A DNA stretch of 59,233 nucleotides from an uncultured Candidatus Saccharibacteria bacterium (GTDB lineage Bacteria > Patescibacteriota > Minisyncoccia > Phycocordibacterales > UBA918). A program made the position numbers and the translations under genes. The notes below the pieces were generated by a model. It saw only the letters and a list, made by a program, of their open reading frames with translations. It did not search any database and had not been told where the DNA came from. Shown one piece after another: positions 1 to 59,233 of the stretch; within the stretch, counting starts at the first letter, position 1, and every line of letters begins with the position of its first letter. Where the stretch lies: the NCBI GenBank assembly GCA_964352875.1, contig CAYGTP010000001.1, positions 31,471 through 90,703 of the forward strand, written 5' to 3'.

Positions 1-54
1 AAAGGCCCGGAAAGATATGGCATACTATAGCCATAACCTTAATAATATTGATTT

Positions 55-234
55 ATGTTTGGAGTAGATAAACTTAGCAAAGAACGAAAAGAAAGCCTAA
101 CGGCAGTCCTCGGCCTCGTCACGGTCACCGTCCTTACCGTGGTTGGCTTCCAACTACAAGCGTATAACAATGGCACCTCAACTTTATTGCATTCAGCTGA
201 ATTCCAAGCGATGGTGATCGGCGCGCTTGATTAG
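55..234 (+). CDS. small hypothetical membrane protein (59 aa, below the ORF-track cutoff)
   Basis: ATG at 55 and TAG at 232-234. The translation MFGVDKLSKERKESLTAVLGLVTVTVLTVVGFQLQ... has one hydrophobic span. No family recognised. Confidence 0.3.
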   Translation: MFGVDKLSKERKESLTAVLGLVTVTVLTVVGFQLQAYNNGTSTLLHSAEFQAMVIGALD

Positions 235-552
235 TTATTGGCCAGGGAACCGCTCGCGCTGCTTAAAGGTAAAATGATTTAAGCGTTTATTGCCTTTAAG
301 TTCATCAAAGAGACTCTGGAAATCGCGATTAACCGTTAGGTGAATCGCGATTTTCTGTACCCCTTGGCCACTAATAATCAGCTCCAAGCCAGCGGTTGTC
401 TCAACTGCGGTGATATGTCGGGGTCCGGAGCGCTTGGCGTCGATAATGCCAGGTGCGATCATTTTAATACCATTCATACGTTCCAGAACTTTTACCACTT
501 CGGTAGCGGTTTCGGTTAGGGAAGTGTGTTCATTCCCACGAGGTTTTGACAT
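235..552 (-). CDS. hypothetical protein (105 aa)
   Basis: Clean ORF with protein-like composition, convergent with the 55-234 ORF. No family recognised with confidence. Confidence 0.55.
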   Translation of the reverse strand: MSKPRGNEHTSLTETATEVVKVLERMNGIKMIAPGIIDAKRSGPRHITAVETTAGLELIISGQGVQKIAIHLTVNRDFQSLFDELKGNKRLNHFTFKQRERFPGQ

Positions 553-641
553 AGTGCAAGATTACCACATATTTAGCTAAGAGACCTGCTGTCACCACAT
601 ATTTTGCAAGTCGGCGAACTCGCTTTAATCGCTACAATTTG

Positions 642-670
642 TTGACACCATACCAGATTTCCCGTACTAT
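642..670 (+). promoter_or_regulatory. sigma70-like promoter candidate upstream of rpsS
   Basis: TTGACA (642-647), a 17-nt spacer, then TACTAT (665-670). It would produce a leader of about 240 nt before rpsS. Confidence 0.4.
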
Positions 671-816
671 AGCGCCGTTCCGAACCTCGTGGAATAGTCG
701 CCTGGCAGCAGCTATTGCACAACACTTGAACGTAGTGAAAATTCGTTGTTTTCACGCGCTACGGCGCAGCTACGGCCGGTGAATGTAGAACGGTTTTCCG
801 TTTTTATCCGTAATAA

Positions 817-912
817 GGGGAGTAGCGATTAGTTAGTTTGATGTTCATATTTTGCATTAGGAATCGCAAAATATGAACTAAGTTCGTAATAGTCGCTACG
901 CTCCTTTACTCA
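817..912 (+). promoter_or_regulatory. structured leader element, copy A (paired with 13428-13524)
   Basis: Closing stem GGAG-TAGCGA (819-828) pairs with TCGCTA-cg-CTCC (893-904). Inside is a 13-bp hairpin, gttcatattttgc/gcaaaatatgaac. A 30-nt 3' block at 883-912 is 29/30 identical to 13495-13524. The element ends 6 nt before the rpsS ATG. Confidence 0.5.
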
Positions 913-918
913 CTTATA

Positions 919-1248
919 ATGTCACGATCACTATATAAAGGACCGTACGTCGATCCGAAAGTACTGAAAAAGGTCGCCGGCAAGAAACCAACTGACGTGA
1001 AAGGCCTCATCAATATATGGGCCCGCGATTCAATGATTTCTCCGGAAATGGTCGGATTCAAGTTTGGCGTACATAACGGCAAACAACATCTAGAAGTATT
1101 GGTAAGCGAAGAAATGGTCGGCCATCGCTTTGGAGAGTTTTCTCCAACCAAGAAGTTTTACCGCCACGGAGGTAAAATGCAGAAAGAGCTTGAACAGAAG
1201 CGTAAAGAAGCTGAAATTGCTGCTGCTAAAGCTGCGAAATCTGCATAA
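919..1248 (+). CDS. rpsS: 30S ribosomal protein S19 with a Lys/Ala-rich C-terminal extension
   Basis: [12 protein letters not shown]...[15 protein letters not shown] is a typical S19 sequence, and the gene sits before L22. Confidence 0.95.
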
Positions 1249-1256
1249 GTATCAGT

Positions 1257-1580
1257 ATGAAAGCTATTCTAAAAAACTATCGACAGTCACCGCGCAAGGT
1301 TCGTTTGCTCGCTGACCTCGTTCGAGGCAAGAAAGTTGCTGATGCCTTGGCGACACTGGAGTTCGTTAACAAACGAGCCGCTGAACCATTTGCCAAGTTG
1401 ATCAAGTCTGCCAAAGCCAACGCGGTAAACCATGGTGCAGCCGAAGGTAAATTATTTATCAAAGCTGTCGCCGTAGACAAGGGAACTGTCATGAAACGGT
1501 TCATGCCTCGCGCCCGCGGTTCTGCTTCACCAATTAATCGTCGTAACAGCCACCTCTCAATTGAGCTGGGTGAGAAATAA
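1257..1580 (+). CDS. rplV: 50S ribosomal protein L22
   Basis: The N-terminus is L22-like (YRQSPRKVRLLADLVRGK) and the gene order fits. Confidence 0.95.
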   Translation: MKAILKNYRQSPRKVRLLADLVRGKKVADALATLEFVNKRAAEPFAKLIKSAKANAVNHGAAEGKLFIKAVAVDKGTVMKRFMPRARGSASPINRRNSHLSIELGEK

Positions 1581-1585
1581 GGTAT

Positions 1586-2293
1586 ATGACACACGTAGCC
1601 CATCCATTCATCCAACGTATTGGGATTAACCGCGACTGGCGAAGTCGTTGGTTTGCTCCGTCACCAAAGAAGTTCCGAGAATATCTCCGAACTGACGCGG
1701 CGGTCCGCACGCTACTTGAGAAAAAACTCAAAGGCATGCACACTGATGCGATTGAGATTGAACGAAATGAAAAAGAAATTCGCATCATTATCAAAACTGC
1801 TCGACCAGGACTAGTTATTGGTCGCAGTGGCGAAGGCGCGGTCAAGCTCAAGAAAGAGATTGATATGCTGCTTCGTACGCTGAAACTCAGCGACAAGCCA
1901 GATATCAAGATTGATATTGAAGAAATCCGGTCACCAGAATCAAGCGCTCAGATTGTTGGGCAAATGATTGCTGAAGGTCTCGAAAAGCGCATGACGTTTC
2001 GTCGAGTAATGAAGCAAACGGTAGAGAAGGTCATGGCAAACCGAGATGTACAAGGAGTTCGAATTATTCTCGCTGGCCGTCTTGGGGGGGCTGACATGGC
2101 TCGCCGTGAAGAGCTTAAAAAAGGTCAGGTGCCGCTACAGACTCTCCGCGCTGACATCGACTTTGCGCGTGTTCGGGCAGCTCTGCCATACGGTACGATC
2201 GGTATCAAAGTATGGATTTATCGAGGTGAAGTATTTGAAGACCGCAAGACTGGTGGTGAAACACATACCTCACGTAACGGACGTAACGCTTAA
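1586..2293 (+). CDS. rpsC: 30S ribosomal protein S3
   Basis: KH/S3 motifs are present (GINRDWRSRWFA, RPGLVIGRSG) and the gene order fits. Confidence 0.97.
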   Translation: MTHVAHPFIQRIGINRDWRSRWFAPSPKKFREYLRTDAAVRTLLEKKLKGMHTDAIEIERNEKEIRIIIKTARPGLVIGRSGEGAVKLKKEIDMLLRTLKLSDKPDIKIDIEEIRSPESSAQIVGQMIAEGLEKRMTFRRVMKQTVEKVMANRDVQGVRIILAGRLGGADMARREELKKGQVPLQTLRADIDFARVRAALPYGTIGIKVWIYRGEVFEDRKTGGETHTSRNGRNA

Positions 2294-2295
2294 GT

Positions 2296-2730
2296 ATGTT
2301 GTTTCCGAAAAAAGTAAAGCACCGCAAGTGGCAAGTTGGCCGTAAAAGCGAAGCCAAGCGTAATTCACCAGAAACCCGCGGTATTACCGTTGCTTTTGGT
2401 GACTACGGGCTTAAGGCTACTTCTGCTTCGCGGGTGCGCAGTAATCAAATCGAAGCAGCTCGTCGAGTAATTTCTCGAACCATTGGTAAAACCGGACGGA
2501 CGTGGATTCGAATTTTCCCAGACAAACCAATTACCAAAAAAGCGGCTGAAGTACCGATGGGGAAAGGTAAGGGTGACCCAGATCACTTTGTGTTCGAAGT
2601 TGCACCGGGCCGCGTCCTCTTTGAAATCGCCGGTGTTCCAGAAGATATTGCGAAAGAAGCGCTTCGTAAAGCGACTGCCAAATTGCCATTAACAGCTAAG
2701 TTTGTGCGCCGCGAGGATACTCGCGCCTAG
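2296..2730 (+). CDS. rplP: 50S ribosomal protein L16
   Basis: MLFPKKVKHRK...MGKGKG is typical of L16. Confidence 0.97.
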   Translation: MLFPKKVKHRKWQVGRKSEAKRNSPETRGITVAFGDYGLKATSASRVRSNQIEAARRVISRTIGKTGRTWIRIFPDKPITKKAAEVPMGKGKGDPDHFVFEVAPGRVLFEIAGVPEDIAKEALRKATAKLPLTAKFVRREDTRA

Positions 2731-2734
2731 TGTA

Positions 2735-2938
2735 ATGCTTATGATTGATATGCAAGACATCAAAAAGAAGAGTGACGCTGAATTGACTGAGTTGATCGAA
2801 GCTCAGCGGGCAACTCTTCGGGCTGAACGTTTCAAAGATGCGTTTAGTCGTAAGGCCGGAACTGTCCGCGCCGCCAAACTTACCATTGCCCGCGCGTTGA
2901 CTGAACAGACTGAACGCCGTAAGCACATTAACGCCTAG
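2735..2938 (+). CDS. rpmC: 50S ribosomal protein L29
   Basis: L29-like helical sequence (ELTELIEAQRATLRAERFK). I prefer the ATG at 2735, just after the rplP stop, to the overlapping TTG at 2702 used by the ORF track. Confidence 0.88.
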   Translation: MLMIDMQDIKKKSDAELTELIEAQRATLRAERFKDAFSRKAGTVRAAKLTIARALTEQTERRKHINA

Positions 2939-2941
2939 CGT

Positions 2942-3211
2942 ATGGAATCAAACGAAACCAAAACCACTGAAGCGACTCACGCTGGACGCGTCTTGCGCGG
3001 GACCGTGGTCGCCAGCAAAATGCAGGATACTATCACCGTAGCGGTAGAACGATACGTGAAGCACCTTAAGTACAAGAAGTTCCAACGCCGCACCAAAAAG
3101 TTTTTAGTGCACGATGCCGGTAACACCGCGCAAGTTGGAGACAAGGTCGAAATCAAAGAAATTCGCCCGATGAGCAAGCGCAAGCACTTTGCTCTCGTAA
3201 CTACTGCCTAG
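2942..3211 (+). CDS. rpsQ: 30S ribosomal protein S17
   Basis: LRGTVVASKMQDTITVAVERYVKH is typical of S17. Confidence 0.95.
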   Translation: MESNETKTTEATHAGRVLRGTVVASKMQDTITVAVERYVKHLKYKKFQRRTKKFLVHDAGNTAQVGDKVEIKEIRPMSKRKHFALVTTA

Positions 3212-3214
3212 TGT

Positions 3215-3586
3215 ATGATTCAACCACAAACTCTCGTAAAAATTACGGATAACTCAGGTGCCAAAATCGGCCGTGTGTTTAAAGTTCTTGGTGGCTCAAA
3301 AAAGCGTTACGCTGAACTTGGAGAACAAGTTGTTGTAGCCGTACAGAGCGCTGAACCAAGAAAGTCAGTTAAGAAAAAAGATGTTGTCACAGCTGTTGTT
3401 GTACGACAGAAAAAAGCGTTTCGGCGCAAAGACGGTAGTTACGTTCGCTTTGATGACAACGCGGTTGTGATTATCGACAAAGACAAGAAAGAGCCAAAAG
3501 CGAACCGTGTCTTTGGTCCGATCCCACGTGAACTCGCAGAAGCTGGTTATCAGAAAATTGTCTCACTAGCCCCAGAGGTAGTGTAG
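3215..3586 (+). CDS. rplN: 50S ribosomal protein L14
   Basis: MIQPQTLVKITDNSGAK is typical of L14. Confidence 0.97.
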   Translation: MIQPQTLVKITDNSGAKIGRVFKVLGGSKKRYAELGEQVVVAVQSAEPRKSVKKKDVVTAVVVRQKKAFRRKDGSYVRFDDNAVVIIDKDKKEPKANRVFGPIPRELAEAGYQKIVSLAPEVV

Positions 3587-3605
3587 TCTCTTCTAAATAT
3601 TTCGT

Positions 3606-3917
3606 ATGAAAATCAAACAAGGAGATACTGTGAAAGTACTCACAGGCAAAGATAAAGGCAAAACTGGCGCTGTAGTGCGTGCACTCAAAGATTCTAATCA
3701 GGTAGTGGTCGAAGGCGTTAATGTCGTCACCAAGCACCAAAAGAATCGACGGACTCGTTCACAAGGACAAATTATTGAAAAGAGTCTCCCGATTGACGCT
3801 TCAAACGTAGCGTTGATGGAAGGCGGTAAGGCCGTACGCGTCGGGTACAGCTTTGAAGGCGAAGGTGAGAAGCGCAAAAAGATTCGCGTGGCTCGCCCGA
3901 GTGGTAAGAAAATCTAA
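3606..3917 (+). CDS. rplX: 50S ribosomal protein L24
   Basis: The KOW motif MKIKQGDTVKVLTGKDKGKTG is present. Confidence 0.95.
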   Translation: MKIKQGDTVKVLTGKDKGKTGAVVRALKDSNQVVVEGVNVVTKHQKNRRTRSQGQIIEKSLPIDASNVALMEGGKAVRVGYSFEGEGEKRKKIRVARPSGKKI

Positions 3918-3922
3918 GGCTT

Positions 3923-4471
3923 ATGGAAACCACACAACAAAGACTGAGTGGCGTATTTGCCACTATGAAAGAAACGCTTGGATTCAAGAATGTTCATCAA
4001 GCGCCAACTATTGAAAAAGTAGTGGTGTCAGTTGGAACTGGTAAGATTGATGACAAACAAAAGCTGGCTCTGATTCAAGACCGTATGGCGCAGATCACTG
4101 GCCAAAAGCCAGCGCCACGACCAGCCAGACAGTCAATTGCGAGCTTTAAACTACGTGAAGGTGATATCGTTGGTTATCAGGTGACCTTACGAGGTGCACG
4201 AATGAATCATTTTCTTGATAAGCTCATCAACATTGCGTTGCCGCAGACTCGTGACTTCCGTGGGCTCAACGCTACTGCGATTGACGAAATGGGAAACATT
4301 ACACTTGGTCTTAAAGAACATACGATCTTCCCAGAATGTACTGATGAAGAATTGAAAGATGTGTTTGGTATGGCGATCACAATTGTGACTACTGCCAAGA
4401 ACAAAGTTGAAGCTGAAGCGTTGCTTCGACACATTGGCTTGCCGTTGAAAAAAGAAGAAGTTACGGAGTAA
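3923..4471 (+). CDS. rplE: 50S ribosomal protein L5
   Basis: L5 motifs are present (SFKLREGDIVGYQVTLRG). It is the last ribosomal gene before the island. Confidence 0.97.
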   Translation: METTQQRLSGVFATMKETLGFKNVHQAPTIEKVVVSVGTGKIDDKQKLALIQDRMAQITGQKPAPRPARQSIASFKLREGDIVGYQVTLRGARMNHFLDKLINIALPQTRDFRGLNATAIDEMGNITLGLKEHTIFPECTDEELKDVFGMAITIVTTAKNKVEAEALLRHIGLPLKKEEVTE

Positions 4472-4480
4472 CTAATTCTT

Positions 4481-4509
4481 TTAGAAAGCAAATAGTTTTT
4501 GCTTTCTAA
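4481..4509 (+). terminator. hairpin after rplE (possible terminator)
   Basis: ttagaaagcaaa pairs with tttgctttctaa as a 12-bp stem. There is no clear U tail. Confidence 0.35.
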
Positions 4510-4679
4510 AACTGCAAGAGGCGGAGACATGTTTTTGCTATTCTCAATGCAAAAACAGTCGAGCCCGGGGAGGAAGTTCTTATGAGCGTAAGCGAATTAG
4601 AAACTTGACCCTGCCATTGCAGAAGCCTGAAGTTGCAGAAGCTGAATAGTTTCGCAGCATAGCAAAATACAATACATAA

Positions 4680-4714
4680 CACCAAAGCCCGGCGCGTAGC
4701 GCCGGGCTTTGGTG
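4680..4714. terminator. GC-rich perfect 16-bp hairpin
   Basis: caccaaagcccggcgc, loop gta, then gcgccgggctttggtg. Composition already resembles the island. Confidence 0.4.
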
Positions 4715-4776
4715 CGTCATTGACAAAACTAAATAATTAAAGCATATTATTAGGAAATCAATCGGGAGGAACATCA

Positions 4777-4869
4777 ATGAGAAAGAAGCGGATTGCACGC
4801 CATATGTATGTGGAGTTCGGTGTAATTCTACTCCTCATCCTACTGGTAATGATAATGATATTTGGGTAA
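4777..4869 (+). CDS. 30-aa hydrophobic micro-protein (candidate, not in the ORF track)
   Basis: GGGAGG lies 7 nt upstream of the ATG at 4777. The product MRKKRIARHMYVEFGVILLLILLVMIMIFG has a basic N-terminus and one transmembrane span. An intrinsic terminator follows directly. Confidence 0.45.
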   Translation: MRKKRIARHMYVEFGVILLLILLVMIMIFG

Positions 4870-4881
4870 CGTGACACATCA

Positions 4882-4916
4882 CGCCCCGGTCTGTATTCAG
4901 ACCGGGGCGGTTTTCA
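4882..4916 (+). terminator. intrinsic terminator
   Basis: cgccccggtctg pairs with cagaccggggcg as a 12-bp stem, followed by gttttcatt. Confidence 0.75.
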
Positions 4917-4927
4917 TTATAGCGAGT

Positions 4928-4960
4928 ACAAAAATCCCGGCGCACGATGGGTGCGCCGGG
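4928..4960 (-). terminator. intrinsic terminator of the 4989-6248 gene
   Basis: cccggcgcac pairs with gtgcgccggg, and a T run (atttttgt) follows on the minus strand. Confidence 0.7.
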
Positions 4961-4988
4961 TGCGGTATACATCTTCTTAGTCTGCCAA

Positions 4989-6248
4989 TTAGCGCTGCTT
5001 GATTTGCTCTCCGCGCAGCTCGTTGCCGAGGCTTTGGCTGGCCTGGAAGCAAAGCATAATCAGCACGCCCCAGATCATACCGAAGAAACCAGTGCCGAGC
5101 GCCCAGATGAGAATAGTAGCCACCATCTGCATCTTGGTGAGATTGAGTTTGGCACCGATCACGGTGGGCGTGTAGTTGTACGCCTCCAACAATCCGAGCA
5201 CCTTGCTGATCGCCAAAATGGCTCCGGTCTTGATCAGGAACACGTCGATCAGAAGACCAAACGACCCAATCTCAAACCCAAACCAGCCGAGACCGGGTTG
5301 GAAGTTGAGGATCATGAGTAGACCACCAACCCCCATCGCGATGGCACCGCCGATCTTCCAGATGGCGGTAATGAACCCGAGGGTGAGCGATATGAGGAGC
5401 AGGGCTCCCAAGCTCATGTTGAACGGAAACAGCACCATCAGCACGAAGTAGATAGCCGAGAGTGTCATCGCCACTTCAAGGAAACCGATCATGAGGACAC
5501 TCAGACCCTCTTGATACAGCTCAAGGTAGCGCATGAAATTACGCCGCAGCTGACTGTTCGGGTTGTTCGAGATCCCTTCGACTACGATGTAACGGAACCG
5601 GTCACACTCTGTTCGCCAGTACTTCATCATCTGGCCGAGCAAAATGATGCTGATAACAAGCAGGACCCAGTCCTTCAGCAGCACTCCGGTGACCTTCAGT
5701 GTGACGCTCGAGAGTGTCAGTGCGAGCTTCTTGAGGTCGCCGAACACTTGCCCAATGATGCCGCCCGTTACACCTGCGACGTCACCCTGAGGCACGAGAC
5801 CTGGCGCTACTTCGCGCGACCAGTTCAAAGTCTCATTGAGGGCTGCCATGATGGTGCCTTGCTGAGCCGCCAAACGTTCGGCGAACACTGTGCCCTGCTG
5901 CTGCAAGATAAACACCAGTACCGGAAACGCCGCGAATGCAAAGATGAGCAGCGATCGACTCACCAGCTTGGCAGCGGCGTCTTCGGAGCTCATTTGGAGG
6001 TGGAACGCTCGCTCGTAGCGTTTGCCTCGCCAATTGAGTGCAAAGGTCAGTCGATGACCTGATTGCGCGAGACGTTCGATGTGCGGACGCACGCCAATTG
6101 CAAACAAGATCGTCCCCAGCATGTAGGCAAAGCCTTTCCAGCTGAAGATAATCGGTAGCGCGATGAACGCGATCACGAAGAGGATGAGTGTCAGCGTATC
6201 CACTCGCGGTAGATAGCGATCCACTCGGCTCGGTTGGTAGGAGGTCAT
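4989..6248 (-). CDS. multi-pass membrane protein (419 aa), possibly AI-2E/UPF0118-like permease topology (unverified)
   Basis: The ORF is long, GC-rich and has many hydrophobic spans. AGAGG lies 9 nt upstream of the ATG. Its own terminator follows. Confidence 0.75.
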   Translation of the reverse strand: MTSYQPSRVDRYLPRVDTLTLILFVIAFIALPIIFSWKGFAYMLGTILFAIGVRPHIERLAQSGHRLTFALNWRGKRYERAFHLQMSSEDAAAKLVSRSLLIFAFAAFPVLVFILQQQGTVFAERLAAQQGTIMAALNETLNWSREVAPGLVPQGDVAGVTGGIIGQVFGDLKKLALTLSSVTLKVTGVLLKDWVLLVISIILLGQMMKYWRTECDRFRYIVVEGISNNPNSQLRRNFMRYLELYQEGLSVLMIGFLEVAMTLSAIYFVLMVLFPFNMSLGALLLISLTLGFITAIWKIGGAIAMGVGGLLMILNFQPGLGWFGFEIGSFGLLIDVFLIKTGAILAISKVLGLLEAYNYTPTVIGAKLNLTKMQMVATILIWALGTGFFGMIWGVLIMLCFQASQSLGNELRGEQIKQR

Positions 6249-6368
6249 GATTGGTACCTCTTTTTTATAAGAACAGCTCGGTCAAAAATTACCATAAAAC
6301 TTTACAAAGTCAATATGTGGTGGTAGGGTACGAGCGGAAAATAGGTAACACAAAGGAGCTAGGACACC

Positions 6369-7106
6369 ATGGAACCACTCCACCTTGTTGCGAATGAAAC
6401 AGTAGCCGCACTCACAGAGTATGCGCCTGCGGCAAGTGAGTACGCGAAGACATACCTCTTTGAGTTTTCGTTTGTGCTGCTTGGTCTCGCTACCGTTGCG
6501 GCGTTTTCGTACCTCAACCACCGTCGCATCCGACGAGCCTTGCGGCAGGGTCACCTTCCGCACGAAGTGATAGTAACGGTATGTATCTTCGATGAACAAC
6601 CTGATGGACGGGTATTCATCAAACCGCGAACAGTGCAGTCGGCTGAGCCGATTCTGCGAGCGTTTCCAAATCCAGCGCTCGTTGACATGATCATCAAAGC
6701 CACTAAGCGTTGTGATACGACCGCGCTCGGGTCGTTTATCATGTTGGGTGACCCGACCATGCATCATACGTTCATGAAGCGAGTGGTTGACATCGTATCT
6801 GAACTTGGCGGCCCTGGACATATCGTGCGCGCTTGTGGCGGAACGTTTGTGGAGTATGTCTGCTATTGTTGCGTGACGTTCTCGATGGATGGGCCGCATC
6901 GCAAAGTCCGGATCGACCTCATCAGTGAGCAGGATCTGCCGCAGCTTGTCGATGAGAACTATGTCGCTCGGTTGACCAATCGCCCAGAAGAAGGATCGCA
7001 TGCCGACTTGGTGGCAATTCTTCAGGTATGTGCTCGTAAACACCAGGAGCGGTCAAGCGACGTCGCAACGTACGTGCGTCGAGTGTCGATTTCGATACCT
7101 GCGTAG
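6369..7106 (+). CDS. hypothetical protein with an N-terminal membrane anchor (245 aa)
   Basis: AAGGAG lies 10 nt upstream of the ATG. A transmembrane span (FEFSFVLLGLATVAAFSYL) is followed by a basic stretch. I prefer it to the overlapping antisense ORF 6282-7043. Confidence 0.6.
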   Translation: MEPLHLVANETVAALTEYAPAASEYAKTYLFEFSFVLLGLATVAAFSYLNHRRIRRALRQGHLPHEVIVTVCIFDEQPDGRVFIKPRTVQSAEPILRAFPNPALVDMIIKATKRCDTTALGSFIMLGDPTMHHTFMKRVVDIVSELGGPGHIVRACGGTFVEYVCYCCVTFSMDGPHRKVRIDLISEQDLPQLVDENYVARLTNRPEEGSHADLVAILQVCARKHQERSSDVATYVRRVSISIPA

Positions 7107-7182
7107 TCGTTTCTCGGTCGCAACCTACGTTGCAGTCGAGACACACTAACATTCGCCGTGAGTAACGGAGAAGGAGGTACAC

Positions 7183-8106
7183 ATGTTCAAACGACTCTGG
7201 ACCCGATGTCAGGGAGAAGTGTTGGAGCTAATTCGGCTTGTCTTCCTGATTGGGCTGACGATCGCTGTGGCGGTCGGGGGGTATCTGGTCTACGAACGGT
7301 ACCTCCTGCAGACGATTGAGCTTCTACTTGAAGCGATGGGCTCATGGTGGGAAACACTCAGCATCGCTGGGTTGTGGCGAAACCTCGTCACCTGGTTTAT
7401 CGCCATGGGCCGCAATTGGGTGTTGGTGGAGATCCCGAAACGGCTAGCGATCCTCTACCTGGTCCCGACGATCGTGCTCATGTTGCTCCCGGGCACCTGG
7501 GTGTCAGCCATTAAGCGGTGGTTGCGGCGCCGCAAGGATAACGTACTTCGCTGCAAGAGCTGGTTCGTTGGCCACGCTGAGCGGTGGTTTGGCAAGTATG
7601 CGGGACACGCCATTGCAGCAATCTTGGCCCTCATATTCTTCGTGATCTTCTACAGCTTCTTTTCGGTCTACATGGTGCTGTGGCTTGGGTTCATCAAGCT
7701 CCCGAGCTCGGTGGTGTGGGTCTTTACGCTGGTGTGGGGTAAGTTGGTTTACTTTGCGCAGAAGCTTGGCTTCCGCAAGTGGGCCTTCCGTTTAACTGGC
7801 TGGATCGGTCGCCTCGCCCGACGCTGGATGGCGCCGATCGTGATGCGACTCATGCCAGATTTCCACTGGTTTCGGTGGATTGGTCGGAAACTCAGACTGA
7901 CCCGCCAGTTGACCGACGAGGAAAAGCGACAAAAGAAACGTGATCGTGTGCGCTGGGCGATTCGCCAGCGCTATCGCAATGCCGAATGGATTGTGAAGCG
8001 ACGAGAACGACTGGCTCGCATCGCACAGTTGCGTGGTCGGCGTGCGACTGCAGATCAAGTGTGCAGAGAGCAGACACCGCCGGTCTTGCCCAAGGCTGCC
8101 GAGTGA
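7183..8106 (+). CDS. membrane protein with a Trp/Arg-rich C-terminal tail (307 aa)
   Basis: GGAGAAGGAGG lies upstream of the ATG. Several transmembrane spans precede a tail reading RRWMAPIVMRLMPDFHWFRWIGRKLRL...KRRERLARIAQLRGRR. Confidence 0.75.
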   Translation: MFKRLWTRCQGEVLELIRLVFLIGLTIAVAVGGYLVYERYLLQTIELLLEAMGSWWETLSIAGLWRNLVTWFIAMGRNWVLVEIPKRLAILYLVPTIVLMLLPGTWVSAIKRWLRRRKDNVLRCKSWFVGHAERWFGKYAGHAIAAILALIFFVIFYSFFSVYMVLWLGFIKLPSSVVWVFTLVWGKLVYFAQKLGFRKWAFRLTGWIGRLARRWMAPIVMRLMPDFHWFRWIGRKLRLTRQLTDEEKRQKKRDRVRWAIRQRYRNAEWIVKRRERLARIAQLRGRRATADQVCREQTPPVLPKAAE

Positions 8107-8213
8107 ACCCTCGCCGCACCGTCCAAAGGACGGTGCGGCATTTACTTTTTAAAAAAATGTGCTTTAATTAAAAACAAACAGTACTTCAGTACTTCAAAAT
8201 AAAAGGAGGGACA

Positions 8214-9197
8214 ATGTCCAAAAATCACCACACTCGCTTTGGTGCGTTCATCGCCCTGGCGGGGGTGGTGGCGTACGTGCTGTGTCTCTGGGCGCCACCG
8301 ATTGTAATTGAATACCTACGTGAAGCCCAGGCATTTCTCGCCTGGCTGTGGATCGAGGTCTTCAAAGAGCAATTCTGGCAGAACGTGCTTCTGGTGGTGA
8401 GTATCTGGTTCAAGAAGTCGATTGTAAAGTCGATTATCATGGCCATTCTCACGCCGATCTTGCTCGTAGTATTTCTAGTCGCTCTCTTTGACGCCCGTGA
8501 CCGGCGTCGCATTAGGGCGTTCAAAGCCAAGCAGGTACGTCGCGCCAAGCTGTGGTACCGGTACGTGAAAGGATATTTCTACCGCACTTTTGGGTACTAC
8601 GGGATCTTCGCGCTGTTGATCTCGATCGTTACCATGGTGTGGGCCGCCTTCACGGTCAGTTGGCAAGTACTGGCTTGGCTGGTGTCGCTCGGTCCAGTGA
8701 AGCAGATTGCCATGCGACTGTACTGGGTAGTGCAGCCGCTGGTTGAACTTATCTGGCCATACGTTCAGATAATGCTGCGCAACCTCTACCACAACGTGCC
8801 GGGAGTGGCGCGAATCGTGAATGGAGTGAGTTGGCTATGGCATCGACTCATCACCGGTTGGATACCAGTCGTCTCGTACTGGCAGCGCCGGATTGGACGC
8901 CGGTTCGTACGCTTCCTGGTGCGGCAACGCTGGGTACGTGGGTACCTCCACGCCCAAGCCCGAGCGCGGATTCAAGAGATCCGTGAGGCACGACGGCTTA
9001 AGACCGAAGCGCGGATGCTCGGAATCGACCCGGATGGTGTGCCAGGACAAGGCTGGCGTGGTCGTAACTACGGTATGCGCTACGAACGGAATGCGCGTTG
9101 CGTATCCGACCGAGCCTGGGCACGGCTCATGCTTGGAGCAAACCTCAAGCCGACCCTCTGGGAAGGGGCGACCGTTTGCGGCCGCCCACCCGTCTAA
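8214..9197 (+). CDS. membrane protein with a Trp/Arg-rich C-terminal tail (327 aa), architecture like 7183-8106
   Basis: AAAGGAGGG lies upstream of the ATG. It shares a basic loop followed by an FGxYG motif and transmembrane spans with the upstream gene, and has the tail WQRRIGRRFVRFLVRQRWVRGYL. Confidence 0.75.
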   Translation: MSKNHHTRFGAFIALAGVVAYVLCLWAPPIVIEYLREAQAFLAWLWIEVFKEQFWQNVLLVVSIWFKKSIVKSIIMAILTPILLVVFLVALFDARDRRRIRAFKAKQVRRAKLWYRYVKGYFYRTFGYYGIFALLISIVTMVWAAFTVSWQVLAWLVSLGPVKQIAMRLYWVVQPLVELIWPYVQIMLRNLYHNVPGVARIVNGVSWLWHRLITGWIPVVSYWQRRIGRRFVRFLVRQRWVRGYLHAQARARIQEIREARRLKTEARMLGIDPDGVPGQGWRGRNYGMRYERNARCVSDRAWARLMLGANLKPTLWEGATVCGRPPV

Positions 9198-9338
9198 CCG
9201 CCCGGTGAAGTCTTCACTGGGCGGTTTATCTTTGACTTTTTTAAAATAAGTGCTATAATCACGGACAGCGACCGTGAGGTCAAAAAAAGAAAAAACAAGA
9301 TCTTTGCGGTCTTCACAAAACAAACTAAGGAGAACAAC

Positions 9339-11801
9339 ATGGAAGGAACTTCCGTCACTCCGGTTCCGCCGGAGCCGACCGATGACCAGCCGACGCTGGT
9401 CGGACGTTTGAAAAAAGCCGGCCGCACGACACTGCCGTTTGCGGTTAGTGGCGCCGTCGTCCTTGGGTACGTCTTCGTGCCCTACGTCGAGCAGAGCCTC
9501 AACTGGCTTACGGCCATGGGGCTGATTGGCCTCTCGTGGTTATGGGCTAATGGCTACGCCATGCCGGCCCTCTGGGGCGTTCTCCTCTACCTGGTGAACG
9601 CCATCGCCGGCTTCCGCGTGCGGACCTGGTTCTACAACATGGGCCGCGTCCGCGACGAGGCCAAGTCCAAAAACCTCGGCCGAGGTTTTCTTCACTCCAC
9701 CGTGAGTGTCAACGACTTCATCGCTGCCGCTCTTGTCGGTGTTGGCTACACCTTCTACACGATCGTCGCCACCCCGACCGAAGTCGGTGTCGCATCGCCC
9801 ACGCTGTGGGATGTGCTCACCGGTTGGCGAGCTCACCTTGAGCTCCTTGAGGTATCGGGCGGCGTACTGCTCGGTATCTGGGCAGCGCCGTGGCTCGGGC
9901 GACTTCTGCTCGGCTTTCGGTACATCGCTACACTCGGTCGTCGGGTGCACTACGAAGAGTGGCGGGTGCTTGTCTGGACGCTGCGGCAGATCGCCACGAT
10001 CTATAGCCGCCTCTACGAGTGGGGTCACCTTGACGCGAAGCTCACCGAAGAGGAGGAAGCTGCCAACCGGCAGGCTCTCGGCATCGCCCGGGTGACCATC
10101 TACCCCTTCGCGTTTGCGTACAATACGCTGCGTGGAGTCGGATGGTTTCTGTTCGGTCGCCGGGAAACCTGGAGTGGCTCGCTTTTCAAGGTACTCACCT
10201 GGATCATCATCCTCGTGGTACTGCCCTGGACGCGCGAGCTCTGGGCGCCGGTTTTGGTCAAGGTCGTTAATTTCGGCCTGTACCTACCGATCATGTCGAT
10301 GGCGATTGCTACCTTGTGGGGAGTCTACCGACTTTTCCGCTGGGTTGGTAACCTCACTCGCCAGTCGTGGATTGGTGAAGCGCTCGGTGTAACCGCCGTT
10401 GCGCTGCTGGCGATCTTCATGGCAAAGCTGGCCGATGAGGTGAACTACTACACCCACCTCTACGCTCAGCATGAGTCACTGGCAATCGTGCCGGTGAATG
10501 GGGCGACGCTGCCGGTCATGGTAGAGCCGCGGCTGTATCCGCTGGCGGTGATGCGAGACGGGATGAATGCCAAGCTCGAAGCTGGCGTCACCACGGCCTC
10601 CAATCCGGCCTATGTGTCGGTGGGTGACAAGCAGATGTGGACGGCCATGATCGACCGGCTCCACCTCATGGAGCGGTGGGCGAAACCGGCGACTGATTTG
10701 TTCGCTCTGCCGGCAACCTCGACCAGCGTGACGTTCGGGCGTGACGAAGGTCAGCGCCAGAGTGTCTGCTTCGATGCTCACCCGCAGGGTGTCGCGGGGC
10801 GAAATGTCTACACTGCCGCGCATCGTCGCTTGCCGCTCTCGCGGTTGGCCACGCACGAGCCGCACGAAATGCGGCTGATGCAGGACGATGCTGGCCGCTG
10901 GGTGCAGGTGGTTTCGTTCGGCCGGTTTGCCGGATTCCCGCGGCAGAAGAAATTCGGTGGGGTGGTCGTGATTCCCCAATGCAACCAGTACCAGCAGGTC
11001 TGGCTGCAGGGCACCTGGCTCGGCTCACTGTGGCCGGCGGGTGCTGAGGCGATTGACGACGCCATCCCTTCGATGGTCTATCGCGAACTCTTCGGTCTCG
11101 GCACGTACGTGTCACCGGAAGAGATTGCGGCTGGGAAGTTCTCCTTCCTGACGGGGAACAACCTGATTGCCGAGGCGACGGCCAGGCGGATTGCGGAAAG
11201 CTTTCGCTTCCACCGGGACGTTTGGGCGCCGTTCTCGACCAGTCGGTCGGGTGACGTGCGGATCCCAGACTCGGTCACGGACCGCAACCATATGCCGCAC
11301 TTTGGTAGGTGGGTGGGGTTGTCGGACCGATCGGAGCCAGCGATGTACGCGCATATCGCGCTGCAGCCGTGGGGCGAGGGTGACACCTTGGCCTATGATC
11401 TATGGATCCCGGCTGATGGTGCGACTGACGCCGATGGCCGACCGATTGTGTACATGCTCGATGCTACGGCGGAGGGGATGGACACGATGGACGGACCGAC
11501 GGCGGTCGCGGCCAAGGTTCGCAACGCTTTGCCGGAAGCGGTGTGGGGTCGGTTTGAGATCGCTGAGGTAACCGCCTACAAGCGGGAACTCGGCGGCTCG
11601 GTGCGATCGCTCTATTTGGCTCGATTGGTCAGTAAGAGTAATCGTGACAGCCTGGTGTTTACCAGCGATCTCCGGATGTACGTGTATGATCCGGAGTTCG
11701 CTCAGGTGCACCAACTTACCGACCCGGACGCCGGTGAGGTAGCCTGGGACGCCGAAATCCTTGCCGCCTTCGGCAAAAAGTGGGGCGTTACCCTGAAGTA
11801 A
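9339..11801 (+). CDS. large membrane protein (820 aa): N-terminal multi-transmembrane region of about 370 aa plus an unrecognised soluble domain of about 450 aa
   Basis: TAAGGAG lies upstream of the ATG. The ORF is long and uninterrupted in high-GC DNA, and a terminator follows. Confidence 0.85.
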   Translation: MEGTSVTPVPPEPTDDQPTLVGRLKKAGRTTLPFAVSGAVVLGYVFVPYVEQSLNWLTAMGLIGLSWLWANGYAMPALWGVLLYLVNAIAGFRVRTWFYNMGRVRDEAKSKNLGRGFLHSTVSVNDFIAAALVGVGYTFYTIVATPTEVGVASPTLWDVLTGWRAHLELLEVSGGVLLGIWAAPWLGRLLLGFRYIATLGRRVHYEEWRVLVWTLRQIATIYSRLYEWGHLDAKLTEEEEAANRQALGIARVTIYPFAFAYNTLRGVGWFLFGRRETWSGSLFKVLTWIIILVVLPWTRELWAPVLVKVVNFGLYLPIMSMAIATLWGVYRLFRWVGNLTRQSWIGEALGVTAVALLAIFMAKLADEVNYYTHLYAQHESLAIVPVNGATLPVMVEPRLYPLAVMRDGMNAKLEAGVTTASNPAYVSVGDKQMWTAMIDRLHLMERWAKPATDLFALPATSTSVTFGRDEGQRQSVCFDAHPQGVAGRNVYTAAHRRLPLSRLATHEPHEMRLMQDDAGRWVQVVSFGRFAGFPRQKKFGGVVVIPQCNQYQQVWLQGTWLGSLWPAGAEAIDDAIPSMVYRELFGLGTYVSPEEIAAGKFSFLTGNNLIAEATARRIAESFRFHRDVWAPFSTSRSGDVRIPDSVTDRNHMPHFGRWVGLSDRSEPAMYAHIALQPWGEGDTLAYDLWIPADGATDADGRPIVYMLDATAEGMDTMDGPTAVAAKVRNALPEAVWGRFEIAEVTAYKRELGGSVRSLYLARLVSKSNRDSLVFTSDLRMYVYDPEFAQVHQLTDPDAGEVAWDAEILAAFGKKWGVTLK

Positions 11802-11834
11802 CCCTCCACACTCTGATCTCATCGTGAGATCCGC

Positions 11835-11868
11835 GCGCGCAGCTATAATGGCTGCGCGCTTTTCTTTT
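11835..11868 (+). terminator. intrinsic terminator of the 820-aa gene
   Basis: gcgcgcagc pairs with gctgcgcgc, followed by ttttctttt. Confidence 0.8.
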
Positions 11869-11882
11869 GTAGCGGTAACTAC

Positions 11883-11917
11883 GTAAAAACGCCCACGGAA
11901 TGAGTTCCGTGGGCGTT
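11883..11917 (-). terminator. intrinsic terminator of the 11926-12675 gene
   Basis: aacgcccacggaa pairs with ttccgtgggcgtt, and a T run follows on the minus strand. Confidence 0.75.
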
Positions 11918-11925
11918 GTATTGGG

Positions 11926-12675
11926 TTAGTGTGCCTGGAGTAACGCGCCGAACTGACTCGGCAACTCCTCGAGCAGTGACCACTCATTGCCCTTGGGTGT
12001 GTCACACCCGAGCGCTGCTGTCATGTAGGCGGCTGCGTTATCAGGTAGCCCGTTGTCGCGAAGGTGCTGGAAGGTGGGAGATGTTCGAATTGCTTGCTCG
12101 ATTGCTGGACCTTTTTCGGGCAAGAATGTCGCTAACAGGTCAGCAACCGGAGCTGACTGATGACCGTCGACTGCTTGGTGGGCATAAATCAGATCCAACA
12201 GCACATCAGTTCGCTTACTTTCGCTGATACTGTCACCGGCTCGGCCGAGCAAGTAGAGGCCGAGGTATTTTTGCGCCAAATGCTCCTCGGCCGACTGTGT
12301 ACGGTGACGCCGTGATTTCAGCAGTGTTAATCCTGCCCGCAGCAGCACCGAGCGAAGTAATGACTCGATTCTCTCGTCGAGGCCAATCGTACGATTGAAG
12401 CCAGCGGCTTGTTCGGCACTGAGTGAGGCCCGAGCGGCTTTTAACTGGACCGCGAACTGCACCACGGTGCGCAAGTCAGAGGCTCCACTGAGCGACTGTA
12501 CCAGACGAATGAGATCACTCGTATTCGTGTATCGACCCAGGTCCTCACTGAGTTTGTCTGTGGTTGCTCGCACATCAAACCCATGCTGCCACAAACGGTT
12601 CAGTAGGTAAGGCGCAACAACATTGCTACCAAAAAACTTCAGTGCCAAGATGGCTGTCGTGGTAACCAGTGCCAT
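11926..12675 (-). CDS. hypothetical, mostly helical protein (249 aa)
   Basis: GGAGGG lies upstream of the ATG. The ORF is clean. No family recognised. Confidence 0.75.
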   Translation of the reverse strand: MALVTTTAILALKFFGSNVVAPYLLNRLWQHGFDVRATTDKLSEDLGRYTNTSDLIRLVQSLSGASDLRTVVQFAVQLKAARASLSAEQAAGFNRTIGLDERIESLLRSVLLRAGLTLLKSRRHRTQSAEEHLAQKYLGLYLLGRAGDSISESKRTDVLLDLIYAHQAVDGHQSAPVADLLATFLPEKGPAIEQAIRTSPTFQHLRDNGLPDNAAAYMTAALGCDTPKGNEWSLLEELPSQFGALLQAH

Positions 12676-12816
12676 AAGACCCTCCTGTTGTGTCTGTAGT
12701 CATTAAACTATAATTTTATAATTTGTAAACAACATGAGGGTTGTGGTACATGCTTCAGTAGCTGAACAAAAAACCAGCCCACGGTAATCATCGTAGGCTG
12801 GCAGAGTGCTATGGAG

Positions 12817-13008
12817 TCACTCAGGCTGTGTCTGTGTGCTGTCGAGCGGTGGTCTGGAGACCACTCCACCACGTTTGATTTCGGTCAGGGTGAGTCGCCC
12901 CGCCTCAACTACCATGCCGGCAGTCATAAGGCGAAGCAGCCACTTAGCGACCAGAGGCGTCAGTTTCGTACCCGTAGCCACGGCCACGGGGATGAGTAGC
13001 ATCGGCAT
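12817..13008 (-). CDS. small hydrophobic protein s2 (63 aa)
   Basis: I chose the internal ATG at 13008 because AAGGAG lies 7 nt upstream and the start overlaps the stop of s1 (TGAtATG). The product begins MPMLLIPVAVATGTKLTPLVAKWLL... Confidence 0.5.
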   Translation of the reverse strand: MPMLLIPVAVATGTKLTPLVAKWLLRLMTAGMVVEAGRLTLTEIKRGGVVSRPPLDSTQTQPE

Positions 13009-13009
13009 A

Positions 13010-13183
13010 TCAGTTCTCCTTGGAGGATGAGTCTGCGGGACGATAGTGCGCGTCGCGGTAGGCAGCGGTCGCGACACCAATGGTGGTCGCGACGCCAAGC
13101 CAGCCGAGCAGGCCGAGTGCAAGTTGACGAGCGACTGTCGAATTGGCGATGGCTATGACAGGAACCAGAACTGGTGCAGGCAT
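13010..13183 (-). CDS. small hydrophobic protein s1 (57 aa, below the ORF-track cutoff)
   Basis: AAAGGAA lies 5 nt upstream of the ATG at 13183. The product is MPAPVLVPVIAIANSTVARQLALGLLGWLGVATTIGVATAAYRDAHYRPADSSSKEN. Confidence 0.5.
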   Translation of the reverse strand: MPAPVLVPVIAIANSTVARQLALGLLGWLGVATTIGVATAAYRDAHYRPADSSSKEN

Positions 13184-13251
13184 AACGTTTCCTTTCGTTA
13201 CTGTTGATGTGCTCTCTCTGTAGTATACACAAAAAGGTGCATTATTATGTC

Positions 13252-13284
13252 GGGCGCGAGCGAAGCTCGCGCCCTTGTTATTTC
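13252..13284 (+). terminator. GC-rich hairpin with a T-rich tail at the right edge of the island
   Basis: gggcgcgagc, loop gaa, gctcgcgccc, then ttgttatttc. Confidence 0.4.
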
Positions 13285-13394
13285 ATGTAATTCTGGTATT
13301 GTTGGCCACATCAACGCTGGGCAATAGCGCAGCGGGGAAGGCGAGCAAGCGTTGGCTAGCCAGCCGGATTTATCAGGGAGTACGTCACCGATTC

Positions 13395-13423
13395 TTGGTG
13401 ATACGGCTTCAAACAATTAAATA
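13395..13423 (+). promoter_or_regulatory. candidate promoter feeding leader element copy B and rpsN
   Basis: TTGGTG, a 17-nt spacer, then TAAATA. The -10-like box lies 4-5 nt before the 5' arm of the element, and copy A has TAATAA in the same position. Confidence 0.3.
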
Positions 13424-13427
13424 GAGA

Positions 13428-13524
13428 AGAGTAGGGCGATATGTTCGGTCTACGTCCGACGATGTGCTGGGAAGGCACATCTTAAGGACGTACTTTCGTA
13501 ATAGTCGCTACGCTCTTTTACTCA
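13428..13524 (+). promoter_or_regulatory. structured leader element, copy B (paired with 817-912)
   Basis: The closing stem pairs AGAG-TAGggCGA with TCGCTA-cg-CTCT. The inner hairpin pairs tacgtcc...gatgtgc with gcacatc...ggacgta. The 3' block 13495-13524 matches copy A and ends 3 nt before the rpsN ATG. Confidence 0.5.
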
Positions 13525-13527
13525 AGC

Positions 13528-13713
13528 ATGGCACGAACATCAATTGTGGTGCGCGCATCACGCGAACCTAAGTTCAAATGTCGAGTGGTACGACGGTGTC
13601 ATCTTTGTGGCCGCAAACGCGGGTACATGCGAGACTTTGACATGTGTCGTATTTGCTTCCGCGAAGCCGCTCACGAAGGACACATTCCAGGAGTTAAGAA
13701 ATCATCATGGTAA
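13528..13713 (+). CDS. rpsN: 30S ribosomal protein S14, short zinc-ribbon (type Z) form
   Basis: 61 aa with CxxC...CxxC ([20 protein letters not shown]). It directly precedes S8. Confidence 0.95.
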
Positions 13714-14099
13714 GCGATACAGTCGGCGATTTTATTATTCGTCTTAAAAACGCGGGCATGGTGGGTAAAGATACGGTATCACTACCGTACTCTAATCTTC
13801 GCCACGCGATCGCGACAAAGCTCAAGGAAGTCGGGTACATCGAAGACACTGGAACAGCGTCTGAAGGTGTAAAAAAGCAGTTGTCAGTCAAACTCAAATA
13901 CGAGAACGGCCGACATGCTATTAATGGTGTCAAACGAGTCAGTAAACCAGGTCGGCGACTCTACACCAAGGTGAAAGATATTCACCCGGTAAAGTTTGGC
14001 AATGGGCACATGATGCTCTCAACCCCAGCTGGAATTCTCACTGACCAAGAAGCACGTGAGAAACACATGGGTGGTGAGCAGCTCTTTATAATCTGGTAA
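13707..14099 (+). CDS. rpsH: 30S ribosomal protein S8
   Basis: [13 protein letters not shown] and a C-terminal GGEQLFIIW are typical of S8. Confidence 0.97.
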
Positions 14100-14101
14100 G
14101 T

Positions 14102-14635
14102 ATGAGTCGACTAGGAAAACTACCGGTTCAACTTCCGAGTGGTGTCACTGCAGAATTTGCAAATGATACTATGACGGTAAAAGGACCGAAGGGAACGCTC
14201 GTGCGCACAATGAAGAGTCGCCACGTAGCGTTCGACATCACTGACGGAGTCATTACATTGACGCCACAAAAGACTGATCAAGCCGCTGCGCTTTGGGGAA
14301 CCTACGCGTCACACCTCGCCAACATGGTGACTGGAGTGACAGAAGGTTTCACTAAAGTCTTGGAAATCGAAGGGGTTGGATACCGAGCGGAAATGAAAGG
14401 TACAACACTTGCCATGAGTATGGGATTCTCTCATCCAGTTGAGATGGCAGTACCAGAAGGCCTTACTACAGTAGTAGAAAAAAACGTCATCACTATCACC
14501 GGATCAGACAAAGACGCGGTCGGGCAGTTTGCTGCTAACGTGCGCAAGGTTAAGGAACCAGAGCCATACAAAGGGAAAGGTATCCGGTACCGAGGTGAAC
14601 ATATTATTCGTAAGCAAGGTAAGAAGGCTGTTTAG
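14102..14635 (+). CDS. rplF: 50S ribosomal protein L6
   Basis: MSRLGKLPVQLPSGV is typical of L6. Confidence 0.97.
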   Translation: MSRLGKLPVQLPSGVTAEFANDTMTVKGPKGTLVRTMKSRHVAFDITDGVITLTPQKTDQAAALWGTYASHLANMVTGVTEGFTKVLEIEGVGYRAEMKGTTLAMSMGFSHPVEMAVPEGLTTVVEKNVITITGSDKDAVGQFAANVRKVKEPEPYKGKGIRYRGEHIIRKQGKKAV

Positions 14636-14656
14636 TGCTTCTCCCATAAAATTTGT

Positions 14657-15007
14657 ATGAATAAAGCACAATACAAAACCGAAAAACGAGTTGTTCGCCA
14701 CAAGCGAATTCGAGCTCGAGTAAAAGGTACAGCTCTGCGACCTCGCCTTGCGGTATTTCGTAGTAACCGATTTGTCTACGCACAGTTGATCGATGATGAC
14801 GCAGGCAAGACATTGGCGGCGGTTGATTCACGCGACCAAAAAGGAGCAAACGGAACCGAACGAGCCACCGCAGTCGGTACAGCAATCGCTGAAGCGGCTA
14901 AAAAATCTGGAGTAACCGCAGTGGTATTTGACCGCGGTGGTTTTCAGTACCAAGGTATCGTTGCTGCGCTCGCTGATGGAGCTCGTGCAGCTGGCCTCAC
15001 ACTATAA
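14657..15007 (+). CDS. rplR: 50S ribosomal protein L18
   Basis: RPRLAVFRSNRFVYAQLIDD is typical of L18. Confidence 0.95.
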   Translation: MNKAQYKTEKRVVRHKRIRARVKGTALRPRLAVFRSNRFVYAQLIDDDAGKTLAAVDSRDQKGANGTERATAVGTAIAEAAKKSGVTAVVFDRGGFQYQGIVAALADGARAAGLTL

Positions 15008-15025
15008 ACCAAATTATTCTCAATT

Positions 15026-15661
15026 ATGACTACGGCAGAAGAAACAAAAACAACAGACGCTACCGCGCCAGTTACCCCCGCCCCAGCTACAGAAGCTGGA
15101 GCTGGAGAACAAACTGATGCGCGAACTGAGCGACCACGCCGAGGGGGAGGAGGAGCTGGTGGCGACCGCAATCGTCGCGCTCCTCGTCGCGCTCGTCGCG
15201 GGGGTCGCCGTGATGAACGTGCTCGCCCTGAGTACGATCAAAAAATTGTCAGCATCCGACGCGTAACTCGAGTTATGGCTGGAGGACGTCGCTTCTCATT
15301 TTCAGTAGCGATGGTGATTGGAGACAAGAAAGGAAAAGTGGGAGTAGGGATTGGTAAGGCTGGAGACACGCAGTTGGCGATTGAAAAGGCTGTGCGTGAC
15401 GCGAAGAAACACATGATCCAGGTGCCAATGAACAAAGATATGCACATTCCACATGACGTTCATACCAAGTATGCGTCGAGCGAGTTGATGATTATGCCAG
15501 CGCCGGGTCGTGGACTCGTAGCCGGTAGTTCGGTTCGTACGGTTCTTGAATTGGCTGGAGTCAAAGATGTAACTGCTAAGCTATTGTCTCGAACTAAAAA
15601 TAAATTGAACAACGCCCGCGCTACGGTCGAAGCCCTAAAGCAGCTTAAGACTAAGAAATAA
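15026..15661 (+). CDS. rpsE: 30S ribosomal protein S5 with an Arg/Gly-rich N-terminal extension of about 70 aa
   Basis: The S5 core is present (VVSIRRVTRVMAGGRRFSFSVAMVIGDKKG). Confidence 0.95.
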   Translation: MTTAEETKTTDATAPVTPAPATEAGAGEQTDARTERPRRGGGGAGGDRNRRAPRRARRGGRRDERARPEYDQKIVSIRRVTRVMAGGRRFSFSVAMVIGDKKGKVGVGIGKAGDTQLAIEKAVRDAKKHMIQVPMNKDMHIPHDVHTKYASSELMIMPAPGRGLVAGSSVRTVLELAGVKDVTAKLLSRTKNKLNNARATVEALKQLKTKK

Positions 15662-15663
15662 GT

Positions 15664-16113
15664 ATGCAATTACACGAACTACAACCGAAAAAAGCACGTA
15701 AAGTCGCCAAGCGCATTGGGCGCGGCGGTAAACGAGGAAAGACATCTGGTAAAGGACACAAGGGTCAGAAAGCCCGCGCTGGTAACAGTACTCGTCCAGA
15801 AATGCGAGAAATCATCAAGAAGCTACCCAAGCTCCGTGGGCATGGTGCAAACCGGGCTCGGACAGTGAATGCAGAACGACCAGAAATCGTTGCCATCAAT
15901 GTATCAGCACTCGAAGCCAAGCTTGATGCTGGATTTGAAGTAACACCAAAAACACTAGCTAAAGCTGGACTCATTGCGATGAAACGCAAACGAGCACCAA
16001 AAGTAAAGATTCTTGGTAATGGTGAAGTGAGCAAGAAGTTTACGGTAAAAGATTGTCAGGTATCTGCGAGCGCCAAAGTCAAGCTTGAGGCTGCTGGTGG
16101 GACTGTCGCATAA
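15664..16113 (+). CDS. rplO: 50S ribosomal protein L15
   Basis: MQLHELQPKK...GRGGKRGKTSGKGHKGQKAR. It starts 2 nt after the rpsE stop, so no L30 gene lies between them. Confidence 0.95.
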   Translation: MQLHELQPKKARKVAKRIGRGGKRGKTSGKGHKGQKARAGNSTRPEMREIIKKLPKLRGHGANRARTVNAERPEIVAINVSALEAKLDAGFEVTPKTLAKAGLIAMKRKRAPKVKILGNGEVSKKFTVKDCQVSASAKVKLEAAGGTVA

Positions 16114-16130
16114 GCGGTACAATATCGCCT

Positions 16131-17402
16131 ATGCAAACATTTTTCCGCAAACTAAAGATTATCTTCACCGATGAGACAATTCGTAACCGAGTATTGTTCG
16201 TACTGGGGGCGATTGTTCTCTTCCGAATCTTGGCAGTAATCCCAATTCCAGGGGTAGATCAGTCAGTGTTGGAGCAATTCTTTGCCAATAACCAATTCCT
16301 CGGACTCCTCAACCTATTCTCAGGTGGGGGGCTCGCGAACCTCTCGATTGTGATGCTTGGAGTAGGGCCGTTTATTACGGCTTCTATCATCATGCAGTTA
16401 CTGACAGTCATGAGCCCACAACTCAAGAGTTTATACACCGAAGAAGGAGAAGCCGGCCGCGCCAAGTTTACGCAGTACAGTCGGTTACTCACATTACCAC
16501 TGGCTGTATTACAAGGCTTTGGATTTCTCACGCTACTACAGAGTCAAGGGGTAATCTCTGGTCTTTCGACCTTTGAATTTGTAACGAACGTTATTCTGGT
16601 AGTGGCAGGTTCAATCCTCTTGATGTGGATTGGTGAGTTGGTAACCGAATACGGAATTGGTAACGGTGTATCCATCATTATCTTTGCTGGTATCGTGGCC
16701 GGACTGCCGTCTACGCTTTCGCAGCTACTCTTTAGCTTTGATCCATCGCAACTACCGCTCTACATTGGCTTTGGAGTCATTGCACTCTTGGTAATTTTGG
16801 CAGTGGTTGTAATGACCGAGGCTGAACGACCAGTACCGATTACTTACGCCAAGCAGAGTCGTGGTGGCAAAACGTACGGTGGCTCAGCCTCATACCTCCC
16901 ACTTCGCCTCAACCAAGCTGGTGTTATCCCGATCATCTTTGCGATCTCAATCCTATTGTTCCCGCAGATGATTTTGAACATCCTCTCAGCCTTTGAATTC
17001 CCGTGGGTAGGTCCGGCTAATGAAGCTGTAACCACATTCCTTAATAATCAAATTTATTATGGTTTGGCTTACTTTGTCTTGGTCTTCCTCTTTACCTTCT
17101 TCTACACAGCGGTAACGTTTGACCCAGATGCCATTGCCAAGAACTTGCAACGATCAGGAGCATTTGTCCCGGGTCTGCGACCAGGCGCACAGACTTCAGA
17201 GTACCTTGGTAATCTGATTACACGTCTGACGCTCGTAGGCGCTATGTTCCTTGGCTTTGTGGCTGTCTTGCCAGTTGGAATGCAAGTCTTCACTGGAGTA
17301 TCTGCTCTAGCGATTGGTGGAACAGCACTCTTGATTATTGTGTCAGTTGTCCTTGATTTGATACGCCGACTCGATGCTCAAATATCTCTTCGCGAATATT
17401 AA
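16131..17402 (+). CDS. secY: preprotein translocase subunit SecY
   Basis: A 10-transmembrane SecY-like sequence (GVGPFITASIIMQLL) in the expected position after rplO. Confidence 0.95.
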   Translation: MQTFFRKLKIIFTDETIRNRVLFVLGAIVLFRILAVIPIPGVDQSVLEQFFANNQFLGLLNLFSGGGLANLSIVMLGVGPFITASIIMQLLTVMSPQLKSLYTEEGEAGRAKFTQYSRLLTLPLAVLQGFGFLTLLQSQGVISGLSTFEFVTNVILVVAGSILLMWIGELVTEYGIGNGVSIIIFAGIVAGLPSTLSQLLFSFDPSQLPLYIGFGVIALLVILAVVVMTEAERPVPITYAKQSRGGKTYGGSASYLPLRLNQAGVIPIIFAISILLFPQMILNILSAFEFPWVGPANEAVTTFLNNQIYYGLAYFVLVFLFTFFYTAVTFDPDAIAKNLQRSGAFVPGLRPGAQTSEYLGNLITRLTLVGAMFLGFVAVLPVGMQVFTGVSALAIGGTALLIIVSVVLDLIRRLDAQISLREY

Positions 17403-17445
17403 TCAAAGCCGCAAAATCACTCCGTCTACTTCGTTAGACTACGAA

Positions 17446-17490
17446 AAAAGACCCTTCACTGAACAATAAAGTTCACCTCGGGTCTTTTTT
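17446..17490 (+). terminator. terminator after secY
   Basis: aaaagaccc pairs with gggtctttt, followed by a T run. Confidence 0.6.
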
Positions 17491-17602
17491 CTTGTCCGTC
17501 TCGTATCCAAAGCAATTTTGTGGCTTTGAACATTTTGCTTACGCTCCTAGCAGCTAAAGCAATTTTTCTCCTCACTCAACTACTAGATAGATTCGAGTAA
17601 CA

Positions 17603-17644
17603 AAACACCAAACCCCGTGGCACAGCCACGGGGGTTTGGTGTTT
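17603..17644. terminator. long GC-rich hairpin
   Basis: aaacaccaaaccccgtgg, loop cacag, then ccacgggggtttggtgttt. Confidence 0.45.
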
Positions 17645-17648
17645 CGTG

Positions 17649-17684
17649 AATACCACAATTAATTTCGAAATTAATTGTGGTATT
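17649..17684. repeat. 36-nt perfect palindrome, copy 1 (identical core at 50232-50267)
   Basis: AATACCACAATTAATTTC|GAAATTAATTGTGGTATT lies between the convergent genes secY and cmk-like. Confidence 0.9.
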
Positions 17685-17688
17685 AAAA

Positions 17689-18315
17689 TTAGTAGTCGTT
17701 TTTAAGAGAGTATCCAAGTGGTACTTCACTATGGACTGGTTGCCAGGTGTCAGAATTCAACCAACGTTTGTAGTAATCAAAAACAGTTGAAGCGACAGTC
17801 AGCGGGCTGTGTTGTGAAGTGTCAATCACCAGGTCAAAGTTATTACTAGCGTACGGATCGACACCGTACATAGTTTTAAATCGCCCCCGCTCGTCTTCCA
17901 TTCGTTCTTTGACCTGTCTGGTGACATCAGCCATTGAAGTCCCGACTTCACCTTTTCGCTGGGCGTTGGCATCTATATCTTTGTAGATACGGACACTCGC
18001 TACATCCATATCCAAATCCAAATACACTTTAAAAGATTCTGGAATCCAGTAAAAGCCCAGTCGAGAATCGACCACAATGTCTTTTTTATCTCGCAGTGCT
18101 CTCAGCGCTTCATCAATTTCAGCGTCAATACTGTGGTCTTTTGCGGCAATCTTATTGTATTCTTCGAGAGTGAGTCCGCGTTTCTCGATAATTTTTCGAA
18201 CCATACTCCCGGATGAATAGCGAGTGTAGCTGAGCAGTTCGGCCACTTTGTCAGCGGTCGAAGACTTGCCGCTCCCGGGCTTGCCGGAAATCGTTATAAT
18301 GTGTTTTTTATTCAT
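17689..18315 (-). CDS. cytidylate kinase-like P-loop NMP kinase (208 aa)
   Basis: The P-loop ITISGKPGSGKSS is present. I chose the start at MNKKH (18315); the longer track ORF runs into the gmk region. Confidence 0.75.
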   Translation of the reverse strand: MNKKHIITISGKPGSGKSSTADKVAELLSYTRYSSGSMVRKIIEKRGLTLEEYNKIAAKDHSIDAEIDEALRALRDKKDIVVDSRLGFYWIPESFKVYLDLDMDVASVRIYKDIDANAQRKGEVGTSMADVTRQVKERMEDERGRFKTMYGVDPYASNNFDLVIDTSQHSPLTVASTVFDYYKRWLNSDTWQPVHSEVPLGYSLKNDY

Positions 18316-18385
18316 ACGGTGCTTGTAGCATAGCACGGCCCAAAAACATTGCAGAACGGCCAATAATTGGTACTCTTGGTGGATT

Positions 18386-18985
18386 ATGGAGAGTAATACA
18401 TATCCAGGGCATCTGATTTTGCTGGTCGCTGTACCAGGCGGGGGCAAAAGTACGTTATTAGCGTATCTGAAAGAAACGCGACATGACCTCTCGCACGCAG
18501 TCTCATGTACCTCGCGTCCAATGCGACCAGGTGAAGTAGAAGGAGAAAATTATTACTTTGTCACTGACGAAGAATTTAGACAACGGATTGCTAATGATGA
18601 ATTCCTTGAATGGATTCAGCAAGATGGCGGGCGCTACTATGGCACGTTGAAGTCAGAAATTACCGACAAGGTCAAAGCCGGACAGATTGTCATCCGCGAA
18701 GTCGAGATTCGTGGCGCCCAGATGATTAAAGATATGCTGCCACCGGAAAATTTAAGTATCGTTTTCATTACCGCCGGCAGTTGGGAGGCCATGGAAGAAC
18801 GAATCAAGAATCGAGCCCCAATTTCGGACGAGGAGCTGACGCACCGAAAAGAACGCTATGAGCGGGAAATCCTCTTTGCTGATAAAGCAGACTATGTGGT
18901 TGAGAACCGGAATGGTGAGTTTGATTCAGCCAAGCTGCAGCTGATGGATATCGTTGACACGATCATTAGTAAAACTAAACATTAA
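18386..18985 (+). CDS. gmk: guanylate kinase
   Basis: GGGKSTL is present, and SCTSRPMRPGEVEGENYYFV is typical of Gmk. Confidence 0.9.
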   Translation: MESNTYPGHLILLVAVPGGGKSTLLAYLKETRHDLSHAVSCTSRPMRPGEVEGENYYFVTDEEFRQRIANDEFLEWIQQDGGRYYGTLKSEITDKVKAGQIVIREVEIRGAQMIKDMLPPENLSIVFITAGSWEAMEERIKNRAPISDEELTHRKERYEREILFADKADYVVENRNGEFDSAKLQLMDIVDTIISKTKH

Positions 18986-18986
18986 T

Positions 18987-19565
18987 ATGCAACCACAGAC
19001 TATTTTATTTATTGGCCCCCAGGCGAGTGGGAAAGGAACGCAAGTGGAACGCTTGATGGCGAACCTTGGCGGATCTGTATTGCTAATTCAAACCGGGAAT
19101 ATCTTTCGTGCGCTGGCGGCAGAGGGCGGATATACTGCCGATCGGATTAAAGAAACAATTAACGCCGGCAACCTGGTTCCGGAGTTCATTACTAACGCAT
19201 TGGTAGTCGGTGAATTTAAAGATAAGCTCGCTACCGACAGTACCATTATCCTCGATGGGTACCCGCGTAACCTGGCGCAAGTGAATCTACTGGAAGAACT
19301 CCTTACGTTCTACGGCCGACCAGAATTGTCTGTAGTGTTTCTTGATACACCTGATGCGGTGATTCGGGAGCGCATGCTCGGGCGCGGCCGGGCTGACGAT
19401 ACTACTGACGCCATTGATGAAAGACTCCGACTCTATCATAAGCAAACCAAGCCGCTCTTGGATTATTTTAATAATCGGGAGAACACCAATTTTGTCACTA
19501 TCAATGGTGATCAAACTATGGACGAAGTCGCTACTGCTATTGCCGCGGGACTTAAGCTCACGTAA
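18987..19565 (+). CDS. adk: adenylate kinase
   Basis: IGPQASGKGTQ...DGYPRN are present. The ATG at 18987 lies just after the gmk stop. Confidence 0.9.
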   Translation: MQPQTILFIGPQASGKGTQVERLMANLGGSVLLIQTGNIFRALAAEGGYTADRIKETINAGNLVPEFITNALVVGEFKDKLATDSTIILDGYPRNLAQVNLLEELLTFYGRPELSVVFLDTPDAVIRERMLGRGRADDTTDAIDERLRLYHKQTKPLLDYFNNRENTNFVTINGDQTMDEVATAIAAGLKLT

Positions 19566-19566
19566 C

Positions 19567-20340
19567 ATGGCGATTACTCTCAAAACTCCTGAAGATATCA
19601 AAAAGCTCCGCAAAGCGGGAAAGATTTTGGCGAGCATACTTGATGAACTGGAAAAAGAAGCAGTGGTTGGTAACACCTCACTAGATATTGATGATCGAGC
19701 AATGGAGTTGGTAGAAGAATATGGAGTAGAGCCGATGATTCTTGGGTACCACGCACACTTTGCTCCCAGACCCTTTCCGGCCGCGACATGTGTATCAGTG
19801 AATGATGTACTGGTCCACGGAATTCCAACTGAAGACCCGGTCAACTTTGAGTCAGGCGATGTTGTAAGTATTGACCTCGTGATTGGGTACGAAGGATTGG
19901 TAGTAGATTCGGCCCGAACGGTTGGGGTCGGCACGCTTGCGCCAGAAGCGCAGCAGTTGCTCGATGTGACCAAAGCCGCGCTCAAGGCTGGAATCGCGGC
20001 TGCGCAGCCAGGCGCTAAAGTAAAAGCGATCGGCGCCGCCATCGAAGCTGTGGTCCCGGAAGGATTTGGAATCGTCGAAGCACTCTGCGGGCACGGGGTC
20101 GGGTATGATATTCACGAAGAACCAACGGTACCTAACTTTGTCATGAAAGGCGAGTCACCAACCTTAGAATCAGGTATGGTAATCGCGATTGAACCAATGA
20201 TCACAACCGGTAAAAAAGACGTGATCTTTGATGAGTACGACGGTTATACGGTCTACACCGCCGACGGCAGCCTCGGTGCTCACATGGAGCATACGATTTT
20301 GATAACCGACAAAGGCCCAGAAATCCTCACCATTAAATAA
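19567..20340 (+). CDS. map: methionine aminopeptidase type I
   Basis: MAITLKTPEDIKKLRKAG...CGHGVG...HMEHTI. The ATG lies 1 nt after the adk stop. Confidence 0.95.
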   Translation: MAITLKTPEDIKKLRKAGKILASILDELEKEAVVGNTSLDIDDRAMELVEEYGVEPMILGYHAHFAPRPFPAATCVSVNDVLVHGIPTEDPVNFESGDVVSIDLVIGYEGLVVDSARTVGVGTLAPEAQQLLDVTKAALKAGIAAAQPGAKVKAIGAAIEAVVPEGFGIVEALCGHGVGYDIHEEPTVPNFVMKGESPTLESGMVIAIEPMITTGKKDVIFDEYDGYTVYTADGSLGAHMEHTILITDKGPEILTIK

Positions 20341-20419
20341 CGGCAATAAAATATTGATCCCGCCTTACTTTCTCGTCGTGTAAGATCGACCAAGATAGAA
20401 CCAGAAAGTAAGGGTGGGA

Positions 20420-20447
20420 TTGACTATTAAGTAGCCTACGTTATACT
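20420..20447 (+). promoter_or_regulatory. sigma70-like promoter upstream of ndk
   Basis: TTGACT, a 16-nt spacer, then TATACT. Confidence 0.45.
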
Positions 20448-20484
20448 GCGCCGGTAAATTAAGCCATATTTTAAAACGATTATT

Positions 20485-21084
20485 ATGTCACAACGAGAAC
20501 TACACCAAGAGCGCTCCCTGGTCCTACTGAAAACGGATGCAGTACAACGCAGCTTAGTTGGGGAAATTATCAAGCGCTTTGAGCAGACTGGTCTCAAAAT
20601 CACGGCCATGAAATTGACGATGCCGACTGAAGAGCAGCTGCTGAAGCACTACAACAAAGACAACGAATGGTACGAGCGAAAAGGTAAGCGAATTATTGAA
20701 GATTTGGAATCCCAAGGTCGGACGATTGAAAAAGAACCAATCGAATATGGTAAAGATATTATTCGTACGATTGTTCGCTATATGACTGAGTCACCAGTAG
20801 TCGCACTAGTGCTTGAAGGTAACGGAGCGATCGGAGTAGTGACAAAAATTGTTGGTACCACTGAACCAACTACAGCAGACATCGGAACTATCCGTGGGGA
20901 CTTCACAATTGATTCTTACTCACACTCAACGCTGGAAAATCGAGCGGTTAAGAACTTAATTCACTGTTCAGAGTCAGCAGAAGAAGCCGAACGCGAGTTA
21001 ACTTTGTGGTTTGGTGCAGACGATGTACACGACTACGTAACCGCCCAGGAACGGATTATGTACGAAGCAGTGAAAGATCGGTAG
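20485..21084 (+). CDS. ndk: nucleoside diphosphate kinase with an internal insertion
   Basis: LVLLKTDAVQR, GTIRGDF and an active-site-like HCSES are present. Confidence 0.85.
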   Translation: MSQRELHQERSLVLLKTDAVQRSLVGEIIKRFEQTGLKITAMKLTMPTEEQLLKHYNKDNEWYERKGKRIIEDLESQGRTIEKEPIEYGKDIIRTIVRYMTESPVVALVLEGNGAIGVVTKIVGTTEPTTADIGTIRGDFTIDSYSHSTLENRAVKNLIHCSESAEEAERELTLWFGADDVHDYVTAQERIMYEAVKDR

Positions 21085-21100
21085 TGAGATGATGGGAAGG

Positions 21101-21152
21101 TATACAAATGGCCGCGCGTAGCGCGGCCATTTGTATATGATATAATTTTTTT
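21101..21152 (+). terminator. intrinsic terminator after ndk
   Basis: tatacaaatggccgcgc pairs with gcgcggccatttgtata as a 17-bp stem, and a T run follows. Confidence 0.75.
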
Positions 21153-21330
21153 GGAACCGCATCACGTATGTTCCGCTTAAACATTTATGCAGGGCTGCCT
21201 GTAGTCGCGATTGATCGCTGAAGATTCGACGGAGTCATCAAACATCATCGGAAAGGGTGCCCACCTGGATTTCGCCAGGAGCATGCGTCTGTGGTTCCAT
21301 ACAAACATACCCCCTTGTGGGGTATTTTTG
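21153..21330 (+). ncRNA. candidate small structured RNA or leader (unclassified)
   Basis: A closing stem pairs ggaaccgca (21153-61) with tgtggttcc (21290-98). Internal hairpins include gcgat/atcgc and cctgg/ccagg. A terminator follows at 21307-21330 (atacccc/ggggtat plus a T run). Confidence 0.3.
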
Positions 21331-21356
21331 GTGATAAATGCTAGTATAGAAGCATT

Positions 21357-21743
21357 ATGAAACCAATCACTGCGTTGTTTCTCGCCAGCTTTGTGCTGCT
21401 AGCAGTGTTGCATTGGTTGGCGCTTGAATTATTGCTGTACTGGCGTTTCTGGTGGGCTGATATTATTACTCATGTGCTCGGTGGGGCAGTGGCAATCATG
21501 GGTCTCTATTCCCTCAAAGATATGAAGCTCTGGCCCCACGCCATCCCACTGACGCTTTTATCGTGCTTTGGTTTGATTGTATTGATTGCAGTGTCCTGGG
21601 AGGTATTTTGGAAATCGATGGAGCTATTTGGCTATAGCTTCAACAAAGATGACTATGTGGCTGATACGACCCTTGATATACTCGTAGGAATGGTTGGTGG
21701 ATACATCGGCTATGTAATTGCCAGCAAACTAACGCGAGAGTAA
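21357..21743 (+). CDS. small membrane protein (128 aa, about 4 transmembrane spans)
   Basis: Hydrophobic ORF immediately upstream of the RNase gene. Confidence 0.7.
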   Translation: MKPITALFLASFVLLAVLHWLALELLLYWRFWWADIITHVLGGAVAIMGLYSLKDMKLWPHAIPLTLLSCFGLIVLIAVSWEVFWKSMELFGYSFNKDDYVADTTLDILVGMVGGYIGYVIASKLTRE

Positions 21744-21745
21744 TC

Positions 21746-23104
21746 ATGAGCACAATTGGATTTTATGGTGGAGTGGGGAGCGTGACGGGAGCAAACTTTA
21801 TGCTCGATACGGGTGGGGCCGCGTTCCTGGTAGATTGTGGGTTATTGCAAGGTGATAAATTTGCGCAACAAACCAACAGCGAAGACTTTGTCTATAACCC
21901 GGCTGACGTCGATGCACTACTCGTAACGCACGCGCACGCCGACCACATTGGCCGTATTCCCAAGCTCGTACGGGATGGTTTTCGGGGCACTATTTATTCA
22001 ACTACAGCGACTAGGGACCTGTCGCGGGTGATGTTTAGTGATGCGTTAGGTATCATGCAGCAAGAAGCCAAGCGCTACGACACCGAACCGCTCTATGACG
22101 AAACCAATGTCGATGTAGCCCTCGCGCTCTGGCAAGGAGTAGATTACGGCGAGACTATTACGTTACCTGATAACGTCAATGTAGTATTTAAAAACGTCGG
22201 ACATATTTTAGGCTCAGCTTTAGTTGAATTTACCAGAAACGGTAAGAAAGTGGTGTTTACCGGCGATATTGGTAATGTGCCTCAGGTGCTCATGGCTGAA
22301 CCAGATGTGCCGAGCGGCTATGATTATTTAGTAATGGAAAGCGTGTACGGAGACCGCGTGCACGAAGAAGTGGCTGAGCGAACAGAACTCTTAAAATCTT
22401 TCATTCTCGATACTATCAAGAAACAAGGGACGCTAATCATCCCGGCCTTTTCTCTCGAACGAACGCAGGGGATGTTGTTTGAAATTAATAATCTTATTGA
22501 ATTAGGTGACGTACCAAGTATCAAAACGTATCTTGATTCACCGCTGGCGATTAGGGTGACTGATATTTACGCGCATTACACCGAGTATCTAAAACCTGAA
22601 ATTCAAGCCCAAATCAAGGCTGGCGACGACATTTTTTCTTTCGAAGGCCTCTCATTTACCGAAACTATCCAAGAATCAAAGCAAATTGCTAAGTTTGGCG
22701 GACCAAAAATTATCATTGCGGGCTCGGGAATGAGTCATGGTGGACGGATTCGCGAACACGAACGCCAGTTTTTGGGCGATCCCAAAACCACATTGCTACT
22801 CGTGGGGTATCAGACAGTAGGGAGTGTCGGACGGCTACTCCAAGACGGCGCCCGCAACGTTGACATTGATGGCACTAAAGTGCGAGTAAAAGCAAAGGTT
22901 GAAACCATTCGCGGATATTCAGGCCACGCTGACCGCAATCAACTGATTGATTTTGTGTATCGGGGTGGGGAAGGAGTAAAACAAATTTTTGTTACTATGG
23001 GAGAAGAACGAGCGTCGCTCTTCCTCGTCCAACGTCTGCGCGATTACTTGGGTGCAAATGCGATTGCACCGAGTGAGAACGATGAGATAGAAATTAAATT
23101 TTAG
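21746..23104 (+). CDS. MBL-fold beta-CASP family hydrolase (RNase J/CPSF-like)
   Basis: The HAHADHIG motif is present and the length and layout fit beta-CASP proteins. Confidence 0.85.
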   Translation: MSTIGFYGGVGSVTGANFMLDTGGAAFLVDCGLLQGDKFAQQTNSEDFVYNPADVDALLVTHAHADHIGRIPKLVRDGFRGTIYSTTATRDLSRVMFSDALGIMQQEAKRYDTEPLYDETNVDVALALWQGVDYGETITLPDNVNVVFKNVGHILGSALVEFTRNGKKVVFTGDIGNVPQVLMAEPDVPSGYDYLVMESVYGDRVHEEVAERTELLKSFILDTIKKQGTLIIPAFSLERTQGMLFEINNLIELGDVPSIKTYLDSPLAIRVTDIYAHYTEYLKPEIQAQIKAGDDIFSFEGLSFTETIQESKQIAKFGGPKIIIAGSGMSHGGRIREHERQFLGDPKTTLLLVGYQTVGSVGRLLQDGARNVDIDGTKVRVKAKVETIRGYSGHADRNQLIDFVYRGGEGVKQIFVTMGEERASLFLVQRLRDYLGANAIAPSENDEIEIKF

Positions 23105-23109
23105 TTTAT

Positions 23110-24105
23110 ATGGATATAGAAACCTCGTCTTTTGCTGAATTGGAGTCGCGTATTAATGGTGCAGGTTTGTATAAAAAGCGGTATGGTTCTTACGCAGTGT
23201 ATGCGGGGCTTGTCTTGGCTGGGTTAGCAGTAAGCTTATATCTAGTTACGGTAACTGACAATGTGTGGTTACAAGTAGCAAATGCGTTATTTTTCGCATT
23301 TATGTCTGTGCAGGCAGGGATGCTTGGTCATGATTTTTCTCACCAGCAGGTGTTTCGATCCTCTGGTATTAATAGGTTTTTTGCAGTAGTTTGCTGGTCT
23401 GTAATTGGCGGTATTGGAGAGGAGTGGTGGTTTAGGAAACATAATGCTCACCACAAACACGTAAATCATGTTGATCTTGATCCTGATTTAGAGATTCCTT
23501 TTTTATTTGGAGAGGAGCAACAAAGTTCTAAGCCAGCCTGGATAAAAAAATACCTACTACCGTATCAGCACGTACTGTTCTTTTTTATTTTACCATTAGT
23601 GTACCCCAACTTTATTTTTCGTTCATTACTCATTGCGTTTCAAAATATTTCACTGAAAGTGTTGGTTGAGATTTTTCTGGTAATCGGCCATTTTGTTTTA
23701 TTGTTTGGTTTCGTGATGTATCACCTCCCTTGGTTTGTTGGAGTAATATTTTTCTCAGTTGCATTTTTAGCTGCTGGATTGTACATGTCCTTGGTTTTTG
23801 CTCCAAACCATAAAGGTATGGACATCAAGAGTGCTCATGAGGAAACCGTGTGGACTGATCAAATTACACTCACTAGAAATTTATACCCCAGTTTTTGGCA
23901 ATTTCATTTTTTTGGGGGGCTTAATTATCAAATTGAACATCATTTGTTTCCCAGCATGGCTCGTTACAATTATCCTCGTGCTCACAAGATTATCAAAGCG
24001 TTTTGTGTCGAACATAATATCTCATACTATGAAACAAGTTGGTGGCAATCACAAAAAGAAATTTACTTAGCACTAAAGAAAATGGCTCAGCATTATGTTG
24101 ATTAA
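23110..24105 (+). CDS. membrane fatty acid desaturase family protein
   Basis: Three histidine boxes are present: HDFSHQQ, HNAHHKH and QIEHHLFP. Confidence 0.85.
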   Translation: MDIETSSFAELESRINGAGLYKKRYGSYAVYAGLVLAGLAVSLYLVTVTDNVWLQVANALFFAFMSVQAGMLGHDFSHQQVFRSSGINRFFAVVCWSVIGGIGEEWWFRKHNAHHKHVNHVDLDPDLEIPFLFGEEQQSSKPAWIKKYLLPYQHVLFFFILPLVYPNFIFRSLLIAFQNISLKVLVEIFLVIGHFVLLFGFVMYHLPWFVGVIFFSVAFLAAGLYMSLVFAPNHKGMDIKSAHEETVWTDQITLTRNLYPSFWQFHFFGGLNYQIEHHLFPSMARYNYPRAHKIIKAFCVEHNISYYETSWWQSQKEIYLALKKMAQHYVD

Positions 24106-24142
24106 GACAAAAAGCCCGCGGCTACGCCGCGGGCTTTTTGTC
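24106..24142. terminator. bidirectional intrinsic terminator
   Basis: gacaaaaagcccgcgg pairs with ccgcgggctttttgtc. Confidence 0.8.
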
Positions 24143-24194
24143 TTGAAGATACTATTTAGCTTTCTCTACAACTCGAGCAAATACGTCCGGTCGG

Positions 24195-24323
24195 TCCAAA
24201 CTTTCAAGGTCCGACCTTGTAAGTTTGGTATAAAACAAAAGGCGACCTTTCTTCTATACAAGGTCCGACCTTGTATGGGTGTGTTACCATTTCACGTATT
24301 CTATACAAGGTCCGACCTTGTAT
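24195..24323 (+). repeat. REP cluster upstream of the RAYT gene (3 copies, central base C)
   Basis: CAAGGTCCGACCTTG occurs at 24205-19, 24256-76 and 24303-23. The last two copies lie inside a 47-bp tandem duplication (24254-24299 and 24301-24346). Confidence 0.9.
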
Positions 24324-24344
24324 GGGTGTGTTACCATTTCACGT

Positions 24345-25013
24345 ATGGGAAGAAGTATCGTTTTCGTCAGTGGTGAGTTTTATCACGTTTATAATCGAGG
24401 GACAGACAAGCGTGATGTATTTCTTGATGAGTCAGATTACAATCGCTTCATCACACTTCTTTATGTTGCTAATGGCACTGTACCGGTCGACCTAAAATTA
24501 CAAGGTCGGACCTTGTATGATGTGCGTAATATTGCTAGGGGAAATGAACTAGTAAATATTTGCGGTTATGCTTTAATGCCAAACCATTATCACCTCTTGC
24601 TGCAGGCAAATGTTGATGCTGGCGTTAGTGATTTTATGCGTAAGCTTGGTACGGCATATACTATGTATTTTAATACAAAGAACGAGCGAAGTGGAAATTT
24701 GTTTCAGGGAAAATTTAAAGCGACACATGTTAACGACGATCAATATTTACAATACTTGCTATCCTACATCCACCTAAATCCGGTCGCTCTTATAGAACCA
24801 AATTGGAAAGAAACGGGTATAAAAAATCGACAGCAAGCTAATCAGTTTTTATCTCAGTACAAGTATTCAAGCTACCCCGATTATTTAGAAATTAACAGAA
24901 TCGAAAGTATAGTTTTGAATCAAGGCGCGTTGCCAACAAATTTATCCGACGCAACTGATTTTAAAAGCGCAGTTGAATTCTGGTTGCAAGATTTACAAGG
25001 TCGGACCTTGTAA
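24345..25013 (+). mobile_element. REP-associated tyrosine transposase (RAYT, IS200/IS605-like Y1 HUH enzyme)
   Basis: The HUH motif LMPNHYHLLL and the catalytic-Tyr motif YIHLNPV are present. The gene is flanked by inverted REPs. One REP lies inside the CDS (24499-24517) and one overlaps the stop codon (24993-25013). Confidence 0.85.
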
Positions 25014-25025
25014 TAAGTTTTTATT

Positions 25026-25699
25026 ATGTATTACGAACTTTTTATTGTGGTGCTTTGGTTTACCATAGTGATGGGCGGGGTGACATTTATTCAGCAGTAC
25101 TTTTTTTTGACATACAGTCGACACTGGCTGTTGCTTGCGTTTTTTATATTTAGCTTTAGGGGTGGGTGGATTGGTGGTTCTGACTGATTTGGAAGAATAT
25201 ATGGTGGCGTTACATACTACGACGGGCATGTGCTTTGCTATCGTCTCCATCGCGCTATTCGTCATTTATTCGTACCGGCAAGGACGTCGTCGGAGAATCA
25301 CTGATTTCTATGCCTACGAAACTTTTCCGAAAGCTTATTGGGACTTCTTGGTCCCAACCCCCCCCCTCGATATTGGTAAAGATTGCAGAAATCATCTGTC
25401 AGAATGCATTGGTAGTAGTGGCTCTATCGACGACGATACCAAATATTGGCCTGATTAACTCGGCTGTGATAATGCTATTGCTTGCATTTATTCTCCACTT
25501 GCCATGTTTACGCACAGCTGGGCCGGTTTATGGTTTATTTTTCTTGGTTGGTGCTACATTAATAGCACCATTGACACCTTTCGCATATGCAGAACTTTCC
25601 TACGGTGTTTACTTGATTTTCTCCCTTCACCTCCTGTGGTATGCACTTATAATTATTTTGTTTCAAAATAGAGCCCCCTTACAAGGTCGGACCTTGTAA
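25026..25699 (+). pseudogene. membrane protein split over three reading frames (frameshifted or phase-variable)
   Basis: Hydrophobic segments run in frame 0 (25026-), frame 1 (25135-25458) and frame 2 (to 25699). The frame 1 to frame 2 switch coincides with a C9 tract at 25358-25366. A T8 tract lies at 25101-25108. Confidence 0.45.
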
Positions 25700-25731
25700 G
25701 GAGATAAGATTTACAAGGTCGGACCTTGTAA
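25678..25731 (+). repeat. REP pair downstream (2 copies, central base G)
   Basis: cttACAAGGTCGGACCTTGTaag occurs at 25678-25700 and ttACAAGGTCGGACCTTGTaa at 25711-25731. Confidence 0.9.
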
Positions 25732-25785
25732 GGGGGTTAGGGGTATTTGTGCGGAATAAAGATGTGGAATAAAGAAATGAAAAAT

Positions 25786-25819
25786 AAAAGCAGCGACCCC
25801 CTTGGGGTTGCTGCTTTTA
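25786..25819 (-). terminator. terminator downstream of rplT (bidirectional shape)
   Basis: aaaagcagcgacccc pairs with ggggttgctgctttt. Confidence 0.75.
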
Positions 25820-25852
25820 TTGGCCATGTCGTTTATTCTCTTAGAGGTAAAT

Positions 25853-26197
25853 TTATTTAGTTTTCTCGACTACGCGAGCGAAAGCTTCTGGTCGGTCTTT
25901 CGCTAAGGTGGCGAGAACCTTACGATTCAAGCCGATCTTCTTGTCTGCGAGTGTCTTGATGAACCGACTGTACTTTAGTCCGTGAGTCATCAGGGCAGCA
26001 TTGATGCGGGCAATCCAGAGTTGGCGGAAGTCACCTTTCTTGTTTTTGCGGTGGTCAAATGCGTGCAGTTGGGCGTGAAAGATAGCTTCACGTGCTTCTC
26101 GCTTTTTCTTTGAGCGGCCAAAGCGGTAGCCTTTTACTTGATCGAGGATATTGCGTCGGCGTTTCTGCGCCATCAAACCTCCTTTTACTCGTGCCAT
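25853..26197 (-). CDS. rplT: 50S ribosomal protein L20
   Basis: MARVKGGLMAQKRRRNIL is typical of L20. Confidence 0.95.
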   Translation of the reverse strand: MARVKGGLMAQKRRRNILDQVKGYRFGRSKKKREAREAIFHAQLHAFDHRKNKKGDFRQLWIARINAALMTHGLKYSRFIKTLADKKIGLNRKVLATLAKDRPEAFARVVEKTK

Positions 26198-26228
26198 ATA
26201 AGAGAATTATTACTAGTAATCAGTTGGC

Positions 26229-26420
26229 TTAGGCGCCTGACTTTGGTAAGAATCGGCGAGTAATTCGCTTGGAGAGAGACAAAGACTGTGTTCGCTTTCG
26301 CGCCAATCGCTGCTTGCCTGATTCTTTAGCATTAAAGTGGTTTTGTCCTGGCTTACGCGCAATGAGTTTGCCGTTTTTGGTCACTTTAATACGTTTCGTA
26401 TAACTTTTATTTGTTTTCAT
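26229..26420 (-). CDS. rpmI: 50S ribosomal protein L35
   Basis: MKTNKSYTKRIKVTKNGKLIARKPGQNHF is typical of L35. Confidence 0.9.
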   Translation of the reverse strand: MKTNKSYTKRIKVTKNGKLIARKPGQNHFNAKESGKQRLARKRTQSLSLSKRITRRFLPKSGA

Positions 26421-26491
26421 AACCTGGGTTTAGGATTGAAGTTCCGCAACTATAGCGTAGTGTCGGGAGGCTGTCAAAGGTTTTTTAAGGT

Positions 26492-27169
26492 CTAAATTTG
26501 ATCAGTAGCCAATAGTTCGTCAAGGGACTTCTTTTTCGACTTTTCGACTTTTTTGTCAGTCTTTTTCTCAGGTTTAGCAGCTGGTGCTGCGGCTTCGAGA
26601 ATTTTTGGTTTTTGCTGCTTCGGGGCAGTGGCTGATCGTTCGAGGGTAGTAGTAAAGCCTTTTGGACTTTTTTTCATCTCGTCAGCAATTTTGTATTCGG
26701 CGGGAATGATTTTTAGAAAGCGGTCTAAGCGTTCCTTGAGAAAGGCTGGTTCCATATATTTGTACCGCCCCCAGAGAAAGAGGTCGACTTTGACGCGGTG
26801 GCCTTCAGCTAGCCAGTCAGCGATGCGCCTGGCTTTGAGTTGTTGGTCATGTTCACCAGTCCCAATCTTCACCTGGACTGATTTAGTCTCAGTGACATGG
26901 GCTTTGGCTTTGACTTCGCTCGCTTTCCGCTTGGTTTCGTAGCGGTACTGTCCAAAATCCATAATTTTGGCAACCGGCGGCTTGGCCTTTGGTGAGATTT
27001 CAATCAAATCAAGATTGGCATCATCGGCGGCTTTGAGTGCCTCGGCGATAGTGAGTAGACCGAGGTTAGAACCATCGGCTCCAACTACTCGCAACTCAGC
27101 GGCCCGGATAGCTTTATTGATCCGTACTCGTTCTCCAACTTCGGCAAATTTACGTGGTCCTTTTCGCAA
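26492..27169 (-). CDS. infC: translation initiation factor IF-3 with a Lys-rich C-terminal extension
   Basis: INKAIRAAELRVVGADGSNLG is typical of IF-3. The track start is TTG, an ATT lies two codons upstream, and the true start is uncertain. Confidence 0.9.
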   Translation of the reverse strand: MRKGPRKFAEVGERVRINKAIRAAELRVVGADGSNLGLLTIAEALKAADDANLDLIEISPKAKPPVAKIMDFGQYRYETKRKASEVKAKAHVTETKSVQVKIGTGEHDQQLKARRIADWLAEGHRVKVDLFLWGRYKYMEPAFLKERLDRFLKIIPAEYKIADEMKKSPKGFTTTLERSATAPKQQKPKILEAAAPAAKPEKKTDKKVEKSKKKSLDELLATDQI

Positions 27170-27294
27170 AAAATATTGGCTTAATTTCTAATGCAGTCGG
27201 GGGACTGCTGGTCCTGATAACCCTACTCATCAGTCGCAATACACTACTATTGGTGTCCAAAATGTACCATAAAAACGTTATTTTGCAATGGCGT

Positions 27295-27696
27295 CTACTT
27301 AGGTTTTGGGTCAACTGTACGGTAAATCCAAACCGACTGCTTATTGACTGGAATTTTTACCCGTTGGTAGGTGGGGGATAGATTTTGGTATGCATCTATC
27401 CGAGCGAGTTCAGTTTTGGATAATAGAACGAGCCCACCGTTCACTTGGCTATTGGGGGCTGGGATGATGTCTTGCCTGGTTTTAGCGTACCCAGGCAGTG
27501 TCGCTGCGAGGAAATCGGTTAGGCAAAGACACGCGTAGGTTCGGGTAGTAGATTCAGCTAGTGGTCCATAGACAAACAGCACTTGATCTCGGTCGGTGCG
27601 GTACTGACTTGCGGCAATAATGCCCGCGGTACCCCCGACGAAACTACTCAGCAGTCCAGCAAAAAATGCACCAACAATCATTTGCTTACTAGTCAT
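27295..27696 (-). CDS. gamma-glutamylcyclotransferase (AIG2/GGCT)-like protein with an N-terminal membrane anchor
   Basis: An LFVYGPL core is present. The ATG at 27696 overlaps the upstream stop (ATGACTAG). The family call is by eye. Confidence 0.5.
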   Translation of the reverse strand: MTSKQMIVGAFFAGLLSSFVGGTAGIIAASQYRTDRDQVLFVYGPLAESTTRTYACLCLTDFLAATLPGYAKTRQDIIPAPNSQVNGGLVLLSKTELARIDAYQNLSPTYQRVKIPVNKQSVWIYRTVDPKPK

Positions 27697-28498
27697 GATG
27701 TTTTGGGAACCACGGGATAAAGTAACTTGTCGTATCTTTGTAGTGACGATATTCAACCGGGTACTTTTCAATAAACATATCTTCCAACATTGGTCCCGTG
27801 ACTCGGGTCACAATAAATGTGATAACCGCCGGACCAATAATCCCGATATATCCAAACGGAATCGGGAGCAACATAATGGCAAAGCCCCACCAGACGAGTG
27901 TTTCGCCAAAATAGTTAGGTCGTCGACTATAGTGAAAGAGGCCGCTTGTCATCAATGTGGCTGATTCGGTACCGGCTTTTTTGCGAGCAATAAATTGATC
28001 GAGTTGCCAGTCAGCGAGTGATTCATAACCGAGTCCAAACAAAGTGACAAAACTACCGACAAGCAACCACGGGAGACTGAGTTCAGTATTGCTGGCGATA
28101 AGGATAATTAACGGAAGGGCAACCAAAGTGATAATGATGCCCTGAAGCACGTTCACCTGTAGATAACTCCGCAGGATAAAATACACGTTGCCTTTGGCTT
28201 GCCAACTGTGTCGCCAAGCAGCGTATCTGGCGTCTTCTGGTTTACCGTAGTTTTTAAGAAAAATTCGCCCAAACAGACGTACGGCCCAGAGGCTGACGAG
28301 GGTACAAACAACGAGTCCTGTTAGGCTGGTCGCTTCAGTCAGATAGTACGTCAGCCACGCTCCCAACATAAATGCCGGCCCGTAGGCGATATCCATAATA
28401 CTATTGTCGCCAAGGAGTCTGGAGAGAAGAAATACCCCCGATACATATATGAGTATGATTAATCCAAATATTGCGATGGCGCTGAGCAGTACTTCCAT
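27689..28498 (-). CDS. DUF1295/steroid 5-alpha-reductase-like membrane protein
   Basis: The motif HYSRRPNYFGETLVWWGF is present. Confidence 0.8.
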   Translation of the reverse strand: MEVLLSAIAIFGLIILIYVSGVFLLSRLLGDNSIMDIAYGPAFMLGAWLTYYLTEATSLTGLVVCTLVSLWAVRLFGRIFLKNYGKPEDARYAAWRHSWQAKGNVYFILRSYLQVNVLQGIIITLVALPLIILIASNTELSLPWLLVGSFVTLFGLGYESLADWQLDQFIARKKAGTESATLMTSGLFHYSRRPNYFGETLVWWGFAIMLLPIPFGYIGIIGPAVITFIVTRVTGPMLEDMFIEKYPVEYRHYKDTTSYFIPWFPKHHD

Positions 28499-28540
28499 AG
28501 GCTTTGTTTTATCATACCATTTGCTACAATACTTTAATAT

Positions 28541-29263
28541 ATGTCCGAGAGTGACGTCATAAGTTCTTCAACACCAAAACGCGCCACTAGAAAACGCGCT
28601 ACTACTAAGCGCGCGACCGTTAAACGTGCCACCAGAAAAGTCGCCACTAGAAAACGCGCCCCAGCGAGAGAAGTAGCTGATGACACGCCGGAAGTGACTC
28701 GCCCAGTCTCGCGCAAGGCCCCGACAGAAGTGGCATCAGAACGAGCCAGTTATGTTGGTCGTAAACAAGCGAGTCGTAAACGCTCGATTATTGTACTAGT
28801 CCTCATGGTACTGACCCTCGGCGGGTCGTTGGGGCTGGGTATCTCTGACCCTGGCGTCATTAATGTATCAGCGCGGATTGAAGAACGAAATATCCAAATC
28901 GCGAACGGGGAATATAAACAACCAGTTGGCGAAACTGAAACTGCTGTCTCAGTACCAGTTCAAAAGACTGCGCCAACAGTACCAAACGCTGGGTTGCGGG
29001 GGATGGGACAACCGGCGCCACCGCCACCGCCTCCCAAGCCCGTAGCGACAACAACCGCGTCGAGTACCGATGACGGCACCGCGTCTACTACACCAGATGG
29101 TGGTGATACAGAGAGTGTAGAAGAGAGCGACGAATCGTCAGATATAGGCGAGTCTGCGCCGGCCGAAGATAGTATTGATCAATCAGAACCAGCCACCGAG
29201 GAAACCACGGAAACCACCGCAGACGCTGGCGCCGGGGACGAGGCTACTCCACCGACGGAGTAG
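28541..29263 (+). CDS. low-complexity membrane-anchored protein (240 aa)
   Basis: N-terminal KRAT-type repeats (KRATRKRATTKRATVKRATRKVATRKRAP) precede one transmembrane span, a Pro-rich region and an acidic tail. Confidence 0.6.
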   Translation: MSESDVISSSTPKRATRKRATTKRATVKRATRKVATRKRAPAREVADDTPEVTRPVSRKAPTEVASERASYVGRKQASRKRSIIVLVLMVLTLGGSLGLGISDPGVINVSARIEERNIQIANGEYKQPVGETETAVSVPVQKTAPTVPNAGLRGMGQPAPPPPPPKPVATTTASSTDDGTASTTPDGGDTESVEESDESSDIGESAPAEDSIDQSEPATEETTETTADAGAGDEATPPTE

Positions 29264-29642
29264 CACTACAACTATTACACCGACAGCCTTTCGGCTTAAT
29301 AAAATCATTAAAATATTCTTTACCGTAGTGGTAGGTGAGTTCGTCTCCTGTTTTTATTTTCTTTTTAGCAAAAATTCTAATCCGCTCTTCTTCTTCATCT
29401 AGCTCCGCGTAGCAATTAGGTTTGCAGGCGTGATTCATGTACCGGGCCGTGTGATCGCGATCAGTTGCGTCGAGTGTCCAAGTATCATTAATTTCAAATA
29501 GATAGCGACCGCCGCGCAGGTTGGCTTCGTCGGCAGTGATCTTTTCGCCGGTGTATTCAATCACAAAATCATCACGTACAAAGTCCTTACCCGCAAACAG
29601 CCCAAGCCCATCTAACCCACGTTTTATTAGTATCTGTTTCAT
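29244..29642 (-). CDS. SET-domain protein (putative lysine methyltransferase)
   Basis: RYMNHACKPNC, GDELTYHYG and a post-SET-like CRCNSCS are present. Confidence 0.85.
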   Translation of the reverse strand: MKQILIKRGLDGLGLFAGKDFVRDDFVIEYTGEKITADEANLRGGRYLFEINDTWTLDATDRDHTARYMNHACKPNCYAELDEEEERIRIFAKKKIKTGDELTYHYGKEYFNDFIKPKGCRCNSCSATPSVE

Positions 29643-29652
29643 ATTTTCAATT

Positions 29653-30435
29653 TTATGCTTCTCTACGCCAAAATGGTTTATGTGGGTTAGGCCTTGTCGC
29701 TGGCGCCGGATATCGGTTTGAGCGCCCAGCTACTAGATTACCTGGTACCGAGGAGTGGTTGAGTATCGGAGATTGACCAGTAGCCATCTGATAATAGTCA
29801 TAAGGGGTTTTTGCATGTACGTTTTTCTTTATCTGCAGGACTTCATTTTGGAGTGTCACTAAGGGCAAATCTGTTATAGGGGGAAAATTTATATTCTTAA
29901 TTTCTGCGAGCGTTTTACAGCGACGGAGTGAGACGAGCAACTCTAATAGTACTACTTGGTGACTGTTCAATTGTGCGGACACGTCACTATTGGCCGTATC
30001 AGGATGAATTAACTTAATTATATTAGCTAAAACAGTTTTAGCTTGGTTAAAATTGATAACTTCATAGTCATTGAAGTCAAGACCAATTAATCTCAGGATG
30101 GTATGAACATCATAGTTAGCTGGTACCTTAAAGTATGGATCCGTACTATCAGAAGATAGTTGCCGTTCTACCAGTATTTCGTCACCGGGACTGTGAGTAA
30201 AATCAGTAGCGTACTCAGCAAGGTTTTCTATCGCTAAGGGCAGGGTGCCGTGATTCTGCCAAAAATCCTTGCATGAAATTAACAAGGCTTCAGATTTGCC
30301 GCGAGCCATCTCCCATCGAGTAGCTTCTTGACTCGAAAGCCCCAGTGGCATTTCTTTGTCGTAGAACCTTTGTAAACATTTCTCCATAGCGGTTTCAATT
30401 GTAGGTGTCGGGCTGTTTTCTTGGTGGCTTTCCAT
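29653..30435 (-). CDS. hypothetical protein (260 aa) containing an HPD tripeptide in a J-domain-like context
   Basis: Clean ORF 10 nt upstream of the SET gene. The segment ANIIKLIHPDTANSD is only weakly J-domain-like. Confidence 0.6.
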   Translation of the reverse strand: MESHQENSPTPTIETAMEKCLQRFYDKEMPLGLSSQEATRWEMARGKSEALLISCKDFWQNHGTLPLAIENLAEYATDFTHSPGDEILVERQLSSDSTDPYFKVPANYDVHTILRLIGLDFNDYEVINFNQAKTVLANIIKLIHPDTANSDVSAQLNSHQVVLLELLVSLRRCKTLAEIKNINFPPITDLPLVTLQNEVLQIKKNVHAKTPYDYYQMATGQSPILNHSSVPGNLVAGRSNRYPAPATRPNPHKPFWRREA

Positions 30436-30497
30436 AAGTGATTTCTATCTACAGAGTAGATCAATATTGTAGCAGGTTCATTGCTATACTATTAGCA

Positions 30498-32855
30498 ATG
30501 AGTCAGGTCCTTTCAAAGTTCGTTCGCGCGGCAAATTATTTGTCCGCGGCCCAAATTTATTTACGAGGTAATTATTTATTAGAAGAGCCATTAAAGCCCG
30601 AGCATATCAAGTCGCGCCTACTCGGGCACTGGGGAACGTGCCCCGGGATTAACTTTACCTACGCACATTGCAATCGAGCTATCATCGCACACAACCTAAA
30701 TATGTTGTTTGTGTTGGGACCAGGGCACGGCTTTCCAGCTGTCCAAGCAAACCTGTTTCTTGAGGGTACCTTGTCTAAATATTACAAAGACGTTCCACGC
30801 AACCGCGCTGGCCTTGCACACATGGCCAAACAATTTAGTTGGCCGTATGGTTTTCCGAGTCACAGCAATCCAGAAGCACCTGGGGTAATCCTCGAAGGTG
30901 GCGAGTTGGGCTACGCGTTGGCTACCTCTTTTGGTGCCGTGTTGGACAACAAAGACCTGATCGCGACGTGTTTGATTGGAGACGGCGCAGCCGAAACTGG
31001 CCCGACCGGGACCGCCTGGCACATCAACAAACTCCTTGACCCCGCTCACAACGGGGCCGTGCTGCCAATCTTGCATCTCAATGGGTACAAAATTTCTGGA
31101 CCAACATTCTTTGGCCGGATGAGTGACGAAGAACTGACGAGTCTCTTTTGGGGGTATGGATATGAACCATTCATTGTGGATGCCTATGTCGAAGAAGATG
31201 TCCATGCCAAGATGATGGAAGTGTTTGATACGGCGGTACAAAATATTCGCTTTACCCAACATTGCGCGCGTGAAGGCACGCTCGGTGAGACTCCGCGTTG
31301 GCCTATGATAATTCTCCGTACGCCAAAAGGGTGGGGCAGTATTGATTATATCGGTGATAAAAAAATCGAAGACAATCACTATTCGCACCAAGTCATTGCT
31401 GAAGCGGCTGCCACGGACCCAGCCCAACTTGCGCAACTCGAAGCCTGGTTGCGGTCATATAAATTTGAAGAATTGTTTGATGGCGAGCGATTTGATCAAG
31501 ACATTGAATCACTTATCCCTGGGCCCGAGTACCGCATGGGAAACAATTCGCACACTATGGGAGGCGAACCGGCCTATCGACCGCTCAAACTACCGGCACT
31601 AACTAATTACCAAGCTCCGTCGGTGTGTCACATGGATGACCCGACTTGTGGGGAACTCAGTAGCATGGAGAAAATCGGCCGCTTTTTGCGAGACGTCATC
31701 AAAGACAATGAAGTCGAGCGTAACTTTCGTATTTTCTCTCCAGACGAAACCTACTCCAACAAACTTGGTGCGGTATTTGAAGTCACCAACCGTACCTTTG
31801 TTTGGCCGCACAAAGAGTGGGACAAAGACTTAGCTTGGGACGGTCGGGTAATGGAAATGCTATCCGAACATAGCCTCCAAGGTTTGATGCAAGGTTATGT
31901 ACTAACCGGCCGGCACGGAGTCTTCCCGTCCTACGAAGCCTTTATGCAAATAGTGGCAAGTATGGCTGATCAGTATGCCAAGTTCCTCCATGTCGCCCGT
32001 GACGTAGAGTGGCGCGGAAAAATCCCTTCACTCAACTATATTTTGACCTCGTCTGGCTGGCGCCAGGAGCACAATGGTTTCTCTCACCAGAACCCAGGCT
32101 TTATCGACGGTGCATTGCAACGACAGGGTTGCTTTAGTAACGTCTATTTCCCAGCTGACGCCAACACGGCTTTAGTAACGATGAGACACATGCTTGAGTC
32201 CACTCAAGAAATCAACATACTGGTCTGCGGCAAGCGCCCACTCCCGTGTTGGCGTACGCTCGAAGAAGCTGAGACCGACTTTGCCGAGGGGGTAAACATT
32301 TGGGAGTTTGCGAGTGACGAGGATCCGCATATTGTGTTTGCTGCCATTGGAGATTATCTCACCAAAGAAACCTTGGCTGCGATCAACCTTATCCATCAAG
32401 ATATTCCAGAATTACGGGTACGGTTTGTAAACGTCACGTCACTGTCCGCGATGGGGATCGGCCACTCACAGTGCCGAGTCTTGCGCCATGATTTTGATCA
32501 TTACTTTACTCCTGACAAACCCGTTCGAATTAACTTTCACGGCTACCCACAAACAGTAAAGCAAGTTCTGTTTGATTATGGTTGTGACGTCGCGCGTTTC
32601 AAAGTACATGGGTATATCGAAGAGGGCTCTACGACCACTCCGTTTGACATGATGGTACGAAACCGCACTGACCGCTATCACTTTGTGATGGAAGCAATTG
32701 CAGCGGCAGAGGTACAAGGAGTTATTACTACCGAAGTTGCCAATGAACTCATGAGTCGCTACGAAACAAAATTGGTCGAACATCGAGCTTATGCAATTGA
32801 GCATGGTGATGACCCAGCCGAAATTACAAACTGGGTATGGCAATCACGTTCGTAA
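30498..32855 (+). CDS. xfp: xylulose-5-phosphate/fructose-6-phosphate phosphoketolase
   Basis: LLGHWGTCPGINFTYAHCNR and the length of about 785 aa fit. I chose the start at MSQVLSKF. Confidence 0.93.
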   Translation: MSQVLSKFVRAANYLSAAQIYLRGNYLLEEPLKPEHIKSRLLGHWGTCPGINFTYAHCNRAIIAHNLNMLFVLGPGHGFPAVQANLFLEGTLSKYYKDVPRNRAGLAHMAKQFSWPYGFPSHSNPEAPGVILEGGELGYALATSFGAVLDNKDLIATCLIGDGAAETGPTGTAWHINKLLDPAHNGAVLPILHLNGYKISGPTFFGRMSDEELTSLFWGYGYEPFIVDAYVEEDVHAKMMEVFDTAVQNIRFTQHCAREGTLGETPRWPMIILRTPKGWGSIDYIGDKKIEDNHYSHQVIAEAAATDPAQLAQLEAWLRSYKFEELFDGERFDQDIESLIPGPEYRMGNNSHTMGGEPAYRPLKLPALTNYQAPSVCHMDDPTCGELSSMEKIGRFLRDVIKDNEVERNFRIFSPDETYSNKLGAVFEVTNRTFVWPHKEWDKDLAWDGRVMEMLSEHSLQGLMQGYVLTGRHGVFPSYEAFMQIVASMADQYAKFLHVARDVEWRGKIPSLNYILTSSGWRQEHNGFSHQNPGFIDGALQRQGCFSNVYFPADANTALVTMRHMLESTQEINILVCGKRPLPCWRTLEEAETDFAEGVNIWEFASDEDPHIVFAAIGDYLTKETLAAINLIHQDIPELRVRFVNVTSLSAMGIGHSQCRVLRHDFDHYFTPDKPVRINFHGYPQTVKQVLFDYGCDVARFKVHGYIEEGSTTTPFDMMVRNRTDRYHFVMEAIAAAEVQGVITTEVANELMSRYETKLVEHRAYAIEHGDDPAEITNWVWQSRS

Positions 32856-34009
32856 TCAATCCTGGCAGTTCATCAAAGAAATTCGCACTCTACGATACTG
32901 ATCGTGAAGTGTTTAGTGCCAAGTTTGAAAGAACCGTTGAAGGGTTTGAGCGCTGTGTCGAAGTAGCCGGGGAACGACAACTCGTCGAACACATTACACT
33001 GGAGACATTTGAAGATGCCACGTCAGAAACTGTCCGACTGGCGCTCGAGCACAGGGTCATCGCTACTGAAGCTGACATAACTATTGTCGGGATTCGGGTG
33101 GTGGCACCAGGCACATATTTTCAAACCCATAAAATTATTGGCCCGGAATATATCGCCAAACTACAAAATCGTTCGCCCTTGGCACCGTTACATACTCCAA
33201 TGTTACTCCGAGAAATCGCTGCCGCGCGTGAAGCTCTGCCCGACCACATGATCGTAGGGGTTTCAGACAGTGCGTTTCATAGCACCAAACCGCCCGTGGC
33301 CTGTCGATACTCGATATCTGATACAGATGCCAAAGAACTCGATCTATTTCGGTATGGGTATCACGGTCTTTCGGTTAGTTCGATTGCGCGGCGACTGGAG
33401 ACACAGTTTGGTCACGTGCCCGCGCGGACAATTGTGGCGCACGTGGGCAGCGGGGTGAGCTTGACCGCTCTGCAGGCTGGGGTAAGTATCGATACGACAA
33501 TGGGGTATTCGCCAGAGAGCGGACTGATCATGAGTACTCGCTCGGGCGACCTTGATGCTGGCGCCATGTTGGCGTTGATGCATGAGCGGAACTTACGACC
33601 GTTTGATGCACACGTATTTTTGAGTACGCGCGGCGGCATGAAGGGTATGCTTGGTAACGGTGATTTACGGTTTGCCCTCGAGCGTAGGAGTCAGGGGGAT
33701 CCAGCCGCCACGCTCGCCCTGGAACAGTTTTCATATCAAATCAAAAAAACTATCGGCGCCTATTACGCGGTGTTGGGTGGACTAGATGCCTTTGTGGTGA
33801 CAGCCACCGCTGCCTTTAGGAATCCAGATATAAGGACCTTGCTGCTGGCTAATCTTGAGCATCTTGGTATTCGTGTGGCCACTGGGCGCAACCAAGATTT
33901 AGTCGGTCGGGAAGGTATGATTCATGGGAACGACACGCCAGTCGCTATTGCCGTGATGCGGACAGACGAGATGGGGGAGATTGCGCGAGCGACCGAACGA
34001 TTTCTCTAA
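32837..34009 (+). CDS. ackA: acetate kinase
   Basis: VINPGSSSKKFALYD and GYHGLS are present. It overlaps xfp by 19 nt. Confidence 0.93.
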   Translation: MAITFVINPGSSSKKFALYDTDREVFSAKFERTVEGFERCVEVAGERQLVEHITLETFEDATSETVRLALEHRVIATEADITIVGIRVVAPGTYFQTHKIIGPEYIAKLQNRSPLAPLHTPMLLREIAAAREALPDHMIVGVSDSAFHSTKPPVACRYSISDTDAKELDLFRYGYHGLSVSSIARRLETQFGHVPARTIVAHVGSGVSLTALQAGVSIDTTMGYSPESGLIMSTRSGDLDAGAMLALMHERNLRPFDAHVFLSTRGGMKGMLGNGDLRFALERRSQGDPAATLALEQFSYQIKKTIGAYYAVLGGLDAFVVTATAAFRNPDIRTLLLANLEHLGIRVATGRNQDLVGREGMIHGNDTPVAIAVMRTDEMGEIARATERFL

Positions 34010-34122
34010 TGTAAGAGGAGGCAGGGCAAGACGTCTTATAGAGTAAGAGCCACACACCACGGTGACGACAGCTATCAGGCTAGCGCTATAAGTGCCAACT
34101 CCTCTAAAAATTAAATAATAAA

Positions 34123-34926
34123 ATGACCAAACAACTTCTCGGTACCGTCGGGGCCCTTATAGTACTTGTTATCGCAACTACCATGTTGGCAGAAGCCGCT
34201 CAACCAGGCGATCTGCTCTATGCCTACAAAACCCAAATCAATGAACGCATTAGCGGTTGGTTAGCGATAGAATATGTCGCTGACGTCTCACATCAAGTCG
34301 ACTTATTGGAAGAACGATTAGCTGAAATTGACGCCTTGGTAGCTGCCGGAGAATTAACTCCAGAATTGGCCGCTGACTTACGGGCCAACTTTTTTGCGCA
34401 ACTAGAAACGACGCAACGCACCCTGACTAATGCCTCAGGTCGCGCGCTGACACCAGTACAAATCGCGACTCTGAATGATTCGTTAGAGCGAGTGAAACAA
34501 GCGTTGATGACCTATAGTAAAACACTCAGTCAACTAGACGCCGTAGTGGAGGTCACTCCTCCCAAGAGCACACTAAAACTGAACCGAAAAAATAGTCATA
34601 ATAAAACGAGCGACGCCATCGCAGAAGCCTTTATGCCACTTGAAGTAGAAATTGCTGAGGCAATCGAAGAGTTGGACGCAGCGTATGATGATGCAGCGAC
34701 CGTTACAAACGACGACGCTGAATCAGAAGTTGACTCTGAAGTAACTGAAGTAATTGAGTCAGGAGCCGAAGCATCTGACGATAGCGAAGTTGCAGGAGTT
34801 GAGGTTAGTGAAGAAACCGTAGTGCCAGTTGAACCGACCGACGATCAGGTCGGAGAGACTGAAATAGAAGACGCTGCAGTCGAAACTGAGGGTACTGATG
34901 AAACTGTTCCAGAAGTAACCTCGTAA
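34123..34926 (+). CDS. membrane-anchored or secreted helical protein with an acidic C-terminus
   Basis: An N-terminal transmembrane or signal segment precedes PGDLLYAYK and a helical region. No firm family. Confidence 0.65.
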   Translation: MTKQLLGTVGALIVLVIATTMLAEAAQPGDLLYAYKTQINERISGWLAIEYVADVSHQVDLLEERLAEIDALVAAGELTPELAADLRANFFAQLETTQRTLTNASGRALTPVQIATLNDSLERVKQALMTYSKTLSQLDAVVEVTPPKSTLKLNRKNSHNKTSDAIAEAFMPLEVEIAEAIEELDAAYDDAATVTNDDAESEVDSEVTEVIESGAEASDDSEVAGVEVSEETVVPVEPTDDQVGETEIEDAAVETEGTDETVPEVTS

Positions 34927-34946
34927 TAGTTAATTCATAATGCACA

Positions 34947-34975
34947 AAACCGCCGGGCTACGCCCGGCGGTTTTT
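34947..34975 (+). terminator. intrinsic terminator
   Basis: aaaccgccggg pairs with cccggcggttt, followed by a T run. Confidence 0.85.
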
Positions 34976-35006
34976 GCAAGCCAGCAATGCTACACTAGAG
35001 TCATCT

Positions 35007-36299
35007 ATGCGACTAAAAATTCGCGCAACCTGGCTACAAAATTTGTTTGTTTTTGTTTGTCTCGCTGGTATCGGCTGGGCTCTGTTCCGATACCGGTTGG
35101 TAATCGAATCGATTGCTACACCGTCCCTGTTCTTTATCTTGGTGGGGATTTCTGCGTTACTCTTGGTTTTGTTGCTAGCGGCCCTTACCTTTGTCGAATC
35201 ACGAGCCGAAGCTTTGACCTCTACCCGGACGTCAGGCATTGTTGAAACACAGAAGTTTTTTATTGAGCTCTATCAAAACAGCCCGATTCCGTATTTAATC
35301 GTGACGTATAGCGGCCATATTTCCTATCCAAACACAGCGGCCCGTAAGTTGTTTGGTCTAGAAAAAAACGACTTGATGGATCGCAATGTGTTTGAAATGT
35401 TTCAGATGGCAGGTGAAGACGAACTCGATCGCTCAGTTATCTTTGCACGTTTTAATAACGGCGTCTTTGTGGATGATAAAGAAATCATCATCACGCGCCC
35501 GGATGGTTCAGAACGGCACGGGCTACTGTCCATTTTTTCGTATGGCGGCATTGGACAAAAAAAGAAAGGCTTGATGACGATTGTGGACGTTACCAAACAA
35601 AAGGAAATCGAAACTTCGCAATCCACCTTTATTTCGTTAGCGTCTCATCAACTAAGAACTCCAATTTCCGCTCTTCAGTGGAACCTCGAATTACTCGGCT
35701 CACCTGAAACCGGCACCTTAAACCAAGCCCAAGCCGCCTACCTCAAGAAACTGATCAATAATGTTAAAAAGGTAAAGAGTTTGATTCAAGATTTTCTTAA
35801 TATTTCCAAGCTCGAACTCAAGACTAGATCACTACAACTCAAAGAATTTTTAGTAGCAGATTTTTTTACAGACAGTGCAGAGCAATTTATTGGCGAAGCC
35901 GTTGACAAATCAATCAACTTAATCACTGACCCGATTGCACAAGACGCAACGTTTTCTACTGACTTGTTTTTGCTCCAAATGATTACCAGTAATCTGGTTT
36001 CAAATGCGATCAAGTATACGCCAGCTGGTGGGGAGGTTCGGGTTACTGTCACCGTGTCACCCCACACGCTCACCCTGCAGGTATCAGATACAGGCATGGG
36101 GATTCCGGCCGCCGAGGTAGAAAAAATTGGAACCAAATTCTTCCGAGCACATAATGCCAAAGACATGGTGGCCGACGGGAGCGGTCTCGGTGTCTATATA
36201 GTGCAGTTGGCAGTCAATCATTTGCAAGGTGATTTGGCAGTGGAGAGTCAAATCAATGCCGGGTCTGTGTTTACCGTTACCATTCCTCGATTGCTCTAA
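35007..36299 (+). CDS. sensor histidine kinase (transmembrane, PAS-like, HisKA and HATPase regions)
   Basis: The H-box SHQLRTPISAL and the G-boxes DTGMGI and GSGLG are present. I prefer the ATG at 35007 to the TTG inside the terminator. Confidence 0.85.
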   Translation: MRLKIRATWLQNLFVFVCLAGIGWALFRYRLVIESIATPSLFFILVGISALLLVLLLAALTFVESRAEALTSTRTSGIVETQKFFIELYQNSPIPYLIVTYSGHISYPNTAARKLFGLEKNDLMDRNVFEMFQMAGEDELDRSVIFARFNNGVFVDDKEIIITRPDGSERHGLLSIFSYGGIGQKKKGLMTIVDVTKQKEIETSQSTFISLASHQLRTPISALQWNLELLGSPETGTLNQAQAAYLKKLINNVKKVKSLIQDFLNISKLELKTRSLQLKEFLVADFFTDSAEQFIGEAVDKSINLITDPIAQDATFSTDLFLLQMITSNLVSNAIKYTPAGGEVRVTVTVSPHTLTLQVSDTGMGIPAAEVEKIGTKFFRAHNAKDMVADGSGLGVYIVQLAVNHLQGDLAVESQINAGSVFTVTIPRLL

Positions 36300-36348
36300 C
36301 GATTGCGATTGTTTACTATATATAGATAGCGTTAAATAAAACATCTCT

Positions 36349-36723
36349 ATGGATCAAAAACATATTTTAATAATCGAAGATGAGCCAGATTTACGTGAAG
36401 CCATGGTTTCGGCGTTAGAAGTAGCCGGTTACTCTGTTTCGGCGACTCGTGATGGGCAGCAAGGACTCGATACGGCGTTGACCAGTCAGCCAGACCTCAT
36501 ATTGCTTGATTTGATTTTGCCACACCTGGGAGGTCAAGCAATTCTCAAAAAGCTACAGGCAGATGACTGGGGCAAAAATGCCAACGTCATCGTCCTGACT
36601 GCGCTCGACGATATGAACAGTCTGTCAGATGCCATGAGTAGCGGTGCGGTTGATTTTTTAGTTAAGAGTGACGTGAGCTTGCTCGATATTGTTGAGAAAG
36701 TGAAGCAAAAGATTGGTACGTAA
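36349..36723 (+). CDS. stand-alone response regulator receiver protein
   Basis: ILIIEDEPDL...DLILLDLILP is a CheY-like sequence. Confidence 0.85.
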   Translation: MDQKHILIIEDEPDLREAMVSALEVAGYSVSATRDGQQGLDTALTSQPDLILLDLILPHLGGQAILKKLQADDWGKNANVIVLTALDDMNSLSDAMSSGAVDFLVKSDVSLLDIVEKVKQKIGT

Positions 36724-36754
36724 GTTCTGGTAGGTAAGCTGGTACACTACAGAC

Positions 36755-37252
36755 ATGGACTCTATTATTGCTTTTATACTGTTGATTAGTGCCTGGTTTA
36801 CCCCTACTGCCACCCCGTCTGCAGTTCCGGACATCTTCCAGCCGGGAGCGACTAGTACTGCGATGGTGGCGCGGGTGATTGATGGTGATACGATTGATGT
36901 GTTGCTCGCTGGCACCAAGTACCGGGTACGGTATATTGGCATAGACACCCCAGAACCGTATGCCGATGCTGTGCCTGAATGTTTTAGTATCGAAGCGAGC
37001 GCTCGCAATCGAGAGTTAGTCGAAGGCCGGTTGGTGACGTTGGTGGCTGACCAAGAAGACCGTGATAAATATGATCGGTTGTTGCGGTACGTGTACGTTG
37101 ACGATATTTTTGTGAATGATGTGTTGGTGCGTGAGGGTTTTGCCACCACGCTGCCGATTCGACCAAACATCACCTATGCCACGGAGTTTCGAGTGCGTGA
37201 ACTCGAAGCCCTCCAAGCCAAGCGGGGACTGTGGTCAGCTTGTCCACAGTAG
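36755..37252 (+). CDS. thermonuclease (SNase-like) family protein
   Basis: VIDGDTIDV...VRYIGIDTPE...DRYDRLLRYV are present. Confidence 0.85.
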   Translation: MDSIIAFILLISAWFTPTATPSAVPDIFQPGATSTAMVARVIDGDTIDVLLAGTKYRVRYIGIDTPEPYADAVPECFSIEASARNRELVEGRLVTLVADQEDRDKYDRLLRYVYVDDIFVNDVLVREGFATTLPIRPNITYATEFRVRELEALQAKRGLWSACPQ

Positions 37253-37293
37253 CGGCGTATATATTTAAATATATATTTAAATATATACGCCGC
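37252..37293. terminator. AT-rich palindromic hairpin closed by GC clamps
   Basis: The sequence gcggcgtatatatttaaatatatatttaaatatatacgccgc folds on itself. Confidence 0.65.
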
Positions 37294-37312
37294 ACTGTGC
37301 TATCTTATTTAT

Positions 37313-37489
37313 ATGGCCAGACGAACATTAGCTCTAAAACATATCCGAGCCCTCACTCGACTTGGTACAACGAGTACCGCAGTAACCATTCCGATTGACA
37401 TTATGCGGAACCTCAAATGGCGCAAAGGTCAAAAAGTCACCGTGCGGCAATCGGGGAACAAGTTAATTATCGAAGATTGGAAAGGGTAG
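37313..37489 (+). CDS. AbrB/MazE/SpoVT-type small DNA-binding protein (58 aa, below the ORF-track cutoff)
   Basis: MARRTLALKHIRALTRLGTTSTAVTIPIDIMRNLKWRKGQKVTVRQSGNKLIIEDWKG is a looped-hinge-helix-like sequence. Confidence 0.55.
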   Translation: MARRTLALKHIRALTRLGTTSTAVTIPIDIMRNLKWRKGQKVTVRQSGNKLIIEDWKG

Positions 37490-37837
37490 TATCACGCTGA
37501 TACTTACCAGAGGACTTGCGTAGATATATATACGTGTTCTATTTTTTTAATACCCAGATTTTCCCCAGCCGACAGGCTGGTTATACACCAGCTATTCCAC
37601 GTTTTGTACAGTAGTAATGCACAGGTTGTGCACACCGGGCGGATTTTAGGCTTATGTGGCAACAATAATTTTTTGCAAATCATCGGATATACAATCTGCA
37701 CTGGCATCTTTGACCATCGTCAAGGAAGCCAGTATTTTCATAGTATCGGACCCAATGAGCGAACTGGAAAGACTCATGACAGGGGTGCGTAGGGTGGAGA
37801 GCATATTTAGTAACGTAATAGGTAACAAATTATTTAT

Positions 37838-39763
37838 ATGAATGCAGGAAAGATACTGTCGAGCGCAGCGATCATTGGGGTCGTTGGCGCTTTAGTAATC
37901 GGAGGAACGCAAGCGTTCTTCTCGGACGAAGAAGCGTCGACCGGTAACGTGTTTGCGGCCGGAGCGATTGATTTACGAATTGACAACCACGCCTGGTACA
38001 ACGGGCTAGAATGTACGGATGAAGGACGTGATGAGGGTGATTATGTATGGCAAGATCCGGGCGGTAATGCCGGGAACGACCCATACTTACAGAGCCTCGT
38101 CGGGACACCATGTCAGTCAACCTGGGACCTCAAAGACTTGGATTCAGGAGATCTATTCTTTAACCTCCAAGACCTCAAGCCGGGTGATTGGGAAGAAGAC
38201 ACCATTTCAATCCATGTCGACAACAACGACGCGTGGGTGTGTGCCAACCTTAAAGTCACAAGCGATGATGATATGTCATCAACTGAACCAGAGCTCGAAG
38301 ATAATGATACCGAGGAAGACCCACAAGACACTTGGGACGGTGAACTCGGCCAAGAGCTGAACTTTATCTTCTGGGCGGACGATGGTGACAATGTCTACGA
38401 ATCTGACGAAACCATCGTCCTTGAAGGTACGCCAAGCGACCTAGACGGCTACGGCTCAGACGACGACAACAACGGCGAAACCTTCCCGTTGGCTGACGCG
38501 AGCTTTAACGTGTGGGCTGATGGTGCACAAGATACTCCGTTGCCAGCAGGAAACGACGCGGTGTATATCGGTAAGGCATTCTGCTTTGGAGAATTTACGC
38601 TCGATCCAGTTGCTCAAGGTGATAATTCTCCTGCAAATAACCCAGGCTTTAGTTGTAACGGTGCACCAGTCACTAACCAAGCCCAAACTGACAAACTAAT
38701 GGGTGACCTCCGTTTCTACGCGGTGCAGTCTCGCAACAACGCAGACTTCCAATGCACAAGCGATGTATTTGGTGACACAGATGTAGTTGATACTCGAGAA
38801 GCAGTTGGTGCAGTCTTGAGCGCGTACGTCGCCCCAACTAACTGTACTGTTGAGGTTGACGATGACGGAAATGCTAATTTCACAAGCATCCAAACTGCTA
38901 TCGATGCTGCAGTGGATGGTGATGTAATTTGTGTAGACGAAGGTACATACAACGAATTTACAGTTGATAAACCACTTACTATTGCTGGATTGGTTAATCC
39001 TACTAACAGTGCGACTGTAGTGCCGTCTGGGACAGGAGTAGAACAACTCGCTCTAGTAACTGCGAGCGACGTTACCATTACCGGTTTGCACTTTAATGGT
39101 GATGGAGTTGCGCTTGATGGCAATCAAGCAGCCGGAGTACAAATCTCACCAGTTGGTGCTAGTCTGGATAACGTAAATGTTGTCTATAACTTGATTGAAA
39201 ACTTGAATGTAGATGGAGGTAATACCACAGCTTCTAACAAAGGAATTCAGTGGTTCACTGAAACTGACAGTGGATTTAGTTTGACTAACTCATCATTCAC
39301 TAACAACGTAATCAATAATATAACTTCAAACTCAAAAGGAAGTTATGGAGTACAAACTGTTGGTGACATGGATAGTGTTGTGATCGCTTACAATACAATT
39401 AGTAATATTGATGGTGCTTGGGAAGCAGGTATTGGAATTGATAGCAAAGACACCACACCATCTAGTTTAACTGGGGTATCAATTAATCATAATCAAATTG
39501 AAACAGGCATTGCTACATTCTCTATTCAAGTAGAGAAAGGTGTTGCTGGAAGTGGTTTAGTTATCAACCAAAACAATCTTGATACTTTGCTTTACGGGGG
39601 AAGTTCAGGAATTCCATCAGCCGATATTCTTGATGCTGAAAATAACTGGTGGGGAACTGCAACTCCAGGCGCAGGAGCAGCTGGACCTGATGTATTCTTG
39701 GCACCTGATACGAACGTAGTTGACTTTGACCCAGCTGAAGCTTCAGCTTTCCCAGTTAACTAA
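37838..39763 (+). CDS. secreted protein with a SipW-type (TasA/camelysin-class) signal and a C-terminal beta-helix-like repeat region
   Basis: The N-terminus reads GALVIGGTQAFFSDEEASTGNVFAAGAIDLRIDN. The C-terminal half carries Asn-rich, right-handed-helix-like repeats. Confidence 0.8.
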   Translation: MNAGKILSSAAIIGVVGALVIGGTQAFFSDEEASTGNVFAAGAIDLRIDNHAWYNGLECTDEGRDEGDYVWQDPGGNAGNDPYLQSLVGTPCQSTWDLKDLDSGDLFFNLQDLKPGDWEEDTISIHVDNNDAWVCANLKVTSDDDMSSTEPELEDNDTEEDPQDTWDGELGQELNFIFWADDGDNVYESDETIVLEGTPSDLDGYGSDDDNNGETFPLADASFNVWADGAQDTPLPAGNDAVYIGKAFCFGEFTLDPVAQGDNSPANNPGFSCNGAPVTNQAQTDKLMGDLRFYAVQSRNNADFQCTSDVFGDTDVVDTREAVGAVLSAYVAPTNCTVEVDDDGNANFTSIQTAIDAAVDGDVICVDEGTYNEFTVDKPLTIAGLVNPTNSATVVPSGTGVEQLALVTASDVTITGLHFNGDGVALDGNQAAGVQISPVGASLDNVNVVYNLIENLNVDGGNTTASNKGIQWFTETDSGFSLTNSSFTNNVINNITSNSKGSYGVQTVGDMDSVVIAYNTISNIDGAWEAGIGIDSKDTTPSSLTGVSINHNQIETGIATFSIQVEKGVAGSGLVINQNNLDTLLYGGSSGIPSADILDAENNWWGTATPGAGAAGPDVFLAPDTNVVDFDPAEASAFPVN

Positions 39764-39795
39764 AGACCCCCAGTTTATTAGCCTAAGTGTAATCT

Positions 39796-41157
39796 ATGAT
39801 GAGAATTCTCCTCAGTCTGGGTGCTATCGTGGTGACGATTGCGATAGTGAGCGGTGGGACGGTGGCCTTTCTCTCGGATACCGAATCATCGACGGCCAAC
39901 GTGTTTGCAGCCGGTGCTATCGACCTCAAAATCGATAACGAAAGCTACTACAATGGCGCCCTCAATGACGGAACCAGCTGGCAACTGGCAGATCTCTCCG
40001 ACGGGAACGGGCCATCCACAGACGGACAATACTTGTTCTTTGACTTCCGTGACGTTAAACCAGACGACGAAGGAGAAGACACCATCTCCATCCATGTCGA
40101 TGATAACGACGCGTGGGCGTGTTTGGACATCAGTGTTACTTCAGCTGACGACAACGGCTGCAACGAACCAGAAGCCCTAGACGGGGACTTGAGTTGTGGC
40201 AATCCGGGGCTCGATGAAGGTGAACTCCAAAACGAAATTGCCTTTGTCTGGTGGCCAGACGATGGTGACAATGTCCTCGAAGCAGATGAAGCGACCAACG
40301 TATTCTTTGAATCGTCACTGGCTGATATGAATCTCAGTGTGGTACTGGCTGACGCTACCGGAGACGGTATCTTGAGTGCTGGACCACTGTTGGGGAGTGA
40401 GACGTACTACGTTGGAAAAGCTTGGTGCTTTGGCACTATGACCCTTGATCCAATGGCACAAGACGGGCAAGGAAAAACCGGGAGCAACGGTCCGCTCGAC
40501 CGTGGTACCGGCATCACGTGCGATGGTACGGGGTTGGACAATACCACCCAGACCGACAGTGTCACGGGAGACATTACCTTCCGCGCGGTGCAGTCTCGAC
40601 ATAACGAAGCCTACACCTGCAACGCGGTTGATGTGCCGTGCGAAATTGTGGAAACGTACGCTGACGAAATTGTTAGTGTCGAACAAGGCCTACGCAAAGA
40701 TACGTCCGCAGTGGCGCCGGATCGGAGCGTCCCAAGCTATGCGCTTGGTGTACCACAGTCACTCGGAACACCATACGATAATCCAGTGGCGCCGAATTCT
40801 TTCTTCGCCCTCGGATTCCCGCTAGAAGGCCGGGCTGCTGAAATTGTCTTATCGTTTAACGACAATGCAGTGGTGAACGGACCAGGGAACGATCTAAAAC
40901 TCTGGGAAGTAACTGGTGGTAGCAACTACCCAGACGAACAAGTTGATGTGTACGTTGGTGATACGCCAACTGGCCCGTGGACACAAGTTGGGTTTGGGGT
41001 GACGCGTGACGCGGAACTCGAACTCGGTCTTGTCGACGAAGCCCGCTACGTACGCATCGTTGATGCGAGCAATCTCGGACTGTTTGAGGCGACGGCTGAT
41101 GGGTATGACCTTGATGCGGTACAAGCCTTGAATTGTGTCGTACGCGAAGCATTCTAG
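39796..41157 (+). CDS. secreted protein with a SipW-type signal, paralogous N-domain to 37838-39763
   Basis: The N-terminus reads VSGGTVAFLSDTESSTANVFAAGAIDLKIDN. It shares EDTISIHVD(N/D)NDAW and GKA(F/W)CFG with the upstream gene. Confidence 0.8.
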   Translation: MMRILLSLGAIVVTIAIVSGGTVAFLSDTESSTANVFAAGAIDLKIDNESYYNGALNDGTSWQLADLSDGNGPSTDGQYLFFDFRDVKPDDEGEDTISIHVDDNDAWACLDISVTSADDNGCNEPEALDGDLSCGNPGLDEGELQNEIAFVWWPDDGDNVLEADEATNVFFESSLADMNLSVVLADATGDGILSAGPLLGSETYYVGKAWCFGTMTLDPMAQDGQGKTGSNGPLDRGTGITCDGTGLDNTTQTDSVTGDITFRAVQSRHNEAYTCNAVDVPCEIVETYADEIVSVEQGLRKDTSAVAPDRSVPSYALGVPQSLGTPYDNPVAPNSFFALGFPLEGRAAEIVLSFNDNAVVNGPGNDLKLWEVTGGSNYPDEQVDVYVGDTPTGPWTQVGFGVTRDAELELGLVDEARYVRIVDASNLGLFEATADGYDLDAVQALNCVVREAF

Positions 41158-41183
41158 TCACCGCTGGTGACGGAAGTTGGTCG

Positions 41184-41215
41184 GTGCGCATAATTCATAC
41201 CTGAATTATGCGCAC
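41184..41215 (+). promoter_or_regulatory. 14-bp perfect hairpin between the second TasA-like gene and sipW
   Basis: gtgcgcataattca pairs with tgaattatgcgcac. There is no U tail. It could be an attenuator or a processing site. Confidence 0.35.
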
Positions 41216-41239
41216 AATCCAGCCTCGATTGCTGTCTTT

Positions 41240-41911
41240 ATGAAATTAGTTCTTACATCTATCTACGTCATATTGGTGCTGTTTGTGGTAGCAGTGGCCA
41301 TATTGTTTGTTGGGAACCGAGTGGGAGTGTTTGGTTACCAAATCAAGATTGTGCAGTCTGGTTCGATGGAACCAGCCATTGCTACTGGCGGCATGATTAT
41401 TATTGCGCCGGCTGCGTCGTATGGGGTAGGAGACGTCATCACCTTTGGCGAAGATACCGCCACCAAGATTCCAACCACCCACCGCATTACCGCCATCGAA
41501 ACATCTCCCCTTGGTCGGTCGCTTTACACCACCAAAGGTGACGCCAACGAAGAAGCCGACCCGATCGCGGTCCGAGATTCTGACATTATCGGCAAGGTAT
41601 TTGTGGCCGTTCCATACGTTGGTTACCTCTTGGAATTTGCTCGGACTCCCTTGGGCTACGGTCTGTTGGTAGGGATTCCGGCGGCGTTTATTATCTTGGA
41701 TGAATTCGCCAATATAATGTGGGAGTTCCATAAGTACCGCGCGCGTCGGCGTCAGTCGGCCGGTAAGAGGGAACCAAAAGCATCGCGTCAGCCGCTACCG
41801 GGATTACATCCAACCACGGTTAGCCAGCGGGCAGCCGCGCCAGTGCGTCGACCAGTTGACTATGTGCTCGATTTACGGGGCATTTCTAAGCTACCGCCTT
41901 CGTTCTATTAG
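41240..41911 (+). CDS. sipW: signal peptidase I, SipW (archaeal/ER) type
   Basis: VQSGSMEPAI, GDVITF, THRI and TKGDANEEADP are present. I chose the start at MKLVLTSIYV. Confidence 0.85.
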   Translation: MKLVLTSIYVILVLFVVAVAILFVGNRVGVFGYQIKIVQSGSMEPAIATGGMIIIAPAASYGVGDVITFGEDTATKIPTTHRITAIETSPLGRSLYTTKGDANEEADPIAVRDSDIIGKVFVAVPYVGYLLEFARTPLGYGLLVGIPAAFIILDEFANIMWEFHKYRARRRQSAGKREPKASRQPLPGLHPTTVSQRAAAPVRRPVDYVLDLRGISKLPPSFY

Positions 41912-41912
41912 T

Positions 41913-43205
41913 ATGAAAATTCTTTGGCTCTACTATGTCGCAATACTCTTTGTCATCACTGGCAGTCAAGGGATTTACACTGGTTCATTTTTTCATGACT
42001 TTGAAGAACAAGAAGGGAACATGATCGGAGCTACTGAGTTAGATATTAGTTTGAGCGGAGAACCACTCGATGGGTTGTTGTGCGCTACTTCGGAAGTGCG
42101 TGATACGACCATCACGCTGAGGAATCTGTCGCCTAATGAAGTGCAATATAGTCTCGACACTATGACAGCGACCGGAACATTGTGTGCAGATCTAGATCTC
42201 ACGGTCACCAGTGCGGCCACAGAACTATACGCCGGCCCACTCTCTGGGCTGATGATTACAGACGTGCCGCTTCCAGCTGCGACCAGTACCGAACTCTCGT
42301 TCGCAGTTGGATTGTCTCCTAGCGCGTCTAATGTTGGTTCGTGCGCTTTTGTTTTTGAGGCCATCAGTTCGTTCACAACTGGTGGTTTCATCGATCGTGA
42401 AATTGCTACTGGCACTATCTCGGGATCAGCCGCCGGGAGTGGTGGTGGGTGCCAACCACAAGATCCGACCGTCAATCTCTATCTCAACAAACATATTAGT
42501 GGTGCTGATCAAGGTTTTGCTCTCTCTGACTTTTCTTATCGGATTACGGGTGATGCTGTCGATCTGGCAGTGCCCCACGATAGCTTTACACCGTTGCCGG
42601 AGGGAACCTACAGTATTGAGGAGTTGGTTCCAGTCGGATTTGAAAAAACTGATTGGCGGATTGGCTGGTATGGTCAGTGTGAGGCGAGTGATAATTTCTC
42701 TACCACCATCACGATTGATGCTGGTAACATCGACCACGGAGTATTGTATTGCGAAGCCGACAATCAGTACCGACCTGGGCATGGTGACCACGAAATTAGG
42801 GAAGCTAACACCAATGAGACAGCAGTGCGGGAGCCAGAAATTGCCGACACCGGAGATTCGGAAGGCCGCCGAGGATCAGCGCGCCCAGAGTCAGGCGGTT
42901 CAAATCGATCACGCGGGTCAGACACAACCGTGGCCGAGCCAGTGTTTACCACGGTGTCAGCGACTTCATCAGGGTTATTTACCGCTTCCATTCCAGACAA
43001 TTCTGACGATGATAACGAGGAGCATACCTTCGAGCCAGCGGTTGAGCGTGCTGATGAAGCTATCGATACGGACAATTTAGTTACTGATACAGTAGAGACA
43101 ATTGAAGCAGACGCTTTGCTTGAACCTGACGTCGAGGAAACCACTCCGGCCGTAGTAGAGGTGGTTGTATCCGACGAGGCTGAAGAGTCAGTTATAAGTG
43201 AGTGA
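41913..43205 (+). CDS. secreted protein with a TasA-class signal and a Cna-B/SpaA-like domain, acidic C-terminus
   Basis: The N-terminus reads GSQGIYTGSFFHDFEEQEGNMIGATELDISL. Mid-protein EGTYSIEELVPVGFEK is present. Confidence 0.75.
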   Translation: MKILWLYYVAILFVITGSQGIYTGSFFHDFEEQEGNMIGATELDISLSGEPLDGLLCATSEVRDTTITLRNLSPNEVQYSLDTMTATGTLCADLDLTVTSAATELYAGPLSGLMITDVPLPAATSTELSFAVGLSPSASNVGSCAFVFEAISSFTTGGFIDREIATGTISGSAAGSGGGCQPQDPTVNLYLNKHISGADQGFALSDFSYRITGDAVDLAVPHDSFTPLPEGTYSIEELVPVGFEKTDWRIGWYGQCEASDNFSTTITIDAGNIDHGVLYCEADNQYRPGHGDHEIREANTNETAVREPEIADTGDSEGRRGSARPESGGSNRSRGSDTTVAEPVFTTVSATSSGLFTASIPDNSDDDNEEHTFEPAVERADEAIDTDNLVTDTVETIEADALLEPDVEETTPAVVEVVVSDEAEESVISE

Positions 43206-43329
43206 TGAGACCGTGGTATGTGGACTGTGTGCCAGTATTGATGTTGATAATATAAGTTCGGTTTTTGTAATTATTATGTTCTCTCACGTATTTGCGCCAA
43301 GTTCTCACTCTCCGGTATACTAGGCAGAT

Positions 43330-44529
43330 ATGAAAACAGTGAAAGCCTTAACCTTCGATAGTCAGCTTGATGGTTGGGAAGCGAGTCGAGGATTTGTGCA
43401 ACGTGAAGTGCCAATGCCTCAGTTAGATGAAACCGAGAATCCCGAAGACGCGATGTCAGTAATTATAAAAATGCAGTACGCTGGAGTGTGTGGTTCTGAC
43501 CGGGGGCTGTGGTGTCGACAGGCGTTTAAAGATTTGGTGCACGAATCATTGGAGCGCGAAGGAAAAACTCAACGGATTATGGGACACGAGTTTGTCGGCG
43601 AGATTGTCGCGGTTGGATCAATGGTCGACCGGCTCTATAACGATCCTGATCCCAACAACCCAGCCAAAGTCGCGGTCGGCAGTGTAGTGTCTGGCGACTC
43701 ACACGTTACCTGTGGCCGATGTTTCCAGTGTCGGATTGGGCAGCAGCACGTGTGCATGAACGACACGATTCTCGGCATTTCGATTGACGGTATTTTTGCT
43801 GAATACGTAAAGATCCCAGCCAAAAATATTTGGCCCATCGACCTCACTCGGATTCGTCCAGAGATTGCTTCGATTATGGATCCGTTTGGAAACGCGGTAC
43901 ACACGGCAGCACGAGTTGATTTTCGTGGCCAGCGAGTCGCTGTCTTTGGTGCCGGTGCGATTGGAATGTTTACGATTCTCTTAGCTCGTAACTTCGGCGC
44001 CGCCAAAGTTATTGCGGTCGATACCAACGCTGACAACCTTGCCATGGCCAAAGCACTCGGTGCCCACGAAACAATTCAAATCAAACCAGGCGAACGCGCC
44101 AATAATTATGACTCTGACCCGGCCGTGATTGATCGGATTATGGAGTTGACTTATGGCAAAGGAGTTGATGTGTCGCTTGAGATGGCGGGACCATTTTCTT
44201 CAGTTAATAATGCCATTGATGCGACTCGCCGTGGAGGAGAGGTAGTGTTCTTTGGGATCAAAGACGGCGACCTCACGATCCCAAAATTCAACCGCACAAT
44301 CGTGCGGGGGCTTACCATGCATTGTGTGATTGGTCGGGAAATTTTCAAAACCTGGCAAACATCCCAACGCGTTCTCTCCAACAAAGATAACGGTATTCAA
44401 GACGCTATTTGGAATACAATTTTGAAAGGTGGCAAAGATACCATCATTCCGTTTTCGACGTTTACACCGGAATCATTTGAAGCGTCGATGTCAGCGCATC
44501 CAAAGATCGTGTTTAACATGCAAGCCTAA
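43330..44529 (+). CDS. tdh: L-threonine 3-dehydrogenase-like zinc alcohol dehydrogenase
   Basis: GVCGSD, GHEFVGEIV and a GAGAIG Rossmann motif are present, and the gene is adjacent to kbl. Confidence 0.85.
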   Translation: MKTVKALTFDSQLDGWEASRGFVQREVPMPQLDETENPEDAMSVIIKMQYAGVCGSDRGLWCRQAFKDLVHESLEREGKTQRIMGHEFVGEIVAVGSMVDRLYNDPDPNNPAKVAVGSVVSGDSHVTCGRCFQCRIGQQHVCMNDTILGISIDGIFAEYVKIPAKNIWPIDLTRIRPEIASIMDPFGNAVHTAARVDFRGQRVAVFGAGAIGMFTILLARNFGAAKVIAVDTNADNLAMAKALGAHETIQIKPGERANNYDSDPAVIDRIMELTYGKGVDVSLEMAGPFSSVNNAIDATRRGGEVVFFGIKDGDLTIPKFNRTIVRGLTMHCVIGREIFKTWQTSQRVLSNKDNGIQDAIWNTILKGGKDTIIPFSTFTPESFEASMSAHPKIVFNMQA

Positions 44530-44538
44530 ATTTCTACT

Positions 44539-45723
44539 ATGTATCAACCTTTTCACACAAACCTGACAGACGACTTGGCAGCTATAACTGCTGCTGGTAC
44601 GTACAAACACGAACATGTGATGGAGTCACCACAAGGTCGGACGGTTACGGTGAATGGCAAGGAGTATCTGAATTTCTGCGCGAACAATTATCTTGGTTTG
44701 GCTGGAACAAAGTTGCTCGAAGAAGAGGCTGATCGGGTATTGAAAGAGTGGGGGTATGGGCTCGCTTCGGTCCGGTTTATCTGTGGGACCCAATCGATTC
44801 ACAAAGAACTAGAACGTAAAGTCGCGAATGTACTTGGTACCGAAGATGCAGTTTTGTACTCGTCTTGCTACATGGCGAATATTGGACTGATGCAGACTTT
44901 CTTTACCGCGGATGATGCGATTATTAGTGACAGTCTCAACCATGCGTCAATTATTGACGGGGTACGACTCACCAAAGCAGACCGTCATATTTATGATCAC
45001 CTTGACATGGCGTCACTCGAAGAAAAGTTGCAAGCAACCCAGGATAAGCGGTATCGGTTGATTGCGACCGACGGCGTGTTTTCGATGGATGGGCACATTG
45101 CTCCACTTAAAGAAATTGTAGCGTTGGCTAAGAAATATAACGCACTTATTTATGTTGACGATGCTCATGCCACTGGGGTTATGGGCGCAACTGGTCGTGG
45201 TACCGCCGAAGCCGAAGGGGTACTGGGTGAAATAGATTTTATTACTTGTACGTTTGGTAAAGCCCTTGGAGGAGCTGGAGGTGCGGCCATCGGTACGTCA
45301 GCCAAAGCCGCTGATTTTTTGCGGCAAAAGTCTCGTAGCTACCTGTTTTCCAATAGCCTCGATACGGTGATTACTGGCCTGTCTATTTTTGTTATTGACT
45401 ATCTGCAAACTCATCCAGAATTACTCGAGCGACTATGGGCCAACACCAGTTCATTTCGAACGCAAATGAAAGCTGCTGGATTCCAAGTGTCCGATGCTCC
45501 ACACCCAATTACTCCAATAATGTTAGGAGACGAGCAACGCACCACCGACATGGCCGCCGCGCTATTTACAGAAGGTATCTACGCAGTTGGATTTAGTTAT
45601 CCGGTAGTACCACCAGGCTCTGCGCGCATTCGGGTACAGATTTCAGCAGCGCACACCCCAGAAGACATTGACCATGCAGTAGCTGTCTTTACAAAAGTAG
45701 GCCAGCAGTTCGGTGCTATCTAA
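44539..45723 (+). CDS. kbl: 2-amino-3-ketobutyrate CoA ligase (glycine C-acetyltransferase)
   Basis: NNYLGL, DDAHATG and the PLP-lysine context TFGKALGG are present. Confidence 0.9.
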   Translation: MYQPFHTNLTDDLAAITAAGTYKHEHVMESPQGRTVTVNGKEYLNFCANNYLGLAGTKLLEEEADRVLKEWGYGLASVRFICGTQSIHKELERKVANVLGTEDAVLYSSCYMANIGLMQTFFTADDAIISDSLNHASIIDGVRLTKADRHIYDHLDMASLEEKLQATQDKRYRLIATDGVFSMDGHIAPLKEIVALAKKYNALIYVDDAHATGVMGATGRGTAEAEGVLGEIDFITCTFGKALGGAGGAAIGTSAKAADFLRQKSRSYLFSNSLDTVITGLSIFVIDYLQTHPELLERLWANTSSFRTQMKAAGFQVSDAPHPITPIMLGDEQRTTDMAAALFTEGIYAVGFSYPVVPPGSARIRVQISAAHTPEDIDHAVAVFTKVGQQFGAI

Positions 45724-45785
45724 AGACCATATGGTCTGATCTTGCTATTTCCCAATCAACCTGCAGGCGGTATGATAAACAGAGT

Positions 45786-46232
45786 ATGTGGATGTCACGA
45801 AACAAGCAACCAAAGATTCTGATTGTTGAGGACGATGTAAATAATCATCCGGTGTATCGTGATGCGTTTACGAACGCTGGTTTTGTAGTGATGATTAGCG
45901 ATACTGCCGACGGAGACTTTGTGAGCTCTGTGACCGGCTTTGCACCTGACCTTATCTCGATGGATTTGATGATAGGGAAGCATGGACAACCAGCCGAACG
46001 GGACGGCTTTGATGCTATTACACTGCTGAAGCAAGATGAGCGGACTGCTAATATTCCGATCATTATTCTGACCAACTTTTTCCAAGAAGCAAATCTCAGT
46101 CGGGCTCATGAGTTGGGCGTCGTCGATTACGTCACTATCCAAGGTCAGACCATTACTCAAATTGCCAAACGCTTTCGGCAATATGCAGATAACCCCAAGC
46201 GCTATATGCCACTCAGAGAAGAGTTTGCTTAG
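45786..46232 (+). CDS. stand-alone response regulator receiver protein
   Basis: KILIVEDD...DLISMDLMI is CheY-like. Confidence 0.75.
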   Translation: MWMSRNKQPKILIVEDDVNNHPVYRDAFTNAGFVVMISDTADGDFVSSVTGFAPDLISMDLMIGKHGQPAERDGFDAITLLKQDERTANIPIIILTNFFQEANLSRAHELGVVDYVTIQGQTITQIAKRFRQYADNPKRYMPLREEFA

Positions 46233-46254
46233 TAGTTGAAAAACAGAACCTTAC

Positions 46255-46992
46255 CTATTCGTTAGTCATTTTGCGTAGTTGCTGCCAGGTACGAATATCA
46301 GCCCAGGTGACGCTGCCGTCACCATTAAAATCATACTTTGGGTTGGTGCTTCCCAGCGCAAACAGCAGCACGCCAGTATCTTGAAAACTGAGCTTCCCGT
46401 CGCCGTTGACGTCAAGCGGCGGCGCGTCTGCTACGATGACCACTCGTTCCATCGGGGCTTCTTGCAGTGGTATGGCAAATGGTGTGGTATCTACAGAAAT
46501 AAGCGTGTCTAGTGGTTTGGTCAATTCCACATCGCTCCCCAAACCATCATGCGCCAAGACCCGCACATTGCGCAATTGGAGGGCAGCATCGCCGGCAGCT
46601 TTCGCTTGCATAGTGACCTGGACTAGTTCACCAACACCAGAAAATCCTCCCGCTTGCGTCGTTCCACCAGCAAAGTAGATGGTATTTTTATCTCGGTTAT
46701 ACCACGGTTCTTCAACCCAGAGATTAGCAATAGACGTGTTGTAGCTAATGTTGGTAACAAAAAAGTAATCAGTATCAAACACCAGCTCACCAACGAAGGT
46801 GTTCACCGGCACGTTACTTTCCGCCATAATGGTAAACGTAATTGTTTCTCCTACTCCCACGGATGGTAACTCAGGTACAACATAGAGAGACGCAGTAGGG
46901 GAGCTATCGCTCGTGATTACTGACGCAGCTAATGTTCCAATGAGAATACTCACCGTCACTAGTATCGCTCGATAAGAAAATAAGTAGCCCAT
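46255..46992 (-). CDS. cohesin-like domain protein with C-terminal dockerin-type (EF-hand) repeats
   Basis: A signal or anchor and a cohesin-like beta domain precede DVNGDGKLSFQD and DFNGDGSVTWAD. Confidence 0.7.
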   Translation of the reverse strand: MGYLFSYRAILVTVSILIGTLAASVITSDSSPTASLYVVPELPSVGVGETITFTIMAESNVPVNTFVGELVFDTDYFFVTNISYNTSIANLWVEEPWYNRDKNTIYFAGGTTQAGGFSGVGELVQVTMQAKAAGDAALQLRNVRVLAHDGLGSDVELTKPLDTLISVDTTPFAIPLQEAPMERVVIVADAPPLDVNGDGKLSFQDTGVLLFALGSTNPKYDFNGDGSVTWADIRTWQQLRKMTNE

Positions 46993-47092
46993 GTATCAAT
47001 TTCTAGTATGACATACCGATACCAAGAAATAAATGCCATGCCGTTTGGTTGCTGGTCAAGGGTGGAAAAAATTAAATAAAGCAGTGTACAAA

Positions 47093-47118
47093 TTTTCTTA
47101 CGGTAGGTTGATTTGTAG
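47093..47118 (+). repeat. cassette junction repeat A, copy 0 (degenerate)
   Basis: The core of ttttcttacGGTaGGTTGATTTGTAG is 16/17 identical to the core of copy 1. Confidence 0.6.
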
Positions 47119-47138
47119 TAGTAATAAACTTCACAAAA

Positions 47139-47157
47139 GTATATACAAAGTATATAC
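47139..47157 (+). promoter_or_regulatory. candidate mazEF operator
   Basis: Two self-palindromic GTATATAC boxes, 3 nt apart, lie just upstream of mazE. Confidence 0.5.
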
Positions 47158-47164
47158 TATTGTT

Positions 47165-47404
47165 ATGAAAACAAAGATTCAAAAGTGGGGCAATAGCCTA
47201 GGAGTTCGTTTGCCAAAGAGTATTGCTGAACAAAAGTCTCTGCGAGAAGGTTTAGGTGTTTCAGTTATTTTAAAAAATAATCAAATTGTGCTTGAGCCTG
47301 AGAATGAAGCACCCTCACTGGACGCTTTGTTGGCGGAAATCAGTCCTGATAATCTTCACAATGAGTCAGAGTGGTCTGATGCTCGTGGTAATGAAATATG
47401 GTAG
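47165..47404 (+). CDS. mazE: MazE/AbrB-type antitoxin
   Basis: MKTKIQKWGNSLGVRLPKSI is typical. It overlaps mazF by 7 nt. Confidence 0.85.
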   Translation: MKTKIQKWGNSLGVRLPKSIAEQKSLREGLGVSVILKNNQIVLEPENEAPSLDALLAEISPDNLHNESEWSDARGNEIW

Positions 47405-47745
47405 CGAAAACGTACATACCTGACAAAGGTGATTTGGTGTGGATTGATTTGAATCCAGCGAAAGGCAGGGAGCAGGCAAAAGTACGGCCAGCTATCGTCG
47501 TGTCACCAAAAAACTATAATCAAAAGACAAGTCTGGCATTGATGTGTCCAATCACGTCAGTACAGAAAGGATATCCATTTGAAGTCCAAGTAAAAGACAA
47601 AAAGATAACCGGAGTCATTTTAGCCGATCATGTTAGATCACTAGATTGGAAAGCTAGGAATGTAACGTTTATTGCGAGGGCAAAGTCAAAGGTAATACAA
47701 GAAACACAATCGAAGTTACTTTTACTTATCGGAGGCACTAAATAA
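47398..47745 (+). CDS. mazF: MazF/PemK-family endoribonuclease toxin
   Basis: YIPDKGDLVWIDLNPAKGREQAKVRPAIVVS is typical. Confidence 0.9.
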   Translation: MVAKTYIPDKGDLVWIDLNPAKGREQAKVRPAIVVSPKNYNQKTSLALMCPITSVQKGYPFEVQVKDKKITGVILADHVRSLDWKARNVTFIARAKSKVIQETQSKLLLLIGGTK

Positions 47746-47763
47746 AGCATTAGAATATCTTAT

Positions 47764-47786
47764 TTTTGAAGGTGGTTGATTTGTAG
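47764..47786 (+). repeat. cassette junction repeat A, copy 1
   Basis: ttttGAAGGTGGTTGATTTGTag ends 5 nt from the stop of the CPBP gene. Confidence 0.8.
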
Positions 47787-47791
47787 AGATG

Positions 47792-48532
47792 CTAAATAAC
47801 CTTCGAAAGAGTTTGTATGAAAATATCTGCCGTAAAGTGAGACACCATAGCGTATTCCAATCCATGTTTCCAGTATAGATAGCCAAATACTACTCCACCA
47901 ATACTATTTAAAAGTACTGTCCGCACAATAATAAGTGGTGTCAGATCTACCAAGGCTTCCATAGCAGGAAGGTGCAGTATTCCAAAGAGAATGGCTGTGC
48001 TGAGGATTGCTGAATACATTACCCAGGATGAGCTCGTTTTAAAGAGTTTGAAAAGCATCCAAGCCACGAGTGACATGAGAAAATATCGCATGATGAGCTC
48101 CTCAGTAATTCCTCCGTAAAATGAAGCGAGGAGTCCTTGCCAGAGGGGTGTCGTGGTAAGTGTGCCAAGTACTGGGATGAGGGAGGTGAAGATAAATTCG
48201 AGAGCCAGAATCGCTGCAGCGACCAGGAGGCCGCTCAGGATTGCTACTTTGCACAAGTGTTTGGCTTGGGGTACTGGTCGGCCGGTCATATAGCTGTCAA
48301 TTAGTGGTGTCTGCAGACCGACCTTGGTGGACAGTTTGATGCCAAAAAACACGACGATTGCCACCAGTATGCTTGATTGTGTGAGCGACAAAAGAATTAA
48401 AGCGGGCAGGGGTATTAGTGCCTCGGCTAGCGCTGCTGCTTGCAGTGAGAGTGCATACGGCATCACTGCTGCTACGCCGATAATTCCCAGTCCCCACAAC
48501 AACGTAAATTTCTTTACTAGTATTTTGTCCAT
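47792..48532 (-). CDS. CPBP-family intramembrane glutamic endopeptidase (CAAX protease-like)
   Basis: GGITEELIMRYF and FGILH are present. Confidence 0.85.
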   Translation of the reverse strand: MDKILVKKFTLLWGLGIIGVAAVMPYALSLQAAALAEALIPLPALILLSLTQSSILVAIVVFFGIKLSTKVGLQTPLIDSYMTGRPVPQAKHLCKVAILSGLLVAAAILALEFIFTSLIPVLGTLTTTPLWQGLLASFYGGITEELIMRYFLMSLVAWMLFKLFKTSSSWVMYSAILSTAILFGILHLPAMEALVDLTPLIIVRTVLLNSIGGVVFGYLYWKHGLEYAMVSHFTADIFIQTLSKVI

Positions 48533-48617
48533 AGGTTTTTAGTATAGCAAGATACGGGACCATACTTGACTAGAAAGGTACCTTGCATTGCAAAGTACTA
48601 TATGCTACGATATTGGC

Positions 48618-48980
48618 ATGAGTGATGAAAAAGCCGCATACAATATAGAAAACGCAAAGTCGCAGATGCGTAAAGGGTTTCTTGAATTCCCAGTCCTCTT
48701 AATTGTGGGAGCAAAAGCGACGTACGCACCGGACATTTTAAAACAGCTTAAAAACGCCAACCTGCTCGTGGTGGAGGGGACATTGTACCCGCTCCTCTCA
48801 CGTCTGAAGCGTATGGGTTTGGTGGAGTATGAATGGCAGGAAAGCAAAAGCGGTCCGCCCCGCAAGATGTACGCCATCACCAAAGACGGCAAAACCGTCT
48901 TGCAACAATTAGAAGCCTCGTGGAAGTCGCTCGACACCTCAGTAAACACCTTAATCAAACACTATGAAAAAAGTAATTAA
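48618..48980 (+). CDS. PadR-family transcriptional regulator
   Basis: GTLYPLLSRLKRMGLVEYEWQES...PRKMYAITKDG is typical. Confidence 0.85.
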   Translation: MSDEKAAYNIENAKSQMRKGFLEFPVLLIVGAKATYAPDILKQLKNANLLVVEGTLYPLLSRLKRMGLVEYEWQESKSGPPRKMYAITKDGKTVLQQLEASWKSLDTSVNTLIKHYEKSN

Positions 48981-50208
48981 TATCACCCTCGGTAGTATCG
49001 TCTTTGCAATTGAGCAAGACGCGTATGACGCATTGGCGCTGTATCTAGAAGGAATAAAAAACAACCTTAGTCTGAGCGATGACGCCAATGAAATCATTAG
49101 TGATATTGAAAGTGCAATTGCTGAGAAATTTATTGCCCGCAAACGGGGAGAAAAAAACGCTGTAACTGTGGTTGATGTTGACGCAGTAATCGCTGAAATG
49201 GGTAGCCCGACTGATTTTGGTGAAGGTGCAGATGAGGGAGCGACCCAGGCTGAAGCGACCACGACCAAAGAGGGTGTTGACTCAAAGAAACGGTTGTACC
49301 GGGACTCGGAAGACGCCGTGGTCGCTGGTGTGGCCGCGGGTATTGCAAATTACTTCAACATTGATCCGGTGATTGTTCGCCTTATCTTTGTTGTTTCTGT
49401 CTTCTTTAATGGGTTGGGTGTGCTGGTGTACCTAATCTTTTGGTTAATAGTTCCGGCTGCAAAGACCACCGCTGAGAAATATGCCATGCGCGGTGAATCG
49501 GTGACCGTCGAGCAGATAACCGAGCGAGTGAAAAAAAAACTAGATGCGGTTGATACTGACGCCTTAAAAAATAGCGCTCGCAATACCTGGGGCGGTATGC
49601 GTCCAGTGTTCGTTAAGTTGTTTGACGTACTCGGGACGCTGGTGCGGTCTCTTGGTACTGTCTTTCGGTATATTATTGGCGTAGCGTTTCTTATCGGCGG
49701 CGCGGTTTCTTTGGCGGCACTAGTTTCGACGTATAGTATCGTCCTGCTTTCGGATAAGACATTTATTCCGGCTGACGCGCAAACAGCGTTAGACATCATG
49801 CTTGGTAGCAGCTTGGGTATCGTGGCAATTTCTTCGTCGTTTGTCATGGTTGGTATTCCGTTTTTACTGTTGGTCATGCTTGGAGGAAGCTTGATTGCGA
49901 AGCGAAATTTATTTACTGCAACCAAGAGTATTGCGCTGGCAGTTGTTTGGATTGTGGCGGTGGTATTGGCTGGGACGAGTTCCATCTTGCAAGTCGAAAA
50001 AGTGATGCAAGAACTCGACCCAGAAGGGTATAGCAATGGTCAGTACCAAGTACATGTTAATACTGCCAATGATTGGGCAGAATTCGAAGCCGACTTTCGA
50101 CCGATTGAGGAAGGTGCACCAGGGGCTCCTCCGACAGACACCCCGCTGGAGTTGCCTGAAGGTGACTGGGTAGAAGGCTCACTGCCGGATATCGAGGTAT
50201 CAGATTAG
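48964..50208 (+). CDS. PspC-domain membrane protein
   Basis: RLYRDSEDAVVAGVAAGIANYFNIDPVIVRLIFV is a PspC sequence. It overlaps padR by 17 nt. Confidence 0.8.
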   Translation: MKKVINITLGSIVFAIEQDAYDALALYLEGIKNNLSLSDDANEIISDIESAIAEKFIARKRGEKNAVTVVDVDAVIAEMGSPTDFGEGADEGATQAEATTTKEGVDSKKRLYRDSEDAVVAGVAAGIANYFNIDPVIVRLIFVVSVFFNGLGVLVYLIFWLIVPAAKTTAEKYAMRGESVTVEQITERVKKKLDAVDTDALKNSARNTWGGMRPVFVKLFDVLGTLVRSLGTVFRYIIGVAFLIGGAVSLAALVSTYSIVLLSDKTFIPADAQTALDIMLGSSLGIVAISSSFVMVGIPFLLLVMLGGSLIAKRNLFTATKSIALAVVWIVAVVLAGTSSILQVEKVMQELDPEGYSNGQYQVHVNTANDWAEFEADFRPIEEGAPGAPPTDTPLELPEGDWVEGSLPDIEVSD

Positions 50209-50226
50209 CTACTACGTGCACAGACG

Positions 50227-50272
50227 AAATAAATACCACAATTAATTTCGAAATTAATTGTGGTATTTATTT
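50227..50272. repeat. 46-nt perfect palindrome containing copy 2 of the 36-nt palindrome
   Basis: The core of aaataaataccacaattaatttc|gaaattaattgtggtatttattt (50232-50267) is identical to 17649-17684. It also lies between convergent genes. Confidence 0.9.
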
Positions 50273-50306
50273 TCTGAAGCAAGAAGCTTGGGGCAGGACT
50301 AGTTTG

Positions 50307-50348
50307 TTGAAACGAGTGTGTGAATTTTTAAAGGTGGTTGATTTGTGG
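50307..50348 (+). repeat. cassette junction repeat A, copy 2
   Basis: ttgaaacgagtgtgtgaattttTAAAGGTGGTTGATTTGTGG lies 35 nt beyond the stop of the IMPase gene. Confidence 0.8.
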
Positions 50349-50383
50349 TGAGTGAAAGTGGACTCCACCGCAGCTCTTTGGTT

Positions 50384-51163
50384 TTAAACCATTAACTTCT
50401 CAATACTTTTATCAGAACTAATAAGTTCGTCGTAAACGTTTTGATTAGAAGCTATGAAACTGAGGTTTGTATAATCATATGACTCACTTTTGAAGTTGCG
50501 GACTATACCGCCCGCTTCTTTTACCAGGAGTGCGCCAGCGGCATAATCATAGTCTTTACCAAATCCATCATAGACAATTCGGCCTTCTGTCTTACCGCTT
50601 GCAACTAGAACAAACTCAAATCCTGAGCTTAGAGTTTGACAAAGATTTGCTCTAGAACGAATTGCCGCCAGCACTTCTTTGTTTTCTTCTTTCTTTGAGT
50701 TGATTTCGCAGTGTAGATACGCTTGCTCTAGATTTCTATTACTAACTGATATTTTCTCCTCGTTCTTATATGCTCCTTTACCTAGCTCAGCGTGGTACAT
50801 ATCATCGTTTACGAAGTCGTAAATAAGAGCAAATATAACCTCTCCTTTGTGTATTAAAGCAAGCATAGTGGTGCAAAACGGTATCCCACGAATGAAGTGC
50901 CCTGTTCCATCAATAGGGTCACTGAGCCAGAAGGTTTCACCGTCACGGTCACCACCAAATTCTTCACCAACGAATGGCACATCAGGTAATAGTGTTGCCA
51001 AATCTTCCTTCAGTTGTTGTTCAACCCGTTGGTCAATTTCTGTTACTGCGTCAGTGGAAGACGCACTTTTGTATTCCTTTACTTCAATGTTTCCAAAATG
51101 CGGCAGTGTTAAGTCTCGTGTCTTTTTGACAGCATCAATAATATCTTTAGTTGGTAATTCCAT
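50384..51163 (-). CDS. inositol monophosphatase family phosphatase
   Basis: WLSDPIDGTGHFIRGIP and the fold-typical layout are present. Confidence 0.85.
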   Translation of the reverse strand: MELPTKDIIDAVKKTRDLTLPHFGNIEVKEYKSASSTDAVTEIDQRVEQQLKEDLATLLPDVPFVGEEFGGDRDGETFWLSDPIDGTGHFIRGIPFCTTMLALIHKGEVIFALIYDFVNDDMYHAELGKGAYKNEEKISVSNRNLEQAYLHCEINSKKEENKEVLAAIRSRANLCQTLSSGFEFVLVASGKTEGRIVYDGFGKDYDYAAGALLVKEAGGIVRNFKSESYDYTNLSFIASNQNVYDELISSDKSIEKLMV

Positions 51164-51175
51164 AATTAATTAGTT

Positions 51176-51607
51176 TTAAACTTCACGTTCAATTTCAGAG
51201 AAGTACGAACCTTCTCTCATTTGTTTGAATAATCGTTGTAGTTGTGGAGTCACATCTTTTGGTATGGCGTCTTTATCAATCCATATTGCTTCGCTTGCAA
51301 GGTCAGGTTCACCTAGTGTTGGTTCGCCGGTCCACTTTTTAGCTTTAAAGTAGAAATTAGTATATTCGTCACGTAGGTAGTCAACGTGCACAAATTCTAA
51401 ATCTTCAGTTTTTACATCAACACCAGCTTCCTCCTTCACCTCTTTAATTGCTGATTCACGAACTTGATCGCCTTGGTCTACGTGCCCTGCGGGTATTGTA
51501 AGTAATCCATCAGCCCAGCCTGTATTTGCTCTTCGTAGAAAAAAGACTTTGTTGTCTTGTTCTAAAATGACAAAAACTGCGGTTCGAGTTAAATGGCGAT
51601 CTGACAT
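51176..51607 (-). CDS. NUDIX hydrolase
   Basis: The Nudix box GHVDQGDQVRESAIKEVKEEAGV is present. Confidence 0.85.
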   Translation of the reverse strand: MSDRHLTRTAVFVILEQDNKVFFLRRANTGWADGLLTIPAGHVDQGDQVRESAIKEVKEEAGVDVKTEDLEFVHVDYLRDEYTNFYFKAKKWTGEPTLGEPDLASEAIWIDKDAIPKDVTPQLQRLFKQMREGSYFSEIEREV

Positions 51608-51708
51608 AGTTGCTTAGTATACCAAAATAAAGAAGCTTACCTAGGATTGAGTAAACTGCCATATAGCGACTTATGTTTCCATGTTGGGGGCAGTTTACTC
51701 TCGGTCAG

Positions 51709-51763
51709 GACCTCTTTGATTGAAATGGAATACTCTAATTTTTTGAAGGTGGTGGACTTGTGG
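51709..51763 (+). repeat. cassette junction repeat A, copy 3 (extended form)
   Basis: The copy reads gACCTCTttgATTGAAATGGAatactctAATTTTTTGAAGGTGGTgGAcTTGTGG. A 12-bp inverted repeat lies just upstream (51654-65 and 51689-700). Confidence 0.85.
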
Positions 51764-51883
51764 TGATTTAATACCAAGTAAAATATGACACCAGCGTTTA
51801 CTTTGCTAAATAAATCAGTATAGTTCTTTTTGACCACATTTTGTGGCTGAAATGCTCATTTACAACACAGAGAGGTACATGCT

Positions 51884-52807
51884 ATGCCCCAATGGAACGC
51901 AGGAGGAGTAAAGCTCCCACACGGTCCGTATATGATCGGTGCCGGTGTCTGCAAGACACCAGCCACCACTGAGGAGTGGCTTAAGGTCGCTCCGGTCGTA
52001 TCTGGTTCATACACACCGCAGCAGCGCGATGGAAATCCAGGCAAGGTCGTCTGGCCGGACTCCCTCGAAGAAATGCTTCGCATCGGTTACGGACTCAACA
52101 GCTACGGTATGCCCAATGCGGGTTTTGCCGCGGCTGCTACCAGTTTCCTTCAGTCGCAGAAAACTGAGCAACCGCTCATCGTGAGCGTCGCTGGCTTCTC
52201 GGTCGACGACTACGTGCTCGGTGTCAGGACATTTGGCGTTGTTTCGAATGTGACTGCGATTGAGCTCAACTTTGGGTGTCCCAATACCCAAGGCGAGCAT
52301 AATACTATCGTTTCCTTCGATCCTGATACAGTCTGGCAGATCATGCTTGGGATCGGACGTCTGGAGTTGCAAAAACCCATCTGGGTCAAACTGTCTCCGT
52401 ACAGCAACCCCCAAGACCTGCAGCGGATGGCTGAAATACTCAATCACTGCGTCGGTCCTCAACCGTTGGCTGTGGTGACTTGCAATACGTTTCCGAACGC
52501 CTTTGCAGGGGAAGGATTGATCGACCCCAATAGCGGTATGGCTGGTCTCTCAGGACCGGTGATGAAGCCAATCGCGCTCGGACAAGTCAAGCAGTTTCGC
52601 ACGCATCTCGACGAGCAGATCGATATTATCGGCGTTGGTGGTGTCACCACTGGCGACGATGTCGTCGATCTCCTCGAAGCTGGCGCCCAAGCGGTGCAGA
52701 TCACGTCGCTAGCCCACTGGGCTGGTGATCCACGGCGATTCCACCAACATCTACTCATCGGTGAGCGTTCTTCGCGTCTCGTCGAATACCTCACCAACGA
52801 CGCCTGA
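51884..52807 (+). CDS. pyrD: class 1-type dihydroorotate dehydrogenase family protein
   Basis: ELNFGCPNT, GLSGPVMKPIAL and IIGVGGVTTGDD are present. Confidence 0.8.
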   Translation: MPQWNAGGVKLPHGPYMIGAGVCKTPATTEEWLKVAPVVSGSYTPQQRDGNPGKVVWPDSLEEMLRIGYGLNSYGMPNAGFAAAATSFLQSQKTEQPLIVSVAGFSVDDYVLGVRTFGVVSNVTAIELNFGCPNTQGEHNTIVSFDPDTVWQIMLGIGRLELQKPIWVKLSPYSNPQDLQRMAEILNHCVGPQPLAVVTCNTFPNAFAGEGLIDPNSGMAGLSGPVMKPIALGQVKQFRTHLDEQIDIIGVGGVTTGDDVVDLLEAGAQAVQITSLAHWAGDPRRFHQHLLIGERSSRLVEYLTNDA

Positions 52808-52820
52808 AAGGAGGCACTAA

Positions 52821-53957
52821 ATGCAAGTACTACTTCAAAAAGATTCTGAATTTCGGGAGCTTGCCCTTTTCAATCATGAATCGGGTCAAGCAATCGTTTT
52901 CAACAAGGGTCTTGTCGACATCCACTCCCACGGTCGCGACAACAATGCGGTTCTCGGGAATGGAATGACCGACATCCTTGACCATTCGGTGCGTCAATTT
53001 GGCATGGTTCTGCTCATGCCGAACCTGGCTGGTAGGGATGCGCTCATGACCTGGCGAATGGCCATCGACTACTGGGAGCGTGCAACGCGCGCCAGTGGCG
53101 TGAAGCCAGACATGATGCGCATTCTGGTTACGGTCTATCTCAATACTGACCTGACCGAAGATGACATCAAGCGCATCGCCAACGATCCACGGGTCGCCGG
53201 TATCAAGTCCTATCCGGCGCACGGCACTACCGGTGCTGAGCATGGGCTGCGGACCCCGTTTGAAGCGGCAAAGCAGCTCGAGTGGATGGAGAAGTATGGT
53301 GTGCCGCTTCTGGTTCATGGCCAGATGCGGACGCAACTCAACGGCGAGATCCTTGACGAATGGGATCGTGAACCGTATTTCTACACCGAAGTTGCTCCTG
53401 TCCTTGATGATGCTTTCCCGGAACTTCGCATTTCCTACGAGCATCTTTCGACTGGGATTGGCGCACAAACCGTGGCAGAACGGAAGGGACCAACTCAAGG
53501 CACTTTCACCATTCTTCACCTCGGCTACACCCGTACTGACGTGATGGACACCGGTGTTCGCACCGACATGGTGATGAAGCCGATGGTGCAACACGAACGT
53601 GAGCGACCCAAACTCTGGGAAGTTTTTCGGGCAGCACCTGATCGCTTCGCGCTCGGTTCTGACGATGCGTGGCATCCTATAACTGCCAAGCATACCAAAA
53701 ACTGTGCTTGTGGTGGCTGCTATGGCCCCTACCGGGTCGGCTACTACCTCGACGTATTCGAAGAAGCACAAGCGCTAGACCTCTTCGGTCGGTTCGCTTG
53801 CGTCAACGCAGCGCGCTTCTATGGCGTCGAGGTGCCAAAGAAACGCATTGAAATGCGGAAAGGTAACTACACGGTTGCTGAAATGCTGCCGTTTGGCGAC
53901 CACAAGGCGCAGCCACTCCATGCTGGTGAAAAGCGGTTTGGGTGGTACCAAGTCTAA
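52821..53957 (+). CDS. pyrC: class II (E. coli PyrC-type) dihydroorotase homolog
   Basis: The protein is collinear with PyrC landmarks: DIHSHGRD, MPNL, KSYPAHGTTG, PLLVHGQ, YEHLST, GSDDAWH and CGGCYG. Confidence 0.8.
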   Translation: MQVLLQKDSEFRELALFNHESGQAIVFNKGLVDIHSHGRDNNAVLGNGMTDILDHSVRQFGMVLLMPNLAGRDALMTWRMAIDYWERATRASGVKPDMMRILVTVYLNTDLTEDDIKRIANDPRVAGIKSYPAHGTTGAEHGLRTPFEAAKQLEWMEKYGVPLLVHGQMRTQLNGEILDEWDREPYFYTEVAPVLDDAFPELRISYEHLSTGIGAQTVAERKGPTQGTFTILHLGYTRTDVMDTGVRTDMVMKPMVQHERERPKLWEVFRAAPDRFALGSDDAWHPITAKHTKNCACGGCYGPYRVGYYLDVFEEAQALDLFGRFACVNAARFYGVEVPKKRIEMRKGNYTVAEMLPFGDHKAQPLHAGEKRFGWYQV

Positions 53958-53988
53958 GCTGTTCTTTCGGGAAGAAATATCAAGACTC

Positions 53989-54024
53989 AGGGCCTGGCGG
54001 CATGTTCGCCAGGCCTTTAATTTT
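53989..54024 (+). terminator. intrinsic terminator after the pyrC-like gene
   Basis: ggcctggcg pairs with cgccaggcc, followed by tttaatttt. Confidence 0.75.
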
Positions 54025-54037
54025 ATAAATTAATATA

Positions 54038-54139
54038 GAGGTTCTAATTTCCAAACATCTCTCCAAAATACAACAAAACGAGCCTTATAAAATAAGGCTC
54101 GTTTTGCTTCGGATTTGGTGGGAGACTTTGTACCAAGCT
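54038..54139 (+). repeat. junction repeat B, copy X (about 100 nt, with an internal hairpin)
   Basis: The copy gaggttctaatttccaaacatctctccaaaatacaacaaaacgagcc...ggctcgttttgcttcggatttggtgggagactttgtaccaagct is roughly 90% identical to 55450-55550. Confidence 0.85.
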
Positions 54140-54241
54140 GACCTAGAAATTAAGGAGAGCCTGCTCGACTATAATTTCGGAAATACTCTGGTGGTGGACC
54201 TAGAAATTAAGGAGAGCCTGCTCGACTATAATTTCGGAAAT
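54140..54241 (+). repeat. tandem direct repeat (two 45-nt units, 12-nt spacer, 57-nt period)
   Basis: gacctagaaattaaggagagcctgctcgactataatttcggaaat occurs at 54140-54184 and at 54197-54241. It lies inside the insertion that separates B from A in copy X. Confidence 0.9.
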
Positions 54242-54326
54242 TGAATGAAACAACGAGCGTAGCGATTATGTTGAATTTATGTCCCGATTTGTTCTGTCCT
54301 TGGACAAATCGCTGGACGCCTGGTAA

Positions 54327-54381
54327 AACCTCTATTATTGAAATGGAGTGTCCCAATTTTTTGAAGGTGGTTGATTTGTGG
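54327..54381 (+). repeat. cassette junction repeat A, copy 4 (extended form)
   Basis: The copy reads aACCTCTattATTGAAATGGAGTGTcccAATTTTTTGAAGGTGGTTGATTTGTGG. Confidence 0.85.
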
Positions 54382-54396
54382 TAGTCTCACTTTTAG

Positions 54397-54474
54397 TTAC
54401 GAAGCTAGTCGCCACAACTTAATCAGGTTTCCTTCAGGTTCATGAATACGAGCGAACGTGCCAACTTCAGTCAT
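54397..54474 (-). pseudogene. C-terminal remnant of a glyoxalase/VOC-family gene (25 codons)
   Basis: The translation MTEVGTFARIHEPEGNLIKLWRLAS resembles the conserved F.DPDGN.IEL end of VOC proteins. It sits directly next to junction repeat copy 4. Confidence 0.35.
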
Positions 54475-54587
54475 ACTATTTCACTTGTCTTCCTCTTCAA
54501 CAAACTTGTAGACTTTCAGAGTAATAAACCGTACTATGCAAAGTAGGAGTCGAGGCTCCTAACCTTGAACTAGAAAAGGAGAATGTC

Positions 54588-55388
54588 ATGGCTGAGGCTG
54601 CGACAACGACTGGACAGATTGATCTTTTAAATATCGAAAGGCTGGTCACAACAGACCAAATCGACCATCTCACTGAGTATAGAAAATGCTTGGTGCATGC
54701 GATGGGTTCATTCGACATCCTGCGTGTCGTGTGGGAACTGGTTGCCCAACTTCCCATGATGCAAATGCATCGCATGTATAACACGGAGGAAATTTTCAAG
54801 CTTTCAACACTTCACTTGCAGGAGCTGGGCAGAGATGCTCTAGAGCCACTCAAGGACGGTAAGCAAAAACTGATCCTGTGTCCAATCCTCTTGCCTTTGA
54901 AGCGAAAGTTTCCGGGCAAACGCTTCGTTCTTTCTAGTGAAGACAAGCCTATGGAACCTTTGAGCACTTGCGAAAAGGTAACCGAGCAGGGTGTGCTGGA
55001 GCGCATCATACTTGTCGACCGCGATGGATGTTTCCACGCGCTTGAGGGCTATTGGGAAACGATAGACGAGCACTCGTCCAGACCCCATTACGAGCATCAT
55101 GGATATAGACAGCTTAAGGAGGTTTCGCTCAGGCAGATCGAGAATGTTGATGATCTGTATCAAAGCGTCGATGGTGGCGATATGGTGCGTTTCTTCTGGC
55201 TCGCTACTAACTTCATGCGAGAAGCCTTGGATGCTACTCTGGAATCTGCCCGACGTGAATTTGAGAAAAGCGTCGGCGTGGATGGTGAAGGAGAAGAGTT
55301 GGTTCAAGAAAAGTATCTCACCATTATCCGTGCTATGAACTTGTATGGGCAGGTTTGCAGACAAGTCCACCACCGCTACGGTCGCTGA
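54588..55388 (+). CDS. hypothetical protein (266 aa)
   Basis: AAGGAG lies 7 nt upstream of the ATG. The ORF is clean and has its own terminator. No family recognised. Confidence 0.7.
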   Translation: MAEAATTTGQIDLLNIERLVTTDQIDHLTEYRKCLVHAMGSFDILRVVWELVAQLPMMQMHRMYNTEEIFKLSTLHLQELGRDALEPLKDGKQKLILCPILLPLKRKFPGKRFVLSSEDKPMEPLSTCEKVTEQGVLERIILVDRDGCFHALEGYWETIDEHSSRPHYEHHGYRQLKEVSLRQIENVDDLYQSVDGGDMVRFFWLATNFMREALDATLESARREFEKSVGVDGEGEELVQEKYLTIIRAMNLYGQVCRQVHHRYGR

Positions 55389-55410
55389 CAAGCCTTGTCG
55401 AAGAAATTGA

Positions 55411-55441
55411 AGAGTCGCGTTCGCGCGGCTCTTTCTTATTT
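55411..55441 (+). terminator. intrinsic terminator
   Basis: agagtcgcg pairs with cgcggctct, followed by ttcttattt. Confidence 0.7.
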
Positions 55442-55449
55442 AAATGTAG

Positions 55450-55607
55450 GAGGTTCCAATTTCCAAACATCTCTCCAAAATACAGCAAGACGAGCCCTAT
55501 AATTAGGGCTCGTCTTGCTTCAGATTTGGTGGAAGACTTTGTACCAAGTTAGAACCTCTTTAATTGAGATGGAGTGTGCGAGTTTTCTGAAGGTTGTTGA
55601 TTTGTGG
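55450..55607 (+). repeat. compact composite junction repeat B+A (copy Y / A copy 5)
   Basis: B occupies 55450-55550 and is followed directly by A, aACCTCTttaATTGAgATGGAGTGTgcgAgTTTTcTGAAGGTtGTTGATTTGTGG. The composite ends 2 nt from the stop of the NDT-like gene. Confidence 0.85.
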
Positions 55608-55609
55608 GA

Positions 55610-56026
55610 TTAAATCGAATTCAAAAAAGATTCAATGTCTGGGTAGTGTTCTGAGAACATCAAATATAATGTTTCAGGGTTTTCTACCTCTCCAATTATT
55701 ACCATCTTTTTACCAAGACCATATGCTACACCTGCTTCCATGTGTGCAGCCTTTCCAGCTGGTAATAACATGACAATAGTATCGGCATTTTTTAAACCAT
55801 CCATGTCAGTCTTAAAATGGTCTTGATGAACAGGATCATTCCAGAAATCTGGATGTGACTCTAGTATTTTCATCTGTTCTTCCCAAGGAATGTCTGGAAT
55901 GTCAGGGGTTGCTGGTTTGCTAAGGAAGTTGTAGCAAGTAAGTCCTTTGGCCTCGATGCCCTGTACGAGACGCAGGACATTCTTATGATTTCGCACGCGT
56001 CCAATCACCATGTAGTCAGTTTTCAT
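55610..56026 (-). CDS. nucleoside 2-deoxyribosyltransferase-like protein
   Basis: The layout fits this family (KNADTIVMLLPAGKAAHMEAGVAYGLGKKMVIIG). I prefer the start at MKTDYMVIG, which follows a TATACT box. Confidence 0.7.
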   Translation of the reverse strand: MKTDYMVIGRVRNHKNVLRLVQGIEAKGLTCYNFLSKPATPDIPDIPWEEQMKILESHPDFWNDPVHQDHFKTDMDGLKNADTIVMLLPAGKAAHMEAGVAYGLGKKMVIIGEVENPETLYLMFSEHYPDIESFLNSI

Positions 56027-56082
56027 AATCTGGAGTATAGCAAAAAACAAAAACCACCCAAGGGGTGCTTAATGTTTGACAA

Positions 56083-56234
56083 GTGGAGATAGGGAATTGG
56101 TCACGAATCACTAAGTAGATTATTTCGCTATACTCATAATCTACAAAGTGTTCTCGACCCCGACTCGGCGACAAGCACTCCCTTTGGTCGTCTTGTGTAC
56201 CGCCTCCGTCTTTCAATTCCCCCCATCCTCTCAC
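56083..56234 (+). ncRNA. structured RNA-like element R1 (unclassified, strand uncertain)
   Basis: The 5' block GTGGAGATaGGGAATTGGTCACGA is present. gggaattg pairs with caattccc across about 115 nt. An internal hairpin pairs gtagatta with taatctac. A 17-bp-class hairpin follows at 56236-56277. Confidence 0.5.
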
Positions 56235-56279
56235 AAACGCAAAGGCCGCAAAGACATATGTCTTTGCGGCCTGCGTTAT

Positions 56280-56434
56280 GTGGAGATGGGGAATTGGTCA
56301 CGAGTTACTAACTATAATTGTTCGTTTCACTCCAATTCTAGTAAGTACTCTCGACCCCAGCTCGCTCGCCTCCGGCATCGCTGCGCTTTTCAATTCCCGC
56401 ACGCAAGTGAAATTGTTCACTTGCTCATCTCCAC
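56280..56434 (+). ncRNA. structured RNA-like element R2 (tandem paralog of R1)
   Basis: tggagatg pairs with catctcca, and gggaattg with caattccc. The internal helices change sequence relative to R1 but keep their pairing. A terminator-like hairpin follows. Confidence 0.5.
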
Positions 56435-56474
56435 AAATGAAAACACTCCCCGAAGGGAGCTTTTTCATTTGTGG
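56431..56474. terminator. bidirectional terminator-like hairpin after R2
   Basis: In ccacaaatgaaaa-cactccccgaagggag-ctttttcatttgtgg, the 5' arm overlaps the 3' arm of the R2 outer helix by 4 nt. Confidence 0.6.
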
Positions 56475-56638
56475 ACCTCGATAGAAATTTATTGAACTCC
56501 ACAAAAAGCTTTATCTATCAGTGGTACCAGTATTTTAATGACCCACAGAATGCTAATTTATCTATGAATTCAGCCATTCCTGCTTAAGCATTTCAAAAAG
56601 ATAAGGTGCACCCCTAGTTAGTTAAACACTAGAAGTAA

Positions 56639-57187
56639 TTAACTAGATAAATACTCTTTCAAAAAACTTTTCTCTCGTTCGAGAATGAAATGACCCTCAA
56701 ATTTACCTGGAGTATCAGTTTCCATCTTTGCAAGTACTTCACTAGGTGGGAGCCATAAGGTTGATTGACCTTCTTCAATTTCTCCTTCCTCTAATGCTGG
56801 TTGACCAATTTCTCCAATCACTTTAGCAACAAATGCATAGGAGATATGGATCATGTTGTATTTATTTCTATACTCAATTGTGACTCCAATCGGTTTAATA
56901 AGTTCACAGTCGCATCCAACTTCTTCAAGCACCTCTCTTTTTAAAGCCTCTTCTGCAGTCTCGCCGGGATCGATACCTCCTCCAGGTAGTTTGTGATAAG
57001 TATAGGTAGATAGATATTGAGTAGCCATGTTGCCTTCATTATCCAGCAGAATAGCTCGGGCACTTTTCCGAAGAGTGTAGTTTGAGCCTAGTTGCTCAGC
57101 TTCACCTAAACCTAAAGTCTTTTCACTAATTTCGTTTAGTATTTTCATGAATATATTATTATCGTTTACCTTCCCATTCTGCGTCAA
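56639..57187 (-). CDS. NUDIX hydrolase
   Basis: The Nudix box GGGIDPGETAEEALKREVLEEVGC is present. The start is uncertain, either 57187 or the MKILNE start at 57148. Confidence 0.8.
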   Translation of the reverse strand: MTQNGKVNDNNIFMKILNEISEKTLGLGEAEQLGSNYTLRKSARAILLDNEGNMATQYLSTYTYHKLPGGGIDPGETAEEALKREVLEEVGCDCELIKPIGVTIEYRNKYNMIHISYAFVAKVIGEIGQPALEEGEIEEGQSTLWLPPSEVLAKMETDTPGKFEGHFILEREKSFLKEYLSS

Positions 57188-57815
57188 ATTGCTCTAGGTA
57201 TTGTTCCATGAACTTGTGGCGACCTTCTGCCATCTCTTTGCCAGTCTCAGTATTCATTAAATCCTTAAGGAGTAATAGTTTTTCGTAGAAGTGGTTGAGC
57301 GTTGGAGCTGTACTGTTTTTATACTCCTCTTTAGACATTGCAAGATTTGGTTTTATGTTTGGATCGTATAGTGCTCTACCTTTATGTCCTCCATAGTTAA
57401 AAGTACGAGCAATACCAATTGCTCCCACAGCATCTAGTCGATCTGCATCTTGAACCACAGCCAGCTCAGGAGACATCCATTGCTGACCTTCGATAGAACC
57501 TTTAAAAGAAATGTGTCGAACGATGTTTTCTACATGCTCAATAACGTCCTCCGGTAGTTCCAGTGAAGTGAGATAATCTCGAGCAGTTTTGGGACCAATC
57601 TCCTCATCACCATTATGAAATTTTGAGTCAGCAATGTCATGGAGTAATGCACCCAACTCAACAATTAGAGTATTCACTCCAGCTTCTTTTTCAGCTATGT
57701 GCTGAGCATTTTTCCATACTCTGTAAATGTGCCACCAGTCATGCCCACCTTCTGCTTCAGAAAGTGTTTGCTTAACAAATTCGACAGTCTTATCAACTAT
57801 TTCTTGGTTGTGCAT
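57159..57815 (-). CDS. HD-domain metal-dependent phosphohydrolase
   Basis: HDWWHIYRV and GALLHDIAD are present. Confidence 0.85.
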   Translation of the reverse strand: MHNQEIVDKTVEFVKQTLSEAEGGHDWWHIYRVWKNAQHIAEKEAGVNTLIVELGALLHDIADSKFHNGDEEIGPKTARDYLTSLELPEDVIEHVENIVRHISFKGSIEGQQWMSPELAVVQDADRLDAVGAIGIARTFNYGGHKGRALYDPNIKPNLAMSKEEYKNSTAPTLNHFYEKLLLLKDLMNTETGKEMAEGRHKFMEQYLEQFDAEWEGKR

Positions 57816-57819
57816 AAAA

Positions 57820-58350
57820 TTATTTATATAAATCAGGTTTAATAAATGGTATTAGAGCAAATACTATTGCATCTCTATAAAAATCTTTACGAGTTATAGC
57901 CTCATTAGTTAGAACTCCAATTGTGCCGCCCTTGTGTTTGGAATTCGTCTCATCGAAAGCGATGTCAGTGGCAATACCGAGCTCTTCTCCCTTATCAATT
58001 AGCTCGCTTACTCTATCAGGTAATAAAAATGAACCTGTGCGTCCAAAACCAGCTTTACCGTTCTTTCCTAAGATACTCATCCATGCGAATGCCCAATACT
58101 CACCTTCAATCTTTTCTAGTCCTCCCTCTAATCCTACGTAAAAATCTGCTTTCGGATATTCCACCTTGCAAGCCTCTGCCCGGTTTGCAGCTCCTTGTTT
58201 TGTTTCCTCTTGACCCATTGGTTGGTCAGGAACACCTGATGAGGCTGAGAAGGTGATAAATTCTAATTCTTCACCAGGAAAAGCTAACGCAAACGCCTCT
58301 TTTGTAGTTTCTAATTTAACTGGGTTATTTGATCCAACAATGATTTGCAT
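57820..58350 (-). CDS. non-canonical purine NTP phosphatase (YjjX/DUF84-type inosine/xanthosine triphosphatase)
   Basis: MQIIVGSNNPVKLETTKEAF...GVPDQPMG is typical of the family. Confidence 0.8.
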   Translation of the reverse strand: MQIIVGSNNPVKLETTKEAFALAFPGEELEFITFSASSGVPDQPMGQEETKQGAANRAEACKVEYPKADFYVGLEGGLEKIEGEYWAFAWMSILGKNGKAGFGRTGSFLLPDRVSELIDKGEELGIATDIAFDETNSKHKGGTIGVLTNEAITRKDFYRDAIVFALIPFIKPDLYK

Positions 58351-58353
58351 AAT

Positions 58354-58677
58354 TTATTCAAAATCTAATAATGGAAATACATCTAAAGCTACTTCTTCGT
58401 ATGGATGGTTATCCTTGAGGACTTGTTTGAGCAGGGGGAGTTGGTCCTTTGTGCACACAAATTCAATTACTACCTCAGCTACTTCTTCTAGCTTACCAGC
58501 TTCTCCAATATGCGGATTAGCTTCAGCATTTGGCATAAAATAGCCTTTTCCTCGAGTCACAAAGCTACAATGGCTATAGTTGCCTATTTTTCCTATTCCT
58601 GCGTCACCTATAGCCATTCTGACCCTTTCGGAGTCGTTTTCAGGGCATGTTAGCCAAACTTTTACTCGTTCTTGCAT
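58354..58677 (-). CDS. COG3323-type (NIF3-associated, PII-like fold) small protein
   Basis: IGNYSHCSF, GKLEEVAEVVIEFVC and HPYEEVALDVFPL are present. Confidence 0.7.
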   Translation of the reverse strand: MQERVKVWLTCPENDSERVRMAIGDAGIGKIGNYSHCSFVTRGKGYFMPNAEANPHIGEAGKLEEVAEVVIEFVCTKDQLPLLKQVLKDNHPYEEVALDVFPLLDFE

Positions 58678-58742
58678 AGGTGCAGTATATCAAATATGTG
58701 AGACGTTATTGCAGTAATGTAACATGAGAGTAAAATGTAAAC

Positions 58743-59225
58743 ATGAGCAAAAAGGACTCCAGAGTGTCATTCTCTGCATATTTCAATGTTAAAAAAGCTG
58801 ATCTCAAAACAGCTAATTTTTTTAACATCTCTCTCATTTCGGACGTACCTCTTTTCATCGACCCTTTTCACCTGTTCTACAGTGATAATAAAGATTATGA
58901 GGCTTTACATGATGAGATCATTAGGTATCTGTCTTTCTTAAGAGACCACTCTGTTAGAAAGAGGGGAGGAACTCTAAATAAAGCGGACCTAGACCTTTAC
59001 TATCGCTTCCCAGAAGTAAAACAAAACTGGTTTGGCTATTCATGTGTAGGAAATCAGGGTAGAGGATTAGGTAAAACATTTGCAGATGCTCTAAATGACA
59101 ATTTCTATAAGCTTTTTAAAACAGGCACCCCAGGTCACTTAGAAAAATTAACTTTAGTAGCCGATAGGGTTGGTAAAGACTGGAAGGTACCCCAAAATTG
59201 GCACACCTTTTCTAAAGTCAGTTAA
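58743..59225 (+). CDS. hypothetical protein (160 aa)
   Basis: Clean ORF at the window edge. No family recognised. Confidence 0.55.
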   Translation: MSKKDSRVSFSAYFNVKKADLKTANFFNISLISDVPLFIDPFHLFYSDNKDYEALHDEIIRYLSFLRDHSVRKRGGTLNKADLDLYYRFPEVKQNWFGYSCVGNQGRGLGKTFADALNDNFYKLFKTGTPGHLEKLTLVADRVGKDWKVPQNWHTFSKVS

Positions 59226-59233
59226 TAATACTA

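Follow-up and report, generated by a model that had tools for sequence, protein, structure and literature searches.

The structured elements immediately upstream of rpsS and rpsN in the 59,233-nt stretch of DNA analysed here (the window) are neither a ribosomal leader nor an insertion-junction module; they are two old copies of a Paceibacteria repeat that were taken into ribosomal 5′ UTRs. Together with a third copy elsewhere in the window, these elements (copies A and B at rpsS and rpsN, and copy C) probably represent an undescribed dispersed structured repeat of a Paceibacteria subclade within the Candidate Phyla Radiation, REP/MITE-like in character and, in its leader copies, closed into a hairpin.

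The initial annotation had described two structured copies, one before each gene, and this description was reproduced in most respects. A 30-nt block, TTCGTAATAGTCGCTACGCTC(C/T)TTTACTCA, lies on the forward strand at 883-912 and 13495-13524, identical at 29 of 30 positions; 6 nt separate its 3′ end from the rpsS ATG (919), and 3 nt separate it from the rpsN ATG (13528). Scanning the window with up to three mismatches returned only these two block matches, where shuffled sequences are expected to give none. Both copies have strong predicted RNA folds (−39.8 kcal/mol, z = −6.1 against shuffles, for A; −42.8 kcal/mol, z = −4.9, for B), in which a 5′ arm and the block form a long basal stem around an inner hairpin. 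In copy A, the arm (5′ strand of this basal stem, P1) is a degenerate inverted copy of the block at 810-831, placed by the minimum free energy (MFE) fold and by folds of individual leaders. The inner hairpin P2 spans 843-878, and the block, which supplies the 3′ strand of P1 and in the family also forms a local hairpin, ends at 912; the family covariance model R1 aligns to 830-918 with 74.9 bits. Copy B has its arm at 13423-13448, P2 at 13451-13492 and an R1 match at 13440-13530 (59 bits), all on the forward strand like those of A. At the one position where the blocks differ (C/T), the opposing base is G in copy A (GGGGAG) and A in copy B (GAAGAG), confirming that the change in the outer helix is compensatory. 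The basal stem is indeed irregular, and the 2-nt CG bulge first reported is one of two registers between which the MFE fold is ambiguous, the other being a 1×1 A·G loop; the inner hairpins, unrelated in sequence, have 13 bp in A, as reported, and 7+8 bp rather than 7+7 bp in B.

Variable stem positions of the block provide a further comparison between the two copies. Other genomes have different stems in the blocks of the two genes (in L161, for example, TAAA/TTTA against ATAA/TTAT), and in the window both blocks carry the same one (GTAA/TTAC), yet their P2 hairpins are unrelated (compared with L002, L034 and L161). The identical block stems suggest recent copying or gene conversion between A and B.

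The element is not confined to two copies in the window. R1, built from 66 copies and run on the window with filters off, detected exactly three copies, and its top match was neither A nor B but copy C at 54240-54331 on the reverse strand (86.5 bits, E = 4.6e-18; P2 54281-54317, block 54246-54275). Copy C is intergenic and antisense to both of its forward-strand neighbours, pyrC and an uncharacterised gene, and no ribosomal gene is nearby. Its surroundings hold several other features. A tandem direct repeat of ~58 nt (54120-54236) adjoins it, and a 46-amino-acid open reading frame (54104-54244) reads through this repeat and takes its stop codon from the terminal TCA of the copy C block. Terminator-like hairpins lie close by at 53989-54017 (forward) and 54072-54108 (reverse).

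Beyond the window, the same element is scattered at unrelated genes. Across 1.19 Mb of sequence from relatives, R1 found 15 copies: rpsS follows 11 of them and rpsN 3, and L002 and L018 each have one at another site. In 0.73 Mb of anchored loci it found 133, of which ~33 lie beyond the anchors, which corresponds to a density of about one per 20 kb. Among metagenome contigs, a degenerate pattern matched at least 120, and with relaxed matching the block was seen upstream of rpsS in ten relatives and of rpsN in three. Among the 139 copies listed from metagenomes and genomes, only ~22 precede rpsS (18) or rpsN (4). At the same sites, the element is present in some related genomes and absent from others. 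P2 usually differs between copies of one genome, and it falls into subfamilies that are shared both within and between genomes; the two L161 copies, for example, share one P2 type with L082, L188 and copy C. Tandem or nested copies with periods of 75-142 nt occur in L108, L143, L151 and L087. Rfam 15 gave nothing at the gathering threshold for the window and only chance-level matches in E-value mode for both leaders, and a literature search found no description of the repeat. A phage origin was rejected, as 2.9 million viral contigs yielded a single copy.

The core unit is ~75 nt long and consists of P2, a conserved linker (N-UAAAUUC) and the 30-nt block, followed by TCA-YTYA. The median span of P2 is 39 nt; its purine-rich loop contains G-G, and its predicted stability is −16 to −19 kcal/mol on either strand. 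The block folds into a small irregular hairpin comprising a 4-bp covarying stem, a 1-nt bulge, a 2×2 pyrimidine mismatch, two covarying pairs and a triloop. Within it, changes at positions 4-7 are matched at 24-27, and those at 13 and 14 are matched at 19 and 18, nearly always as Watson-Crick pairs. Covariation, proposed at the outset as a check on more copies, proved strong: in an alignment of 66 copies (A3), 90% of the cells are paired, compared with 25-50% in slid controls, and 336 cells show double changes, compared with 110 in shuffles. Copies at one gene in different genomes, such as those at topA in L122, L184 and L185, likewise show compensatory changes. Although L5 identity between the genomes is only 70-80%, around 20 positions of the block do not vary, and some of these are single-stranded.

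Read from either strand, the local hairpin of the block has only marginal thermodynamic stability (−1 to −3 kcal/mol, z close to 0), so that its covariation would need a partner. The reverse strand is slightly more stable, and there the mismatches read as tandem G·A pairs next to a GNA triloop. Such pairs and triloops are typical protein-binding features, and in the modelled fold they point to a bound partner. Counts of G·U versus A·C, together with the energies, are symmetric between strands for P2 and favour neither RNA nor DNA.

Several further structural candidates were rejected. A pseudoknot between the P2 loop (AGGA) and CUCCUUU of the block fails because block position 22 varies (C in 68, G in 55) with no matching change in the loops of the few copies inspected. 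Neither a hammerhead nor a k-turn can be built from the GA motifs of the reverse strand, as on inspection the core and the 3-nt bulge, respectively, are missing. A promoter within the block that would serve leaderless downstream genes was discarded, since the hexamer at the right distance has no key A at position 2. Enriched k-mers to the left of P2 come only from orthologous rpsS leaders, with no sequence conserved there across copies, which excludes a larger conserved element on that side.

Copies are all intergenic or at gene edges, and the block side sits tightly against the coding sequence. Among the listed copies, the flanking genes are in ++ configuration at 37, −− at 30, divergent at 22 and convergent at 10. 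Same-strand genes start 0-9 nt after the block in 32 of 69 cases; these include S19, the commonest single neighbour (17-18 listed copies), topA (3), recR (2), L11/rplK, EF-P/efp and atpG. Opposite-strand genes stop at −3 to +4 nt of the block in 23 of 50 cases, among them gyrA (3), S10/rpsJ (2), S7/rpsG, frr, pyrH, thyA, SMC and priA. The terminal consensus TCA-TTTAA-T fits both arrangements: in reverse it supplies TGA and TAA, and forward it forms part of the ATG context. On the P2 side, by contrast with the tight block side, a gap of ~100-200 nt separates the element from the gene. Orientation relative to GC skew is unbiased (36:26, p = 0.31), and a replication-strand bias was rejected on this count; the ribosomal copies follow the skew simply because their operons do.

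To place the two ribosomal copies, we compared the window with its closest relatives. Retrieval with L5 assigns it to Patescibacteria/Paceibacteria, with best relatives at 79-80% L5 identity, and 76 related loci (L001-L076) were compared. A search of sequencing runs found the window in one DNA run only, from a biofilm metagenome; no RNA run turned up for L106, and RNA runs found with L161 gave only distant matches to S19 coding sequence, which end at the start codon. As originally described, both copies immediately precede a gene with which the ribosomal cluster resumes after non-ribosomal DNA: rpsS (S19; 919-1248, forward; Pfam PF00203, E = 9.7e-30) opens the rpsS-to-rplE unit, and rpsN (S14; 13528-13713, forward; Pfam PF00253, E = 9.9e-24) opens the rpsN-to-secY unit. 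Between rplE and rpsN, the 76 loci have anything from ~25 nt to 8 kb, and the genes upstream of rpsS differ (radical SAM, NrtR/NUDIX, DUF3298); in L003 and L039, rplB lies 700-800 nt from rpsS with other open reading frames between. A TTGACA/TATAGA-like promoter and a short hairpin leader precede both rpsS and rpsN in nearly all of the 76 loci. Relatives that lack the element at these junctions, a comparison raised in the initial annotation, still have promoter-like sites and leaders before both genes. Given the variable guest genes and the clade-wide promoters and leaders, the rplB/rpsS and rplE/rpsN breaks are old, variable and common to the clade, and are not recent cuts in need of repair. 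The proposal that the element restores expression of cut-off genes therefore loses its basis, as rpsS and rpsN start their own units clade-wide, with or without it.

The junctions themselves show a varied content. Across L001-L076, the rplB-rpsS and rplE-rpsN junctions hold differing guests of 0 to 8 kb (NADAR, radical SAM, NrtR/NUDIX, DUF3298 and others); both are recurrent hot spots of integration or rearrangement in the clade. In the window, the insert between rplE and rpsN (~4.5-13.2 kb) is a high-GC island (55-61% compared with 45-50%). Its six or seven open reading frames at 4989-13008 all carry strong Shine-Dalgarno sites, and the six largest had no match in Pfam, PHROGs or NCBIfam; this island was probably acquired horizontally. 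Copy B is not its terminus, as had been considered: the island stops short of a terminator (13252-13274), and the native rpsN leader separates copy B from the island. A second higher-GC segment (51884-53957), again with Shine-Dalgarno sites, encodes a dihydroorotate dehydrogenase-like protein and a dihydroorotase (pyrD and pyrC). These pyrimidine-synthesis genes were probably acquired as well, and copy C lies ~280 nt downstream of them. Shine-Dalgarno sites precede 14 of 75 native genes, equal to background, and many native genes (for example those starting at 30498, 43330, 47792(−), 51176(−), 55610(−) and 58354(−)) carry a TAnnnT box whose end is ~7 nt from the ATG, which suggests that leaderless mRNAs are widespread in this organism.

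The rpsS and rpsN copies are found inside long 5′ UTRs that have no Shine-Dalgarno site, between the native leader and the start codon. The −10-like box that had been noted before the 5′ arm gave way to a conserved promoter-like site further upstream, TTGACA-17-TACTAT at 642-670 (forward; 10 of 12 positions matching), ~240 nt upstream of rpsS. The motif and the leader that follows it recur in L002, L013 and other relatives. Copy A thus occupies the 3′ third of a ~240-nt rpsS 5′ UTR, ~170 nt downstream of the promoter-like site, and the conserved promoter-like sites and native leader structures all lie upstream of the element, contrary to the claim that it carries a promoter. The region between promoter-like site and element, 675-810 (forward), is a second conserved leader, with motifs such as GTTCCAACCTC...GTTGGGAAC and GGCCGTTACC in relatives (L011, L017, L021, L033, L002, L013 and L076); it may act as a ribosomal-protein leader for the rpsS-rplE unit.

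Directly 5′ of copy B, the native rpsN leader forms a hairpin at 13362-13411 (forward) with an invariant GUC...GA(U)AC core. This hairpin is common to 24 genomes, with compensatory changes in 8 of 10 pairs (alignment A4), and resembles the S8 site, helix 21 of 16S rRNA (compared with E. coli rrsH); it is not in Rfam. By this resemblance it is likely the S8 autoregulatory site of the rpsN-rpsH unit. In most relatives, 6-16 nt separate the hairpin from the ATG; in the window the distance is 109 nt, and only the window, L016, L034 and L002 have the repeat between the two.

What sets the leader copies apart is P1. Its upstream arm is a decayed inverted copy of the block that pairs with the block and linker, and many C-to-T changes in it produce G·U pairs. 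The mean predicted arm-block pairing is −14.9 kcal/mol for copies before start codons, compared with −9.4 for a control region, −11.0 for copies at stop codons (weaker than at start codons, p = 0.002) and −10.9 on the opposite strand. Significantly strong pairing is thus found mainly in copies just before start codons, and elsewhere it is at control level. P1 appears in MFE folds of ~20 rpsS, rpsN and rplK leaders, with compensatory changes, and the L002 rpsN copy has kept P1 and lost P2. In the folded model, P1 would close the inserted ~100 nt into one long hairpin; because the native regulatory site and the A/U-rich start region would thereby stay adjacent, the insertion could be tolerated. 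The P1 hairpin may further confer stability or provide a processing site.

Among known repeats, the element is close to the REP and REPIN sequences of Enterobacteria and Pseudomonas, which have RAYT transposases. Like these, the repeat is a short, conserved, imperfect palindrome, dispersed between genes in tens or more copies, often at stop codons and in either orientation; in both cases inverted doublets sometimes pair into one long hairpin, and both are vertically inherited and long-lived. Unlike REP sequences, the repeat has no GT(A/G)G tetranucleotide at the palindrome foot: in the block consensus, CTAC/GTAG occurs only around the apical triloop, where position 16 is variable, and the stem feet read NNNA/TNNN. 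The repeat also includes the variable hairpin P2 and a conserved linker, has a much lower copy number, and its copies within a genome are not near-identical. We searched all open reading frames of ~1.9 Mb of loci (partial genomes) with E. coli RayT using phmmer and obtained one match, in L157; no link between a RAYT and the repeat emerged in this ~1.9 Mb, as the only Y1 gene has its own palindromes. That gene, an IS200-like Y1 transposase at L157 9330-10050 (Pfam Y1_Tnp, E = 3.1e-7; HYH and YIHLNP motifs), stands between two identical copies of a perfect 25-nt palindrome, ACTTAAGACATCGATGTCTTAAGTT, unlike the repeat. It lies just upstream of a umuC/dinB-like gene and constitutes a separate palindrome/transposase pair of the same lineage.

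The repeat also resembles miniature inverted-repeat elements (MITEs) such as Correia/NEMIS, ERIC/IRU, RUP and BOX. It shares with them a length of ~75-120 nt, a non-coding intergenic location, a predicted transcription within UTRs and long predicted RNA hairpins that could alter mRNA stability or processing, as well as subfamilies, presence or absence at orthologous sites and, in full-length copies, inverted arms with TG...CA-like ends. It differs in that most copies have no left arm, no parent insertion sequence was found, and conservation is concentrated in the 30-nt block while the inner hairpin drifts with compensation. By eye, no target-site duplication was apparent between occupied and empty rpsS and rpsN leaders of relatives; the copies are old, and duplications may have decayed.

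Other known elements fit less well. Ribosomal-protein leaders (S8/spc, L4/S10) share a covarying structure and, for two of the copies, a position in the 5′ UTR before the first cistron of ribosomal operons, but the repeat flanks many non-ribosomal genes in both orientations and shows no rRNA mimicry. Integron attC sites are likewise imperfect palindromes, conserved at the ends, variable in the centre and with extrahelical bases, and they too abut gene ends and sometimes provide the stop codon; the repeat consensus lacks RYYYAAC/GTTRRRY core sites, however, and its copies stand singly beside core housekeeping genes, in both orientations and with neither cassette arrays nor an integrase context, so attC sites were rejected. 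TIGR arrays of TIGR-Tas systems comprise 5-15 tandem units, with 8-12-nt repeats alternating with ~9-nt spacers, near a Nop-domain gene (PMC12045711). This identity was rejected too, as copies here are solitary or at most duplicated (75-142-nt periods) and their variable parts are 3-nt palindromic stems.

These observations bear on what the element is. The module first proposed, a portable promoter/leader specific to ribosomal operons that restores rpsS and rpsN after foreign DNA, now appears extremely unlikely, even though A and B do open units after non-ribosomal DNA and rpsS is the commonest neighbour. Structure and evolutionary portability were borne out by covariation and by presence or absence at the same sites, but ribosomal specificity and an own promoter were not: ~85% of listed copies lie at other genes, half of them reversed, copy C is unrelated to ribosomal genes, relatives without the element have their promoter-like sites and leaders all the same, and no promoter-like site was found within A, B or C, the conserved promoter being ~170 nt upstream of A. 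Intrinsic terminators or independent small-RNA genes are only slightly more credible, and very unlikely. The strength of P2, the many copies directly after stop codons and the location of copy C between two terminator-like hairpins would suit them; yet neither P2 nor the block is followed by a U-tract on either strand (the sequence after P2 is AUAAAUUC), a terminator scan flags none of the three window copies, no conserved promoter or common sequence exists left of the element, and copies lie 4-6 nt before start codons within conserved 5′ UTRs. We regard as distinctly unlikely a single-stranded DNA hairpin or a cruciform that acts as DNA, irrespective of transcription, as a site for a recombinase, HUH nuclease, topoisomerase/gyrase, or replication or uptake factor. 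Block pairs that are nearly all Watson-Crick with G·U almost absent, a P2 with occasional wobble and no strand preference, and an orientation independent of transcription agree with such a site, as does the similarity of the block's bulge and mismatches to hairpins recognised by Y1 transposases, whose genes occur in the lineage. The lack of GC-skew bias argues against a replication-strand-specific process, however, the sole Y1 transposase found has other flanking palindromes, uptake or architectural sequences would be expected at a higher density than one copy per ~20 kb, and the G·U-rich P1 of the 5′ UTR copies shows selection at the RNA level.

More weight attaches to a cis-acting signal of the host, in which a Paceibacteria protein would bind the block and P2 and mark gene boundaries, for example as an RNase site at which 5′ UTRs would be trimmed to near-leaderless mRNAs and 3′ ends set, or as a binding site controlling mRNA stability or translation for many housekeeping genes; we consider this possible, though doubtful. 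It would account for invariant block positions, unpaired ones included, at 70-80% L5 identity, for individual copies that keep their structure through compensatory changes, for block ends placed precisely at start and stop codons, and for the tandem G·A pairs, GNA triloop and slightly higher stability of the reverse-strand block; in a Shine-Dalgarno-poor, apparently leaderless organism, moreover, leadered genes might need special handling. Yet the orientations to flanking genes are roughly equal, so one RNA-level mechanism cannot serve every copy, P2 is equally stable on both strands, and the P2 subfamilies, the patchy distribution and the nested or tandem copies are in keeping with a spreading repeat. 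A more specific form of the idea, which we judge unlikely, is host punctuation of gene boundaries: a Paceibacteria protein would read the block and linker and define mRNA ends, with P1 gating access to the block in ribosomal leaders. Long regulated 5′ UTRs, for example, could then be trimmed to near-leaderless mRNAs in an organism otherwise without Shine-Dalgarno sites. The probable reading, a dispersed REP/MITE-like repeat, has opposing evidence of its own. No transposase, target-site duplication or fresh insertion was found, per-copy compensatory changes look like selection on each copy and would be unusual for a purely selfish repeat, and most copies are without the left arm that a classical MITE with two terminal repeats would have. 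As a REP/MITE-type element, the family would be mobile now or would have been so formerly, and the block would be nearly invariant because it is recognised by a putative family-specific protein.

For annotation, recognising the repeat averts a false S19/S14 leader family and adds, with R1, a covariance model for a family that Rfam does not contain. The repeat can now be told apart from leaders that appear to be truly regulatory, among them the S8-site-like hairpin upstream of rpsN, and its leader copies exemplify one way in which DNA inserted between a regulatory site and the start codon may be tolerated, namely by folding into a closed hairpin. Candidate Phyla Radiation genomes are tiny and tightly packed, and persisting repeats are not expected in them. 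This ~75-nt element has nonetheless been retained across genera in tens of copies per genome, with a near-invariant block and structure-preserving changes. Such conservation implies a dedicated trans-acting factor, and with it either a long-lived association between repeat and host of the REPIN-RAYT kind or a new signal at gene boundaries.

Follow-up and report, generated by a model that had tools for sequence, protein, structure and literature searches.

What occupies the space between rplE and rpsN, and why should several kilobases of GC-rich DNA encoding membrane proteins lie between two ribosomal protein genes? In the window (the whole 59,233-nucleotide stretch analysed here), Pfam confirmed the identity of both flanking genes: rplE (L5; 3923–4471, + strand; Ribosomal_L5 and L5_C; no Shine–Dalgarno (SD) motif; GC3 0.39) and rpsN (zinc-type S14, 61 aa; 13528–13713, + strand; Ribosomal_S14). 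Their separation of 9056 nt agrees with the ~9 kb given in an earlier note on this DNA. rplE closes the upstream ribosomal transcription unit, and rpsN opens the downstream unit, rpsN–rpsH–rplF–rplR–rpsE–rplO–secY, in which secY (16131–17402) was named by Pfam SecY and the genes between rpsN and secY by alignment to the Pfam-annotated ribosomal protein genes of relatives L078 and L080. The gap is richer in GC than its surroundings, as noted earlier (0.557 versus 0.481 in 6 kb of flanks), with peaks of 0.62–0.64 in 500-nt windows at 9.5–11.5 kb. GC3 is raised as well, at 0.52–0.75 in island genes compared with a core mean of 0.433 (s.d. 0.074, range 0.28–0.56, n = 55). GC and GC3 set the island apart, but tetranucleotide usage does not: once base composition is corrected, the island correlates with the host at r = 0.72–0.79, within the range of ordinary host segments (0.67–0.86). 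The window contains a second GC3-rich, SD-led segment at 51.9–55.4 kb.

The earlier note described an SD motif before every island gene and few in the core. GGAG, GAGG or AGGA occurs at −20 to −4 in 9 of 9 island genes and in 1 of 55 core ORFs (Fisher p = 3.6e-10). In a conservative re-test, which credited a core ORF with an SD before any candidate start within its first 40 codons, the counts were 8/55 in the core and 6/6 in the island (p = 5e-5). GC-rich terminator-like hairpins, also reported previously, lie behind most island genes. On the + strand they follow a 30-aa micro-ORF (4882–4909) and the genes i307 (8113–8139), i327 (9196–9226) and i820 (11835–11859), and a further one (13252–13274) closes the cargo on its right side. 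On the − strand, i419 has its own terminator (4936–4960), another hairpin accompanies two small hydrophobic ORFs (12773–12802), and a 17-bp hairpin lies at 4679–4715. Promoter-like sites are predicted before the micro-ORF (4720–4748) and, with 11/12 matches, before i820 (9232–9259). Because every gene carries an SD of its own, and most a terminator too, the module would be expressed independently of the ribosomal units. The absence of mobility signs was confirmed: Pfam, NCBIfam, PHROGs and PADLOC revealed no integrase or transposase in the island, and searches for tRNA genes, flanking direct repeats, Rfam families at gathering score, and phage, plasmid or defence matches were likewise negative.

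The locus had been read as a one-time insertion that broke up a compact operon in which rpsN follows rplE within a few nucleotides. This premise is false in the clade. Across 64 relatives, the rplE–rpsN spacing has a median of 722 nt and extends to 8.2 kb; it is at least 200 nt in 54 of them, at least 1 kb in 20 and at least 3 kb in 7. The two genes are rarely adjacent (≤60 nt in only 4/64). Several relatives hold kilobases of unrelated cargo (ABC transporters, TerC, an aromatic lyase, DsbA, TPM), hardly any of it common to different relatives. Cargo GC3 departs from the core in both directions, and cargo genes are enriched in SD motifs (29/64 versus 43/411, p = 2e-10, a comparison made mostly against operon-internal ribosomal genes). 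In this Paceibacteria-like clade of tiny uncultured bacteria, the rplE–rpsN gap appears to be an operon boundary that gathers accessory genes.

Chromosomal integration hotspots, in which the same conserved core genes bracket variable gene content, occur in many bacteria. The rplE–rpsN site resembles them in its constant flanks, its unrelated and variable content, and a cargo composition that deviates both ways. The island also resembles them in having no mobility genes, a lack that fits exchange of the cargo by homologous recombination in the flanking DNA. Unlike the usual hotspots, the site is internal to the ribosomal protein supercluster, between two conserved structured RNAs, and its turnover is seen in reduced CPR genomes among species-level representatives rather than strains.

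The first of these RNAs (4479–4650, + strand) bounds the cargo site on the left and always begins 0–37 nt past the rplE stop codon. It opens with a perfect 14-bp hairpin (4479–4511) and shares 75–80% nucleotide identity with its counterparts in eight relatives (L009, L031, L007, L029, L014, L004, L117 and L086). Of its 35 pairs, 13 show compensatory changes, a level reached in 0 of 500 shuffles. The second RNA (13358–13408, + strand), at the right edge, mimics the S8-binding site in helix 21 of 16S rRNA. Eight of its 11 pairs show compensatory changes, pairing is 95% compared with 80% in shuffles (0/500), and its core nucleotides agree with the defining features of S8 sites. The mimic was found in 21 of 65 gaps, 11–204 nt upstream of rpsN. 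Neither RNA matches an Rfam family, and both were detected together in only 5 genomes at the E-value used. Many of the short ‘gaps’ in relatives are taken up by the two RNAs, not cargo; in the window the RNAs are 8.7 kb apart, the largest example. Immediately before rpsN lies a 30-nt leader, TTCGTAATAGTCGCTACGCTCYTTTACTCA (13495–13524, + strand), with a second copy before rpsS at 883–912 (2 matches versus 0 expected). The motif also precedes rpsS or rpsN in L002, L013, L016, L017, L021, L034 and L076. With the S8 mimic, the post-rplE RNA, the cargo between them and a leader shared by rpsS and rpsN, the gap looks like an operon boundary.

The spc operon of Escherichia coli has its feedback site at the beginning of rplE, where the mRNA mimics 16S helix 21 and is bound by S8 (PMC4176348 and references cited there). 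The window mimic is likewise a hairpin interrupted by a conserved asymmetric loop, with an A595-like A, a covarying 596/644 pair, U598–A640, the invariant G597–C643 and an A642 equivalent, and it too lies within the leader of a unit encoding S8. It differs from the E. coli site in preceding rpsN rather than rplE, and L5 would therefore fall outside the presumed regulon of this predicted site. We regard the mimic as a putative autoregulatory leader of the rpsN–rpsH unit.

The best explanation, to which we assign a probability of roughly 0.7, is that the locus is a clade-wide accessory-gene bay between two RNAs at an operon boundary, holding an old, recurring module. The ribosomal protein supercluster would be cut between rplE and rpsN into separate expression units, the upstream one ending in rplE and the conserved structured RNA, and the downstream one beginning with the S8-site mimic, followed by rpsN and rpsH (S8). 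DNA between the two RNAs could then lengthen without disturbing ribosomal gene expression, which would be why the site became a bay throughout the clade. The very conserved flanking genes could provide homology arms through which lineages exchange DNA, and the GC-rich copy in the window may have arrived by such homologous recombination, most likely from a GC-richer relative with the same module. The cargo would be an old gene set, i419–i307–i327–i820, that recurs at the locus. The anatomy, synteny, homologies, RNA covariation and composition are observed directly; S8 autoregulation, exchange with a GC-richer source, and function are what we infer. The locus would then house a conserved but uncharacterised module of membrane proteins, not a foreign insertion that occurred once.

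The cargo is indeed membrane-associated, as proposed before: i419, i307, i327 and i820 are membrane proteins, and i245 has one TM helix. The statement that no island protein could be assigned to a family was not borne out: i419 and i820 each have clear relatives. i419 (4989–6248, − strand) has nine hydrophobic segments and 16 homologs. PF01594 is matched weakly by 6 of the 16 family members (best E 3e-6), the window protein itself having no Pfam match, and a moderately confident model (pLDDT 65), compared with PDB folds, gave TqsA (7NB6) as its best match and the only meaningful one. By these homologies and this fold, i419 is a remote member of the AI-2E-type permeases. Like members of that family (PF01594; TqsA 7NB6, YdiK), it is polytopic and of similar size, and its C-terminal LEAYNYTPxxIG aligns with LEgnllTPwlvG; its identity to a canonical member is 14–19%.

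i820 (820 aa; 9339–11801, + strand; 104 homologs) fuses p220 and p530, which are the membrane partners in a widespread operon of four genes. A p220-like membrane domain spans about residues 74–195, and the p220 profile matches the N-terminal part of every long form. The p530-family part (about residues 270–820; E 1e-135 against the family profile) comprises three TM helices and an exposed domain of ~440 aa. This domain is modelled confidently (AF2 pLDDT 92.5, pTM 0.91), and the model has no fold match in the PDB. The operon (AAA ATPase, DUF6638, p220, p530), a system defined in this analysis whose members have no assigned function, is conserved in 77 metagenome loci of marine, soil and groundwater bacteria; we found no mention of DUF6638 in the literature. 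In contrast to that operon, the window lacks the two cytoplasmic partners, AAA ATPase and DUF6638, has its membrane partners fused, and adds two 4-TM paralogs (i307 and i327) and the AI-2E-like permease. Our best guess at function, a tentative one that we consider less likely than not to be right, is a membrane-embedded envelope complex that displays the ~440-aa p530 domain on the cell exterior, an orientation supported by the positive-inside rule.

In L078 and L080/L081, an i820 homolog lies immediately 5′ of the S8 leader and rpsN. In L086, assembled from another run, the rplE C terminus (85% identity), the post-rplE element and homologs of i419–i307–i327 are contiguous, and its i419 is the closest module copy (77% identity). 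Module synteny is also seen in L079 and in L084, where the module does not visibly adjoin rpsN, and L117 carries the complete unfused four-gene operon and an i249-like gene immediately after rplE. Occupancy of the same site in diverged relatives (L078, L080/L081, L086) points, by the earlier note's own yardstick, to an old shared occupant and speaks against a recent acquisition. It also bears on an assembly or binning artefact, in which foreign DNA was joined to a CPR contig. Positions 4582–13723 of the window, comprising the island, rpsN and the first part of rpsH, recur without a difference in an independent Logan contig (L077), but this contig stops close to both island edges, and no complete gene for either the rplE or the rpsH product was on record. 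Shared 31-mers with a co-occurring relative do not explain these breaks; strain heterogeneity at the locus is possible. The Logan contig nevertheless crosses the native S8 leader and rpsN into rpsH, L086 provides an independent link between rplE and the module, and L078 and L080/L081 join the module to rpsN. Because both junctions recur in independent assemblies, the island is not chimeric and an artefact is effectively excluded.

A recent one-step acquisition from a distant high-GC, SD-using donor, whether an actinobacterial or another host, would account for the GC3 and SD contrasts and for genes bearing their own terminators. The nearest non-CPR relatives of i419 do form a sister clade in genomes of 60–70% GC, and the segment at 51.9–55.4 kb shows that this genome takes up such DNA. 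Yet these relatives reach only 43–47% identity, and the i419 copies at module loci are monophyletic. The SD motif is no donor fingerprint either, as L078 retains AAGGAG/GGAGG where its module has native GC3 (0.33–0.47) and its core genes lack SDs. The conserved synteny, an operon already open across the clade and host-like tetranucleotide usage also weigh against a recent arrival. No search returned an actinobacterial match for an island gene; the neighbourhoods of the non-CPR i419 relatives look proteobacterial, and the i820 domain family occurs mostly on low-GC marine and soil contigs. We therefore consider recent acquisition improbable, and the actinobacterial donor suggested earlier finds no support.

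Purely vertical descent of an ancestral module, its GC3 raised in place (for example, by GC-biased gene conversion where recombination is frequent, or by selection acting on these genes), is unlikely, though not to the same degree. The identities of i820 to L078 and L080 (47% and 34%) follow the order of those of secY (82% and 76%), module GC3 exceeds that of the host in L080 too (0.50 versus 0.27–0.42), and tetranucleotide usage is host-like. However, a GC3 increase of about +0.3 restricted to 8 kb is very large, no such shift occurs in L078, the L117 operon is slightly under its host in GC3, and the cargo of other relatives deviates both ways, as expected of imports. Against the accessory-gene bay stands the high GC3 (+0.25–0.3), for which the distant L086 copy, with only a weak GC contrast to its own rplE fragment, offers no mechanism.

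The remaining cargo genes vary in distribution. i245 (6369–7106, + strand; SD AAAGGAG, GC3 0.57), with its N-terminal TM helix, is called in the Logan assembly; it yielded no homologs, is missing from L086, the closest relative, and is lineage-specific. The 30-aa hydrophobic micro-ORF (4777–4869, + strand; SD GGGAGG) is also called there and had no homologs in our searches. The core module gene i307 (7183–8106, + strand) encodes a protein of four TM helices whose tail is Arg-rich. It has homologs in L086 (56%), L079 (36%), L084 (34%) and L078 (28%), and its TWFxxMGR motif recurs in the N-terminal part of i820. i327 (8214–9197, + strand), also a core module gene, is a distant paralog of i307, as indicated by cross-hits between both families, and has homologs in L086 (54%), L084, L078 and L080. 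Two small hydrophobic ORFs of 63 aa (12817–13008) and 57 aa (13010–13183) lie on the − strand. The mostly soluble i249 (11926–12675, − strand) has relatives that occupy this gap in L001 and L005 and adjoin p530 in L117.

In the window, rplE (3923–4471) and a 61-aa zinc-type rpsN (13528–13713), both identified by Pfam, lie 9056 nt apart. The interval has a GC content of 0.557 compared with 0.481 in the flanks (+0.08), and individual 500-nt windows inside the island reach 0.64. GC3 is 0.52–0.75 in the island genes, against a mean of 0.433 (sd 0.074, maximum 0.56) in 55 core ORFs of the window, an excess of +0.1 to +0.3 and a compositional deviation of the kind by which genomic islands are recognised. 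Start signals differ as well: a Shine–Dalgarno (SD) motif, scored as GGAG, GAGG or AGGA 4–20 nt 5′ of the start, stands before all of the island genes (9/9) and before a single core ORF (1/55; p = 3.6e-10). This contrast persisted in a lenient re-test (6/6 island genes versus 8/55 core ORFs), which credited a core ORF whenever the motif preceded one of the candidate starts within its first 40 codons. Eight GC-rich terminator-like hairpins are distributed across the island. An earlier note, made from the sequence alone, had described the GC and SD contrast and the GC-rich terminators, and these descriptions hold. It had taken the segment for a foreign island; GC and GC3 do set it apart, but its tetranucleotide usage, with base composition normalised, is host-like, correlating with the host at r = 0.72–0.79 where ordinary host segments give 0.67–0.86. 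The island is therefore GC-shifted but not otherwise alien.

Of the features of a classical genomic island or integrative element, the island shows the deviating composition. The recombinase gene, the tRNA or tmRNA target and the flanking repeats are all missing. Searches of the island proteins against Pfam, NCBIfam and PHROGs found no integrase, recombinase or transposase, the sole integrase-type line being weak (E 0.016; 14 bits, cut-off 350). No tRNA was found across the window and no direct repeats at the island boundaries, in agreement with the earlier reading on all of these points, and an Rfam search of the island at the gathering score matched no family. No island protein had a significant match in scans with Pfam, NCBIfam, PHROGs and PADLOC, and a phage protein search, phage and plasmid DNA collections and a viral-contig scan were equally empty. 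We rejected the prophage, plasmid and defence-island readings because no match supported them.

A chimeric assembly, a possibility raised in the earlier note, is ruled out by independent contigs that reproduce both junctions. A 9142-bp Logan contig (L077, run ERR3534985) is 100% identical to window positions 4582–13723, a stretch that takes in the island, rpsN with its native leader, and the opening bases of rpsH. The left junction recurs in a contig from another run (L086, SRR33375177), which carries the last 46 rplE codons (85% identical), then a conserved post-rplE element and, beyond it, homologs of the island genes i419 (77%), i307 (57%) and i327 (54%), arranged as in the window. At the right junction, loci L078 and L080/L081 have homologs of i820, the 820-aa island protein, immediately 5′ of rpsN-rpsH-rplF...secY. 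The Logan contig ends close to both island edges: its break at 4582 falls within the post-rplE RNA, and the break at 13723 is not accounted for by 31-mers common to the co-occurring relative L081. Strain heterogeneity at the island locus is possible. Exact-product look-ups for rplE and rpsH found no match on record. The ERR3534985 sample, represented by Logan contigs L081 and L077, also holds a second, more distant relative with an 821-aa i820 homolog (34% identity) directly 5′ of rpsN, so two module-bearing lineages co-occur in one sample.

The source organism is Patescibacteria/Paceibacteria-like, with a best rplE identity of 79% against 76 species representatives. We measured the spacing from the rplE stop to the rpsN start in 64 relatives with both genes on one contig, after correction for the long S14 form in distant relatives. 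The median is 722 nt and the range 21 to 8228 nt; spacing is at least 200 nt in 54 relatives, at least 500 nt in 45, at least 1 kb in 20 and at least 3 kb in 7. Tight spacing (≤60 nt) occurs in only 4/64, which contradicts the earlier picture of an insertion into a tight rplE–rpsN operon. The large gaps hold unrelated genes: an ABC transporter whose binding protein is fused to OmpA (L001), a TerC/DUF475 protein (L018), an aromatic amino acid lyase with a CN-hydrolase and an AMP-binding enzyme (L023), a MacB/FtsX transporter (L050), a TPM-domain protein (L012) and a DsbA-like thioredoxin (L013). Almost no protein families are common to different gaps. Across these 64 relatives, identical core genes thus flank differing content from unrelated cargo families, the pattern of an integration hotspot flanked by core genes. 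What sets the site apart from such hotspots is its position within the ribosomal supercluster of reduced genomes and the two RNAs on either side of it. Phylogeny and binning of uncultured bacteria rely on ribosomal protein clusters as a stable backbone, so a recurrent kilobase-scale variable site inside one is relevant to assembly, binning and synteny-based inference in the CPR.

In 24 relatives with gaps of at least 1 kb, cargo GC3 may lie either above or below that of the core. In these relatives 29/64 cargo ORFs have an SD-like motif in front of them, as against 43/411 flanking core ORFs, mostly operon-internal ribosomal genes (odds ratio 7, p = 2e-10). Accessory genes led by an SD and core genes lacking one are sharply separated in the window and, in weaker form, in 24 relatives. 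Initiation signals could accordingly flag acquired genes in SD-poor lineages, and one may ask how such ribosomes deal with the two gene classes. A literature search on SD usage in Patescibacteria found nothing.

On the rpsN side, the cargo is bordered by a hairpin (13358–13408 in the window; directly 5′ of rpsN in closer relatives). Compensatory changes occur in eight of its 11 pairs. Of the alignment cells, 95% are paired, compared with 80% in shuffles (0/500 shuffles reach this value), and the covariation score is 0.53, compared with 0.08–0.13 for slid registers. The core reads 5′ A-(C/A)-G-U-C-A ... U-G-A-N-A-C-(G/U) 3′. The S8-binding site of 16S helix 21 is defined by A595-(596-644), G597-C643 with N641 and A642, and U598-A640, and its 596/644 pair is A-U in E. 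coli and C-G in T. thermophilus (PMC4176348). Using a verified E. coli 16S segment for comparison, we found that in the hairpin alignment (A3) the G-C equivalent to 597-643 and the U-A equivalent to 598-640 are each present in 19/19 sequences, the 596/644-equivalent pair covaries (CG 7, AU 7), and inspection shows the A at the 642-equivalent position to be kept. The hairpin, which also occurs in relatives L001–L036, L078 and L080/81, sits 11–204 nt 5′ of rpsN, and rpsH, encoding S8, directly follows rpsN. Both the helix 21 internal loop and a location in the leader of an S8-encoding operon are thus present. Given these features, we infer a putative S8 feedback leader that would open a downstream unit at rpsN, whereas in E. 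coli the S8-regulated unit starts at rplE. The S8 mimic may be a new placement of a classic mechanism and is a candidate new ribosomal leader. Rfam 15 gave no credible family, permissive thresholds included, and in a survey of ribosomal leaders no rpsN, rpsH or uS8 leader is described. A new leader of the S8 type, which would shift the beginning of the spc regulon to rpsN, is a testable lead.

On the rplE side lies an element of ~170 nt (4479–4650 in the window), which begins 0–37 nt past the rplE stop and retains 75–80% nucleotide identity across relatives. Its 35 predicted pairs include 13 with compensatory changes (0/500 shuffles), and its covariation is 0.295 compared with ≤0.075 in slid controls. 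The RNA has multiple stems, was also found in L004, L005, L007, L009, L014, L027, L029, L031, L086 and L117, and carries a ~90-nt insertion in L029 and L117. Rfam returned no credible match, even at permissive thresholds, and this new structured RNA after rplE offers a second testable lead. The cargo is located between it and the S8 mimic. Where both RNAs were detected, the distance between them is 366–578 nt (L004, L007, L027), 2666 nt (L005) and 8718 nt (window).

A 30-nt leader motif (ATAGTCGCTACGCTCYTTT...) lies 5′ of both rpsS (883–912) and rpsN (13495–13524), two matches where none is expected. Its consensus, TAARTTC-N3-ATAGTCGCTACGCTCYTTT, also stands before rpsS or rpsN in seven relatives. 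A leader motif common to both genes fits with rpsS and rpsN heading separate units. A third copy of the motif lies in the window at about 54255 on the minus strand, with no obvious gene after it.

The earlier note could assign none of the island proteins to a family. The curated scans were indeed empty, but the genes are not orphans: i820 (9339–11801, plus strand) has 104 relatives and i419 (4989–6248, minus strand) has 16. A word-indexed homology search gave only self-matches for i820 and for i249 (11926–12675, minus strand), and a first metagenome scan with the long-form alignment as query had no match; a full HMMER scan revealed the i820 family. Three of the 104 relatives are full length (35–48% identity), and about 100 are ~530-aa proteins, here p530, that match residues ~280–820. 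Against the p530 family profile i820 scores E 1e-135, with both the TM helices and the putatively exposed domain. In 77 metagenome loci the p530 gene is the last of a conserved operon. Directly 5′ of it in 57 loci is p220, encoding a ~220-aa protein with 3 TM helices; this is preceded by DUF6638 (53 loci) and, before that, by a 672-aa AAA ATPase (37 loci). A literature search on DUF6638 found nothing, and the four-gene operon is apparently undescribed. It occurs widely in metagenomes from the sea (TARA), soil and fresh water (L087–L166), on contigs of up to 4.3 Mb with a median GC of 0.34.

In a search of small size, the p220 profile matches residues ~75–195 in all long-form proteins, with E from 7e-8 to 6e-4, which identifies i820 as a p220–p530 fusion. 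In the window, p220 is present only as this fused N-terminal domain and not as an adjacent partner gene, and neither the window nor the other fused-form loci contain homologs of DUF6638 or the 672-aa AAA ATPase. In L117, a groundwater Paceibacteria-like relative (rplE 73% identical), the complete unfused operon of AAA ATPase, DUF6638, p220 and p530, together with an i249-like gene, directly follows rplE and the post-rplE RNA (4220–11765 in rplE-forward coordinates). The same system therefore occupies one site in two architectures, and the CPR form is a four-gene membrane system reduced to an ATPase-free fusion.

AlphaFold2, run with the family alignment on i820 residues 270–820, predicted three TM helices and a two-lobed beta-rich domain (pLDDT 92.5, pTM 0.91). 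The positive-inside charge distribution would place the p530 domain outside the cell. The only PDB fold matches of the model were weak and beta-propeller-like, and we did not accept them at a best TM of about 0.2. A PDB sequence search with the p530 profile gave nothing meaningful; one unnamed viral protein in BFVD, A0A6G5YLZ4, resembles the p530 part in structure. A conserved membrane system, common in marine and soil bacteria, with a confidently predicted yet unmatched fold is a further testable lead.

Of the 16 relatives of i419, six reach weak PF01594 matches (best 3e-6); the window's own i419 has none at E ≤ 0.1 and falls short of the curated threshold. The top PDB fold match of the moderately confident i419 model (pLDDT 65), and the sole meaningful one, is the AI-2 exporter TqsA (7NB6; prob 1.00, TM 0.39/0.45, E 0.019), and YdiK is also among the fold matches. 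Alignment with the AI-2E family by hhalign was weak, and a PDB sequence search with the i419 profile found nothing meaningful. This evidence points to a possible remote AI-2E-type permease, AI-2E-like but with formal family membership open to doubt. Among the remaining genes, i307 and i327 are distant paralogs, and i307 has a TWFxxMGR motif in common with the N-terminal domain of i820. Relatives of i249 occur in the rplE–rpsN gap of L001 and L005 and adjoin p530 in L117, while i245, a 30-aa ORF and two small ORFs are lineage-specific.

The triad i307–i327–i820 with a nearby i419 recurs in L078, L079, L080/81, L084 and L086. In a neighbour-joining (NJ) tree, the i419 copies from these loci group with their nearest relatives in a single clade, whose sister clade consists of GC-rich non-CPR genes, 43–47% identical. 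Module GC3 is 0.52–0.75 in the window (host core 0.43), 0.50 in L080 (0.27–0.42), 0.33–0.47 in L078 (0.29–0.45, ribosomal genes and secY) and 0.47–0.57 in L117 (0.52–0.64); it is 0.60–0.70 in L084 and 0.61–0.68 in L086, and the i820 homolog of L079 has 0.58. Across loci, module GC3 is thus decoupled from host GC3. This decoupling and the two-way deviation of cargo GC3 are indirect signs of repeated gain and loss by recombination. The L078 module keeps AAGGAG/GGAGG at native GC, among core genes without SD; the SD motifs therefore belong to the gene set itself and are no fingerprint of a recent donor.

We conclude that the rplE–rpsN bay has long housed the module. Movement between lineages is probable, and a GC-richer relative is the most likely source of the window's copy, although elevation of its GC in place could also have produced the same composition. 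The observation of an island in the earlier note stands, but not its account of a one-off actinobacterial import into a tight operon: an actinobacterial donor found no supporting match, the site is open in relatives and the module recurs. A bolder reading is tentative, with a probability of roughly 0.3. In it, a CPR family would keep a cargo bay in its ribosomal supercluster, between an undescribed post-rplE RNA and an undescribed S8-mimic leader, where accessory genes are swapped via ultra-conserved flanks. SD-dependent accessory genes and SD-less core genes would follow different translation rules. One recurrent tenant would be an unrecognised, widespread envelope system (AAA ATPase, DUF6638, p220 and p530) with an exposed domain of new fold, remodelled in the CPR to an ATPase-free fused form.

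Elsewhere in the window, the ribosomal cluster begins at rpsS (919), preceded by a minus-strand DUF2103-like gene (region 235–1248), which means that the cluster has a further break, between rplB and rpsS. At about 657–716 lies a conserved block of 35–55 nt that at least nine relatives have in common with the window. A second island-like segment (51884–55388), with SD motifs and a GC3 of 0.54–0.61, encodes a dihydroorotate dehydrogenase (PF01180, E 9e-42) and proteins of 378 aa and 266 aa without a Pfam match. Within 54104–54244, an apparently non-coding stretch, lies a tandem direct repeat of ~42 nt, one frame of which reads LEIKESLLDYNFGN twice. A low-GC segment (23110–25013, GC 0.37–0.40) also seems atypical in composition; it contains an IS200/Y1-transposase-like ORF as well as a fatty acid desaturase.

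Follow-up and report, generated by a model that had tools for sequence, protein, structure and literature searches.

From 47.1 kb to at least 56.5 kb, the window (the whole 59,233-nt stretch of DNA analysed here) carries part of a hypervariable island. This island probably grew as small modules without an integrase were added at the 3′ end of ssrA, the tmRNA gene, in successive site-specific integration events. In window orientation, the left edge of each module would be a core that equals the ssrA 3′ terminus in reverse complement (TGGTGGAGA / TTGTGGA), followed by an ~85-nt arm, termed A, and then by cargo, comprising one to three genes that may face either way. A module would further hold either a terminator element (T) or a leaderless-promoter element (P), and a T element adjoining ssrA would terminate ssrA. 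Each new module would enter at ssrA and displace older ones leftward, so that left copies would be older and more decayed. Integration may depend on a recombinase encoded elsewhere, or since lost, to which the A arm would bind. The first-pass annotation had already likened the array to serial site-specific accretion of the tandem-island type, an idea now supported by module shuffling, arrays that start at the ssrA 3′ end and strain breakpoints.

Six copies of a 23-nt motif had been reported in one orientation at 47.1-55.6 kb, and both a motif scan and nhmmer recover them. With up to three mismatches allowed, the window scan places five on the plus strand, at 47764-86, 50326-48, 51741-63, 54359-81 and 55585-607, where chance predicts 0 matches (100 shuffles). 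A sixth, more diverged copy at 47095-47119 shares 72-76% identity with the others (nhmmer E=0.0045). A profile of the 65-nt unit gives no additional copy in the 59 kb window, in agreement with the earlier view that the motif is restricted to the array. The motif is the far end of the ~85-nt unit A; it marks the ssrA-distal end of the arm and not the crossover point, which maps ~60 nt further left. Inside the arm are two GTGGT repeats, spaced by 11 nt, which are possibly integrase arm sites.

From left to right, the A copies (all plus strand, with nhmmer/profile scores) lie at 47095-47119 (copy 1, the last ~25 nt, degenerate; 15.2), 47762-47789 (copy 2, truncated to the last 28 nt; 15.2), 50292-50351 (copy 3, ~60 nt, diverged; 32.0), 51684-51766 (copy 4, full length; 57.7), 54322-54384 (copy 5, 3′ part; 60.6) and 55527-55613 (copy 6, complete at 87 nt; 58.1). 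The upstream extension previously seen in three copies corresponds to a 58-nt long form at copies 4-6. Scores increase toward the inferred ssrA side, with the same trend in the related loci L138 and L158; copy 1, the most distant from that side, marks where the array is oldest, on the left. Same-orientation A arrays with a spacing of 0.4-2.6 kb are present in ~40 related contigs (Kaiserbacteria, Nomurabacteria and Paceibacteria), where A borders shuffled gene modules. For example, L138 has six profile-detected copies in 7 kb, and L139, L155 and L163 have five each.

The link to ssrA comes from these relatives. An intact tmRNA gene lies 0.5-4 kb from the closest A in L079, L110, L139, L166, L170 and L173 (ARAGORN, Rfam). 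These are the six distinct loci in which the array end is included, L146 and L171 being repeats of L139 and L170, respectively. In all six, the array begins directly after ssrA, which adjoins smpB. A always lies downstream of the ssrA 3′ end on the opposite strand, such that A reversed points the same way as ssrA. When reverse-complemented, the ssrA 3′ end (..GGTTCGAnTCCnCCCATCTCCACC) forms the left edge of both A and the C elements described below, and in A this edge mirrors the terminal ..ATCTCCACCA. Within the window, A copy 6 begins TGGTGGAAGAC, which resembles the ssrA 3′ end when read on the opposite strand, and terminates in ..GATTTGTGGGATTAA; the ssrA-like left core of copy 4 is degenerate (GTTGGGGGCAG). 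Outside the core, A aligns with tmRNA no better than shuffled sequence does.

No tmRNA gene was found within the window, so ssrA adjacency here rests on synteny with relatives. L172 and L173 share the order DUF1295, XFP, AckA, histidine kinase, response regulator and array, and L173 continues with ssrA and smpB. L170 and L171 read smpB, ssrA, array, response regulator and histidine kinase. To the left of the array, the window carries DUF1295, XFP, AckA, histidine kinase and response regulator in the L172/L173 order, suggesting that ssrA sits on the minus strand just past the right edge, beside smpB. The first-pass annotation missed the ssrA attachment site because ssrA is outside the window.

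The gene content earlier assigned to the intervals holds, with Pfam matches for MazE/PemK, Rce1-like CPBP, PadR, PspC, inositol monophosphatase, NUDIX and DHO_dh, and an NCBIfam dihydroorotase match supporting the pyrC-type call. GC also varies among intervals (0.38, 0.47, 0.40, 0.535, 0.47 and 0.40). Module 1 (47165-47745, plus strand; GC 0.38) is a mazE-mazF toxin-antitoxin pair, with a homologue among different neighbours in the L155 and L142 arrays. Module 2 (47792-50272) comprises a CPBP/Rce1-like protease (minus strand) and PadR and PspC (plus strand), and is closed by a perfect 23-bp hairpin at 50227-50272; PadR-PspC homologues in L134 stand immediately ahead of that locus's first A unit. 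Module 3 (50384-51607, minus strand) is an inositol monophosphatase and Nudix operon whose stop codon lies 33 nt past A copy 3. Module 4 (51884-54017, plus strand; GC 0.535) holds pyrD, the pyrC-type dihydroorotase and its own terminator (53989-54017), and shows 74% identity over 2.4 kb to a module in L132, L155 and L163, where the neighbours differ.

Module 5 (54588-55434, plus strand) consists of a gene for a 266-aa protein, which has no family match, and a terminator (55409-55434). This module, with an A unit on each side, matches positions 3537-4805 of L139 at 83% identity; in L139, only one further gene and a C element separate the module-5-like block from ssrA. The terminators of modules 4 and 5 are the plus-strand terminators reported to precede each B repeat. 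Module 6 (55610-56078, minus strand) is a 146-aa ORF with a weak nucleoside 2-deoxyribosyltransferase-like match; its stop overlaps the end of A copy 6, a -10 box (TGCTATACT) lies 7 nt ahead of the ATG, and a hairpin is found at 56055-56067. A convergent ORF follows about half of all A units, with its stop within 40 nt and mostly within 6 nt. The 25-codon gene remnant described as abutting a junction is present on the minus strand beside copy 5 (54394-54474), ending ~10 nt after it; its glyoxalase-family identity was not confirmed, and is a possible assignment. Overall, the mazEF, PadR-PspC, pyrD-pyrC and 266-aa-gene modules recur in other genomes beside different neighbours.

A itself shows a codon-like constraint that a simple attachment-arm model does not predict. 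Over its last 20 codons, pN/pS is 0.23 on the plus strand vs 0.58-1.38 in four other frames, a value reached in 0 of 2000 column shuffles. All six Leu codons occur at one position, the stop codon is TGA, TAA or TAG but never TGG, and ATG or TTG stands immediately ahead of the first Trp codon in about one third of copies. Such features, as well as the resemblance of P to a conserved leaderless promoter, would suit an A that mainly acts as a small gene, namely a 27-40-aa micro-ORF, or as a regulatory promoter/3′UTR block, and that was duplicated with its neighbours, leaving the array as a by-product of local duplication rather than insertion. However, most copies lack a consistent start codon, and searches of 5.8 and 1.84 billion proteins revealed no protein family with the A peptide, only short ORFs with unrelated N-termini. 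The cargo genes are also mutually unrelated and differ in GC, and are therefore not local duplicates. This small-gene or regulatory reading of the array, which leaves the ssrA link and the breakpoints unaccounted for, is very improbable.

Several accessory elements accompany A at the junctions. The B repeat noted at two of them was found again at 54038-54137 and 55450-55548 (~91% identical to each other). B, here the T module (54038-54139 and 55450-55526, minus strand), is predicted to be a terminator acting on the minus strand, through a hairpin at 54108->54072 in the first copy and at 55519->55484 in the second. The first copy includes an ssrA-like core (TTTGGTGGGAGAC, 54114-54126), followed by the first part of A copy 5. 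The insertion reported between B and A at this copy (gap 54140-54321) holds an exact tandem duplication, namely two exact copies of a hairpin module, INS (54140-54253, plus strand; 57-nt period), inserted into A at a T-loop-like GTT|AGAACC site. INS occurs in one or two copies in relatives, and its stem carries compensatory changes between loci.

The P module (51608-51683, minus strand) is a conserved promoter-like block that reads leftward; homologous blocks accompany A in many relatives. Its extended -10 (TTTTGGTATACT) lies 8 nt upstream of the Nudix ATG, implying a leaderless mRNA. Further right, two ~155-nt C elements (56083-56234 and 56280-56434, plus strand), spaced by a hairpin (56243-56272), each have inverted ssrA 3′-end copies at their borders (GTGGAGATGGGG ... 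CTCATCTCCAC). The right end of the C element matches 19 of the final 23 nt of ssrA, and in relatives the element is located immediately past the ssrA terminator. Sequence inspection and hairpin prediction then place a hairpin and a solo core-like pair (TGTGGAC ... CTCCACA) at 56445-56504 (plus strand), and the variable region appears to extend rightward beyond 56.5 kb.

Differences between strains break at the edge of the repeat, in the ssrA-like core. In L163 vs L155 and L135 vs L132, identity is 99-100% up to ..T(T)GTGGA and, exactly beyond it, falls to ~75-85% or gives way to unrelated sequence. From this one site the sequence continues in three different ways, and L163 carries an additional 168-aa deaminase module. 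These observations derive from four comparisons, all within one population, and cover three junctions. As the first-pass annotation stated, the window has no integrase: no tyrosine or serine recombinase was found there, nor in ~100 kb of related array loci.

The lack of a recombinase in every array examined would also fit an array that was seeded at ssrA and in which A, P and T now provide only portable homology, with RecA-type recombination after DNA uptake shuffling the modules and no dedicated site-specific recombinase active. The junction units (65-150 nt, 80-90% identical between modules) are long enough for homologous exchange, and A units are more alike between genomes than the cargo is (83-90% vs ~74%). 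Nevertheless, identity switches at a single point, the ssrA-like core, instead of at varied positions within homologous units, and the L135 sequence past the core has zero homology to the alternative alleles. RecA-type shuffling also leaves the uniform orientation of the units relative to ssrA unaccounted for, and is considered unlikely. As a point against site-specific accretion, homologous recombination between conserved units could yield similar patterns.

The array might instead be an independent integron-like platform, with A or the adjacent hairpin as the site for an unknown cassette integrase and an incidental position at ssrA. Integrons and clusters of attC sites lacking an integrase (CALINs) likewise have same-orientation repeats between compact, heterogeneous cassettes and can form arrays without a nearby integrase. 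The convergent ORFs after about half of the A units point the same way, as do the long imperfect hairpins formed by T-type junctions (z = -6.6), many of which are flanked by CTCCAC ... GTGGAG. However, no intI-like gene was found, and there is no attC-like imperfect palindrome and no RYYYAAC/GTTRRRY core pair. Neither strand of A shows conserved secondary structure, and the earlier remark that the repeat lacks an attC- or dif-like palindromic form holds. P-type junctions fold no better than shuffles, and the complementarity of an upstream inverse core is no higher than in shuffled sequence (5.6 vs 5.35 of 8). Unlike integron cassettes, the modules are mixed in orientation with their own promoters and terminators, and the repeat core equals the terminal sequence of the tmRNA gene, at which arrays begin in 6/6 distinct end-containing loci. 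An integron-like platform, which fails on each defining feature tested, is quite improbable.

For accretion at ssrA, the closest described case is that of the Dehalococcoides ssrA islands together with cis-mobilizable elements (CIMEs). In Dehalococcoides, the single-copy tmRNA gene is immediately followed downstream by several tandem islands of strain-variable content, which have ssrA 3′ repeats as borders and ~85 bp of additional conserved sequence around each repeat (McMurdie et al. 2011, PMC3146451). Some islands have no integration module, and cis-mobilization was proposed for them, a likeness to the present array. However, these islands are several kb or larger, compared with modules of 0.4-2.6 kb and one to three genes here, and a six-gene integration module that includes the serine recombinase DsiB is present in 16 of them, whereas no recombinase was found in any array here. 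The exact ssrA repeat is 20 bp there and shorter, at 8-13 nt, in A-type junctions. The codon-like substitution pattern of the arm and the host, a Paceibacteria-class CPR bacterium, are further differences.

The general logic of islands in tRNA and tmRNA genes has also been described (PMC4383910). In CIMEs and Islander-type islands, as here, att repeats from the target gene flank the elements, which lie in tandem with related ones; the target gene is restored, and the borders are marked by fragments of it that have been displaced (PMC4383910). CIMEs similarly carry no integrase or transfer genes but are by definition mobilised by the integrase of a neighbouring related element, whereas no autonomous partner of this type was seen in the present case. 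Tycheposons and the tRNA-adjacent islands of Prochlorococcus share streamlined genomes and RNA-gene-adjacent islands that grow by successive site-specific integrations, in which newer elements displace older ones inward, leaving partial target-gene repeats and degenerate remnants (bioRxiv 10.1101/2020.12.28.424599). Tycheposons, by contrast, target tRNA rather than tmRNA genes, span 10-20 kb and encode their own tyrosine or serine integrase, often with replication genes, whereas the modules here are miniature and integrase-free. Long arrays purely of integrase-less units this small are not among the ssrA-GI, Islander-type or tycheposon cases compared here (PMC3146451, PMC4383910, bioRxiv 10.1101/2020.12.28.424599). 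Island pile-up of this kind is already known, but the modules here are unusually small and none has its own integrase.

The array at 47.1-55.6 kb of the window probably reflects serial integration into the tmRNA gene, ssrA. It is organised around a repeat, A, whose full unit spans about 85 nt and whose right end is the 23-nt motif picked out by the first-pass annotation. This motif (TTTTGAAGGTGGTTGATTTGTGG) gives five plus-strand matches with at most three mismatches, at 47764, 50326, 51741, 54359 and 55585, where none is expected by chance, and a sixth, more diverged copy lies at 47095-47119. Within the window it is unique to the array, as had been claimed: a profile of a 65-nt unit found no further copy in the 59-kb window, so that A is confined to 8.5 kb and absent from the remaining 50 kb. 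The rest of the earlier description also held, including the long form of the repeat at copies 4-6, both copies of a second repeat (B), a plus-strand terminator before each B, an insertion between B and A at copy 5, and differences in GC among the intervals (0.38 to 0.535). The gene content of the intervals was likewise as first described, namely mazEF, a CPBP protease with padR-pspC, IMPase with Nudix, pyrD with a pyrC-type dihydroorotase, and a 266-aa protein. No confirmation was obtained for the glyoxalase identity proposed for a 25-codon remnant.

The insertion at copy 5 contains an exact tandem duplication with a 57-nt period (INS, 54140-54253), in frame with the open reading frame of A. 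INS is an optional hairpin module of 54-57 nt that interrupts A, present twice at this copy and found once or twice, at 53-59 nt, in relatives. To the left of A stands one of two modules, either a terminator-like hairpin (T, the B repeat of the window) or a P module of about 90 nt. T is a predicted terminator of minus-strand transcription, and P lies at the start of a minus-strand gene, with an extended -10 element (TTTTGGTATACT) 6-8 nt before the ATG. This spacing implies leaderless mRNAs, and the shared sequence implies a putative promoter block common to unrelated genes. Extended -10 elements, either TTTTGGTATACT or TGCTATACT, precede minus-strand ATGs at 51608-51630, 56051-56072 and 58678-58700 of the window, as well as in the P modules of three related loci (L138, L139, L155). 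On the other side, a convergent ORF follows 28 of the 57 unique A copies, its stop codon at most 40 nt away and mostly within 6 nt. In the orientation of the window, one module would read core (an ssrA-end-like sequence at the left edge of A), A arm, cargo genes, and T or P.

Arrays of the same kind occur in other genomes. A scan of genome contigs used a pattern that proved too degenerate, with mostly chance matches and only 4 real loci among 119; these four true relatives belong to Candidatus Nomurabacteria, Paceibacteria and Kaiserbacteria. A metagenome scan added 36 further loci, all with the extended motif, and viral contigs scanned for the core returned chance or coding matches only. When relatives were searched with a profile of the repeat, as the first-pass annotation had proposed, many showed arrays in a single orientation, with a spacing of 0.4-2.6 kb and up to six copies in 7 kb.

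The link to ssrA comes from long array contigs, which were reached by searching with a HigA-like antitoxin. In these contigs the arrays lie between smpB-ssrA and a block encoding a response regulator, histidine kinase, AckA, XFP and DUF1295. The same order is found to the left of the window array (DUF1295 at 27.7 kb, XFP at 30.4, AckA at 32.8, histidine kinase at 35.0 and response regulator at 45.8), and ssrA and smpB are thus expected beyond the right edge of the window, which itself contains no tmRNA gene. Searches with proteins of the window, aimed at extending it, reached only contigs of 2-3 kb from the same sample. An intact tmRNA gene, detected with ARAGORN and Rfam, lies 0.5-4 kb from the nearest A in six distinct loci (L079, L110, L139, L166, L170, L173) and also in the duplicates of two of them (L146 of L139, L171 of L170). 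In every case A lies downstream of the 3' end of ssrA, on the other strand, and all copies have one orientation relative to the gene. The gene ends in ..CCCATCTCCACC, and the reverse complement of this end, GGTGGAGATGGG, forms the left edge of A (TGGTGGAGATC, TGGTGGAAGAC, TTGTGGA..) and of a second element, C. Put the other way, the A left edge TGGTGGAGA(TC) or TTGTGGA is the reverse complement of ..(GA)TCTCCACCA. The exact ssrA repeat at A junctions is short, at 8-13 nt. The idea that A derives by divergence from the final 85 nt of tmRNA was not supported, its alignment scores falling inside the shuffle range.

Gene content varies between strains, with breakpoints at the repeats, another expectation of the earlier reading. 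Homologues of the window mazEF, PadR-PspC, pyrD-pyrC, 266-aa, HD and NTPase genes are found elsewhere beside other neighbours, with 67-83% nucleotide identity and again bounded by A. Six loci (L132, L135, L142, L155, L163, L165) represent one population, and within it L163 carries an extra 168-aa deaminase module relative to L155. At three junctions, in four locus comparisons, near-identical sequences diverge precisely where ..T(T)GTGGA ends, at the left edge of A. The same site leads into three different continuations, one of them unrelated to A. Collinear blocks common to the window and L155 or L139 begin inside A and finish at the next core, limits that fit a module made of core, A arm, cargo and T or P.

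The commonest cargo is a toxin-antitoxin module of Gp49 (HigB-like) and HTH (HigA-like) proteins, found in L138, L139, L155, L163, L134 and L170-L178. Its HigA-like antitoxin, whose stop codon directly abuts an A unit, belongs to a family with 307 protein clusters at E<=1e-20, the best 120 of the 307 being at least 76% identical to the query. The pyrD and amidohydrolase (pyrC-type) pair is an array module in the window (51884-53957), and a similar pair lies outside the array in L170/L171 (902-3055), upstream of ftsH-smpB-ssrA. L172 and L173 are the same across the array and right flank and differ on the ssrA side, left of about 8500. There, L173 carries smpB-ssrA; in L172 the place is taken by 8 kb encoding a restriction-modification system, a LexA-like repressor and a trypsin-like protease, perhaps a larger island inserted at this position.

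These arrangements can be read through the logic described for insertion into RNA genes (PMC4383910), in which each inserted element would restore the target gene and leave a displaced 3' fragment, and newer elements would push older ones away from the target. The profile scores of the six window A copies (15, 15, 32, 58, 61 and 58, from left to right) increase in the direction of the inferred ssrA, which fits a greater age of the copies on the left. The two C elements of the window (56083-56434) match, in reverse complement, the one after ssrA in L170, an orientation consistent with a minus-strand ssrA beyond the right edge of the window.

C is an element of about 155-200 nt, with window copies at 56083-56234 and 56280-56434, each bounded by inverted ssrA 3' ends; its right end agrees with 19 of the last 23 ssrA nucleotides. 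It directly follows the ssrA terminator in L079, L110, L139 and L170. Internal hairpins of C show compensatory changes between copies. The element is conserved across genera and lacks an Rfam match; it may represent either a minimal integrated element or a gene for a small RNA. In a comparison with MITEs, which would have terminal inverted repeats and a target-site duplication, the inverted ends of C (GTGGAGATGG and CCATCTCCAC) are copies of the ssrA end, and no target duplication was seen. Cargo modules terminate in a hairpin that moves with the module rather than in a terminal repeat. Neither at gathering thresholds nor with the limit relaxed to E<=10 did Rfam match A, B or C.

Together, the ssrA-adjacent arrays, the ssrA-end borders and the breakpoints at the core support and sharpen the earlier proposal of serial accretion as a tandem-island array. 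The closest described case is that of the tandem ssrA islands of Dehalococcoides, which have 20-bp ssrA repeats, each surrounded by roughly 85 bp of additional conserved sequence, and some of which lack an integration module (PMC3146451). In contrast, the window array has very small modules, a short exact repeat, promoter and terminator modules, a codon-like arm and a CPR host, and no integrase was found. The self-encoded integrase beside the att site of tandem islands is missing here: as the first reading held, scanned window ORFs gave no match to Phage_integrase, Resolvase or Recombinase, and about 100 kb of related array loci contained no integrase or other recombinase. The A arm contains a pair of GTGGT repeats, spaced 11 nt apart, that would suit arm-type integrase binding. 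As in CIMEs, modules are flanked by att-like repeats and lack recombination and transfer genes, and no autonomous related element was found that would provide CIME-type mobilisation. The absence of an integrase suggests that the modules are cis-mobilizable at best, or fossils.

Other repeat-based systems fit less well. The integron model fails on intI, attC structure and cassette orientation. The 47 kb that precede the window array on its left, and the flanks of L134, L139, L144, L151 and L155, yielded no intI, and P-type junctions fold no better than shuffled sequences. An attC-like inverse core was rejected, its complementarity (5.6/8 versus 5.35 in shuffles) not being significant. On neither strand does A have a consensus structure, in line with the earlier view that it is not attC-like. 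A structured RNA in A was also rejected: RNAalifold gave -1.95 kcal/mol and almost no covariation for the plus strand, and the minus strand showed no structure.

The only recombinase-type gene in the window, at 24.3 kb, is RAYT-like, and its REP palindromes are unrelated to A. It encodes a Y1 transposase of 244 aa (24200-25020; Pfam Y1_Tnp 6e-9, NCBIfam REP-associated tyrosine transposase 4.5e-12). Palindromes of the form ACAAGGTC(C/G)GACCTTGT, unlike A in sequence, bracket the gene: two to three copies precede it, another lies within the ORF and a further one at the stop. The GC of this segment is low (0.40). A REP/BIME origin of A was not supported, since A is clustered in the window and non-palindromic and the RAYT-like gene (24279-25013) has other palindromes, ACAAGGTCCGACCTTGT. 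An IS200/IS605-type element was rejected: the REPs of the sole Y1 transposase are unrelated, and the cargo ORFs lie directly against A, so that a left-end hairpin of that type has no room. Elsewhere in the window, a block of about 9 kb (~4600-13500; GC 0.56 versus 0.45-0.48 in the flanks) contains six ORFs (249-820 aa), none with a Pfam match. Its position between ribosomal protein S3 (1586-2293) and S5/SecY (15026-17402) suggests that it was inserted into the ribosomal-protein gene cluster.

Like the missing integrase, a codon-like constraint on the A arm sits poorly with the integration reading. Its last 20 codons read V-[KR]-T-S-L-I-E-M-E-C-x-N-F-L-K-[VI]-V-D-L-W-stop, with a pN/pS of 0.23 on the plus strand that none of 2000 column shuffles reached. 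The antisense frame with the same third positions gave 0.40, and the remaining four frames 0.58-1.38. Most A copies lack a start codon, and searches of 5.8 billion and 1.84 billion proteins returned only short, inconsistent ORFs. A word-index search with the A peptide gave 4 short matches and an exhaustive profile search gave 25, of which 23 are 29-141 aa long and two (739 and 224 aa) are weak, multi-stretch matches; N-termini are unrelated in the 20 matches whose sequences were read. These short ORFs and their unrelated N-termini led to rejection of the idea that A is the C-terminal part of a real protein, be it a transposase, an integrase or a split gene. Read-through of the upstream minus-strand gene was rejected because spacing and frame vary, and an ORF through the P module because it lacks a start codon and contains stops and a frameshift. 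Tentatively, a micro-ORF starting at the att junction is considered the most likely reading of the constraint.

A more speculative, rather improbable extension would make the ssrA 3' end of Paceibacteria a standing capture platform resembling that of integrons. Its miniature modules would consist of an ORF and a conserved 85-nt arm, with a portable leaderless promoter or terminator; the recombinase that inserts and shuffles them, from the host or undescribed, would not be module-borne; and a conserved micro-ORF of 27-40 aa would start at the att junction, and so would be assembled or altered by every recombination.

CPR bacteria, including Paceibacteria, have very small genomes, and to our knowledge their routes of gene acquisition are poorly known. 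Here, flexible genes are concentrated in one hotspot beside the essential tmRNA gene and packed as very small modules, which are common to Kaiserbacteria, Nomurabacteria and Paceibacteria. Among the cargo are toxin-antitoxin pairs, enzymes of nucleotide metabolism (Nudix, deaminase, NTPase, pyrD/pyrC) and membrane proteins. The conserved arm and ssrA core provide an exact sequence handle for finding arrays in metagenomes, searching for the recombinase and testing excision in reads; A arrays also break metagenome assemblies. If the modules are still mobile, they would represent a compact gene-exchange system, and if the array is a fossil, it would still document the series of insertions clearly, together with a visible age gradient.

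Follow-up and report, generated by a model that had tools for sequence, protein, structure and literature searches.

The window analysed here is a 59,233-nucleotide stretch of DNA from an uncultured Candidatus Saccharibacteria bacterium. It contains two tandem repeats of about 150 nt, R1 and R2, at the positions where an initial annotation of the sequence had placed them, next to an NDT-like gene (55610-56027). Along the minus strand the order is unit, terminator, unit, terminator, NDT-like gene. A third member of the same family follows the ribosomal-protein gene rplE elsewhere in the window. The features are given below, with R1 and R2 in minus-strand order; loci elsewhere that carry homologues are designated by L numbers.

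56476-56507, minus strand: decayed tmRNA 3' fragment, GTGGAGTTCAATAAATTTCTATCGAGGTCCAC, upstream of the R2 unit (read from the sequence); GGAGTTCAAT and TCCAC are in common with the tmRNA ends of L086 and L105
56431-56474, unstranded: long terminator-like hairpin with A and U tracts, opening the R2 unit (terminator site 56445-56460; terminator scan of both strands, fold)
56426-56434, minus strand: A'a of R2, GTGGAGATG, which complements the acceptor-end part of the tail and forms the outer helix; this arrangement recurs in L043, L086 and L117
56403-56424, minus strand: small hairpin between A'a and P1 of R2 (fold, comparison of homologues); its equivalent in most homologues has a conserved CUGC loop and a covarying stem
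56276-56410, minus strand: R2 core unit, consisting of P1, P2 with a tandem G.A internal loop and the long irregular hairpin P3 (covariance model, alignment, pair counts)
56398-56391 and 56296-56289, minus strand: 5' and 3' strands of R2 P1
56280-56296, minus strand: R2 tail, CAATTCCCCATCTCCAC, a copy of the tmRNA 3' end from T loop to acceptor end (compared with real tmRNA ends), which doubles as the A segment of the next unit, R1
56243-56272, unstranded: inter-unit terminator-like hairpin, opening the R1 unit (terminator scan)
56224-56234, minus strand: A'a of R1, GTGAGAGGATG, which complements the tmRNA end imperfectly (sequence)
56079-56232, minus strand: R1 core unit, with a longer P2 insert (covariance model)
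56221-56214 and 56099-56092, minus strand: 5' and 3' strands of R1 P1
56083-56099, minus strand: R1 tail, CAATTCCCTATCTCCAC, a second copy of the tmRNA 3' end (sequence comparison)
56055-56067, minus strand: terminator-like hairpin with a T run, between R1 and the NDT-like gene (ATG at 56027; terminator scan)
55450-55548, repeated at 54038-54137, unstranded: core-less module of tmRNA-like end, hairpin and complement (repeat families D5 and D6, 90-92% identity)
3923-4471: rplE (Pfam L5 domains)
4498-4632, plus strand: third, divergent family member with a shortened P3, directly after rplE (covariance model, 39 bits, E ~1e-8)
4611-4649, plus strand: displaced, diverged duplicate of the rplE 3' end, encoding LPLQKPEVAEAE and a stop against GLPLKKEEVTE and a stop in the gene itself (translations)

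A structured element on the minus strand

The sequence blocks quoted as common to R1 and R2 are present in both, with 76% identity over the first 85 nt (repeat family D3) and a mean column identity of 77% in the pairwise alignment. The helices listed for them are also real and covarying: in an alignment of 98 homologues, from which a covariance model was built, 29 of the 38 pairs show compensatory changes and 91.2% of the cells are paired, whereas shuffles reach 75.3% and sliding the partners leaves 30-40%. P1 is the helix gggaattg/caattccc of both repeats; lower P3 is gagttac/gtactc in R2 and gaatcac/gtgttc in R1; upper P3 is ctataattg/caattctag in R2 and gtagatta/taatctac in R1; and tggagatg/catctcca is the outer helix in R2. 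Helices that had been described as identical in the two repeats are a target-derived address rather than part of the scaffold, and they differ in homologues located beside other genes.

The folded strand of R1 and R2 is the minus strand of the window. Among pairs across the 98 homologues there are 2768 Watson-Crick, 185 G-U and 25 A-C combinations, and one G.U pair, retained in 93 of the 98 sequences, would become an A.C mismatch on the plus strand. The covariance model recovers R2 at 56276-56410 with 126 bits (E 3e-32) and R1 at 56079-56232 with 111 bits (E 3e-28) on the minus strand, but yields only 21 and 13 bits on the plus strand. Compensatory changes for a common fold, together with a G-U bias on one strand, are what a structured RNA would generally display. 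The plus-strand RNA proposed in the initial annotation thus appears scarcely credible, although the plus strand of the repeats does fold better than its shuffles (-42.9 and -43.1 kcal/mol, z -4.2 and -3.2): each repeat surpasses shuffled sequences on both strands, with the minus strand performing better (-57.2 and -56.1 kcal/mol, z -5.8). Since the fold lies on the minus strand, the strong hairpins previously said to follow each element, which are indeed there and terminator-like, instead precede the units.

No family in Rfam 15 matched the repeats, in agreement with the earlier failure to assign them to a known RNA. A scan of the whole window gave no match, a search across 55900-56700 at E up to 10 returned chance-level matches only, and a scan of 20 homologous loci detected only the neighbouring tRNA and tmRNA genes. 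Neither ARAGORN nor Rfam found a complete tRNA or tmRNA in the window, where tmRNA is represented only by its last ~17 nt, in the form of the tail. A hammerhead or other self-cleaving ribozyme core was rejected, given that the junction sequences misfit by eye and Rfam gave no match, and no description of the element was found in the literature searched.

The copied gene end and its complement

The initial annotation could not fit tmRNA to the repeats. On the minus strand, each unit has a 3' tail, CAATTCCC[C/T]ATCTCCAC, that copies the tmRNA 3' end, and the 5' strand of P1 together with the outer helix is complementary to it. The reference for the R2 tail was a set of real tmRNA 3' ends located just upstream of homologues in L086, L091, L105 and L069, where the tmRNA genes were confirmed by Rfam. 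Across the family, the polarity and the logic of copy and anti-copy are the same: the gene 3' end (A) is followed by a terminator-like hairpin, a complement (A'), a three-way-junction core and a second A. A comprises the last ~19-22 nt of the target gene (T54 to C72 in the case of tRNA), and A' is its exact complement, sometimes split by the small CUGC-loop hairpin. The hairpin between A and A' resembles a real terminator and would limit read-through transcription of the core. Within the core, P1 is closed by A' and the next A, P2 carries the tandem G.A pairs, and the long irregular P3 ends in a GGAGC-loop-GCGAAC tip; the unpaired nucleotides are highly conserved. The target-matched variable segments are the two strands of P1 and of P0, the latter formed by A' with the gene's own 3' end, while the internal loops of P2 and P3 are among the conserved parts.

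The targets are the ends of ~16 tRNA species, tmRNA, ftsZ and rplE. Extra copies of the 3' end were found for 45 tRNAs, with tails identical to the neighbouring tRNA 3' end over up to 22 nt, although often stopping abruptly after 6-8 nt. In one subfamily, which has the same hairpin ends and core beside tRNAs Arg, Ala, Gly and Glu, A' shows 0-1 mismatch in 19 to the adjacent tRNA, and in 'class B' units A' covaries with the variable bases of the trailer. Members associated with ftsZ have a second, synonymously diverged copy of its last 12 codons and stop codon, and the third copy in our window likewise repeats the last codons of rplE in diverged form. The inserted DNA is thus flanked by a direct repeat of the gene 3' end, as in integrase-type islands. 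Readings of the unit as a mimic of tRNA, or as a site where mature tRNA would bind as a primer, were rejected because A' pairs with the genomic trailer and not with CCA and leaves no free acceptor overhang, and because the ends of ftsZ and rplE are handled alike.

Even beside decayed tails, A' has kept its full complementarity to the in-gene A, and in 38 of 59 cases its run is the longer one. This speaks for a role at the site itself, for instance through an RNA or DNA hairpin formed with the end of its own gene, in addition to any historical footprint. P0 and P1 are mutually exclusive by sequence, and one alternative builds on this property: the unit would be a cis-acting 3'-trailer RNA switch, in which A' would pair with either the end of its own gene, giving P0, or the copy further downstream, giving P1. 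Full complementarity beside decayed tails, covariation of the trailer bases in class B units, the conserved unpaired core nucleotides and the invariable orientation of units with the upstream gene are all compatible with such a switch. Nevertheless, a terminator-like hairpin separates the gene from A', unrelated protein genes are among the targets, and regulation needs neither identical tandem copies nor truncated copies nor displaced duplicate gene ends. Orthologous regulators would also be expected to cluster by tRNA identity, whereas similarity among the cores follows neither tRNA identity nor contig. Copies on one contig average 61% identity over the P2-P3 columns, no closer than those on different contigs (~60%), and orthology by tRNA type was dismissed, as the tRNA label agreed between nearest neighbours in only 4 of 52 cases, roughly the chance level. 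We therefore regard as possible but unlikely such a switch, in which a ligand or protein bound to the core would choose between P0 and P1 and thereby govern how the tRNA, tmRNA or mRNA is terminated or processed at its 3' end, or how stable it is.

Distribution, neighbouring genes and cargo

In Patescibacteria metagenomes the family occurs on at least 120 contigs (178 nhmmer matches), and among the reference-genome (GTDB) loci fetched it was present in 3 of 34, from two Kaiserbacteria and one 'Patescibacteria group' assembly. IMG/VR and phage records gave 0 matches, no free or viral copy was found, and a phage- or plasmid-borne attP was rejected on the basis of these two collections. The position of the units follows the upstream gene: 76 units have a tRNA or tmRNA gene in their own orientation within 300 nt upstream, and none has one on the opposite strand; within 400 nt, a co-oriented one precedes 85 of the 143 matches with enough flank, usually at a gap of 44-88 nt. 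The downstream gene shares the strand of the unit in 70 cases and is opposite to it in 60, and terminator-like sites on that side have no strand bias (33 vs 31). A Pfam scan of 145 neighbouring ORFs matched 97 families, the commonest being NUDIX (5) and FtsZ (4), the latter representing the upstream target. Among these ORFs there was no conserved protein partner, no enrichment of recombinases, transposases or reverse transcriptases, and no integrase among the families matching at least 2 ORFs.

These statistics bear directly on the NDT-like gene. Its protein had been suggested as a possible conserved partner of the element, a suggestion which did not hold up, as there is neither conserved synteny nor a shared neighbour family. 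It is also very improbable that R1 and R2 are tandem riboswitches, or a minus-strand 5' leader, controlling the gene by termination. The minus-strand order in the window would suit this role, and in L005, too, a unit lies upstream of an NDT homologue; but the element is absent from most loci of NDT homologues, the downstream gene is co-oriented hardly more often than not, the downstream terminator-like sites are unbiased, and it is the upstream gene that sets the position of the unit. With respect to tandem riboswitches and other cis-regulatory RNAs in general, the units share a three-way junction with conserved junction nucleotides, alternative pairings, terminator-like hairpins and a tandem layout, but differ in their upstream-determined position, their duplicated gene ends and identical tandem copies, and in having no conserved regulated gene. 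As the units are placed neither preferentially upstream of a co-oriented gene nor in front of a conserved downstream family, the riboswitch was rejected on orientation, downstream genes and synteny alike, and the R1/R2 family is not a riboswitch.

Units form arrays and enclose other genes. L050 carries five identical units with a 136-nt period, and L135, L120 and L050 contain mixed arrays with other core types. In L097, an EcoRV-type restriction-modification cassette is located between two units which share an identical ~95-nt left part. No integrase was found in the L097 cargo island or among the 30 window ORFs scanned, and no occupied-versus-empty pair of otherwise identical loci was recovered. 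Within the window, R1 and R2 are part of a repeat system tied to the cassette-like organisation of the region, as had been proposed. Their likeness to the repeats labelled A and B at the cassette junctions is weak in sequence (z up to 2.7 for 54038-54137 and 55450-55548, ~0 for the 55550-55610 type; z ~2.6 for 55450-55548 against the left part of R1), but the first pair has the same architecture of tmRNA-like end, hairpin and complement. The idea that the cassette junctions are truncated copies of the element is accordingly retained for 54038-54137 and 55450-55548, on architectural grounds, and not for the others.

Relation to known systems and interpretation

Integrative elements that use tRNA and tmRNA 3' ends are known for their attL/attR duplications (Williams 2002, as cited in PMC9897764) and, according to PMC9897764, leave tRNA-gene fragments as footprints, both of which are reminiscent of our units. 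Further parallels are the direct repeat of the gene 3' end, with the element supplying a replacement end, a crossover placed at the T loop or acceptor end, the accretion of tandem copies and the presence of cargo genes. Unlike these elements, the units are only 135-250 nt long, have no integrase nearby, and contain an inverted target copy (A') and a conserved, covarying three-way-junction core. Moreover, an integrase lineage is normally confined to one site, but a single unit scaffold is found at ~16 tRNA species, tmRNA, ftsZ and rplE.

By analogy with integron attC and CTX-phage attP, the units might be folded single-stranded DNA recombination sites. The A'/A stem would then mimic a double-stranded target, the core would be the variable structure recognised by a protein, and a single strand exchange followed by replication would yield A, hairpin, A', body, A. 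That order of target copy, spacer, inverted copy, body and target copy is the one predicted for hairpin-mediated single-strand integration, as deduced from the CTX and integron mechanism. As in attC, structure is conserved over sequence with a bias to one strand and G.T pairs are tolerated; the tandem arrays and bracketed cargo cassettes, and the abrupt break of the tails after ~7 nt, also speak for such a site. However, neither an integron-type nor any other tyrosine recombinase was seen nearby, IMG/VR and phage records yielded no phage or single-stranded replicon with the element, and conserved unpaired bases are numerous and, like the G.A motifs, more usual in RNA. Unlike in attC and CTX attP, the stem sequence changes with the target gene. 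Of the integron features, no integrase was found and neither IntI/attI nor a Xer/dif site was seen, and the genes of the window array are on both strands rather than co-oriented. Such a site is therefore an unlikely explanation, somewhat more so than the cis-acting switch, in its overall form as in the roles it assigns to stem, core and strand exchange.

Comparison with IS110/IS1111 elements is prompted by L050, L058, L155, L156 and L157, in which an IS110-family recombinase gene (PF01548 and PF02371) lies between the unit halves. IS110 enzymes are known RNA-programmed recombinases (PMC12045711), and their bridge RNAs, like our units, combine a conserved non-coding scaffold with short programmable target-matching segments. 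The units could accordingly represent the guide (bridge or seek) RNA and the ends of such elements, with most copies being miniature derivatives devoid of the recombinase gene. Yet the recombinase segment is a self-contained ~1.34-kb IS, which has ends of its own and ~230 nt of 3' non-coding sequence and whose CG/TG core is duplicated; it also assembles as ~1.3-kb contigs and occupies non-unit sites containing GATTCGAA. This indicates that the A'/core junction serves as a target of an independent IS which inserts into units. In addition, the address of the units appears to reside in helix strands of 7-19 nt and not in two internal loops as in bridge RNAs, and almost no unit adjoins a recombinase, the exceptions involving a single IS lineage. 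The bridge-RNA explanation is thus improbable, and we rejected it.

A role as IS landing pads recalls another class of repeats. REP sequences are reported targets of IS621-type IS110 elements, and, like REP/BIME elements and MITEs, the units are short, structured, intergenic, multi-copy and located downstream of genes. They differ in having neither terminal inverted repeats nor a fixed target-site duplication: the flanking repeat ranges from 4 to >36 nt and equals the end of the neighbouring gene, to which each copy is matched, and the copies are not near-identical.

Collectively, these comparisons lead us to favour, tentatively, the view that R1 and R2 are tandem minus-strand units of non-autonomous insertion or cassette modules that carry an address and target the 3' ends of genes that are conserved and highly expressed. 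Under this model, A' and A would act as the address, and an in-gene copy of A would travel with the unit. The old gene end would be pushed downstream and decay, save for the ~7 nt that keep P1 closed. Each insertion would recreate the target end, so that tandem stacks such as R2-R1 can build up and cargo genes can become enclosed between units. Transcription running on from the upstream gene would most likely supply the core as RNA, and a factor encoded elsewhere would recognise it. A more specific and considerably less probable version is a homology-addressed insertion system, in which an RNA or single-stranded DNA core scaffold with an exchangeable ~19-nt A'/A helix would direct the module and its attached cassette to the 3' end of a chosen conserved gene, rebuilding that end; the unlinked enzyme would be either a host enzyme or a relative of the IS110-type recombinases.

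Read as conservatively as possible, R1 and R2 belong to a large, well-supported family of structured elements absent from Rfam. Patescibacteria have small genomes that are generally held to be poor in mobile DNA. If the units are as they appear, these organisms possess a widespread means of storing and stacking cassettes where tRNA, tmRNA, ftsZ and ribosomal-protein genes end, the cassettes seen so far encoding nucleotide-salvage enzymes, NUDIX hydrolases and a restriction-modification system. The family also accounts, even on the conservative reading, for many stray tRNA and tmRNA 3' fragments and for the tandem intergenic repeats in Patescibacteria genomes. With one scaffold whose 19-nt address is fitted to each of ~20 genes, how the address is written and which enzyme reads it become testable, and the reading of an address is what made IS110 bridge RNAs interesting for genome engineering. 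Should the homology-addressed version be true, it would represent a natural programmable platform for cassette acquisition in Patescibacteria, distinct from integrons, CRISPR-associated transposons and bridge-RNA elements.

Fold, strand and relatives of R1 and R2

The two tandem repeats of about 150 nt, R1 and R2, are present as initially annotated, with the quoted shared blocks found in both. They lie in cellular genome DNA, the window encoding SecY, phosphoketolase and ribosomal protein L5.

Features of the window discussed in the text
4498-4632, plus strand: third, divergent family member, directly after rplE (covariance model, 39 bits)
54038-54137 and 55450-55548: core-less junction repeats, with a tmRNA-like end, a hairpin and a complement but no core
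55610-56027, minus strand: NDT-like gene flanking R1/R2
56083-56234: R1
56280-56434: R2
56639-57187, minus strand: NUDIX gene flanking R1/R2

Both strands of the intergenic region with R1 and R2 fold far better than shuffled sequences (z about -11 to -12). Single repeats reach -57.2 and -56.1 kcal/mol on the minus strand (z -5.8) and, more weakly, -42.9 and -43.1 kcal/mol on the plus strand (z -4.2 and -3.2). Across the window, Rfam at gathering thresholds gave no match and ARAGORN no tRNA or tmRNA; a permissive Rfam scan of the R1/R2 region returned chance-level matches only, and no description of the unit family was found in the literature searched. A degenerate pattern made from the most conserved stretch, GAAMNNNTNTNNTTAGTRAYTYGTGACC, matches at least 120 metagenome contigs, and a profile search yielded 178 matches, several per contig in many contigs. 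The same degenerate pattern gave 0 matches in the viral contigs searched, and R2 matched none of the phage records.

An alignment of 98 distinct family members (A5) supports a three-way junction of helices P1, P2 and P3. P2 has at its base a conserved 5'-G/C-GA...GA-3' tandem G.A loop, and the long, irregular P3 contains conserved U.U and G.A mismatches and carries at its apex a GGAGC-loop-GCGAAC module, the 2-3-bp stem of which covaries. Pairing cells amount to 91.2% in this alignment, compared with 75.3% when shuffled and 30-40% with partners slid; both sides change in 29 of the 38 pairs, and the covariation score is 0.441 versus 0.173. In the RNAalifold prediction, the pairs of P2 and P3 comprise 2768 Watson-Crick, 185 G-U and 25 A-C cells, and 93 of the 98 sequences have G.U at one particular pair, which the opposite strand would read as A.C. 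A covariance model derived from this fold scores R2 and R1 at 126 and 111 bits on the minus strand, against 21 and 13 bits for the plus-strand readings. Given these scores, the G-U excess and the near-invariant G.U pair, the helices proposed in the initial annotation were right but were assigned to the wrong strand. A plus-strand RNA, contradicted by specific tests, is the least probable of the readings considered here.

Along the minus strand, a terminator-like hairpin, R2, a hairpin, R1, a terminator and the NDT-like gene follow one another, an order that at first suggested tandem riboswitches. Close homologues of the NDT-like protein carry the source labels Kaiserbacteria, Pacebacteria and Patescibacteria group, which makes the Patescibacteria the most probable origin of the window; the gene's neighbours are not conserved among its relatives, and among loci encoding NDT homologues, L005, L006 and L007 hold four element copies whose position relative to the NDT gene is mixed. 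A riboswitch for the NDT-like gene is contradicted by specific tests and retains very little probability. Across the family, a 5' leader was rejected because the orientation of the next downstream gene is mixed, with 70 genes on the same strand as the element and 60 on the other.

Copies and complements of gene ends

Of the 156 anchored units, 76 have a co-oriented tRNA or tmRNA gene in the 300 nt before them, and no opposite-strand tRNA precedes any of the 156. Within 400 nt, co-oriented tRNA or tmRNA genes precede 85 of the 143 matches with enough flank, usually at a gap of 44-88 nt, and these upstream genes were verified by Rfam. Upstream regions follow a fixed grammar: the 3' end of the gene (A), a long terminator-like hairpin, the complement of A (A'), the core and a second A, the tail; in some units a small CUGC-loop hairpin interrupts A'. 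Past a conserved ...GTGAC, the tail reproduces the neighbouring tRNA from T-loop C56, identical up to 22 nt. In one subfamily, shared hairpin ends and a shared core stand beside tRNAs Arg, Ala, Gly and Glu, and A' complements T54-C72 of its own tRNA with 0-1 mismatch in 19. In a second class, the address is limited to the final ~4 nt of the tRNA and a variable trailer, whose bases covary with A'.

The tails of R1 and R2, CAATTCCC(C/T)ATCTCCAC, are the tmRNA 3' end, which recurs in L086, L091, L105 and L069, each with a real tmRNA gene just upstream. Since R1 and R2 carry this end, the identical long-range helix and the paired ends of the initial annotation are the address, a copy of the tmRNA end and its complement, rather than scaffold.

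Protein-coding genes are also preceding neighbours. Six family members follow ftsZ, and their tails hold a second copy of its last 12 codons and stop codon, synonymously diverged; A' fits the in-gene end better than the displaced one. The tail of the rplE-adjacent unit (to 4649, plus strand) translates as LPLQKPEVAEAE*, a divergent second version of the rplE end GLPLKKEEVTE*. In the 59 units next to a tRNA, A' is exactly complementary over a median of 11 nt and the tail identical over a median of 7, with the A' run longer in 38; many tails stop abruptly after 6-8 nt, just sufficient for P1 closure. On the simplest reading, a unit would bring a replacement gene end on arrival, and the displaced old end would then decay save where P1 requires its bases. 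The main rival, an RNA switch acting in cis within the 3' trailer, accounts for A' staying perfectly matched to the in-gene end but leaves duplicate gene ends, identical tandem copies and the absence of tRNA clustering unexplained, and we consider it unlikely.

A recurring pseudo-end, ...AAAGnGTTCTAACnT...(C)CAC, often precedes units without a real upstream tRNA (L046, L007, L099, L106, L151, L152 and L155) and occurs at 55521-55560 of the window. It may represent either a degenerate tRNA-like end or an opposite-strand promoter.

Cassette junctions and surroundings in the window

The proposed link of R1 and R2 to the cassette junctions holds only in part: the core-less repeats at 54038-54137 and 55450-55548 share the architecture, with weak sequence similarity to the left part of R1 (z about 2.6), whereas repeats of the 55550-55610 type show no sequence similarity to it. 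Sites between cassette-like genes (47762-47789, 50324-50351, 51706-51766, 54324-54384 and 55550-55610) carry copies of the junction repeat ...ACCTCTnTnATTGAAATGGAG...TTTTTTGAAGGTGGTTGATTTGTGG, which is not significantly similar to either R1 or R2; its minus-strand start, CCACAAATCAACC, looks like the gene end and hairpin start seen in units elsewhere. One cassette junction contains two perfectly identical 45-nt direct repeats (GACCTAGAAATTAAGGAGAGCCTGCTCGACTATAATTTCGGAAAT) at 54140-54184 and 54197-54241, 57 nt apart.

A nucleotide-metabolism gene cluster surrounds the units at 50384-58677 (inositol monophosphatase family, two NUDIX genes, dihydroorotate dehydrogenase, the NDT-like gene, an HD-domain gene and a DUF84 NTPase). 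At about 5000-13000, starting just past the third unit, GC content is 52-61% compared with about 38-50% elsewhere, and the large ORFs there (4989-6248, minus; 6369-7106, 7183-8106, 8214-9197 and 9339-11801, plus; 11926-12675, minus) have no Pfam match; this stretch looks like foreign DNA.

Arrays, cargo and the nature of the units

Downstream of the tRNA-Asp locus in L050 (4047-4697, minus strand), five identical type-1 units are arranged head to tail with a 136-nt period, each consisting of the small CUGC hairpin, P1 and core only; L058 shows this too. Two to four units follow tRNAs in L135, L120, L050 and L065, each closed by a tRNA-end copy. Some of these arrays contain a "type-2" core ending ...GGGGTACTGAAnnnGTAAnnnTTCGA (also given as ...CCAATTGGGGTACTGAAnnnGTAAnnnTTCGA), found in L135, L120, L007, L005, L139, L150 and other loci, which shares the GGAGC-loop-GCGAAC tip with type-1 cores and obeys the same grammar of gene end, hairpin, complement, core and gene end. 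At a tRNA-Ala locus (L097, 311-4502), a DUF5655 gene, an EcoRV-type restriction endonuclease and a D12 adenine methylase lie between two units with an identical left part of ~95 nt; this cargo is edged by ~70-bp inverted repeats and contains no integrase. Core similarity is grouped neither by tRNA identity (in 4 of 52 cases the nearest core has the same label) nor by contig. Arrays, alternative cores, cargo, the non-conserved NDT neighbours and this lack of clustering are more in keeping with a module that moves or duplicates than with a regulator passed on vertically.

An attC/CTX-like site made of folded single-stranded DNA predicts the order of parts as observed but is left without a recombinase, and appears quite unlikely. 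Pfam scans of 145 neighbouring ORFs showed no enrichment of recombinases, transposases or reverse transcriptases, and the 30 window ORFs scanned include no recombinase. In L050 (5089-6168, minus strand) and L058 (561-1640), the two halves of a unit are separated by an IS110-family recombinase gene (PF01548 and PF02371), whose numerous homologues are on ~1.3-kb contigs. Comparison of 22 further loci (L155-L176) delimits a self-contained IS of about 1.34 kb with ends CCACCATAGAACCC... and ...GGGGTTCTATAGA and a duplicated CG/TG core. Its insertion point, GGATT-CG-AA, lies exactly where A' meets the core of the units and is complementary to the tRNA T loop, and the IS also occurs at a non-unit site bearing this motif; its ~230-nt 3' non-coding region presumably carries its own guide RNA. 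From these sequence comparisons we conclude that the units serve this IS as landing pads; as a mobiliser of the units it is a candidate at most. That they are themselves an IS110 guide RNA is contradicted by specific tests and highly unlikely.

The 3' ends of tRNA and tmRNA genes are well-established integration sites, of which stray tRNA fragments are footprints (PMC9897764). Unlike in those systems, the units described here are very small, lack a linked recombinase, carry an inverted address and have a conserved, covarying core common to about 20 target genes. We tentatively favor the view that they are insertion or cassette modules that carry an address and sit at the 3' ends of genes; their core would act as a folded RNA, or possibly single-stranded DNA, recognised in trans.
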